From an uncultured Gemmatimonadaceae bacterium (GTDB lineage Bacteria; Gemmatimonadota; Gemmatimonadetes; Gemmatimonadales; Gemmatimonadaceae): 38,460 nucleotides of DNA. Position 1 is the stretch's first letter. Every line of letters starts with the position of its first letter. Below the pieces are notes generated by a model that saw only the letters and a list, made by a program, of their open reading frames with translations, was not told where the DNA came from and ran no database searches. Of the stretch, positions 1 to 38,460 are shown in pieces. The translations under genes and the position numbers were made by a program. The stretch is from positions 1-38,460 of the forward strand of contig CAWBOC010000012.1 in NCBI GenBank assembly GCA_963790305.1, written 5' to 3'.

Positions 1-541
1 GTGACGCCGCCCTGTTCGGGAACGGCGATCACTCCGTTGGGCTCGATGTAGGCTGCTCCTGGTGGTCGGTTCGGTATTCACCTTCGACCACCACGTCCGC
101 ACCGGCGAGGCCAGCGTCGACATCGCCTTTGACGATGCGCAGGTCCTTGAGGACGTGCCTCGAGCGGACCGGATCGAACACAGGGTCCAGCGGCTCGTAG
201 TCGATATCGACGCGCGCGCGCCGAAGCGTGTCGAGGTCCTCATGAGCCAGCAGCAGAATCGGCTCGGCCACGTGCCGAATCTCTCGCTCGGCGAGCAGTG
301 GCTGGTCGTCCTCGATCAGCGCGACGACGTTGCGCCCGGTGACGTCGCGGTGGTCGAGGATCGTAAACCCGGCGCGATCGAACTCGAGGCGCACGTCGCG
401 GATGCGTCCGCGCGCGATCGTGGAGCGGATGGTGCGCGCGTGGAGCATGCCGGGGAAGACGAGGTCGTCGACGTACCTCGCGGTGCCGTTGACCTTCTCG
501 GCGGAGTCCTTGCGGGGGACGTTCGTACCGACGGCGGGCAT
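1..541 (-). CDS. Xanthine dehydrogenase/aldehyde oxidase family molybdopterin-binding subunit, 5' part (runs off window; 1-nt indel near 50)
   Basis: MPAVGTNVPRKDSAEKVNGTARYVDDL..PGMLHARTIRSTIARGRI is the hammerhead N-terminus. After HQEQ the conserved YIEPNGVIAVP continues in another frame to the window edge. Confidence 0.85.
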
Positions 542-601
542 CGAGAGAGAATGCGGGCTTTCGTGGCGCAGGGCAAGTTGCCCTAGACGTCGCAAGTGCC
601 C

Positions 602-1845
602 CTAGCTCGCTCTCCGCATCACCAGCGAAGCATTCACTCCCCCAAACCCAAACGAATTACTGAGAATGTGCTCGATCTGCGCCGTCGCCCCGCCGTCGGG
701 ATGTAGTCGAGATCGCACCCCTCATCCGGCGTCGCGAGGTTCACCGTCGGCGGGAGCCAGTCGTTCGCGAGCGCCAGCGAGCAGATCGCGGCCTCGATCG
801 CGCCCGAGGCACCGAGCGCGTGTCCGTAGTATCCCTTCGTGCCGCTGACCTGAAGACGATAGGCGTGATCGCCGAAGACCTGCTTGATGGCGAGCGTCTC
901 AGTGCTGTCGTTGAGCGGCGTCGAGCTGCCGTGGGCGTTCACGTATTGGATCTCGCCGGCGTCCAGTCCCGCGTCCTCGAGCGCGCGGCGCATCGTGCGC
1001 GCGGCCTGCGAGCCATCGGGACGCGGGGCCGTCATGTGGTATGCGTCGTTCGAGAGGCCGTATCCGCACACTTCGCCGTAGATGTGTGCTCCGCGCGCGA
1101 CGGCGCGCCCCCATTCCTCGAGTACGAGAACGGCTGCTCCCTCGCCCATCACGAAGCCGTCGCGGTCCTTGTCGAAGGGTCGTGAGGCACTCGCGGGATC
1201 GTCGTTGCGCGTCGACATGGCGCGAATGATCGCGAACGCGCCATAGCACAACGGCCAGAGAGGCGCCTCGGATCCGCCACACAGCATCACATCGGCATAG
1301 CCGTCACGAATCTGACGGAAGCCCTCCCCGACGGCGATCGTGCCTGACGCGCAGCTCATCGCGTTGGTGTGATTCGGCCCTTGCACGCCGAACTCGATGG
1401 CGATGTTGCAGCTCGCCGCACCGCCGAACACGGTGAGTGCCAGCGAGGCATCCACATCCTTGAGCCCGCGCGTGAGATAGATCCCAAGCTGCTCCTCGGC
1501 GTTGCCGACGCCGCCGAGCGCCGTGCCCATCATCGAGCCAATACGCTCGCGGTCCTCGGCCGCCAGGTCGATGCGCGCATCCTCGAGCGCGAGCCGCGCG
1601 CTCGCCACCGAGAACTGGCCAAACCGATCGAGTCGGCGCGCGCGTTTGCGCTCAATGAAATCGGTGGCGTCGAACGCGTCCACCTCTCCGGCGATGTGGC
1701 TGCGGAAGGGGCTGGGATCGAACCGTGAAATGGTTCGAACGGCGGAGCGCTGGTCTTGAAGCCCCTGCCAGAATCCGGTGATGCCGGTGCCGATCGGTGT
1801 AATGGCCCCGATGCCGGTGACCGCGACGCGCCGCAGAGGCTTCAC
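602..1845 (-). CDS. fabF: Beta-ketoacyl-ACP synthase II (KAS II/KS-alpha-like); indel near 682
   Basis: RRVAVTGIGAITPIG start, catalytic Cys (MSCASG), His (NAHGSSTPLND), His (TKGYYGHALGASG). The terminal SNSFGFGGVNASLV lies in the shifted frame, ending TAG at 602-604. GTG start overlaps the upstream TGA. Confidence 0.9.
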
Positions 1846-2408
1846 GACGACCTTCCTCCAGAAGAATGAGCTGCTACCGGATGATGACCGGGGTGCACGC
1901 CTGCCGCTACCCGCTCGGCGGCCGCGGCGAGCCCGGCGAGTGTCCGGGAGGCGATGCCGTGGATGAAGACGGGCCCAATGACGGCCGTAGCGGCGAAGAC
2001 GCCGATGAGCGGCCAGTGCGGCCCGTCCCAGGCGTGCAGCAGGCGCACATGCGTGCCGTCGCGTACCTCCTCGAAGGCCCACTCGACATCCATTCCCGTG
2101 GTGATCCCTCCGATGTGGCGAAAACGAATCGCGGGGCGGGCGTCGTCAACCGTCATCTCGGACAGCCACCAGGTCGGCCATCGCACGATGCCGAACGGGC
2201 GCCAGGCAGCCATTTCGACGATGCCGCCACCGTCCGGTGCGCGATCGCGAAAGCGCACCCAACGATAGTGGGCGAGATGCGCCGGCCAGTGCTCGACGTC
2301 GCGCGCGATCGCGAACATCGTGCGCACGGGTGCGCGCACGATGCGCTCGTCGAGCGTTTCCATCGGTCGCCCGCGCGGCATTGGCGGCAGGGACAGCGCG
2401 TGGTTCAC
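1842..2408 (-). CDS. SRPBCC/START-family protein (polyketide cyclase/aromatase or Coq10-like lipid-binding)
   Basis: IVRAPVRTMFAIARDVEHWP...IRFRHIGGITTGMDVEWAFE..DGTHVRLLH is a typical SRPBCC pattern; GGAG RBS upstream of the GTG. Confidence 0.8.
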   Translation of the reverse strand: MNHALSLPPMPRGRPMETLDERIVRAPVRTMFAIARDVEHWPAHLAHYRWVRFRDRAPDGGGIVEMAAWRPFGIVRWPTWWLSEMTVDDARPAIRFRHIGGITTGMDVEWAFEEVRDGTHVRLLHAWDGPHWPLIGVFAATAVIGPVFIHGIASRTLAGLAAAAERVAAGVHPGHHPVAAHSSGGRSS

Positions 2409-2431
2409 GTTGAGTCACTCCGGGGAGACCA

Positions 2432-2508
2432 TAGGGCTGGCATCCAGGTTCAAAGTGGGGACGCGGATTTCGCGGATTCAGCGGATACGGCGGATCGTTC
2501 CTTGTGCA
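2432..2508. repeat. Left arm of ~77-bp inverted repeat containing GCGGATnnn nonamer units
   Basis: tagggctggcatccaggttcaaagtggggacgcggatttcgcggattcagcggatacggcggatcgttccttgtgca matches the reverse complement of 3842-3919 with 6 mismatches and 1 indel (manual alignment). Confidence 0.9.
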
Positions 2509-2633
2509 AACGGCTCTCCTCGCGCAATCCAAAGACAATTGCTGTTTGCTCTTGTGGACGAAGGATCTGAACTTCCCCCGGTTTAGTGGACACCTCAACC
2601 GCCTCGAGAGAGATTCGAGGCAGGAGGTGTGAA

Positions 2634-2937
2634 ATGAAAAAGAAACGGGGACGAACAGCGTACACGGACGAGTTTCGGCGTGAGGCGGTGCGACTCGTGG
2701 AGGCCACTCCCGACCAGCTGGTGGATATTGCGCGCGCCCTGGACGTGAATCCGGAGACGTTACGCAATTGGCGGCGGAGCGCCGCCGCGAACGGCGACGC
2801 GCCGCATTGTGCCGCCGACGCGGGTGCTCTCGCTCGAGGAGGAGAATCGACGGTTGCGGCAGGAGAACGCGCGGCTCGCCGAGGAGCGCGACATCCTAAA
2901 AAAAGCGACGGCCTTCTTCGCCAGGGATGCACGATGA
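2634..2937 (+). CDS. IS3 OrfA (HTH + leucine zipper); internal indel around 2790-2820
   Basis: AGGAGG RBS; YTDEFRREAVRLV..IARALDVNPETLRNW HTH. The C-terminal LEEENRRLRQENARLAEERDILKKATAFFARDAR* is in the +1 frame. Confidence 0.85.
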
Positions 2938-3806
2938 GGTTCGTGTTCATCGGCGCGCACGCCCGCATCTTTCACATCACCACGATGTGTCGGGTGCTGG
3001 AGGTGTCGAGGGCCGGCTACTACGCCTGGTGTGCGCGCCCGCTCTGTGACCGCGTCCGCGAGGACCGCCGCCTGCGCGAGCGGATTCGCCAGATCCACCA
3101 CGAGGTCAAGGGGCGCTATGGCAGCCCGCGGGTCCACCAGGAGTTGCGCGCGGTGGGCCTTCCGTGCGGCAAGCATTGCGTCGCGCGGCTGATGCGCGCC
3201 GAGGGCCTCCGCGCGAAGAGCACGCCGCGGTGTCGCGTCACGACCCAGTCGGATCATACCGCGCGGGTCGCCCCGAACGTGCTCGCGCGGCAGTTCGGGG
3301 TCGAGACCGCGGGCGCGCCGGATCGGGTGTGGGTGGCGGACCTCACCTATGTCGCGACGCGCGAGGGCTGGCTCTACCTCGCCGTCGTGCTCGATCTGGC
3401 GACGCGGCGCGTGGTGGGCTGGGCGCTCCGCACGCGCGTGGATCAGGAGCTGGCGCTGGCGGCGCTCCGCATGGCCCTCACGCATTGCGGCGCACGCGGG
3501 GGCCTGCATCATTCCGATCGCGGCGTGCAGTACGCGAGTGGCGCCTATCAAGCGCTCCTCCGCTCGGCCGGCTTTACGCCGAGCATGAGTCGGGTGGGGA
3601 ATTGCTGGGACAACGCGGTCGCCGAGAGCTTCTTTGCCACCCTCACGAAAGAATTGCTGGTCGATGGCGTCTTCTCCAGTCGCGAGCAGGCGAGTCGCGA
3701 GCTCGTCACGTTCATCGAGCTCTGGTACAATCGGAAACGCCGGCATTCGGCGCTGGGTTATCGGACGCCGGTAGAGGTGGAGGCACAGCTCGCACGAGCC
3801 GGTTAA
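2934..3806 (+). CDS. IS3 OrfB DDE transposase
   Basis: YGSPRV, WVADLTY, HHSDRGVQY, CWDNAVAESFF, YNRKRRHSALGY motifs; ATG overlaps the orfA TGA. Confidence 0.95.
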   Translation: MRFVFIGAHARIFHITTMCRVLEVSRAGYYAWCARPLCDRVREDRRLRERIRQIHHEVKGRYGSPRVHQELRAVGLPCGKHCVARLMRAEGLRAKSTPRCRVTTQSDHTARVAPNVLARQFGVETAGAPDRVWVADLTYVATREGWLYLAVVLDLATRRVVGWALRTRVDQELALAALRMALTHCGARGGLHHSDRGVQYASGAYQALLRSAGFTPSMSRVGNCWDNAVAESFFATLTKELLVDGVFSSREQASRELVTFIELWYNRKRRHSALGYRTPVEVEAQLARAG

Positions 3807-3841
3807 CCAGGTGTCTACAAAACCGGGGGAACTCCAATCAA

Positions 3842-3919
3842 TGCCCAAGGAGCGATCCGGCCGTTTCCGCTGCATCCGCGAAATCCGCGTCCCCCCTTTG
3901 AACCTGGATGCCCGCCCTA
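3842..3919. repeat. Right arm of the inverted repeat split by the IS3; its end carries the methyltransferase TAG stop
   Basis: Reverse complement of 2432-2508. Confidence 0.9.
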
Positions 3920-4636
3920 CAGCGTTGAACGCGACCCTGCTGGAATCCACGAGGCAGCGACACGAAACCCACGGTGCCGCCTGACTCGCGGCGTGACGCC
4001 GACGGCCTCGCTCACGAGGGTCGCGAGCTCGTCGAGCGTAAAGCCACGCAGAACCGAGACCACTCCATCGTGCCGACTTACTGGGTGAAATCGCAGCGGC
4101 CATGACGCAAGCCAGATCCCGGCGGCGGCGACCCAACTGCGGCGAATGTCGCTCACGATGACGCGACGGCGCGCAACCCGATCGAGCTCGTGCAAGAGCG
4201 CGATCCCGTCGTCACGGCGAAAGTGATGCAAGACCTGCGAGCAAAGCACGACATCGAAGGCGCGATCGGCGATCGGGAGATATCGCGCATCGGCTCTGAG
4301 CATGTGCAGGGTCGTGTCGTGCGCGGCGACGGTGAGCGCTTCGCTCGTGTCGAGGCCTACCGTGCACACCGTGACACCATGCTGCGCCGCTCGCGCGCGG
4401 ACGCGCGCCGGGATGTCACCGAGGCCAGTTCCGACATCGAGGAGCGAGAACGCGTGTGGTTCCGCGATGCCCGGACGCAACAGGTCATCGAGCTCCGCCA
4501 GCACGGCGTGCGCGCCGCCGAACAACGCATTCGAGCGTGCAACGTCGCCCATCGACCGCGCGGCAACGCGCGCTTCGACAGTCGGGTCGTCGAGATACTC
4601 GTGGCCGTAGCGACGGCGCGGCGTCAACAGCGCCAC
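3917..4636 (-). CDS. Class I SAM-dependent methyltransferase
   Basis: LLDVGTGLGD motif I, ADARYLP, FDVVLCSQVLHHF; N-terminal EYLDDP...DVARSNALFGG. Confidence 0.88.
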   Translation of the reverse strand: MALLTPRRRYGHEYLDDPTVEARVAARSMGDVARSNALFGGAHAVLAELDDLLRPGIAEPHAFSLLDVGTGLGDIPARVRARAAQHGVTVCTVGLDTSEALTVAAHDTTLHMLRADARYLPIADRAFDVVLCSQVLHHFRRDDGIALLHELDRVARRRVIVSDIRRSWVAAAGIWLASWPLRFHPVSRHDGVVSVLRGFTLDELATLVSEAVGVTPRVRRHRGFRVAASWIPAGSRSTL

Positions 4637-4637
4637 G

Positions 4638-5114
4638 TCACCGCGCCAAATGCGCGTAGCCGCCGCGGTAGTAGAGAAGGGGCTCGTCCATCGTCGCGGA
4701 TGCCGCCAACACCTCCGCGACGAAGATCGTGTGATCGCCGCCTGGGTGGCGATGAATCACGCGGCCCTCGACGACCGCGAGCGCGCCATCGATGAGGGGA
4801 GCGCCGGTCACCCCACGAGTGAACCCCACGCCGTCGAAGCGATTGTCGAGCTTCTCGGCGAACCGGCGCGCGATCGCCTCCTGCGAAGCGGTAAGAACGC
4901 TGACAGCCATCTCCTCCTGCTTCAGCAGCACCGGGTGAAGCGTCGCATCGTGCGCGATCGACACGAGCACGAGCGGTGGATCGAGGCTCACCGAGCAGAA
5001 CGCGCTTGCCGTCATCCCGTGGTCGACGCCGGCGTCATCGCGGGCGGTGACGATGGTGACGCCCGAGACGAAGCGTCCAAGCACGCTTCGGAACGTGGCG
5101 CTGTCGATCGGCAT
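4638..5114 (-). CDS. Flavin reductase (HpaC/RutF-like)
   Basis: FRSVLGRFVSGVTIVT, GMTASAFCSVSLDPPLVLV, GGDHTIF, PLLYYRGGY. Confidence 0.93.
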   Translation of the reverse strand: MPIDSATFRSVLGRFVSGVTIVTARDDAGVDHGMTASAFCSVSLDPPLVLVSIAHDATLHPVLLKQEEMAVSVLTASQEAIARRFAEKLDNRFDGVGFTRGVTGAPLIDGALAVVEGRVIHRHPGGDHTIFVAEVLAASATMDEPLLYYRGGYAHLAR

Positions 5115-5119
5115 GTCGG

Positions 5120-6385
5120 TCAGCTCTCGTGCGCGGGTACGTGGGGTCCTCGTGCGCTGGCGCCGGCCAGCGATGGGAAAAGCAACGCCAGAAGGTAGGA
5201 TGGGCGCAATACCTCACGTGCGGGCACGAAGTCGCCGGTGACCCCGACGAAGAGGTCAGCCAGATCCTTGCGGCGCGAGAGCGTGTGAGCCGCGCGCTCG
5301 ATGAGGGCCGGGAAGGCGACCGCTGCCCCGACAAGGCGTTCGACGCGCCATTTGCCGCGAAACTCGGCGCGACGCGTGCGGTCGTACTCGCGCAGCGCCT
5401 CGTCGCCCGGTGAACGCGCGATGGCACCAAGTGCGGCGCTGGCCGCGAGCTCTCCCCCGCGAAGAGCCGCATAGATCCCCTCGCCCGTGAATGGATCGAA
5501 GAAGTCCGCCGCATCGCCGACGAGAAGAGCCCCGGGGGCCCATGCGCGGCGCGCTCGCACGTTGAAGGGTCCCGTCGCCACGACCGGTGACTCCCGCACC
5601 GCGCGAGTGAACCGCTTCGCGAGGTGAGGACGCCGGCCGAGCCATCCTGAGACGTATTGTCCCCGGTCGGCGCCGATCGCACGTGCTCGTGAGGCGGGAA
5701 TGACCATGGCGACGTTCACGAGACCGTCATCCACGGGCGCCAACCCGACGTATCCGTCTCGCTCCACGTGCATCTCGCCGTACTCGCCGATGTCGGCGAT
5801 GCCGCGCCAATGCGAAACGAGGGCTATCCGCCGGGGGAATCGCCCGCTGCGAATGAGTCCCAGGCGCCGGCCTACGATGCTCCGCAGTCCGTCCGCCCCG
5901 ACCACGAGCGGTGCGGCGAGCTCGCGCGCGCCGCCGTCGTTGGCGACGGCGACACCGCTGACGCGGCCGCGCGTGTCTCGTCGCACCTCCGTGACGCGCG
6001 TGGACTCCATGACGCGCGCGCCCGCACCACGAGCGGCGTCGAGCAGGATTTCATCGAGCACGCGGCGCCGGATCGCGAGCCCTCGGTCGCGGAATCCTCG
6101 AAAGCCGTGTTGCGCGGCAAAGTCGCCACGGAGCTGCCGGCCGGACGGCGCGCGAACGATCATCCCGGCCAGCCGCGACGGCCCTCGCGATTCGACCTCG
6201 GCGAGGACCCCCATCTCGTGCAGCACGCGCGACGCCTGCGGGCTCAGGTATTCCGCGCACGGCTTGTCGCGCGGAAACGATTCACGATCGACGATGAGCA
6301 CCTTCGCACCGGCGGTGGCGAGCGCGAATGCGGTGGACGCTCCCGCTGGCCCTCCGCCGACGACGATGACGTCGGCGTCGTTCAC
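5120..6385 (-). CDS. NAD(P)/FAD-dependent oxidoreductase (geranylgeranyl reductase/halogenase-like fold)
   Basis: VIVVGGGPAG, FPRDKPCAE, VVGADG, LLVGDAADFFDPFTGEGIYAAL; GTG at 6385 overlaps the radical SAM TGA. Confidence 0.88.
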   Translation of the reverse strand: MNDADVIVVGGGPAGASTAFALATAGAKVLIVDRESFPRDKPCAEYLSPQASRVLHEMGVLAEVESRGPSRLAGMIVRAPSGRQLRGDFAAQHGFRGFRDRGLAIRRRVLDEILLDAARGAGARVMESTRVTEVRRDTRGRVSGVAVANDGGARELAAPLVVGADGLRSIVGRRLGLIRSGRFPRRIALVSHWRGIADIGEYGEMHVERDGYVGLAPVDDGLVNVAMVIPASRARAIGADRGQYVSGWLGRRPHLAKRFTRAVRESPVVATGPFNVRARRAWAPGALLVGDAADFFDPFTGEGIYAALRGGELAASAALGAIARSPGDEALREYDRTRRAEFRGKWRVERLVGAAVAFPALIERAAHTLSRRKDLADLFVGVTGDFVPAREVLRPSYLLALLFPSLAGASARGPHVPAHES

Positions 6386-7851
6386 GCCGGAACGCGCGCT
6401 GGCCGCCAGATGCGCCCGCTGGCGCGCGCAAGCCGCTGAAACGTTCCCATGTAACGCCAATGCGGTCCTGGCAACCGCAGGAGTGAGGCGAGCCGCGTCA
6501 GGTAGGGCAGCAGCGACGAGCGGGAGTCCGCCGAGAACATGAAGCGGGGGTGATGCGACGCGAACTGGCGAAGGCGCGTGAGGGCGGTCGTGCGATCGAG
6601 AGAGCGAGAAAAGTAGAAAGCCGGTGCCAGCAAAGGGTCGCCGCCGTCGATCACACCCTCATCGGCGGCGATCCGTTGCAGCGTCGTCCCAGGATAGATG
6701 CGCAGGCCAACCGTGAGATACACGGCATCCCCGCGTGACAGCCGCCAGTCGGCGAAGCGCAGGGTCTCCTCCAGCGTCTCAGGCGTCTCCCCTGGTCCGC
6801 CGACGAGGAAGATCCAGAGGACTCTCATCCCCGCGCGCTCGACGCGCTCCGCGACGCTGCGCACTTGCTGCGCGTCGAAGCCCTTCTCGAGGCGAGCGAG
6901 CACCTGCTCGCTCGCACTCTCGGCCGTGATGCCGAGCCATCGAAAACCCGCGGGCCCCATGGCGGCGAGCAGCTCGGGTGTGGCCGACGCCGGCGTGAAA
7001 TTGGTCGTATCGAGGTGCACGCGGAGGCCGCGTCGCACGATGGCCTCGCATACCGCGGTCGCATGTCTCGGCGGCGAGTTGAACGTCGAATCGACGAACT
7101 CGAAACGCCGAACGCCTCGCTCCCGCGCGAGCGACGCCATTTCATCGGCTACGGATTCCGGATCACGAAGGCGATAGCCCCACCCTTCGACGTTGAGGTA
7201 CGTGCAGTACACGCACTTGAACACGCAACCCCGCTTGGTCTGGATCGGAATGGTCGCCCCATGCCGCTGGTAGGCGCGAATGTCGATCCAGTCCTGCATG
7301 CGCATCTCGGGCAGCGTGTCCAGACTGGCCTCGCCTCCGGGCGGGACGAGCTGCGTGCCGCCGGCGTCGCGCCTGACGAGTCCGGGGACCATCCCCGGAT
7401 CGCGACCGGCCGCCAGCGCATCGATCAGCGCAACAGTCGCCCGTTCGCCGTCACCCGCGACCGCCCAGTCGACGCCCAATGCATCCGTGAGGGCGGCGGG
7501 AGCGACGCCGAAGGCTGCGCCCCCCGCGATGACGCTCGCGCGAGGGGCTGCATCGCGAAGCGCCTGCGTCACGGCCGTGGCCTCCGGTGTGTAATGCCGG
7601 AGGGCGATGAGGTCACTGTTGTCGATGTTTCTGACCGAAACGCCCACCACATCAGGGGCGAAGCCGCGGGCTGCTTCGCGCGCGGTACGGACGGCGTCGC
7701 GCACGAAGCAGAGATCGAGCACGCGCACCTCATGGCCTGCCTGCCGGAGCGCCGACGCGACGCAGGCGACGCCGTTAGGCACGACGGGTTGCGGCGCGTG
7801 CTCGCGATTCGTGCTCACGAGCAGCACCCGCGGCTTCGTCGACACCGTCAC
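6382..7851 (-). CDS. Cobalamin-binding domain/radical SAM protein (class B methyltransferase-like)
   Basis: B12-binding N-terminus (GHEVRVLDL, PDVVGVSVRNIDN, IAGGAAF) and CxxxCxxC (KRGCVFKCVYC). Confidence 0.9.
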   Translation of the reverse strand: MTVSTKPRVLLVSTNREHAPQPVVPNGVACVASALRQAGHEVRVLDLCFVRDAVRTAREAARGFAPDVVGVSVRNIDNSDLIALRHYTPEATAVTQALRDAAPRASVIAGGAAFGVAPAALTDALGVDWAVAGDGERATVALIDALAAGRDPGMVPGLVRRDAGGTQLVPPGGEASLDTLPEMRMQDWIDIRAYQRHGATIPIQTKRGCVFKCVYCTYLNVEGWGYRLRDPESVADEMASLARERGVRRFEFVDSTFNSPPRHATAVCEAIVRRGLRVHLDTTNFTPASATPELLAAMGPAGFRWLGITAESASEQVLARLEKGFDAQQVRSVAERVERAGMRVLWIFLVGGPGETPETLEETLRFADWRLSRGDAVYLTVGLRIYPGTTLQRIAADEGVIDGGDPLLAPAFYFSRSLDRTTALTRLRQFASHHPRFMFSADSRSSLLPYLTRLASLLRLPGPHWRYMGTFQRLARASGRIWRPARVPA

Positions 7852-8325
7852 TCAGGTGACGCGCACAAAGTCGCGGCCATCGAGGTTGAGCACATTCGCG
7901 AAGAGGGCGAAGCCGAAGCGCGACGTGCCGGAGTCGGGGAATCGGAAGGTGATCACCAGCGTCGAGCCCTCGGTATGCCACGACGCATTGGCGGTGAGCA
8001 CGTCGGTGATGCCCGAGCTCAGGCTCTGCGTAATGACCGTGCGCGTGGCGCTTCCGTCGGAGCGGAATTCCCACGTCGTTCGAGAGCTGTGTCGCGTCCC
8101 CTCGTTGTCGGTGATCACCAGGACCCGCGTCCACATGCCAATGAGGGCGTCATGGTGCGAGCCCGATCCCTTCCCGGTGCCGATTTGCACGCCCGGGCCG
8201 ATCCGCATGTCGACATTGTTGCAGGCGGTGGTGGCGAGCATTGTCGCCGCGAGCGCCACTGCCAGCGCGGCTACTGGAGCGCGCGCGCGACGACGATCGC
8301 CAATGACGCGCCCACTACGCTGCAC
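7852..8325 (-). CDS. Hypothetical lipoprotein (lipocalin-like beta barrel?); start uncertain
   Basis: Basic N-region, hydrophobic stretch, TTAC lipobox-like, LIGMWT motif; fills the gap between coupled genes. Confidence 0.55.
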   Translation of the reverse strand: MQRSGRVIGDRRRARAPVAALAVALAATMLATTACNNVDMRIGPGVQIGTGKGSGSHHDALIGMWTRVLVITDNEGTRHSSRTTWEFRSDGSATRTVITQSLSSGITDVLTANASWHTEGSTLVITFRFPDSGTSRFGFALFANVLNLDGRDFVRVT

Positions 8326-9062
8326 AACAAGTTGACCGCATCGTTGGTCATCCATGATGCACCCCCCGCATGGACCGTGTGTGCCCCGCATGAATGAATC
8401 GCGCGTTCCGTGAGCGCGTCGCAGGAAGCACACCGCCGTCGCGCCTGCATCGTCGCTCCGGCGAGCGAGTCTGCGAGCGCTCCGACTACACCGCCGACGA
8501 AGGCCGCGACGAAAACGTGTCGAGGCCACACGGCGGCGACCATGCCCAGTGTCAGAAACGCACTTCCCAACACCATCCCAATCGAGCCGTGCACTGTCAC
8601 CGCGCCCGACGTGCCGGGCAACGCCGGACGCCACGTCGTGACGACGCGAGGAACACCCTTGGCGAGCGTTCCGATCTCCGTGGCCCATGTGTCGGCCGTC
8701 GCGGCCGCGAGTGCACCGCCTCCCAGAGCCATCCAGCCATCCCAGGGCAAGGCAACGTACCCGAGGGCAGCCGCGGCGAACACGCCTCCGTTCGCCAATA
8801 CCTGCACCGCGTCGCGCCGGGATTCCTTTTCGAGGATCCCGGATGTTCGCTGTCGCTTGATGTCTATGCCAATGCGCGAGAGCGCGCTAGACGAGAGGAA
8901 AAACGCGAGTAGGAGCGCCGCCCACGACCACCCCGCGGCGACGCTGACCGCGCCCACGATCGTCGCGGCAACAGCACCATCGGTCGTGAGCGCGCGCGCC
9001 GCCCTCGCCGCGATCGCGATGACCGCGGCGAGCGCGATCCCCGCGGCCGCCCGTTCGATCAC
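8271..9062 (-). CDS. DUF92/TMEM19 family membrane protein
   Basis: FFLSSSALSR, RDAVQVLANGG, AAATADTWATEIG, PGTSGAVT, DSLAGATMQ, NDAVNLL; C-terminal CASC..HSCG knuckle. Confidence 0.9.
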   Translation of the reverse strand: MIERAAAGIALAAVIAIAARAARALTTDGAVAATIVGAVSVAAGWSWAALLLAFFLSSSALSRIGIDIKRQRTSGILEKESRRDAVQVLANGGVFAAAALGYVALPWDGWMALGGGALAAATADTWATEIGTLAKGVPRVVTTWRPALPGTSGAVTVHGSIGMVLGSAFLTLGMVAAVWPRHVFVAAFVGGVVGALADSLAGATMQARRRCASCDALTERAIHSCGAHTVHAGGASWMTNDAVNLLCSVVGASLAIVVARALQ

Positions 9063-9331
9063 GGCTCGTCGCGGCCGATCTCGTCCTCGAGAAGCTTCTT
9101 GAAAATGCGGCGGCGAAGGGAAGGCGGGGCCTTTTCCATCTGCGTGCGCCGCTCCAGAAAGCGCAGGAACACCTCTTCATGCCGGAAGTGCGGGAAGCAC
9201 TTTCGGCACTTGCCGAGGTGGTCGCGAATCTGCGCGTCCACATCGCTCGTCAGCTCGCCATCCAGAAACTCATAGATGCGCTCAATGACAGCGTTGCACG
9301 GCAGCTCGTCGCCGTGATGCGGGCCAGTCAT
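9059..9331 (-). CDS. Zinc-binding anti-sigma factor (zf-HC2/RsrA-like)
   Basis: C..VIERIYEFLDGEL.....IRDHLGKCRKC (HxxxCxxC) and APPSLRRRI; 90 aa. Confidence 0.88.
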   Translation of the reverse strand: MTGPHHGDELPCNAVIERIYEFLDGELTSDVDAQIRDHLGKCRKCFPHFRHEEVFLRFLERRTQMEKAPPSLRRRIFKKLLEDEIGRDEP

Positions 9332-9359
9332 GGCTCGGTTGCTACGCTCACGATCATAG

Positions 9360-9385
9360 AAGATGTGAATCAGCGTCCAGGTTCC
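9360..9385 (-). promoter_or_regulatory. Possible ECF-sigma promoter upstream of the anti-sigma gene
   Basis: Minus strand GGAACC-N16-TCTT about 30 nt upstream of the ATG; resembles generic ECF promoters (GGAAC -35). Pattern only. Confidence 0.3.
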
Positions 9386-9454
9386 CGTCACGTCCGCTTG
9401 AAGCAGGAATCGGGCGAGACTAGCTTCCCTGACCCTCCCCTCACCTCGCCGCAC

Positions 9455-10060
9455 GTGCCTACGGTCGACCCGCTGCTGCCACTGAGTCTGCTTCACGCGG
9501 TCCGAAACGTCGATACCCCCGATGACCTCGAAGCCGAGCTGGTCCACGAGCTGCGGAACAAGCGCCTCGGCCTGAGCGAGACCGTCTACACGCAGATCCG
9601 GCGATACACCGACGCGGCCAAGCGGAACCAGCGCCCTGACCAGGAGGAGGCGGTGGGCCTCGCGCGCCTCATCGGCCGCCGCACGGATGCCGAAGCCGTG
9701 TTCCGGGCGGCGGGCCAGTACCTGGCTCGTGAGGCCTACCTCACCATCCCCGGAATGACGCGAAAGCTCGCGCGCGGACTCCCCTCATTCCTCGCGCGAC
9801 CGATCGTGCTGCGCCGCGTCCGCAAGATCGCCGATCGCTATCTGAACGCCGACGTGCGTCGGGTCGGTGGATTCATCCGGCTGGAGGTGAGCGACTCGGT
9901 GACGCTGAAAACGGCGCCGAACAGCATTGGCTGCGCATTCTACGAGGCCGCCCTGCGCGAGCTGCTGCGCCTGCTCGTTGGGAACGTCGGGGGAATCGAG
10001 CACGTGCAGTGCAGAGCCCGGGGGGAAGGCACGTGCGAATGGAGAGCGGAATGGAGATGA
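9455..10060 (+). CDS. Hypothetical protein with C-terminal V4R-like domain
   Basis: GCAFYEAALRELL...IEHVQCRARGEGTCEWRAEW fits the V4R C/H/C/C pattern; GTG start chosen to avoid overlap with the divergent gene. Confidence 0.7.
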   Translation: MPTVDPLLPLSLLHAVRNVDTPDDLEAELVHELRNKRLGLSETVYTQIRRYTDAAKRNQRPDQEEAVGLARLIGRRTDAEAVFRAAGQYLAREAYLTIPGMTRKLARGLPSFLARPIVLRRVRKIADRYLNADVRRVGGFIRLEVSDSVTLKTAPNSIGCAFYEAALRELLRLLVGNVGGIEHVQCRARGEGTCEWRAEWR

Positions 10061-10089
10061 CGGCAGGGGGATAGATCGAAGTTGCCCCC

Positions 10090-10917
10090 CTAACGAGCTG
10101 CGCTCCAAATCAAGCGGAGACCGAGAAGCACGATTGCCAACACCAGCAATCTGATGATCCTCGCCCCCTTCATTCGGTGCGACAGCCTCGCCCCCACCTG
10201 CGCCCCGAGTATTACTCCCGCCCCGATCCCCGCCGCGAGCGGCCAGACGACATGGCCACCGGACGCGTACTTGGCGACGCCGGCCGCCGCGGTGAAAGCG
10301 AGCACGAATTGCGACGTCGCCGTTGCCACGTGCACCGGGAAGCTCATGAAGTGGATCAACGCCGGCACGTGAACGATGCCTCCGCCAATGCCGAGCATGC
10401 TCGACAGGATCCCGACCGCGAAGGACAGCACGACGGCGAGCACGACATCGAACTCGTAGTCGACCGTCGCGCCCGAGCCGTCGCGAAAGCTCCGTCGAAT
10501 GCGCCACAGCCCTCTCCGGGGGGGAGCTCCGGCCACGGCCGCCTGCCGCTCCGGCCGAAAGAAGAGCAGAGCGGCCATCACGAGCAGAAACACGCCGAAC
10601 CCCATCTTGAAGGCGCGCTCGGGAATTCGCTCGGCGAGCTCGGGGCCGATGAAGTACGCCCCCGGAACGGTGGCAGCCGCCAGGAGGAGTCCCGTTCGAA
10701 CGTCGACGCGGCCCCGCCGCACGTAGGTCACCGAGCCGCTCGCCGAGTTGAGCAGCACGACCACCAGCGAGGTTGCGGCGGCGGCCACGGGGGGCAACTT
10801 ATAGATGATCAGCAACAGCGGCACGACGAGAAAACCGCCACCGACACCTACGAGCGTTCCGTAGGTACCGACGACGACGCCGAGCAGCGCGAGGAGGAGG
10901 ATTTCGAGCGCGGAGAT
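10090..10917 (-). CDS. TauE/SafE (TSUP) family exporter; start uncertain (in-frame GTG at 10986 or ATC at 10917)
   Basis: GTLVGVGGGFLVVP, AAATSL, SSMLGIGGGIVHVP, ATATSQF duplicated TSUP motifs. Confidence 0.88.
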   Translation of the reverse strand: MSALEILLLALLGVVVGTYGTLVGVGGGFLVVPLLLIIYKLPPVAAAATSLVVVLLNSASGSVTYVRRGRVDVRTGLLLAAATVPGAYFIGPELAERIPERAFKMGFGVFLLVMAALLFFRPERQAAVAGAPPRRGLWRIRRSFRDGSGATVDYEFDVVLAVVLSFAVGILSSMLGIGGGIVHVPALIHFMSFPVHVATATSQFVLAFTAAAGVAKYASGGHVVWPLAAGIGAGVILGAQVGARLSHRMKGARIIRLLVLAIVLLGLRLIWSAAR

Positions 10918-10999
10918 GGCGTCTCTACAGTTACTTTGGACACGACCGCCGGTTGGTAAGACCGGGTGAGGCCGCCAAGGTACCACTTTCCTGAACTCG

Positions 11000-12175
11000 A
11001 TGCTCAGCCCGGCCACATTGCCCACCGTCCAGCGTGCCCTCGCCGATGCAGGCCTCGACGGTTGGCTGCTCTTCGATTTCCGCGGAACGAATCCGATCGC
11101 GTCCACGCTCCTGGGATTGAAGGGGATGCTGACGCGGCGCGTGTTCGCGTGGATTCCGCGTGAGGGAACGCCAGTCGGTGTCATCCACGCAATCGAGCAG
11201 GGACCCTGGCGCGACTGGCCACCGGCCTGGGGACGCGAGGTCTATGCGTCGTGGCGCGTCCTCGAGGCGACCGTCGCGCGACTCGTCGGGGGAAAGCGCA
11301 TCGCGATGGAGTATTCCCCCGGCGACGCCGTTCCGTATCTCGACCGCGTCCCCGCGGGCGTTCTCGACCTCGTGCGGGCCGCGGGCGCGACCGTGGTTCC
11401 TTCGGGCGAGCTCGTCACGAGATTCTATGCGGTGTGGACGGACGAACAGTTCGCCTCACATCTCCGGGCGGCCGAGATCGTCGCGCAGGTCGCACGCGAT
11501 GCGATGGAAGAAGCGAGGTCGGCGCGGGGACGCGGCACCGTGCTTCACGAGCACGAGCTGCGCGACGGGATCGTCTCGCGCTTCGAGCGCGCAGGGCTCG
11601 AGACGCATGACGCCCCCATCGTCGCCGCCGGGGCCAACGCCGCGAATCCGCATTACGAGCCCTCGCCGAAGCGGCCGCGCGTGATACAGGAAGGCGAGCT
11701 CCTGCTTATCGACTTGTGGGCGCGCGAGCGCAACGGCGTGTGGGCCGACCAGACGTGGATGGGCAGCATCGGCACGCCGTCCGCGCGTGCAGTCGAGGTG
11801 TGGGAAGCGGTGCGCGACGCACGCGATGCCGCAATCGCGCTCCTGCGCGAGCGCGGAACGAACGGGGGGTTGCGCGGTGGCGATCTCGACGTCGCCGCAC
11901 GCCGCGTGATCACCGACCGCGGGCTCGGCGACTACTTCGTCCATCGCACTGGCCACTCGATCGATCCGCGCGATCTGCACGGTGCGGGTCCGCACATCGA
12001 CGATTTCGAGACGCGAGAAGAGCGCCTGCTGCTCCCCGGCGTTGGCTTCTCGATCGAGCCGGGCGTATATCTGCCGGGTGAGCTCGGCGTGCGAAGCGAA
12101 GTGAATGCGTTCGTCGGCGAGCGGGGCGTGACGATCACGCCTGAGCACTACCAACGCGAGCTTCTGGTTCTGTGA
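11000..12175 (+). CDS. M24 family Xaa-Pro aminopeptidase
   Basis: NAANPHY, LIDLW, WADQTW, HRTGHSI, FSIEPGVY, GVRSE metal-ligand motifs. Confidence 0.92.
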   Translation: MLSPATLPTVQRALADAGLDGWLLFDFRGTNPIASTLLGLKGMLTRRVFAWIPREGTPVGVIHAIEQGPWRDWPPAWGREVYASWRVLEATVARLVGGKRIAMEYSPGDAVPYLDRVPAGVLDLVRAAGATVVPSGELVTRFYAVWTDEQFASHLRAAEIVAQVARDAMEEARSARGRGTVLHEHELRDGIVSRFERAGLETHDAPIVAAGANAANPHYEPSPKRPRVIQEGELLLIDLWARERNGVWADQTWMGSIGTPSARAVEVWEAVRDARDAAIALLRERGTNGGLRGGDLDVAARRVITDRGLGDYFVHRTGHSIDPRDLHGAGPHIDDFETREERLLLPGVGFSIEPGVYLPGELGVRSEVNAFVGERGVTITPEHYQRELLVL

Positions 12176-12960
12176 CGCGAGGACGGCTCGGTGTCGCCAT
12201 GCTCGGCGCCGCTCTTGCGGCGTGCGGGCCGAGCGACGACGGGAATGACCGGCGCAATGCGAGCGCCGACACGATCGCGGACGCGGCGTTCACGTCGCGG
12301 CCCGGTCTGTCGCCGTATCGCGAGATCGAGCTCATCGAGAGCGGTCGCCTCGAGGGAGAGGTGCGTCTCGAGAGCTCGGCACGCGACACACTCGTCGTCG
12401 TCACCCGCAACGCCGACCTCTGTGGCGACCGCGTCGCCGAGGGAGCGATCGTCGCCCCGCAAGGCGGCCTCATGAACGTCGTCGTGTGGCTGACTGACGC
12501 GCGGGAAGGGAAGGCGTTCCCCGACAGCCGGCGATTCGAGGTCACGAACTCACGCTGCCGCCTCGACCCGCGCGTGCAGGGCGTGATCGTGGGCGGCACG
12601 CTCAACGTCAAGAGCGCCGACCCCGTCGTGCACGAGACCGTGATCCGCGTCAGCGGCGTGACCGAGGTGTTGGAGACAGTCACCCAGAACGGCGACGGTC
12701 AGGTCGTTCCGCTGGAGAAAGTGCTGGCCCGTCCAGTGCGCCTCGAGCTCAGCTGCCGCACTCATCCGTGGACGCAGGGCTGGATCCACGTCTTCGACCA
12801 TCCCTACTTCGTCGTCTCGGCGCCTAACGGCCGCTTTGCCCTCGACTCCATCCCGCCCGGCGAGTACACGATGCAAACCTGGCATGAGCGGCTGGGCCGG
12901 ACGACGAGGGAGATTCGAGTCGAGAACGGCGGGGTGACGCGCGTGGAGGTGAAGTACTGA
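12172..12960 (+). CDS. Lipoprotein with cupredoxin-like and carboxypeptidase-regulatory-like domains
   Basis: LAAC lipobox; CRLDPRV, SADPVVHE, CRTHPWTQGWIHVFDHPYF, GRFALDSIPPGEYTMQTWHE. Confidence 0.75.
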   Translation: MTRGRLGVAMLGAALAACGPSDDGNDRRNASADTIADAAFTSRPGLSPYREIELIESGRLEGEVRLESSARDTLVVVTRNADLCGDRVAEGAIVAPQGGLMNVVVWLTDAREGKAFPDSRRFEVTNSRCRLDPRVQGVIVGGTLNVKSADPVVHETVIRVSGVTEVLETVTQNGDGQVVPLEKVLARPVRLELSCRTHPWTQGWIHVFDHPYFVVSAPNGRFALDSIPPGEYTMQTWHERLGRTTREIRVENGGVTRVEVKY

Positions 12961-13092
12961 CTAGGGGTCAGGAGTCAGGAGTCAGGGATCAGGGGGTGTC
13001 AGGGTGGAGGTTGCAGGAGTTGCGCGAGCCGTTCCCCTCTAACCTCTACCCTGATACCCCCTGATCCCTGACTCCTGACTCCTGACTCCTAG
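12961..13092. repeat. 132-bp palindromic element, copy A (GGAGTCA/GGGATCA heptamer arms, CTAG ends)
   Basis: 52-bp arms (12961-13012 / 13041-13092), 49/52 Watson-Crick plus 3 G-T; lies between convergent genes. Confidence 0.95.
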
Positions 13093-13094
13093 CG

Positions 13095-14915
13095 TCACAC
13101 CATCTCGAAGTACTGCCCCTTATACAGCTTCGCGTACACCCCGCCGCCCGCGAGCAGATCCGAGTGGCTGCCTTCCTCTACGACTCGCCCGCGGTCGAGC
13201 ACGACCACGCGATCCGCTCGGCGCACGGTGCTCAGCCGGTGCGCGATGATCAACGTCGAACGGCCGCGCAACAGCTCTTCCATCGCTTCCCCCACCAGAC
13301 GCTCGCTCTCGCTGTCGAGGCTCGACGTCGCCTCATCGAGGATCACGATCGCGGGGTCCTTGAGAAAGACGCGAGCGATCGCGAGCCGCTGCCGCTGACC
13401 CCCGGAGAGCTTCACGCCGCGCTCGCCTACGCGCGTGTCGAAGCCCTTCGGCAGTCGCTCGATGAACTCGGTCGCGTGGGCAGCGCGGGCAGCAGCGACG
13501 ATGTCGGCTTCCGTCGCCTCCGGCCGAGCGTAGGCGATGTTCTCGCGCACGGTTCCGCTGAACAGCGTTGGCTCCTGCGGGACGATGCCGATGGCGCCGC
13601 GGAGCTCCTCGAGCGCGAGATCGCGAACGTCGATTCCTTCGATGACGATGCGACCCGCATTCACATCCCAGAACCGTGGCAGCAGCGCGGCGACTGTCGT
13701 CTTCCCGGCGCCCGACGGACCGACGAGCGCCACCGTCTCTCCCGGCGCGATGCGAAACGATACCTCGTGCAACGCCTCCGGGTGCTCCGGCGCATACCGG
13801 AAGCTCACGCGCTCCAGGCGCACGTCGGCGCGTCGTGAGCCGGCTCGCGGAAGCCGTTTGGGATGTTCGGGCTCTGCGACGGTCGGCCGCTCGCCGAGCA
13901 GCTCGAACACGCGCTTCGCCGCGCCGACCGCATCCTGGTAGCTGCCGAACAGCGACGCGAGCGCGCCGACGGCCGCGGCGACGGTGATCGCATAGAGCAG
14001 AAAGGACACGAGCGCGCCTGGCGTCAGCGCGCCGCCCAGTACCAGGCGGCCGCCCTGCCAGAGCACGGCGACGATGCCGCCGAACGAGAAAAACGTGATG
14101 ACGCCGAAGAACGCGCCGCGAATGCGCGCGCGGCGAATCGCTGCCGTGACGACGTCGACGAGGTGCGCGTGGTAGCGGTCGCTCTCGAGTCCTTCGCGCG
14201 TAAAGCCCTGCACGGTTCGAATCTGCGAGAACGCTTCTTCGGCGGTGGCGGTCGCCTCGGCCACTCGATCCTGCACGCCGGTGCTCGCCTTTCGAAGCTG
14301 TCGGCCGAAGACCCACGCCGCACCGACCACGATCGGGACGACGGCGAGGGTCGTGGCGGTGAGTCGCGTGTGCGTCAGCATCAGCATCGCGATGCCGCCC
14401 ACGAGAAAAAGCGATTGGCGGGCGAACTCGCTCACCTGGTGGCTCATCACCGATTGCAGCATGGCGACGTCGGCGCTCAATCGGCTGATGAGCTCGCCGG
14501 TGCGCCGCTCGGTGAAGAAGCCGGGCGACAGCCTCACGAGATGCGCGAACAGGTCCTGTCGCAGGGTGGCGACGACACGCTCGCCGGTCGCGCTCAACAG
14601 GTACACCTGCGCGGCGTTGAGAACGCCCTGGATGGCGAAGAGCACGAGCAGCCCGACCGCGATGCGATCGAGCCCGCGCGCGTTTCCCGAGATGAATGCG
14701 GCATCGAGCAGGTATTGCACGATGCGCGGAAACGCGAGGCCCACTGCCGCGCTCAGAACAAGACAGATGGCCGCGAGCGACAAGGCACGGAGGTGCGGGC
14801 GAAGGCGCGGCACCAGGGGGCCGAATACCTTCGGCGACGGCGGACGCCGTGCGCGGTCCTTCGCCTCGATCACGGGTACCGCTGGCGGAGTGGGGCGTGG
14901 AGCGGGAAGCGTCAC
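13095..14915 (-). CDS. ABC exporter, fused TMD + NBD (MsbA-like)
   Basis: GPSGAGKTT, LSGGQRQRLAIAR, ILDEATSSLD, IAHRLST; six-TM N-terminal domain. Confidence 0.95.
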   Translation of the reverse strand: MTLPAPRPTPPAVPVIEAKDRARRPPSPKVFGPLVPRLRPHLRALSLAAICLVLSAAVGLAFPRIVQYLLDAAFISGNARGLDRIAVGLLVLFAIQGVLNAAQVYLLSATGERVVATLRQDLFAHLVRLSPGFFTERRTGELISRLSADVAMLQSVMSHQVSEFARQSLFLVGGIAMLMLTHTRLTATTLAVVPIVVGAAWVFGRQLRKASTGVQDRVAEATATAEEAFSQIRTVQGFTREGLESDRYHAHLVDVVTAAIRRARIRGAFFGVITFFSFGGIVAVLWQGGRLVLGGALTPGALVSFLLYAITVAAAVGALASLFGSYQDAVGAAKRVFELLGERPTVAEPEHPKRLPRAGSRRADVRLERVSFRYAPEHPEALHEVSFRIAPGETVALVGPSGAGKTTVAALLPRFWDVNAGRIVIEGIDVRDLALEELRGAIGIVPQEPTLFSGTVRENIAYARPEATEADIVAAARAAHATEFIERLPKGFDTRVGERGVKLSGGQRQRLAIARVFLKDPAIVILDEATSSLDSESERLVGEAMEELLRGRSTLIIAHRLSTVRRADRVVVLDRGRVVEEGSHSDLLAGGGVYAKLYKGQYFEMV

Positions 14916-15178
14916 GCGCGGCCCTCGAGCCAGGCGCGGATGCGATGCGTGTCCTCGCTCACCTGTCGCCCCTCCTTGCGCGCACGGTCGAATCGCGCCA
15001 CCAGCTCCTCACACGAGGGCCGGCTCTCACGCGCGGGGAGCGTCCATTCGCCATCCGGCCATTCGCGCGCGCGAACGCGGCCCCCCACAGGTCGCTCGAG
15101 CTCGATGATCGACGGCGCTTGCCCCTCTTTCCCGGCGATCTGCACGACCAGTGTGTCTCTCCACTCCGCCGGTGTCAT
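14912..15178 (-). CDS. Hypothetical protein (88 aa)
   Basis: MTPAEWRDTLVVQIAG...; its start overlaps the ctaB stop and its stop overlaps the ABC start, i.e. coupled on both sides. Confidence 0.6.
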   Translation of the reverse strand: MTPAEWRDTLVVQIAGKEGQAPSIIELERPVGGRVRAREWPDGEWTLPARESRPSCEELVARFDRARKEGRQVSEDTHRIRAWLEGRA

Positions 15179-16072
15179 CACAGCGCGACGCGCCTGTCCA
15201 CGACCATTGCCACAAAAAGGAGCGCGAGGTAGAGGAGTGAAAAGCGGTAGGACCACCAGGCTGGCTGCGTCCATGCTGTCGCGCGCACGGTGCGCACGAT
15301 GCTCCACAGCATCACCAGCCCGAGCACTGCGGCCGATACGAGATAGATCATCCCGAACGCGCCGAACGTCGCCGGCAAGAGCGTGAGGGGAATGAGGATC
15401 GCCATGTACCAGAGCATTCTGGTGCATCGTCTCACGCTCCCCCCAGACGAGCGGCGCCATTGGGACTCCAGCGCGGCCGTAATCGGTCTGCTTCAGGAGC
15501 GCGAGGGCCCAGAAGTGCGGCGGCGTCCAGTAGAACACGATGAGAAAGAGATACAGCGCCGTGAGATCGAGCGATCCGGTGACCGCCGACCACCCGACGA
15601 GGGGAGGGAAGGCCCCCGCGGCGCCGCCGATCACGATATTCTGCGGCGTGCTCCGCTTGAGCCACCTGGAGTAGACGAACACGTAGAAATAGAAGCCCGC
15701 CAGCGCGAGCGCGGCCGCGAGCAGGTTCACGAAGGCCGCCAGCAGCGCCGTCGCCGCCGTCGCCAGCGCAACGCCGAAAGCAAGCACGGCCACCGCGTCC
15801 ATCCGGCCGCTGGGAATGGGACGCAACCGCGTGCGCGCCATGCGATCGTCGATATCACGGTCAATGTACATGTTGACCGCGTTCGCACCGCCCGCCATGA
15901 GGTACCCACCGATCGCCACCGCGATCACCAACGCGAAGCTTGGCGTTCCCGCCACGAACATGGGCGCGATGGTCGTCACCAGCAGCAGCGAGATGATCCG
16001 CGGCTTCGTCAGCATGACGAGGTCGCGGAGGAGCGACGGGCTGTGCGTGCGAACGACGGTGGTGCTGTTCAT
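15178..16072 (-). CDS. ctaB: Protoheme IX farnesyltransferase (heme O synthase); extra base near 15418
   Basis: LTKPRII, DRDIDDRMARTRLRPIPSG, LKRSTPQNIVIGGAAGAFPPLVGW, WTPPHFWALA; the C-terminus MLWY...FSLLYLALLF is in the shifted frame. Confidence 0.93.
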
Positions 16073-17067
16073 GAGGGTGTCGAGGTCGTCGAGGTTGTCG
16101 AGGTCGTCGAGGGTGTCCAGGTAGAGGATGTCGAGGTGCGGATGATTTCACCTTGATTACCTGGACTACCTCGACGACCTCGCCAACCTATGCTCGCTCC
16201 CACCACCGCACTCAGCCACACGACCGTTCCCACCGCCTGATGCAGCGACTGGAGCACCGGCGGGAGGTGCGTCGACACCAGCACCGCGGCGATCACGACC
16301 TGGACTGCGATCACACCGAGAAGAACCGTCGTCGCTCGGCGCATCGTGCCGCTGCCGCGTTTCCGCGCAGCCACCGTCATCCCCACGACGTGCAGCGTGA
16401 GCAGAAAGGCGAGCACGCGATGCGTCCAATGAATCGTTTGCGCAGCCCCGTCCGTGACGACCGTCCCGTTGCACAGCGGGAATCCCTGGCATGCGGGGGC
16501 CGCGCCGGGGATGTTGGCGGTGAAGCCGCCCAGAATCACTACCAGGAACGCGAGCACCGCCGCGGCGAACGCCGCCCGCATGGCTCGGGGCGCGATGACC
16601 TCGCGTTCGGCTGTGATGGCTCCGAATCCACCCGCGCGGATCACCGCCACCGCGAGCACTGCCAGCAGCGCCATGGCGAGCGCGAGATGGACGACGACAA
16701 CCAGCGGCGGCAGCTCGAGCCACACCGTCACTGCGCCGAGGATTGCGGGGGCGAGCCACAAGCCCGCCGCGAGCGATGCGGCGCGCAGCACGCCGCCGCG
16801 ACCCCCGATCCGCGGTTGGTGGCGGTGCAGATACGCGGTAATGACGAGCGCGAGCGTGGCGATGAGCAGCGCGGCGGCGATCCACCGGTGCGTGATCTCA
16901 ATGATCAGCTCGGTGTTGTCGAGCGGCGGGAACCACAGGCCATTGCACTTGGGCCAGTGGTCGCCGCATCCCATTCCCGAGTCGGTGATGCGCACGACCG
17001 CGCCGAAGACGATCTGTGCGTAGGCGAGAAAGAGCGCGAGATACGCGAGGCGGCGGGTCACCATCAT
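16069..17067 (-). CDS. ctaA: Heme A synthase (COX15/CtaA)
   Basis: GAVVRITDSGMGCGDHWPKCNG, IEITHR, VVVHL, ACQGFPLCNG, HWTHR, SLHQ. Confidence 0.92.
   Translation of the reverse strand: MMVTRRLAYLALFLAYAQIVFGAVVRITDSGMGCGDHWPKCNGLWFPPLDNTELIIEITHRWIAAALLIATLALVITAYLHRHQPRIGGRGGVLRAASLAAGLWLAPAILGAVTVWLELPPLVVVVHLALAMALLAVLAVAVIRAGGFGAITAEREVIAPRAMRAAFAAAVLAFLVVILGGFTANIPGAAPACQGFPLCNGTVVTDGAAQTIHWTHRVLAFLLTLHVVGMTVAARKRGSGTMRRATTVLLGVIAVQVVIAAVLVSTHLPPVLQSLHQAVGTVVWLSAVVGASIGWRGRRGSPGNQGEIIRTSTSSTWTPSTTSTTSTTSTPS
16074..16182. repeat. Nonamer (GTCGAGGTC) tandem/inverted repeat within the ctaA 3' end
   Basis: gtcgaggtc gtcgaggtt gtcgaggtc gtcgagggt gtccaggta, then inverted tacctggac tacctcgac gacctcg (25-bp stem, 23/25). 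Confidence 0.8.
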
Positions 17068-17074
17068 TCGCGGC

Positions 17075-17344
17075 TCACGAGGCGTGCGACCCATGCCCGG
17101 TGTGGTCCTGCAAAGCCGGCGGAGGCGATGTCGCCGCACGGGCCTCTTGCCAGGTCATCCACAGGACGAACGCGAGTGCGATCGCCGGAAGCACGGCCCA
17201 CGCTACTTCGGCCGCGCGCCGCGGCACGGGCAGACGCGCATCTTCCCGCGCCACGACCGCGGTGCCAAGCGCCGATCGAAGAATGAACAGCTGCGCCACG
17301 ACGATCGATACGACGCAGGCGACGAGCAGAATGGTAGACAGCAC
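17075..17344 (-). CDS. Two-TM small protein resembling the cytochrome c oxidase subunit II TM region, His-rich tail
   Basis: Two hydrophobic helices, AEVAWAVLPAIAL (cf. COX2 LEIxWTxxP), C-terminal HTGHGSH; 7 nt upstream of ctaA. Confidence 0.65.
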   Translation of the reverse strand: MLSTILLVACVVSIVVAQLFILRSALGTAVVAREDARLPVPRRAAEVAWAVLPAIALAFVLWMTWQEARAATSPPPALQDHTGHGSHAS

Positions 17345-17457
17345 GGCGGTAATCTAACGCGACTCGCATCCCTTGCAGGGGATGATCGTCCCTCATGAGA
17401 ACCGTCTCACCCCTGGCTCTAGACCCCTGCCTGGTCCCTCACGTACTATCACCCCCC

Positions 17458-18822
17458 ATGCGCAACGAACTTCCGCGCCGACTCGGCCTCTTCAGCGCCA
17501 TTGCGGTGCTCGTCGGCTCGACCATTGGATCGGGCATCTTCCGCTCGCCGGCGGTCATCGCCGACCGACTCCCCGGCCCGCTGCCGATGCTCTCGGTGTG
17601 GGTCGCCGGCGGCCTGCTCGCGCTGTGCGGGGCGCTCACGCTCGCCGAGGTCGCGGGGGCCTACCCTCGCACCGGTGGACTTTTCGTCTTCATCCGGGAA
17701 GGATGGGGCCGCCTGCCCGCCTTTCTGTTCGGCTGGTCGGAGCTCGTCCTCATTCGTGCCGCGTCGTTAGGTGCGATCTCGACGACGTTCGCCGAGTATT
17801 TCTTCCGTGCGATTGGGCGGGAGCCGAGTGTGGCCCCGTACGACGATTACGTCCACTACCTGGCGGCGGTCGCGATCATCGTCACCGCTGCGTTCAACTA
17901 TGTGGGCGTCCGATGGGGCGCGCTGGTGCAGAATCTGACGACGCTGGCGAAGTACGGCGGCCTCCTGTTCATCGTGCTGTTCGCGCTCGCTGTCGGCTTC
18001 CCCGAGGGCGCGTCGCATTTCACGCCGGCCGTCCCGCCCGGGAGCTTTACCATCTCGGCGTTCGGGCTGGCGCTGGTGTCCGTGCTGTGGGCGTTCGATG
18101 GCTGGGCCGACCTGAGCTTTGTCGCCGGGGAGGTGAAAGATCCTCGCCGCAACGTCCCCCGCGCGCTCATTCTCGGCGTGACCTCGGTCATCGTCATCTA
18201 TCTGCTCGCGAACGTCGCCTATCTGGCGATCTTCCCCGTCGATCAACTGCGGCAGTCGCCGCGCATCGCCGCCGACGTCGCCATGCAGCTCATCGGCACG
18301 GCCGGTGTGGTCTTCGTCGGTGTCACCGTCATGCTCTCGACGTTCGGCACGCTCAACGGAACACTGCTGACGTCCCCCCGCATCTTCTTTGCAATGGCGG
18401 ATGACGGGCTGTTTTTCCGAAAGGTGGCTGCGGTGCACCCGCGCTACGAGACGCCTTACGTCGCCATCGCGATGACGGCCGCCCTCGGCGTGGTCTTCGT
18501 ACTCTTCCGTACATTCGAGCAGCTCGCCGACACGTTCGTGACCGCGATCGTGCCCTTCTACGCCCTGGCCGTCGCATCGGTCTTCACGCTGCGAAAGCGG
18601 GCCGACTGGGATCCGCCCTTCCGTACGCCGCTGTATCCCATCGTCCCCCTCCTGTTCGTGCTGGCGACGATCTTCATCCTCGTCAACGCGATCGCCGATC
18701 CGACGAGCCGCTGGCCGACCGTGGCGGTGCTCGGGATCATTCTGGTCGGCGTGCCCGTGTACTACCTCACTGTTGGCAAGGGCGCACCGGGCGAGAGGGA
18801 AGGAGATCTGGGCCGAGTTTAG
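17458..18822 (+). CDS. APC family amino acid permease (LAT-like)
   Basis: VGSTIGSGIF, AEVAGAYPRTGG, LWAFDGW, GEVKDPRRNVPRA, PRIFFAMADDG. Confidence 0.93.
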   Translation: MRNELPRRLGLFSAIAVLVGSTIGSGIFRSPAVIADRLPGPLPMLSVWVAGGLLALCGALTLAEVAGAYPRTGGLFVFIREGWGRLPAFLFGWSELVLIRAASLGAISTTFAEYFFRAIGREPSVAPYDDYVHYLAAVAIIVTAAFNYVGVRWGALVQNLTTLAKYGGLLFIVLFALAVGFPEGASHFTPAVPPGSFTISAFGLALVSVLWAFDGWADLSFVAGEVKDPRRNVPRALILGVTSVIVIYLLANVAYLAIFPVDQLRQSPRIAADVAMQLIGTAGVVFVGVTVMLSTFGTLNGTLLTSPRIFFAMADDGLFFRKVAAVHPRYETPYVAIAMTAALGVVFVLFRTFEQLADTFVTAIVPFYALAVASVFTLRKRADWDPPFRTPLYPIVPLLFVLATIFILVNAIADPTSRWPTVAVLGIILVGVPVYYLTVGKGAPGEREGDLGRV

Positions 18823-18915
18823 CGCGGACTGCGCGGCGGCGGGCCAACAGCGTCGCGTTCCCCCTGGCCTTGGCCCGACCCTGCAAACATCTTGGGGACT
18901 CCTCATCCCCAACGC

Positions 18916-20813
18916 ATGGCGATTTTTCCCTCCCCGCAGCTCGTCGCTCGCAGTTCGCAGGTCGCATTCTTTGCCCTCATCGTTGCGCTGGCGAGTTGCG
19001 AAGAAGCCGCGGCCCCTGAAGGCAGCCCCGGCGATCTCACCGTTGCCGCGTACATCGACAACGACGCGTCCGGATCGCTGACTGTCGGCGATACGCCGCT
19101 TGCCGGCTTCGAGGTCACGCTCTTCGACGAGAGCCGCGAGGTCGCCACGGCGCAAACCGCGGCTGACGGCCGCGTCACCTTCAGCGATCTCGCGCCGGGC
19201 AGCTACCGAGTGGAGCCGGGTGGGACGCCGCCCGTGGGCGCGATGCTGACGTCGAATCCCATCACCGTCGGCGGTGATCGATTTTCGCGGTCGCTCGGTG
19301 TCGGTCGACTTCCGTTATCGCGATGTTCCCGGGCATCATCACCGGGCGCGTATTCCGTGATGAGAATGGCAACGGGACGTTCGAGCAGGGGACCGACGTG
19401 CCGGGTCCCGGTCTCTGGGTCTTTCTCCGCGCCGACACCGGCGCCATCGGCGCCAAGCTCGATTCCGTTCGGACGGATTCGCTCGGCGCCTATCGATTCG
19501 GACTCGTCGCGCCGGGCGACTACTTCCTCGAGTTCGAGCAGCTAGGCGCGATCAACTACGGAGCCAGCGGCAGGACGCGGCAGATCACCGTCGTCGGGGC
19601 GGCCACCGCCACGCAGAACGTGCTGTTCACCGGATCGATCTTCGTCACGATTCGTCAGGCGCGGGCGACCCCGGTCGACAGCACCGTCGCCGTCATTGGC
19701 ACCATTACCGCCCCACCGGGCGTGTTCAACGGCGCCACACCGGGAGCGAATTCCGAGATATGGGTTCAGGATACCAGCGGCGGAATTGCGGCCTTCCCGG
19801 TTCCGACGGCGGACTCTGCCACCTTCCGCCTTGGGACGAGCGTGGAGGTCATCGGTACGGTGAGCCTCAACGCCGGGCAGATTCAGATCGGTCGCACGGC
19901 CGCACCGCCCACGGTGCGTGCGAGACCGGGGGGAACTCCGGTTTCTCCGAAGCCGAACACGGCGGCGGAGGCACGGTCGTTCGCCGATGAGGGAGAGCTC
20001 ATCACCGTTTCTGGTCTGCGCGTGGTACTCGTGGGCGGCGGAACGAGCGGCGCCTTCAACGTCACGACCGTGTCTTCAGCGAACGACACGCTTGTCATTC
20101 GCGTGAATGGCACGGCGACCGGGCTGACGCGGAGCAGCTTCACCGTCGGTGAGCGGTACACGATCACCGGCATTCTCTCGCGCTTCAACGCGCAACCACA
20201 GCTCAAGCCTCGGTTCGCGACCAATGTCGTCCATCTCGTCGCTACGCCTGTCGCGCGCATAGTCATCAACGAGCTCATGCCGGATCCGGCCCTCGCGAGC
20301 GATGCCACCGGGGAGTGGATCGAGCTGTACAACTGGGGCACGGCTTCCATTGACATCCAAAACTGGAAACTGTTCGGTAACAGCGGCGGCGACACGGCGC
20401 GCATCACCTCATCGCTGGTCATAGCGCCGGGCGATTACGTGGTGCTCGGCATCAACGGCGATCCGACGGCCAACGGCGGTGTCACAGTCGATTTTGTCTA
20501 CCGCAGCGGCTATTCGCTGAACAACAGCACCACCACCGGTGACATCGTGGTCCTTCGAGATGCCGCCGGGGCCACGGTCGATTCCGTCGTGTATGTCTCT
20601 CCGCCCATTGGGGCGAGCATGGCCCTCCGCGACGCCTCCGCCGACAACACCGACGCGAAGGGAACGAACTGGCAGACGTCGACGACGCCGTACAACGCCT
20701 CCGACGAGGGAACTCCGGGTTCACAGAACAATGGCTACATCACTCCGACACAGCCCACTCCGCTCCTTCGCGGTGGGGGATCCATTGCGCCTTTGAGCAA
20801 GAAGCAACGATGA
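18916..20813 (+). CDS. Surface lipoprotein: 2x SdrD-B-like, 2x OB-fold-like, lamin-tail domain (indels at ~19261 and ~19319 join ORFs 18892-19545 and 19323-20813)
   Basis: LASC lipobox; AYIDNDASG and VFRDENGNG SdrD-B starts; IWVQDTSGGI and QPQLKPR OB-fold motifs; IVINELMPDP..GEWIELYN..GTPGSQN lamin-tail motifs. Confidence 0.75.
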
Positions 20814-21799
20814 GAGCTCAACTCGTCCCAACGCTCGCGCTGAGTCTCGCACTCCTGGCCGCGTGCGCTGATGACCCCGAACCGCCGTTCGCTGTTGAAG
20901 GAACGGGCCGAGTCACCGGTCGGCTGTTCTTCGACGCCGACAACAACGGTCTCTTCACGCCGTTAGGCGGCGATACGCTGTTGCGTAACGTCAGGGTGGA
21001 GCTTCGCGAGCGCGGGTCATCGGTGGTGATCGAGGCGATGACCACCGACGCGAATGGGGCATTCGACTTCGAGGGGATCTCCCCGGGGACGCACGACGTC
21101 TTTCTCGTGCAGGACACCGCGGTCGTCAAGAACCTCGTGTTCTGTGTGAACCCGCTGCGCGCCTCCGTGTACCGCGATGAAACCGCGTTTGTCACGGCAC
21201 CGGCCAAGCGCGGCTGCGTCATTCGGATCAACGTCGCCGAAGCGCTGCCGCTGGCGGCGCCGGTGACCGTTACCGGCATTGTCACCGCTCGCCAGGGGAC
21301 GTATCGCAGCGACAACACCTACATCCAGGATCCGACGGGAGGAATGCAGGTCTTTGGCTTGCCGGCGCTGAACCTCCAGATCGGAGACAGCATCGAAGTC
21401 TCTGGCATCCTTGGCCAGTTCGGTGGCGAGCTGCAGGTGATCAATCCCATCGTCGCGCCAAATCGGACGGCGACGACAGCACCGGCGCCGCTCGAGAGAA
21501 CGACGGGCGCCATCGCCGCGGCCGTCACTGCCCTCGGAGCCCGGGAGCCGGATGTTGGCCGGTTGCTGGTCGTCAGGCACGCGACGGTCGGCGCGTTCAC
21601 CTCTGGAAACGCGCTGCTGAATGACGGCTCCGGCGCCATCCAGATCCGACTCGACAACAACGCCGCCACCGCCATACCGACAAGCACCTTCGTGGCCGGG
21701 CGGTGCTATGACGTCGTCGGGATTCTCGGCTTTTTCAATGGCACTCCACAACTCAAACCGCGCATGCTCGCTGACGTGACGGAGGTCCCGTGTCCGTAA
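20810..21799 (+). CDS. Lipoprotein: SdrD-B-like + 2x OB-fold-like domains (paralogous to upstream gene)
   Basis: LAAC lipobox; LFFDADNNG, YIQDPTGGMQVF, LQIGDSIEVSG, GILGFFNGTPQLKPR; ATGA coupling. Confidence 0.8.
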   Translation: MRAQLVPTLALSLALLAACADDPEPPFAVEGTGRVTGRLFFDADNNGLFTPLGGDTLLRNVRVELRERGSSVVIEAMTTDANGAFDFEGISPGTHDVFLVQDTAVVKNLVFCVNPLRASVYRDETAFVTAPAKRGCVIRINVAEALPLAAPVTVTGIVTARQGTYRSDNTYIQDPTGGMQVFGLPALNLQIGDSIEVSGILGQFGGELQVINPIVAPNRTATTAPAPLERTTGAIAAAVTALGAREPDVGRLLVVRHATVGAFTSGNALLNDGSGAIQIRLDNNAATAIPTSTFVAGRCYDVVGILGFFNGTPQLKPRMLADVTEVPCP

Positions 21800-24700
21800 T
21801 TCGCCTCGCCCGCCTAGCGACGCTGGCCTGCGCGGCTCTCGCCGGCTCCGTCTCTCTTGCCGCTGCGCAGGCCTCGACGACGACCGGCAACATCCGCGGC
21901 CGCGTCACCGACGAGGGAGGAAATCCACTTCCCGCTGCGACCGTCGTCGCCACGAACGAGGAAACGGGATTCCTGCGGGGAACGCAGACCGACAATGAAG
22001 GCGTGTACGTCGTCCGCTTCCTCCCGCCTGGGAGCTACCGCGTGACGGCTCGGCGCATCGGACAGCAACAATCGGAGCTGCCGGGCATTCGCGTCACCGT
22101 CGGCAGCACCGCGCCGGCGAACCTCGTCCTGCGGACAGCCGCCGTTCAGCTCACGGGCGTCGAAGTCACCGCCAACGCTCGCGAGATCGACGTCGCAGAC
22201 GCCGGGGTGAAGCAGACGGTCTCGCAGGAAGAGATCGCCGAGCTGCCGTCGTTAGGGCGCGACTTCACCGACTTCATCGCGCTCTCGGGACTCGTCAGCC
22301 CAGCGCCGGAGGTCACCACCGGCGGCCAGTTCGCGATCGCCGGTCAGCGTCCTTCGCAGACGAGCATTCAGATCGATGGCGTGGACGCGAACAACGCCTT
22401 CTTCGGGGAGAATCGCGGTGGCAGCCGCATCCCCTTCGCCTTCTCGCTCGAGTCGATCCGCGAGTTCCAGATCATCACCAACGGCTTCGACGTCGAATTC
22501 GGCAACTACTCCGGTGGCGTCATCAACATCGTCACCCAGGGCGGAACGAACGACTTCCGCGCCTCGCTCTACGGCAACTATCGCGACAAGTCCCTGACGC
22601 GCGAGGACTTCGACGGCAATCCGCCGAACAACTTTTCGGTGCAGCAGTACGCGGGGAAAGTGTCAGGTCCAATTCGTCGCGACCGGTTGCACTATCTCGT
22701 CTCGGTCGACGGTCAGCGTCGACGTGAGCCGTTTCGCTCGATCACGCCGGCGTTCCTCCGCGGCAACAACGAGCCCGCCGACTCGGCGAGCGCGGACAGC
22801 CTCGAGCGCTTCTTCAATGTCCTCCAGAGCGAGTACGGAGTCGCCGGCGCTGCTTCGCAGTACGGGGAGTGGGAGATCTCCAACGACGTGCTGACCGTCT
22901 TCGGTCGCCTCGACTGGACGCTCAACGATCGGCACCGTCTGTCGGTGCGCAACAACTTCTCCGATCACAAGAACCTCGACGAAGCGGGAAGCTTCGCCTT
23001 TCCCGCCGGTCGCTCGCAGGCCGAGTCGTTCAAGGACCGGGCGAACTCGCTCGTGGGCGAGCTCACCAGCGTGATCACGCCGCGCATCTTCAACGTGCTG
23101 CGGGTGCAGTACGCGACCGAGGAGCGACCGCGCATCGGCAACAATCTGAAGCCGGAGCTGCGGGTCCGTCTCGACGCCAACGAGACGGTCGAGTACGGCG
23201 GTGCGTTCATCTCCTTCCGCAACTTCCTCGACGAAACGAAGCTCCAGATCGTCGACAACGTCACCCTCGCGCTCGGCGATCACTCGATCAAGCTCGGCAC
23301 CAACAACACGCTCACGTCGATCGAGAACATCTTCTGGCTCAACGGCTCGGGGGGGTTCGAGTTCAACTCGCTCGCCGACTTCGAGGCGTTCCGCCCATCG
23401 CGCTTCAACCGAAACGTGCGGGCCGATTCGGTGACGCCCAACGCGACGTTCGACGTCCAGGAATACTCGGTCTACGCCCAGGATGAATGGCGGATCACAC
23501 CGAAGCTGCTCGGCGTTTTCGGCGTGCGGTATGACATCCAGCGCTATGGGGACAGGCCGGGACGCGTGGTAGACGCGGAGCGCGCCTTCGGGCTCGAGAC
23601 CGGCATCGCGCCGATCGACGACAACAACGTGTCGCCGCGCGTGTCGTTCACATACGATCTCAAGGGTGACGCGACTCAGCTCATCCGCCTTGGCGGCGGG
23701 CTGTTCTACGGACGAGTGCCGTTCGTCATGGGCAGCAACGTCGCCAGCACCGACACGCCGCTGCTCGTCGTGGAATGCCGCGGCTCACTCAATGAAATCC
23801 CGGTGCCGCCCGAATGTACCGCCATCCGTGGCCCCCTACCGGAATTGGGCGGCCAGTGGCGAGGACAATCCGTTCGGATGCGGTGGCGTCGGCGGGGTCG
23901 GCGGGGTACCGGAGTATGCCTTCTGGAACAGCGGCTTCGAGATCCCGGAAACGATCAAGGCCAACATTGGCTATGAGCGACAGCTCCGTCCGGGGACGTT
24001 GGCGTCGATCGATCTGCTCTTCTCGGAATCCAGCAAGCTCTACACGGTGCGCAACATCAACCTGCGCGATCCGCAGTTCGAGCTCACCGGTGAAGGCGGC
24101 CGCCGCATCTTCGTTCCCGCCGGTCGCTTTTCGCCGAGCAGCGCGGCGGGCACCGACCGGTTCCGCAACGCCGACTTCGCGAGCGTGTACGTCAACTACA
24201 ACGACGGCATCGCCCGCTCCTTCGCCGCCTCGCTGAACGTCGACCATCGGCTGAGCGATTCCTCGGCGGTGCGCGTGTCGTACACGTTCACGCGCGCGTA
24301 CGACAACTCCACGTACTCGTGCTGCACCGCGAACGAGGGCTTCACCGGCCAGCGCTATGGCGCGCTGGGGCCTAACGTGATCGGAGGGATCGGCGACGAG
24401 TCCACCGGGTGGGGACCGAGCAACTTCAACCGAGACCACACGATCGTGCTCTCGGGGACGTTCCGCCTGCCGTTCGGCATTCGGGTGAGCCCGAAGTGGA
24501 GCATCCGCAGCGGAACGCCGTGGGGTCCGGAGGTGAGCGGCGACATCAATGCGGACGGTGTGAGCTTCAACGACCGCCCCTACATCTTCCGGCCGGAAGA
24601 GCTCCCGGTATTCGTCGCGGCGTCGGCAACCAACCCGGATTCCCTGGTTGCCGTGGCACGCGCGCGCTATTCGGATTTTCTGGGCGAGCACGACTGCGTG

Positions 24701-25039
24701 GGGGACTACGTGGGACAGATCATTCCGCGCAACACCTGCCGGCAGCCGTGGTTCAACCAGCTCGACATGACGCTGCGCAAGCGCTTCGAGATGGCGGGCG
24801 ATCAGGCCGCGGAGCTGCACATCGATCTGTTCAACGTCCTGAACGGGCTGAACAGCGACTGGGGACGGAACGTCTCGGTGACCGCGGCCCGCCGCAACAT
24901 CCTGCTCGCGCAGGACTATGATGCGGCGAACGGCCGGGTGCGGTACACGGTCCCGGCGACCTTCGCCTCACGCACGCAGGTGGGATCGAATCTGCTGCTG
25001 CAGTTCTCGGCGCAGATTGGAGTGAGGTACTACTTCTAG
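21790..25039 (+). CDS. TonB-dependent receptor (Oar-like, N-terminal carboxypeptidase-regulatory-like domain); +1 indel near 23813
   Basis: Signal peptide, GNIRGRVTD..PGSYRVT, LPSLGRDFTDF, FSLESIREFQIITNGFDVEFGNYSGGVIN plug, YAQDEW, SPRVSF, C-terminal QIGVRYYF. Confidence 0.92.
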
Positions 25040-25167
25040 GGTTCAGGAGTCAGGGATCAGGGATCAGGGGGTGCCAGGGTTGAGGTTTCAGGAGCTGCGC
25101 GAGCCGTTCTCCTCGAACCTTCACCCTGACACCCCCTGATCCCTGATCCCTGACTCCTGATCCCTAG
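25036..25167. repeat. 132-bp palindromic element, copy B; both CTAG ends contain the stop codons of the convergent genes
   Basis: 52-bp arms (48/52 complementary); loop caggagctgcgcgagccgtt is nearly identical to copy A. Confidence 0.95.
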
Positions 25168-26288
25168 TTGTTCGGCCAATCCCCCACCGCCGCCACGAAT
25201 TCCGGCCGGTCTACGAACGGATTCCGGTTCCCCTGCGCGCGGAATGCGAGAGAGTTGCGCTGCCGCTCGAACGCATCCGGTGGGTCGGCGTTGTGCCACT
25301 GGATGAGAATCGCTTCTTCGTCGTTGAAGTTCTCTAGCGTGAAATTGTCGGTGCGACGAAGGTTGTAGCGGGTGTAGAAGTAGAGAATCGCACGCGCGAT
25401 GTCGCCCTTCTTCGCATTGCGCGGCTCGAACACCGGATCACCCGCCGCGTTGAGCCCCTGCTTGCTGACATCGCCATCGAGGTCGGGATCGGGGCTCGTC
25501 CACGTGGGTGTCCCGACGACCACCCCGAACGGGAGATTGGAGCGGCGCGAGTTCGCCGTCTCGTCCGACGGGAAGAGGTGGTGGATGTCGCTCATCGCAG
25601 GATCGTCTTCCGCGCCCCGGCTCTGCGGCCACGAGTGCTCGGTGTTGAAGTTCGCCGTCACCGCCGTCGCGCGCGAGTTCACCATCGCGACACGGCCGAC
25701 ATAGATGTCGGCGAGCAGATCGTTGTTGTCCGGGTCCTCGACGAAGGAATACATCGAGTCGCGGGCGGCGTCGTAGCCGAGCACGCGTGCGCGACAGACG
25801 ATGCGATCCAGCGCCGCGAGGAGCGCAGCCCCGGTCTTTCCCTCGGCGGCGCTGTAGTAGCCAGCCGGGAGCGCCGTGTCGGCGCGGAACGCCGGCGGTG
25901 CGCATGCCACCGGTTCCACCGGCGTGCACTGCACCAGCGCCGTGCTCCAGCATCCGCCGTACGAGCCGGCGCCCGTCACCGCGCGGACTTCGGCGCGATA
26001 GGTCTGCCCGGCGATCGCGTCGAAGGTGACGCGCTCGCAATTGTCCGGCGTCGCCGACGTCTGCCCGGCTACGGTGAGATCGAAGTTGAACCCTTCCTCG
26101 GCGCAGATGGCGACCGTCGTCGCGCCTGACCTCCCAGGGACGAAGCTGAGGGTGTCGACTTCGTTGGCGACGAGTGTGTCGCTGAAGACCCCCGTGAGCG
26201 GGAAGCGCGAGTCGACCGGCGAGGTAAAGTCATCTTCGCAGGCGGCGACGGCGAGCAGGATCAGTGCGAGGGACAGCGTGCGGCGCAT
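25164..26288 (-). CDS. Endonuclease I family (His-Me finger, Bsn/EndA-like) lipoprotein with N-terminal Cys-rich beta domain
   Basis: VAAC lipobox; NTEHSWPQS, SDIHHLFP..NSRRSNLPFG, FEPR..KGDIARAILYF, WHNADPP..E..RN..QGNRNPFVDRPE. Confidence 0.92.
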   Translation of the reverse strand: MRRTLSLALILLAVAACEDDFTSPVDSRFPLTGVFSDTLVANEVDTLSFVPGRSGATTVAICAEEGFNFDLTVAGQTSATPDNCERVTFDAIAGQTYRAEVRAVTGAGSYGGCWSTALVQCTPVEPVACAPPAFRADTALPAGYYSAAEGKTGAALLAALDRIVCRARVLGYDAARDSMYSFVEDPDNNDLLADIYVGRVAMVNSRATAVTANFNTEHSWPQSRGAEDDPAMSDIHHLFPSDETANSRRSNLPFGVVVGTPTWTSPDPDLDGDVSKQGLNAAGDPVFEPRNAKKGDIARAILYFYTRYNLRRTDNFTLENFNDEEAILIQWHNADPPDAFERQRNSLAFRAQGNRNPFVDRPEFVAAVGDWPNN

Positions 26289-26320
26289 GGGAAAGACTCG
26301 TGTGAATTGAAGGTCAACAC

Positions 26321-26433
26321 ATGAGGGGTCAGGAGTCAGGAGTCAGGGATCAGGGGGTGTCAGGGACGAGGACCTGGCGTTCCCTCGTTCCTGGAACCCC
26401 CTGATCCCTGACTCCTGACTCCTGACCCCTCGT
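26321..26433. repeat. Palindromic element copy C (same heptamer arms, shorter different loop)
   Basis: gaggggtcaggagtcaggagtcagggatcagggggtgtcaggg ... ccccctgatccctgactcctgactcctgacccctc. Confidence 0.92.
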
Positions 26434-26442
26434 TATCGCGAT

Positions 26443-27328
26443 CTAAAAGACCTCGAGGTTAATGTACTTCCGAGGATTTTTCTTGAAATCCGCCGTCAAG
26501 GAATCGACGCGCTGTACGAGCGCCCGCACGTCGTTGTACAGGCCCGGGTCGTTCAACAGCTTCGCCGCGCTGCCGTCGCCGCTCTCGATCTTCGTCAGCA
26601 GCGCGCTCATGCGCTCTCGCGTGTCCTGGAAGTCGGCCGAGAGCTGCGCGAGGTTGGCGGTCGTCGCCCTGATGTTTCGCATCGTCGAGTCCACCACCGA
26701 CGAGTCGATGGCGCTGACCGTTCGATTGAGATTTCGTGTCAGCCGAGACAGCTCGCGCGACTGCTCATCGGCGATCTGGCTGATTTGCTTCACGAGCCGG
26801 TTCGTCGATGAGATCGTGCCCTTGAGGTCCTCGATGCCACCTTCGCGCACCATTCTGGATCTCGAACGCCTGCGCGACGTCCGACACGCCGCGGCTCACC
26901 GAATCGAGGCGCGAAAGGAGCGCATCCATCGTCGGCGGAGGCGGAGCGGCGGGAATCGTGTCGCCCGGCCGCACGCTCGACCGGAAGTTGAGCGGGGGCT
27001 CGAGATTGATCGCCATGTCGCCGAAGAACGATGCAGTCTTGAGCTGCGCGATCACTCCATCGGGGACCTGATACTTCTCGTCGACCGCCATCCAGACATC
27101 GAGCCAGCCATCGGGACGGAGCTCCACACGGTCTACCGTCCCGACCGCGAACCCGGCGAGCCAAACCTCCTGCCCCTGCTTCAGATTCGCGCCCCAGCGA
27201 AACCTCGTGTAGAGCGGATAGCTGTCCGATAGCAGCCCGCTCCGCGACAGCCAGAGCGTCCCGAGAATGCCCACGATCAGCGCGACGGTCACGAACACAC
27301 CCACCAACACTTCGTTGCGTCGCTTCAT
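26443..27328 (-). CDS. mlaD: MlaD/MCE family protein; extra base near 26854
   Basis: RNEVLVGVFV TM, LKQGQEVWLAGFAVGTV, FFGDMAINLEP, helical region, GSAAKLLND..LY..DFKKNPRKY. Confidence 0.88.
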
Positions 27329-28191
27329 GACTGGAGATATTGAGCGAGATACACGGCGGTGAGCGCGTCGAGCAGGAGGATCATCACTGAGGAAATGACG
27401 ACGGTGCGTGCCGTGGAGCGGCCCACCCCCTCCGCGCCGGCCTCGGTAATGTAGCCCTCGTATGTGCCGATCAGCGAGATCGCGGCCCCGAACAGGGTGG
27501 CTTTGATGAGTCCATAGACCACCTGGAATCGGTCAAAGGTGAGGCGGAGCCCACTCACGAAATCGTTGTGTGTAACGTCAGTGGCCGCGATCGAGATGAG
27601 GTATCCCGCCGCGATGCCGGTCGCATTGGCGACGATCGTCAGCAGCGGCAGCATCAGCACCGCCGCCACGAACCTCGGTACGACGAGATAGGCCACCGGA
27701 TCGTACGCCAGCGTCTCGAGAGCGTCGATCTGCTCCGTCACGCGCATCGTCCCGATCTCGGCCGTCATACGCGCGCCCACGCGCCCGGCCAGCACGAGCG
27801 CGGTCAACAGGGGCCCGAGCTCGAGCACGATGCTCTGCCGGGTGATCCACGCCACGGCGGAGAGCTGCGCGCCTGGGAAGAGCTGGTAGAACGTCTGAAA
27901 AGCCGTGACCGCGCCGATGAACGCGGCGACGGTGAACACGAGGGGGAGCGAATCGACGCCAATGTTCCGGGCTTGCTGGAGCGTGAGCGGCAGCCAAGTG
28001 TCCCCGTCCCGAAAAGCCCGCGCCATGTCCCGCGTGAAGAACGTGCGCTTGCCGATGTCGCGAAAGAATCCGCGCGTCGATCGCGAGATCTGCCGGAAGA
28101 TGATGATCCCCGCCCGCTGCGGGATGGGAAACGTCGACGTGCGCCGTATGCCCGGTCCGGTATCGGCTTCCGTGTCCGGCGGGTAGGTCAC
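27325..28191 (-). CDS. mlaE: MlaE family ABC permease
   Basis: ELGPLLTALVLAGRVGA..AEIGTMRVTEQIDALE..LVVPR, GAEGVGRST; GTG overlaps the lptG stop. Confidence 0.92.
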   Translation of the reverse strand: MTYPPDTEADTGPGIRRTSTFPIPQRAGIIIFRQISRSTRGFFRDIGKRTFFTRDMARAFRDGDTWLPLTLQQARNIGVDSLPLVFTVAAFIGAVTAFQTFYQLFPGAQLSAVAWITRQSIVLELGPLLTALVLAGRVGARMTAEIGTMRVTEQIDALETLAYDPVAYLVVPRFVAAVLMLPLLTIVANATGIAAGYLISIAATDVTHNDFVSGLRLTFDRFQVVYGLIKATLFGAAISLIGTYEGYITEAGAEGVGRSTARTVVISSVMILLLDALTAVYLAQYLQS

Positions 28192-29276
28192 GTGCGCGTG
28201 CGTGCGAGCAGGAAGGCCCCGGTGAGACCGAAGACGGCATTGGGCATCCACGCCGCCACGTTGGGGGGGAGCAGGCCGCCGCCGCCAATCGCCTTCGTCA
28301 GCTGAATCAACATGAGAAAGATCACTGTCACTCCGAGCGACACGCCAATGCCGTACGCGGCGCCGCCGCGCTGCGTCGTGGTAGCGAGAGGAGCGCCGAA
28401 GATCGCGATGATCAGGCAGGTCACGGGAATCGCGATGCGCAACGCTTTCTCCACCTTGAAGCGGTTTACCTCGCTCGATCCGGACCGCTCGAGTGCGGTG
28501 ATGAAGCGGGTCAGCTCCTGGTACCGCATTTCCTGCGACGTCTTCGGCGCGGCCATGAGCTCGCGGGGAGCCTCGACGAAGTGATGGTCGGCGAGGCTGT
28601 CGAACTGAATCGCCATGCTCGTGCTGTCGGTCGGGACAATATGCATTTGGCCGTCGCGGAGCAGCCAGTGGCGTGAGGTGTCGCTCCAAAGCGCGCCGCG
28701 CGCGGTGACGATCGTGGTTGGATACTCAGGTCCGTTGCCCTTTCGCTCCATCTCGAGGAAATCGATCGCGCCGTTGGCGACGTTGAGCGCCTGGATCTTG
28801 TAGACCCGGCCTTCCTCACCCGCATAGGTGAAGTTGAAGCGGTCGTTGGTCCCGCTGAACTTCTTCTCCTCGAGGATCTTGTTGCGCTTCTCGTTGGCCA
28901 CGGGGACGATTTCGCCAAGAACCCCGGCCAGCACCGCGACCACCGCGGCCCCGAGAAAGATCGGCAGCGTCAGGCGGTGGAAGCTGATGCCGGACGCCTT
29001 TGCGGCCGTGATCTCGGAATGGCGTGTGAGCGCTCCGATCGAGAACACCGTCGCGAACAGCACCGCCGCGGGAAGCGCCAGAAACATTGATTCGGGAATC
29101 CAGTACAGATAGCTCAGCAGAATCTGTCCGCGCGCCAGATTCCGATTGAGATAGGTGTCGAGCTTCTCCGTGAGGTCGATGATGATGACCAGGAGCGGAA
29201 AGCCCACCGCGGTGGCGGCGAAGATCTTCCAGAACTCTCGCAGGACGTACCGGTCGAGCGGGACGAAGAGCCTCAC
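28188..29276 (-). CDS. lptG: LptF/LptG family permease
   Basis: LDRYVLREF, LTRHSEITAAKASGISFHR, AAWMPN; second of a tandem pair. Confidence 0.85.
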   Translation of the reverse strand: MRLFVPLDRYVLREFWKIFAATAVGFPLLVIIIDLTEKLDTYLNRNLARGQILLSYLYWIPESMFLALPAAVLFATVFSIGALTRHSEITAAKASGISFHRLTLPIFLGAAVVAVLAGVLGEIVPVANEKRNKILEEKKFSGTNDRFNFTYAGEEGRVYKIQALNVANGAIDFLEMERKGNGPEYPTTIVTARGALWSDTSRHWLLRDGQMHIVPTDSTSMAIQFDSLADHHFVEAPRELMAAPKTSQEMRYQELTRFITALERSGSSEVNRFKVEKALRIAIPVTCLIIAIFGAPLATTTQRGGAAYGIGVSLGVTVIFLMLIQLTKAIGGGGLLPPNVAAWMPNAVFGLTGAFLLARTRT

Positions 29277-30973
29277 CTGGTGCGCCTCCGCTCGAGCGGG
29301 ATACCCACGCGTCGAGCCTGACGCGCGAACCATGCGCGCAGTGAGTCCAACGCCTCCGCCATGTCGCCGCCGCGGGCCGTTGCTCCTTCCTTGCCCATGC
29401 GGGACAGCAGCAGTGCGGCAATCCCCAGGAAGAGGATGTTGGTGAGCCACATCGCGAGGAACGGCCCCATGATCAGCCGGTCCGCCAGCGCCTCACCCCC
29501 CACCAGACCAATGTAGTAGAGGGCGAAGATCCCCACACTGGCGCCGATCACCAGTCCGACACCGCCGCGGGGGAACCTCAGCGCGATCGGGGCGCCGATC
29601 ATGACGAACACGATGCACGCGAAGGCGAGGGCGAACTTCTTCTGGATCTCCACGTCGTAGCGATTCATCACCTGGTGCGAATCGCGCATGCGCGCCGAGA
29701 TGAGCTCGAGCTGGCCGACGAAGGGATCGAGCGACTCTCCCGGGCCGAGGTGCAGCGTGGCCGCGCTGTAGCTGCCTGACGACGGGGGGAGCCCGGCCGA
29801 CGGAGCAATGCCTAACGACCGCTGACGGCTGCGTCGGCGGTCCGTCACTCCGGCCGTCTCCACGACGACCGAGTCTGGCCGGCGGCGTGTCGCCTGCTGA
29901 GCGGGTCGTCGCGCTCCGGGCGTGCGAACGACGGAGTCGAGCTGCGGCAGCTGTTGCGCGGCCGCCATCGCGCTATCGGGCTTCACGAGTCGCGTGACGG
30001 CTGCCACCGCATCACAATAGAGCCGGCCCAGCCCGAAGGGCTCATGGCTTTCCAGCCCTTCTGGAACCTCGGTCGGTCCGGGAGGCTCCCCCGTGGCGAC
30101 GCGGCGCGCCGACGCGGCCAACGCCTCCTCGAGATGAAAGCGGGCGTTCTCATACTCGTGGGCCGCCTGCGAGACCTGCTCCTGCATCTCGCACACCGAC
30201 ATCTCCCGGTCGCTCTTGTAGGCGTCCTCTTCGGTTCGCTGGAGCGTGTCGGCGACCCCCCTCACGCGGATGAGGTCGATGTTGAAGAAAAGGCGCTGCA
30301 GCTTCCCCGGCTCCTCCTTGGGGATCTCCTGGGAGTACCCATCGTAGAGCGTCAGCTCCAGGTCGCTCATGTTCTTGCTCATTCCCATGCGACCGCTGTC
30401 GGCGTGAATCGTGCGCCTGCGAAGCGGGTCGCTGAGGTCGATGATCATGACATCGCGCATCAGATCGTCGGCCCCATCGATCTTCATCGTGCGCAGAAAC
30501 AGCTTTCCGGGAGAGACTTCGTTGATGACCTGCTCGCGCAGCGCGAACGTCGGCTTCTTGCGCGCGATGTCCGTCTGCAGCTTTCGCAGCCGGTGATTCG
30601 TTCGAGGGAGCACCTGGTCGTTGAAGGCGACCATGAGCAGCGCGAAGAAGGCGCCGGCGAAGATCACCGGGAGGAGAACGCGCGTCATCCCCACGCCGCT
30701 GGCCCGCAACGCGGTGATCTCGTTTTCGGCGGCGAGGCGGCTAAACGCGTACAGCGTCGCGATGAGCACCGCCATCGGGGTGGTCATCGCAATGATGAAC
30801 GGGATGGACAGCGCGAAGAACTCGCCAATGACGGCGCCGCCGAGACCCTTGCCCACGAGGTCGCCGAAATGGCGCGCGACCTGATTGAGGAGGAAGAGCG
30901 ACGTCAGCGTGGCGAGCGCGAAAAAGAACGGTCCCGCGTGCTCGCGCAGGACGTAGTGACGGAGGATCTTCAC
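29273..30973 (-). CDS. lptF: LptF/LptG family permease with long periplasmic insertion
   Basis: MKILRHYVLRE, RLAAENEITALRASGV, EIQKKFALAFAC..IGAPIA, AMWLTN. Confidence 0.85.
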   Translation of the reverse strand: MKILRHYVLREHAGPFFFALATLTSLFLLNQVARHFGDLVGKGLGGAVIGEFFALSIPFIIAMTTPMAVLIATLYAFSRLAAENEITALRASGVGMTRVLLPVIFAGAFFALLMVAFNDQVLPRTNHRLRKLQTDIARKKPTFALREQVINEVSPGKLFLRTMKIDGADDLMRDVMIIDLSDPLRRRTIHADSGRMGMSKNMSDLELTLYDGYSQEIPKEEPGKLQRLFFNIDLIRVRGVADTLQRTEEDAYKSDREMSVCEMQEQVSQAAHEYENARFHLEEALAASARRVATGEPPGPTEVPEGLESHEPFGLGRLYCDAVAAVTRLVKPDSAMAAAQQLPQLDSVVRTPGARRPAQQATRRRPDSVVVETAGVTDRRRSRQRSLGIAPSAGLPPSSGSYSAATLHLGPGESLDPFVGQLELISARMRDSHQVMNRYDVEIQKKFALAFACIVFVMIGAPIALRFPRGGVGLVIGASVGIFALYYIGLVGGEALADRLIMGPFLAMWLTNILFLGIAALLLSRMGKEGATARGGDMAEALDSLRAWFARQARRVGIPLERRRTR

Positions 30974-31030
30974 GCCGGGTATCTCAAGCGAGACTGTGTG
31001 TCACGCGTACAAAGCTCCTGCAAGCTAAAG

Positions 31031-31090
31031 GAGGAACAAGGAATGAGGAGTGAGGGAATCAATTTCCCCACTGCTCATTCCTCTTTCCTC
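31031..31090. repeat. Short hairpin of GAGGAAT-like heptamers in the lptF/sprA divergent region
   Basis: gaggaacaaggaatgaggagtgagggaa ... ttccccactgctcattcctctttcctc. Confidence 0.7.
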
Positions 31091-31109
31091 ATCCCGTTGG
31101 GATATTATC

Positions 31110-34100
31110 GTGGTGGGACACGTCAATTTACGTTCCCGGCGCCCCGCGGGCGAACGGGAGCGCGCGTGGCTCCCCGCTGCCGGTGATCGGGTGCGCCTTC
31201 TCCGTCTCTTATTCCCCGCGGCCCTCTCGATCGTTCCCGCACTCGGCGCACAAGAGCCGGCGCAGCCGCCGGCGGCCGACACCGCGGCACGTCCGGGAAT
31301 GGGGGTCCGGCTTCGGTTTCCCAACGATTCGCTCGTTCTCGAGCGCCCGGCGGCGCTGGGGCCGTTCGGGCGGCTCGCGCCGGCGCGCGACAGCGGCGCG
31401 ACGATAGCTGATCGTCAGGCGTCGGCGCTGGTACAGATGACCGAGGTGGCCCGCGCCGCTCGCTGGGGGGAGGCGGTAGTCTCCCTATTCGCCGACTCGG
31501 CCGGCAGAAGGCCCGCAGAGCTCCCGGATTCCGCATTCCGCCCTGCCCAAGGGGCACCCACGAATTCGGCCGGCGACACCACGCGCCGAGCCGGAATCTT
31601 CGGCGAATATGCCGACCTCGGCCTTCATCTCACCTCGCGCATCGAGACCAAGATCGAGCGCGATCGCAACGAGCGCTGCCGCTCGAGTGATCTGCTCACG
31701 CCGTTCGCCAACTGCGTCGGTACGCTCCAGCCGCAGATGGACTTTCAGTTCAACGTCCAGACCGGCGGCGTCGTCGCCGATCGCATCCACGTCAACGTCG
31801 ACTACGACTCGGAGCGCGAGTTCGACGCCTCGAACAACATCTCGGTCTACTACCAGGGCAAGCCTGACGAGCTGCTCCACCGGCTCGAAGTCGGGAACGT
31901 CTCGTTCGCTGCGCCGCCGTCGCGCTTCATCACCGCCGGCATTCCCAGCGGCAACTACGGTCTCCAGGCCGTCGGCCAGATCGGGCCAATGCAGTTCCGC
32001 TCCATCATGGCGCAGCAGAAGGGAAACATCGTCCGCGACAAGGTCTTCACGATGGGCGATCGCTCGGTGCAGACGATCGAGCGCGACATCGAGGACTTCC
32101 TGGTCGAGCGTGGTCGCTTCTTCTGGGTGCTCGATCCCCGGCGAGCGTTCGCCGGCCGCTTTCCCAACGTCGACATCCTGGGCCGCGATCTCGATGCGCT
32201 CGCGGCGGCGATTCCGCTCGGGGAACGGCCGCGCCGCGTGCTGGTGTACCGCTACCGGCCCCCCACGGCAGGCGGCTCGGTCTCCCGCGACATCAACGGG
32301 CCCTATGCCGTCACTCGTTATGCGAGGAATGCCAACGAGATCGGACCGTTCGACGTGCTCCAGGAAGGCATCGACTACTACATCGACCCGACGAATCTCT
32401 GGATCGCGTTGGTGAATCCGGTGCAGCGTGGAGAACGGCTGGCCGTGTCCTACACCGTCGGCGGCCCAACCGGCGATGAGATCATTCTGGGAAGTGTCGG
32501 AGGCACCTTCCCGACGTCGCGAGGGCCCGCCGGCCGCGACACGATCAATCTGCTCTGGGATGCCGAAGTGCTGCCGGGCGATATCGTCTTCGACCAGGAG
32601 ATTCGCTCGGTGTACCGGCTGGGCGGGGAGGACCTGCGTCGCGAGACGGTCCAGCTCAAGATCGTCGTGGGTGCCGGAGGCGATCAGGAACGCCCCGTGG
32701 GAACGCCGTTCGAGACGTTCCTGCAGATGTTCGGCATGTCGCAGCCGGTCAACCCCTCGGCCTTCGACATCGAGAACAGGCTCTGGCCGAGACCGAGCGA
32801 TCCGAATCTGGCGCGCAACGCGGCGCAGGGTGGGGCGAAGCTCATTCGCGACTACTTCGTCGTTTTCCCGTCGCTGCGTCCTTTCGCCGATTCGGGCCTC
32901 GCCGATCCGCCCAATCCGCTGAACGATTCGCTGTACCGCACCCCGTTCGAGGATCTCTTCACGCAGCGACGGCCGCCCACGCAATACCGCTTGCGCGCTC
33001 GTTATGCGGCGGAAGGGGGCGGCGATGCCGGCACGCTGGCGCTGGGAGGCGTGCAGATCCGGCAGGGCTCGGAGCGGCTCACGCTCGACGGCGTGCCGCT
33101 CGTACGAGACGTGGACTATCGCGTGGACTACGAGCTTGGGCGCGTGTCCTTCAATCGGTCTGACACGCTATTCGCGCGTCCCCGTCGCGTCACCGTGCAG
33201 TACGAGGAGAATCCGATCTTCGCCGCGCAACCGACGTCGATCTTCGGTCTCGCGGCGGAGTTTCCGACCGAGGCGGGACGGCTGTCTTTCACCGCGCTCT
33301 CGCAACGGCAGAAGACGACGTTCAATCGGCCCCCGCTCGGCTTCGAGCCCGCGTCGGCGCTCATCGCCGGTGTCACTGGGCAGTTCAGCTTCACCAGCGA
33401 TGCGCTCACACGGGTGCTCGACCGGTTGCCCTTCGTCGACGCGACGCAGCAGTCGCGCATCGACGTGCAGGGCGAGTTCGCCACGACGCGGCCGCAGCCG
33501 AACGCGGCCGGCGTCGCCTACGTCGAGACGTTCGAGGGCGAGGGGGGCATCACGATCAACCTCACCGAGGGAGCATGGCGCCTGGGCAGCCGGCCTTACG
33601 CTCCTGGCGGCCTTCCCGTCGGGAGCCGGCCATACGGATTCGAGCTGGACTCCGCCGCCGCGATCGCCTGGCAGAATCTCGTGCGCGTGGGCGACGCCGC
33701 GTTGCAGTTCTTCCCCGAGCAAGTGGACAGCGCGTTCAGGTTCGTCGGTGGGCAGGCATTCCGCGCCCCCGAGCTCATCTTGTGGAACACACTCTATCCC
33801 ACCGGCATCGAAGGCTTCCTGTCCCCTCGGGGCTCCACGCCGCCCGAGTATCTCTGGCAAACGCCGCCCAGAATCGGACGTCGGTGGCGCTCTCTCATGC
33901 AGCCGCTGTCGCAGTCCGGCATCGATCTCACGCGCGTGGAACAGATCGAGTTCTGGACGATGATCGAGACCGACCCCGTACGTCGCGATCGCAACCCCAC
34001 AATCGTGCTCGACCTCGGCGACATCTCCGAGAACGCCGTCGCCTTTCGTCCCGAGACGCTCTTCGTCAATGGGAACGACTCCACGTTTACCGGCCGAGCA

Positions 34101-37100
34101 CTCACCGGGTACGACGTCATGAACTCGGAGCGCGACGAGATCACTCGCTCGTTCGACGCCGCCAGTGACGATGTCGGACTGCCCAGCGATCGGGCCGATA
34201 CGCTCATCCGAGTCACCGACGGCGTGCCTGAGCGCCTGATACCAGAGGAGCTCTGCCGCGGGGGCTCGGTGATCGCCGAGCTGGGGGACACGCGACACAA
34301 CTGCTCGGTGGCCAACCGTCGTCTCGACGAAGAAGATCTCGATCTCGACGGCGTGCTCAACATGAGCGGACCGGAGAATTCCACCGAGCGCCTCCTGCGC
34401 TACGTTATCGACCTCGCCGATCCGCAGAGCATCACGAAGATGGGACTCTGTCATCGCCATCCGAGTGACCGCGCCGGTACCGGCCCTCGTACCTTCTGCT
34501 GGGCATTGGTGCGAGTGTCGCTGGCATCAGCGGAGCTGATCAACGATCCCACCATTAGGCGCATCCGGTCGGTCCGTCTCACGCTCGTATCGGGCGATGC
34601 CGCGGACACCGCGTTCACCTACACGCCGCTGTCGCGTTTCCGGTTGTTAGGCGCACCGTGGGTCAAGCGGGGAACCACGCCGATCGCCGGCATCGCCGGA
34701 GTCCGCGAAACCGGGAGCGGGTTCGTGCAGGCGACGGTGATCGGGACACTCGATGCCGGGACCACGGGCATTCAATACCAGCCGCCACCGGGCGTTGCCG
34801 AAGAGCCCCCCGATCGCACCGACGATGTCTCCGCCGAGCGAACGCAGGTCAACGAGAAGTCGCTGAGGTTGCTGGCGACGAGCCTCGACCTGAACGAGCG
34901 CGCCGAGGCGTATTACCGGTTCCCGGAAGGCGACAAGAGCTTCATGGGGTATCGCTCGCTGCGAGTGTGGGCGCGTGGGCGCGGGAAGGGGTGGGGCACC
35001 GGGGGCGACCTGCAGTTCTACATCCGGAATGGGACGCGATCCGGACAACTTTTATCTGTACCGCTCGCCGGCGAATGTCGGCAGCGACTCTACCGCGTGG
35101 CTGCCGGAGCACGCCATCGAGTTCGATCGCTTCTATCGCCTGCGCGCGCAGGTGCAGAACGCGTTTCTGCGCGGCGGCGATTCGCTGGCGTGCTCAGGCG
35201 TCGATCTGGCGCTTATCGCCGCGAGCGAGCCGCCGACCGCACCGGGTAGCCGCCGCTTCGCGGCCTGCCAGGATGGATACATCGTCTACACGGCCAGCCC
35301 GGCGATCACGCCGCCGAATCTCGCCGCCGTGCAAGAGCTCTCGGTTGGAATCGTGCGCGTGAGCGACGTTGGGGCCGGGGCAGGGGGCCCGATCACGCCG
35401 CTCGACACGCTGGAGCTCTGGGTCGATGACGTCCGCCTCGGTGGTGTCGTCGATGACGCCGGGTATGCGGGACAGTTCGGGCTCACCATCGCGGCCTCCG
35501 ACCTCGGGTCCGTGACGATGAACGTCAGTCGCCGCGATCACAACTTCCGGCAGCTGGGTGAGCAACCGTCGTACGTGACCGACGATCAGGTGAATCTGTC
35601 CTCGTCGCTGCGGCTCGATCGGCTGTTGCCGCGGGCGCTCGGGCTCGCCATTCCCATCACGATCAGTCACGCCTCGTCAGGCACTGACCCGTTCTTTCTC
35701 GCCCGATCGGACGTGTCGGGGCAGGAGCTCGCGGGGCTTCGCAAGCCGAAGACGTCGGCGACCTCGTACACCCTCGCCATGCGGCGCGCCACTCGTGTGG
35801 GCCGCGGCCTCACGGGCCTCGTACTCGACAACCTGTCGCTCACCTCGGCCTACACCAGCGGCAATCAGCGGAGTGAATATCAGATCGGTGATGCGTCCTC
35901 GTTCACCGGCGCGGTCGACTGGGACTTTGCCCGTCGCGACCGGGAAGGTGCGCGCATGCCGGAGTGGATTCGTGGAGCGATCAACGCGCTCCCGGGCTGG
36001 CTGCGCGAGAGCGCCGCGCTGCGGGGAGTGCGGGACGCGGAGCTGCGCTTCGCGCCGTCGACGATCCGCCTGACGAGCGGGTGGGCGCGCGCGGAAGACC
36101 GCAGGTCGTCGTTCTCGCTGCCCGTCTTCCTGGACACCGACACGGGGCGGACCGTGGCGTCGCTGCGCCACGACTGGCGCAATCGCGGGCTCCTCGAGCT
36201 GCGACCCGTCCAGGCGCTCATGGCACGCCTCGACGTCAACTCGGTGCGCGACCTCAGAAACTACGGAGAGGACAGCGATATCGGCATCGTCGCCGGCTTC
36301 GAGCGTGGCGAGCTGTTTGGTCTCGACGTCGGCCTCGAGCGAGAGCGACAGATGCAGAGCGCGCTCGCCTTCTCGCCGGCGCTGACTACGTGGCTGCGGC
36401 CGACGCTCGAGATCGGGAGCACGTTCACGATGTTCCGCGATCCCAACACGAGCACCCTCGTACGCGCCGCGGGAGACAGTGGCGAGCTGCGGCTGCCGCG
36501 CCGGCTCTCCAACTCGCAGATCATCTCTGCCGGTGCGTCGGTCGACCTCGGCGGTGCCATCGGCCGTTATGCGGGCGACTCGGGTGTCGCGCGCCGCATT
36601 GCGAACGCCATCCAGCCCGTTCGCCTGACATGGACGCGCGAGATGCGCTCGCTCTTCGATGCAACACCTTTCACACCTCAATTCTCCTACCAGCTAGGAC
36701 TTGGCGGCATCGACGACTTTCGTTCACTCGACGGGGTGCTCGCGACTACCGCCGGCGTCGCGCGCGGCCTCACCCTCGACCACACCGTGTCACTGCCGTT
36801 CGGGGCCAGCGTGACGCAGCACTACCAGCGCACCGTGAACACCACCTGGACGCGTCGCGCTCAGGACGCTCAATCGATGCTCGAGGCGCGCTCGGTGACC
36901 TTTCCCGACGTCGCGCTGCGATGGAGCTTCCGGCCGGCTCTGCTCTCGGGCCTCGTATCATCGGTGAGCGCGGAGGCGCGTGCGGCGATCACGCGCGCGA
37001 GCAGCTTTCAGCCAGCGCTGCCGAGCGGGGGTATCACTCTGTCGGGGGTCCGTACGGAGTTGGAGACGCGACAATACCCGTTGCGTGGCACGCTGGTGTG

Positions 37101-37515
37101 GGATCTCTTTGGCGGGTTTACGACCTCGGCCGGGTGGCTGCGAACGACGCGTCGCGAGCTCCGCAGCGGCGGCACGAGCGAAGGGGAGCAAAACGACGTG
37201 ACGGGCGACATCAGCAAGCTCTTCCGCCTCCCCGAAGCGTGGGGTTTGCCGTCGAACGTCCTGCGCGCCTACGTCGGGCTCCAGCGCATCAGTACCGAGA
37301 CGATCTTCCTTGCCGACACCGCCGCCAAGCGCATTGCCGACAACGGCCGCTGGGCGCTCAACGCGCGCGCCGAGACCGACGTGGCGGAAAACGCGTCGTT
37401 CTCCCTGTCGGCGTCGCGCACGGTGACGTACGATGAAGTGAACGACCGGCGGTTCACGCAGTTTGTGCTCTCGGCGGTCCTACAGCTCGAATTCTTCGCG
37501 GGGGAACTGAAGTGA
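31110..37515 (+). CDS. sprA: SprA/Sov-like large outer-membrane beta-barrel protein (~2100 aa); extra base near 35028; start uncertain
   Basis: FNVQTGGVVADRIHVNVDYDSEREFD..NNISVYYQGKPDE..RLEVGNVSF, GSERLTLDG..DYRVDYELG, EEDLDLDG and ELWVDDVRL resemble SprA motifs; YIR|MGRDPDNFY joins the two ORFs. Confidence 0.8.
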
Positions 37516-37616
37516 GAATGCGGAATGCGGAACTCGGAGTGCGGACAACAGCCGCGCGAATCGGTACATCGCGGAGGCCGTTCCTTCGTATTCCGCATTC
37601 TGGATTCCGCATTCTC
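37514..37616. repeat. GAATGCG-heptamer hairpin overlapping the sprA stop and the next gene's 5' end
   Basis: gagaatgcggaatgcggaactcggagtgcgga ... ttcgtattccgcattctggattccgcattctc. Confidence 0.85.
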
Positions 37617-38460
37617 CTCTCGCCCTCCCGTTCTCAGGCTGCGATACCCCCGAATCCTTCGCCGCCAAGACCGCGTTCAACGGTGCGCGGGCCATGGAGT
37701 ACGTTCGCACGCAGCTCGACTTCGGACCCCGAGTGCCGGGGACTGAGGGCCACCGCCGGACCGGGGATTGGATCGTGGCGCAGATGCGAACGCGCGCCGA
37801 TACCGTCATTGAGCAGCGCTTCTCTCACGTGAACGCCAACGGCGATACGCTGCCGATGCGGAATATTCTCGCGCGCATCAAGCCGGCCGAGACGCAGCGA
37901 GTGCTCTACGTCGCACATTGGGACACGCGTCCCATTTCGGACCGGGCGTCGAATCCCGCTGATCGTGTGCAGCCGGTGCCGGGCGCGAACGACGGCGCAT
38001 CGGGCGTGGCCCTGCTCATGGCGGTCGCGGACATTCTGAAGAGCACGCCTCCCAATTGGGGCGTCGACCTGCTGTTCGTCGATGGAGAGGACTACGGCGA
38101 CTTCACCGCGGGCCGTGACGTGTTGATCGGCTCCAAATACTTCGCCCAGCACCTGCCCGCGCCCGATTATCGCCCGCTGTTCGGCGTGGTGTGGGACATG
38201 ATCGGTGACGCCAACCTCGGTATTTATCAGGAAGGGCACTCGGTACGCCGCGCGCCGGAGATCGTGTCACGGGTCTGGCAGACCGCGGCGGACCTCGGCT
38301 ACTCCAGCTATTTCGTGTCTCGCCTCGGCGAATCGATCACCGACGATCACCTTCCGCTCCTCAATGCCGGGTTGCGAGTCATTAATGTGATCGACATCGA
38401 GTTTGCCGCGCATTACACGCCGTTCGACACCATTGACAAGGTAAGCGAGCGGAGCCTCCA
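37518..38460 (+). CDS. M28-family zinc enzyme, glutaminyl-cyclase-like lipoprotein (partial; probable indel near 37617)
   Basis: Own translation: FSGC lipobox-like, FGPRVPGT, AHWDTRP, GANDGASGV, DGEDYG, WDMIGD, TDDHLP. Absent from the ORF track because it runs off the window. Confidence 0.85.

Follow-up and report, generated by a model that had tools for sequence, protein, structure and literature searches.

The three overlapping genes at 18916-25039 (+) and the endonuclease gene that converges on them probably encode a Ddb-like apparatus that captures, cuts and imports extracellular nucleic acid; judging from sequence, structural models and analogy, we give this reading a probability of about 0.55. 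The genes lie in a window of 38,460 nucleotides, the whole stretch of DNA analysed, from a soil Gemmatimonadaceae MAG (a 4.31-Mb assembly in 13 contigs). An earlier note on this DNA had described an overlapping operon of two paralogous lipoproteins (here lipoA and lipoB) and a TonB-dependent transporter (TBDT), with a convergent endonuclease-I lipoprotein, and had read it as a DNA/RNA-utilisation locus. Gene calls and Pfam domains find the genes where the note had placed them, and the reading is probably right, considering the OB folds in the lipoB model and the nuclease linkage of orthologous TBDT operons. The features, with coordinates in the window and strand, are as follows.

17395..18822, +, APC-family amino-acid permease (Pfam AA_permease_2, 203.8 bits)
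18916..20813, +, lipoA, surface-type lipoprotein (Pfam, frame analysis, intact orthologs)
about 18997-18999, +, lipobox Cys of the lipoA signal peptide
about 19051-19254, +, lipoA SdrD_B/CnaB domain 1 (Pfam, 32.7 bits)
about 19344-19559, +, lipoA SdrD_B/CnaB domain 2 (Pfam, 30.0 bits)
about 19635-20237, +, lipoA tandem OB pair of DUF5689 type (Pfam match 19752-20219)
20247-20597, +, lipoA lamin-tail domain, LTD (Pfam, 70.1 bits)
20810..21799, +, lipoB, lipoprotein of 329 aa (Pfam, AlphaFold2 model)
20900-21214, +, lipoB CnaB/SdrD_B domain (Pfam SdrD_B, 28.2 bits)
21215-21484, +, lipoB OB1 (model and structure comparison)
21485-21796, +, lipoB OB2 (model and structure comparison)
21790..25039, +, TBDT of Oar type (Pfam, frame analysis, intact orthologs)
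21892-22131, +, TBDT CarboxypepD_reg domain, after the signal peptide (Pfam, 80.3 bits)
about 22213-22518, +, TBDT Plug (Pfam, 23.0 bits, below the cut-off of 23.9)
C-terminal part of the TBDT, +, beta-barrel OMP_b-brl_4, to the final RYYF (130 and 90 bits on two frame pieces)
25043..25160, no strand, long imperfect palindrome with TCAGGRR heptamers, lying where the TBDT gene and the endonuclease gene converge (sequence)
25164..26288, -, Endonuclease I family lipoprotein of 374 aa (Pfam Endonuclease_1, 139 bits, cut-off 25)
25200-25766, -, Endonuclease_1 domain (Pfam)
26329..26425, no strand, second copy of the palindromic heptamer element, directly upstream of the endonuclease gene

lipoA overlaps lipoB by 4 nt, and lipoB overlaps the TBDT gene by 10 nt. 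By sequence the two lipoproteins are paralogues (~28% identity over lipoB residues 33-326), and domain searches of lipoA and lipoB found a catalytic domain in neither, as the note had said. The AlphaFold2 model of lipoB (mean pLDDT 93.8) bears out its OB-fold assignment: residues 31-135 form one CnaB/SdrD_B domain (VIA Z about 13), followed by two OB folds at residues 136-225 and 226-329 (Z 10-11), and the OB part matches tRNA_anti-codon in Pfam (33.5 bits, cut-off 27). Structural matches of these folds include RPA, the anticodon-binding domains of Asp/Asn/Lys-tRNA synthetases, Teb1/CST and HIN domains. The best Foldseek match of lipoB is the p204 HINab-dsDNA complex (E 1.8e-7). The structural matches also include p202-dsDNA (4jbm, Z 10.2), which was used in describing the fold of DdbD (PMC12478041). 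Among 40 aligned lipoB homologs the lipobox Cys is invariant, and a DUF5689 match with E <= 0.01 is present in 34 of the 40 family members. In lipoA the DUF5689 match reaches 28.7 bits (cut-off 28.6), and the LTD is followed by a C-terminal tail of ~70 aa. Intact lipoA orthologs have 619-637 aa; the model of one of them, from genome G008, has pLDDT ~90 over residues about 40-445 and <50 in the LTD part. The OB pair of lipoA is basic (pI 10.65), while the OB domains of lipoB range from acidic to neutral (pI 4.6 and 6.8), which counts against DNA capture, as does the fact that OB folds bind sugars and proteins too.

The transporter is of Oar type, as the note had proposed: a CarboxypepD_reg domain precedes the plug region and the OMP_b-brl_4 barrel. 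Oar is itself a TBDT whose N-terminus carries a carboxypeptidase-regulatory-like domain, the same arrangement as here, and we know of neither an OB lipoprotein nor a nuclease that partners it. Intact orthologs of the window's TBDT have open frames of 1087-1139 aa, and the clade that includes it has an SH-aLRT of 99 in a quick tree.

The endonuclease gene is the sole Endonuclease_1 match in the assembly. Its product carries a lipobox Cys17 followed by EDD, then an N-terminal domain of ~110 aa that matched no family. The protein was aligned to Vvn (1OUP/1OUO), and the catalytic motifs N(T/A)EH(S/T/A)WP, AN..R.N.P and QGNRNPF are invariant in 10 orthologs; the note had likewise described intact motifs. 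The residues following the lipobox Cys in lipoB (Cys19, C-A-D-D) and in the endonuclease (C-E-D-D) fit C(x/xx)(D/E)(D/E), quoted in PMC12478041 as the export signal of Bacteroidota lipoproteins. Since this signal is validated within Bacteroidota, surface exposure is a prediction here, and the endonuclease could face the periplasm. The palindrome between the convergent genes, which a depth spike at 24911-25100 overlaps, is likely a bidirectional terminator or a REP-like element, judging from its sequence; ~175 TCAGGRR palindrome arms occur genome-wide. With the second heptamer copy at 26329..26425, such repeats bracket the endonuclease gene.

Endonuclease I adjoins the TBDT in all 12 assessable Gemmatimonadaceae loci, across which lipoB identity falls to ~48%. 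At least two of these loci have a different upstream flank with the linkage kept, and in two (G005, G017) the endonuclease is flipped relative to the TBDT, lying co-directionally and directly after it. In the sister subclade, whose TBDTs come from other families, a divergent lipoprotein of the MBL type, resembling the ComEC nuclease, is adjacent in 4/4 assessable loci. The G192 locus additionally has an adenosine deaminase gene convergent with that of the TBDT. The control loci, paralogous TBDT/OB-lipoprotein pairs, gave a nuclease or MBL domain in 0/12 (52 neighbouring ORFs); all 12 sit among VanZ, polysaccharide deacetylase/DUF3473, FemAB-like and glycosyltransferase genes. The association of orthologous TBDT operons with nucleases therefore holds. 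The permease, which ends 93 nt upstream of lipoA, is a neighbour and a candidate member at most; it lies upstream in six loci (L032, L033, L035, L036, L040, L041) and is absent from that position in two (L038, L039).

The Bacteroidota DNA-utilisation loci that the note had mentioned do exist, and by gene content and domains the closest known systems are the Bacteroides ddbABCDEF locus and the Riemerella transformation transporter, both of which pair a TBDT with a DUF5689 lipoprotein. As described for the ddbABCDEF locus, which serves DNA utilisation in Bacteroides thetaiotaomicron (Sharan et al., PNAS 2025; PMC12478041), the TBDT adjoins a DUF5689 lipoprotein with a fold like the HIN/p202 dsDNA-binding OB pairs, SPII (lipoprotein) nucleases are encoded in the locus, the logic is PUL-like without SusD, and acidic residues follow the lipobox Cys, all as here. 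The present locus differs from that account in belonging to Gemmatimonadota, in having the lipoproteins precede the TBDT, and in having its OB lipoproteins as a paralogous pair, both carried on CnaB/SdrD_B stalks and one of them bearing an LTD. In place of three Ddb nucleases it has a single endonuclease I, or a ComEC-like MBL lipoprotein in the sister lineages; neither a periplasmic SPI nuclease of the DdbB type nor DdbE is encoded in it. In Riemerella anatipestifer, RA0C_RS04915, a carboxypeptidase-regulatory-like TBDT (PF13620), and the adjacent, co-transcribed DUF5689 gene RA0C_RS04920 are described as a natural-transformation pair (Huang et al. 2021; PMC8459023), and a nuclease gene neighbours them (PMC12478041). 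According to these sources the Riemerella partner carries DUF5017 (choice-of-anchor J) instead of CnaB stalks and an LTD, the gene order is reversed relative to ours, and the function is transformation, whereas our locus has a non-specific nuclease in tight linkage and some orthologs have catabolic neighbours.

Further comparisons concern the accessory modules and the overall logic. YhcR of Bacillus and ExeM/NucH of Shewanella and others (NCBIfam NF033681) share the accessory modules, a DUF5689-like OB pair and an LTD. Indeed, the DUF5689 model matches in Bacillus subtilis among the control genomes, and a lipoA-like ortholog in G192 (DUF5689 57.3 bits) aligns to positions 3-110 of the 546 of ExeM/NucH, at the N-terminus (E 1.4e-12). 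Unlike in those nucleases, the binding modules and the nuclease are here separate, TBDT-coupled lipoproteins. In a domain scan of 8 long non-stalk matches, the same OB module stands alongside SNase (P0127), alongside SNase, Metallophos/5'-nucleotidase and LTD (P0150), or alongside a PLD-like domain (P0133). SusCD-type PULs follow the same overall logic, in which a lipoprotein binds the substrate at the surface, a hydrolase cuts it there and a TonB-dependent transporter takes it in; the presumed substrate here is nucleic acid, and the locus is SusD-less, as the note had it, without a SusD/RagB homolog. On the SusC/RagA model TIGR04056 the TBDT reaches 27-28 bits (cut-off 368).

The same machine could be the outer-membrane step of natural transformation or of ComEC-dependent DNA import, with the nuclease trimming incoming DNA, which we regard as possible but rather unlikely. 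Each gene of the Riemerella pair is reported as essential for transformation (PMC8459023). In both loci examined from family f4 (L080, L092), ComEC lies no more than about 1-3 kb from the genes for the MBL lipoprotein, the OB lipoprotein and the TBDT, the MBL lipoproteins resemble the ComEC nuclease domain, and the window's genome encodes ComEC and DprA. These two proteins, however, are near-universal (10/14 and 11/14 control genomes match) and unlinked to the locus in the window's genome, where four secretin matches, two with identical scores, make a conventional pilus route possible. With a non-specific endonuclease I anchored next to the TBDT, transforming DNA would be destroyed, and in G192 and G089 the neighbouring adenosine deaminase and amidohydrolase genes suggest catabolism; to our knowledge, no Gemmatimonadota is known to be naturally competent. 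It is very unlikely, in turn, that the Oar-type TBDT works outward, exporting or displaying the lipoproteins and/or the nuclease, whose products would remodel or anchor biofilm eDNA rather than feed the cell. Oar of Myxococcus xanthus is implicated in protein secretion, being required for that of the protease PopC (PMC6434023), a B. thetaiotaomicron extracellular DNase homolog is linked to biofilm formation (PMC8851478; PMC12478041), and paralogous pairs occur in EPS-type loci. The closest characterised TBDT/DUF5689 pairs, however, serve import according to the literature, being required to deplete DNA or to take it up (PMC12478041, PMC8459023), the present lipoproteins have their own lipoprotein signals and acidic post-Cys residues like an export signal that needs no dedicated TBDT, and the locus holds no PopC-like or PopC-regulator-like gene.

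A non-nucleic-acid ligand (oligosaccharide, EPS fragment or peptide), with nuclease adjacency as inherited synteny and no coupling, is unlikely in our judgement. The 12/12 paralogous pairs of the same architecture in polysaccharide-type contexts mean that architecture alone does not imply nucleic acid; the OB domains of lipoB are not basic; the genomes compared are kin, most of them within one family, so that common descent accounts for part of the conserved adjacency; and the endonuclease, being convergent in the window, is on a separate transcript from the TBDT. The link has nevertheless persisted where the upstream flank is lost, where the nuclease gene is inverted into the co-directional position, and where an unrelated MBL nuclease-like lipoprotein takes the place of endonuclease I. 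Moreover, the OB module also occurs in fusions with SNase, PLD-like and 5'-nucleotidase domains, and the nuclease-linked (tier-1) and paralogous TBDTs form separate clades (SH-aLRT 99 and 100). Decay of the cluster into pseudogenes, with real insertions and a system that no longer functions in this organism, is quite improbable, even though two of the four genes are frame-broken in the present assembly, which also counts against the Ddb-like reading. lipoA is shifted at about 19261 and about 19318 and the TBDT gene at about 23809-23813, each time by one extra base; these broken frames go unmentioned in the earlier note. Three uncompensated +1 insertions within 6.2 kb, missing from every related sequence aligned to the region, could suggest decay. 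Their absence from the 86%-identical G008 ortholog and from soil-metagenome contigs, including a 194-nt contig with 1 mismatch that lacks the TBDT insertion, indicates that they are probably assembly errors. Assembly indels are also the likelier cause since 3/11 window genes compared with G008 (lipoA, TBDT and a neighbouring MlaD-like gene) are split in the same manner; 2/7 other AA-permease paralogues elsewhere in the genome are split as well, which fits indel errors of a 13-contig assembly. The corrected frames are stop-free, with amino-acid identity to the G008 orthologs of 93-95% (TBDT) and 66-74% (lipoA).

For the Ddb-like apparatus we propose the following mechanism. lipoA and lipoB would be lipid-anchored, with CnaB-type stalks holding each tandem OB pair off the membrane, and lipoA, through its basic OB pair and lamin-tail domain, would capture DNA or RNA at the cell surface. 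The endonuclease-I lipoprotein would reduce the polymer to oligonucleotides by non-specific cleavage. lipoB, whose translation is coupled to that of the TBDT, may act as a substrate-delivering lid or partner, as proposed for the DUF5689 protein DdbD with DdbC (PMC12478041). The CarboxypepD_reg TBDT would then use TonB energy to move oligonucleotides into the periplasm, where nucleotidases encoded elsewhere may release nucleosides and phosphate that supply the cell with P, N and C. One candidate downstream enzyme is a double 5'-nucleotidase lipoprotein of 1056 aa on contig C3; adjoining it are, judging from sequence, an adenosine deaminase and probably a uridine kinase.

Because the locus resembles a Bacteroidota DNA-feeding or DNA-uptake system, the idea of nucleic-acid utilisation gains probability, and the type of system is already known. 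What differs from the known type is that it would operate in another phylum, Gemmatimonadota, and with other nucleases.

The locus comprises three overlapping genes and a fourth that converges on them:

18916-20813, + strand: lipoA, with a signal peptide, a lipobox Cys, two SdrD_B/CnaB-type domains, a DUF5689 tandem OB module and a lamin-tail domain (LTD)
20810-21799, + strand: lipoB, 329 aa, with lipobox Cys19, one SdrD_B-type domain and an OB region
21790-25039, + strand: "Oar-type" TonB-dependent transporter (TBDT), with CarboxypepD_reg (80.3 bits), Plug (23.0 bits) and OMP_b-brl_4 (130 bits) domains
25164-26288, - strand: endonuclease lipoprotein, 374 aa, carrying an Endonuclease_1 domain (139 bits; Pfam cut-off 25)

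These genes and domains, as first described in the earlier note, are confirmed by ORF and Pfam analysis, which adds breaks of reading frame to the description. The overlaps are 4 nt between lipoA and lipoB and 10 nt between lipoB and the TBDT. The two lipoproteins are paralogues with about 28% identity across all three lipoB domains; the OB pair measures about 194 residues, and the TBDT without its N-terminal domain about 950. In lipoA, DUF5689 (19752-20219) scores 28.7 bits against a Pfam cut-off of 28.6, and 30.6 bits in another search, while the LTD (PF00932; 20247-20597) reaches 70.1 bits against 34.3 and is the sole LTD found in the genome by profile search. The OB region of lipoB matches tRNA_anti-codon in Pfam (33.5 bits, cut-off 27), and its own DUF5689 score of 21.6 bits is under the cut-off. 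Neither lipoprotein has a catalytic Pfam domain or an ExeM match in NCBIfam, and an NCBIfam scan of the locus gave nothing specific beyond Pfam. A sigma-70-like promoter scan found 0 sites against 0.9 expected with a model that may not suit this phylum, and a terminator scan, of little meaning for this phylum, found 10 sites where 5.4 +/- 2.5 were expected, and none of the 10 lies at the end of a gene. An upstream amino-acid permease was considered as an inner-membrane component; this is unsupported, and the permease is missing upstream in two related loci (L038 and L039).

The reading frames need comment. The window is one entire contig of 38,460 bp (C12) from an assembly of 4.31 Mb in 13 contigs that is 94% complete; GC is about 66%. 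Here lipoA is broken twice, by a move into frame 2 (from frame 1) near 19261 and then into frame 0 near 19318, and the TBDT shifts frame at about 23809-23813. Each break is one extra base in the window relative to the DNA of a same-genus relative that is 86% identical (G008), and intact orthologs encode 619-637 aa for lipoA and about 1050-1090 aa for the transporter. When soil-metagenome contigs are aligned on 18850-25100, the sole 1-nt indels are a base missing at 19261/19262, 19318 and 23809/23813; one 194-nt soil contig with 1 mismatch lacks the extra TBDT base. Splits relative to G008 affect 3 of the 11 genes compared in the window (lipoA, the TBDT and an MlaD-like gene), and two of seven paralogues of the amino-acid permease elsewhere in the genome show consecutive matches in different frames. 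On such comparisons, the breaks in lipoA and the TBDT are probably indel errors of the assembly; a real and very recent pseudogenisation of the locus in this genome, a question separate from that of function, appears quite improbable. The MlaD-like gene (26446-27577, - strand) lies in two frames relative to its G008 ortholog, split at about 26854, and a SprA-like giant gene (31047-37512) seems to lie in two overlapping frames, from whose overlapping ORFs a split is suspected near 35000 (about 34900-35250, + strand). The splits in lipoA, the TBDT and the MlaD-like gene, with the suspected one in the SprA-like gene, suggest a rate of about one indel per 4-6 kb in the assembly.

The earlier note had staked its reading on the lipoprotein domains being OB folds, and this held. 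DUF5689 is matched by 34 of 40 lipoB-family members (Pfam, E <= 0.01), and the AlphaFold2 model of lipoB, made from 40 homologs (mean pLDDT 93.8, pTM 0.83), contains two OB folds by Foldseek and VIA-align. Residues 31-135 are CnaB/SdrD_B-like (GBS52, UafA and SdrD; Z 12.6-13.4, rmsd 1.6-2.4 over 95-100 residues by VIA-align); residues 136-225 form an OB fold resembling RPA, the anticodon-binding domains of Asp/Asn-tRNA synthetases and the HIN domains of p204/p202/IFI16 (Z 10.2-11.3); and residues 226-329 form a second, resembling the N-terminal domains of AsnRS/LysRS, Teb1 OB-B and a CST subunit (Z 10.2-11.1). The best Foldseek match is the p204 HINab-dsDNA complex (E 1.8e-7). The p202-dsDNA structure 4jbm, by which Sharan et al. 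describe DdbD (PMC12478041), gives a Z of 10.2. A Z of 10-11 on an 85-residue OB barrel is evidence of fold, not of ligand. For the G008 lipoA ortholog, residues ~40-445, which take in the two stalk domains and the OB pair, are modelled with confidence. Its LTD and tail (~447-636) stay below pLDDT 50, likely because most alignment rows have a second OB pair there, and the model serves here for the stalks and OB pair only. Pfam scores the lipoA-like ortholog of G192, a genome of family f4, at 57.3 bits for DUF5689.

Charge separates the two lipoproteins. The OB pair of lipoA is basic (pI 10.65), the OB domains of lipoB have pI values of 4.6 and 6.8, and that of the LTD is 4.05. Because of this OB-domain charge, lipoA would suit the part of a polymer binder, and the pI of lipoB argues against strong non-specific DNA binding; lipoB may rather deal with short products, or act by docking to the transporter. 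After the lipobox Cys, lipoB (C-A-D-D) and the endonuclease (C-E-D-D) match the lipoprotein export signal of Bacteroidota, C(x/xx)(D/E)(D/E), in the form given by PMC12478041, which may or may not operate in Gemmatimonadota; lipoA orthologs have C-(D/E)-E-A.

The OB module occurs well beyond this operon. A whole-library protein search with lipoB returned 2587 matches at E <= 1e-3, of which 116 reach E <= 1e-30. A domain scan of eight long matches, with stalk-repeat giants left out, found DUF5689 with SNase (P0127); LTD, DUF6359, SNase, Metallophos/5'-nucleotidase and DUF5689 (P0150); four DUF5689 stretches with a PLD-like domain and a T9SS tail (P0133); and LTD with OB (P0129 and P0131). Since it is fused to SNase, 5'-nucleotidase and PLD-like domains, the module recurs as an accessory of secreted nucleic-acid hydrolases. 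Protein search finds lipoB homologs in 14 of 41 relatives, the window's genome (G000) included, and in 6 of 8 same-genus genomes; a profile scan of 301 Gemmatimonadota genomes finds them in 74, G000 being counted here too, and only 12 of those 74 combine an ortholog-grade lipoB (E < 1e-100) with a lipoA-like gene. In one other family, f2, the profile matched 47 of 125 sampled genomes, mostly of a paralogous type. A single-protein search for related loci returned only Gemmatimonadaceae/Gemmatimonadota MAGs and six Stenotrophomonas loci, the latter matching in the stalk region only, and the nearest ESM Atlas clusters are unnamed or SdrD_B/OB, from Gemmatimonadota only.

It had also been proposed that the TBDT operon travels with a nuclease, and the neighbourhoods, mapped by tblastn with the four proteins and checked with Pfam, agree. 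Endonuclease I directly follows the TBDT in all 12 Gemmatimonadaceae loci with DNA past the TBDT (the window, G008, G004, G005, G006, G126, G017, G096, G217, L039, L041 and L042; L035, L036 and L040 end at a contig edge and are outside this count). Of these genomes, G096 is complete and in one contig. Across Gemmatimonadaceae loci identity falls to about 48% for lipoB and about 50% for the endonuclease, and in G005 and G017 the endonuclease is co-directional, immediately after the TBDT, instead of convergent. In families f2 and f4, endonuclease I accompanies none of the three assessable ortholog-grade operons, and a ~400-aa lipoprotein of the metallo-beta-lactamase (MBL) fold lies divergently beside the lipoA-like gene in all four assessable loci (G140, G192, G089 and G201). 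These MBL lipoproteins each have an N-terminal beta-rich domain and an MBL fold:

L079:6664-8046, - strand: MBL lipoprotein
L080:13210-14628, + strand: MBL lipoprotein
L082:13469-14884, + strand: MBL lipoprotein
L092:1956-3050, - strand: MBL lipoprotein

Their nearest solved relatives are ComEC structures (9vc6, E 2.1e-6). Among NCBIfam models, ComEC/Rec2 (TIGR00361) ranks first or second for them through its C-terminal part (E 1e-9 to 4e-12, below cut-off), with similar scores for a B3-like metallo-beta-lactamase model, which comes first for G140. The nuclease link thus persists through a change of flanks, inversion of the gene and non-orthologous replacement of the nuclease itself. As a control, 12 paralogous loci, in which a TBDT (21-25% identical to that of the window) is followed by a single OB lipoprotein, have no nuclease or MBL domain (0 of 12) in the 52 ORFs around them, which encode VanZ, polysaccharide deacetylase/DUF3473, FemAB-like proteins, glycosyltransferases and histidine kinases. 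In a quick maximum-likelihood tree of 21 transporters, whose outgroup branches are long, all 12 ortholog-grade transporters form one clade (SH-aLRT 99) that splits into one subclade accompanied by endonuclease I (8 rows, support 98) and another accompanied by the MBL lipoprotein (4 rows, support 94). A clade of their own (support 100) unites seven paralogous transporters, and two paralogues from the window's own genome sit outside the ortholog clade. Because none of the paralogous controls has a nuclease or MBL gene, the link is specific to the ortholog clade, among genomes that are all kin and mostly of one family. The paralogous arrangement, an Oar-type TBDT and then one stalked OB lipoprotein, is itself widespread (L026-L029, L086-L091 and L093-L098), in nuclease-free, exopolysaccharide-type context.

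The Pfam match of the endonuclease (PF04231) spans profile positions 43-235 of 235, and it is the only Endonuclease_1 gene in the assembly. Residues 233-361 align to Vibrio Vvn (1OUP/1OUO; 1OUP residues 96-208) and keep the D-x-H/N-x-L and N-x-x-R-S-N stretches. Among ten orthologs, read without the wrong-frame ORF of L031, the motifs N(T/A)EH(S/T/A)WP, AN..R.N.P, FEPR..(K/R)GD(I/V)AR and QGNRNPF(I/V)D are invariant, and presumably hold the catalytic His and Asn; the lipobox Cys is kept in 10 of 10. Orthologs in genus g32 lack the N-terminal domain (about 110 aa). Long imperfect palindromes of tandem TCAGGRR heptamers and their complement lie at three places in the window:

12968-13085: TCAGGRR palindrome
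25043-25160: TCAGGRR palindrome
26329-26425: TCAGGRR palindrome

Two copies bracket the endonuclease gene, which is oriented differently in G005 and G017 from other close relatives. About 175 palindrome arms occur across the 13 contigs, and soil-metagenome contig depth spikes at 24911-25100. The palindrome may be a REP-like element that also serves as terminator and recombination site.

We propose that the locus is a system for capture, cleavage and import of nucleic acid for nutrition, similar to the ddbABCDEF (Ddb) DNA-utilisation locus of Bacteroides thetaiotaomicron, with a probability of about 0.55. This is the function that the earlier note had put forward; it is supported, having come through on both the OB folds and the nuclease link, and it remains an inference. 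According to Sharan et al. (PMC12478041), the Ddb locus encodes the TBDT DdbC and the DUF5689 protein DdbD, with an AlphaFold3 interface and a p202-like fold; DdbA and DdbF, which are nucleases of lipoprotein type; DdbB, a nuclease of the periplasm; and DdbE. Their comparative genomics cover Bacteroidota only. As in Ddb and Riemerella, a DUF5689-type tandem OB lipoprotein is directly beside the TBDT here, and, as in Ddb, the locus has a lipoprotein nuclease. In contrast to both, it belongs to another phylum, its gene order is reversed, and there are two stalked lipoproteins with a variable C-terminal module, which is an LTD in the window's genus and, in g32 and other families, another OB pair. 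The nuclease families (endonuclease I or MBL) probably differ too from those of Ddb. Unlike a SusC/SusD polysaccharide locus, no SusD/RagB partner is present, in agreement with the SusD-less claim (no SusD-family Pfam match in any locus ORF), and the TBDT scores 27.0 bits on TIGR04056 against a cut-off of 368.25. Unlike ExeM/NucH (NF033681), neither lipoprotein has an EEP catalytic fusion; the lipoA-like ortholog of G192 does match NF033681, though only over positions 3-110 of its 546 and with 47.3 bits where the cut-off is 300. Such a locus is undescribed for Gemmatimonadota in the full-text literature searched; the supplements of PMC12478041, PMC8459023 and PMC11495043 could list some.

Other functions are conceivable for the same genes. 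In Riemerella, natural transformation requires both a CarboxypepD_reg transporter and the DUF5689 protein encoded beside it, each being essential, according to Huang et al. (PMC8459023), where the transporter RA0C_RS04915 is annotated with a carboxypeptidase-regulatory-like domain. The TBDT here has an N-terminal CarboxypepD_reg domain as well, a likeness of domain build and annotation, and in both family-f4 loci (G192 and G201) ComEC is next to the locus, about 1 kb beyond the MBL gene in G192. In the window's genome, ComEC and DprA are encoded but unlinked to the locus, and uptake of DNA of the transformation type, or feeding ComEC, is unlikely in our estimate. Salvage-type genes are found as well: in G192 an adenosine deaminase converges on the TBDT, in G089 an amidohydrolase follows the MBL gene, and contig C3 of the window's genome carries a cluster (1967-9611) in which an adenosine deaminase gene (1967-3010) is accompanied by one for a 1056-aa lipoprotein containing two 5'-nucleotidase modules (3232-6399) and, judging by the sequences, by a uridine-kinase-like gene and a PhoBR-like two-component pair.

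A ligand other than nucleic acid would be compatible with OB folds as such and with the acidic lipoB; the basic OB pair of lipoA and a nuclease or nuclease-like MBL lipoprotein beside every assessable ortholog-grade operon point to nucleic acid, and we regard this alternative as rather unlikely. An outward or biofilm role, for which one might cite the exopolysaccharide-type neighbours of the paralogous pairs, is very unlikely.

Some further features of the genome were noted. There are four secretin matches, two of which (C3:186336-186845 and C11:42842-43351) have identical scores and open-frame lengths near contig ends, which suggests that contigs C3 and C11 overlap or duplicate each other. 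In the window, 637-7851 (- strand) and 2571-3803 (+ strand) carry ketoacyl synthase, polyketide cyclase-like, methyltransferase, flavin reductase, FAD-binding/halogenase-like and B12-binding radical SAM genes; the run, broken by an IS3-type transposase (HTH + rve), may be a small biosynthetic cluster. Eleven sequencing runs match, all with small shares (<= 0.11) and labelled as soil or root metagenomes, with no RNA run among these, and the labels give only a hint of habitat.

Extracellular DNA is a large soil pool of phosphorus and nitrogen, and Gemmatimonadota are abundant soil bacteria of poorly known physiology. A bolder proposal, which we think unlikely, is a modular TBDT-based DNA import machine across the FCB superphylum, which would combine a fixed OB-lipoprotein/TBDT core with exchangeable nucleases, one of them being a previously unrecognised free-standing, lipid-anchored MBL nuclease of ComEC type; the f4 TBDT would be a pilus-independent outer-membrane entry feeding the adjoining ComEC, and soil Gemmatimonadota would be both naturally transformable and DNA-feeding. 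The gain is incremental rather than conceptual, because this kind of system has already been published: the TBDT/DUF5689 DNA system of Bacteroidota has been characterised in work from 2021 and 2025, and a Gemmatimonadaceae counterpart, if true, extends it across the FCB group. It would then provide a concrete gene marker for the turnover of extracellular DNA in soil metagenomes, and natural variants (endonuclease I versus a ComEC-like MBL nuclease, and LTD versus an extra OB pair) with which to ask what a TBDT carries when the substrate is nucleic acid.
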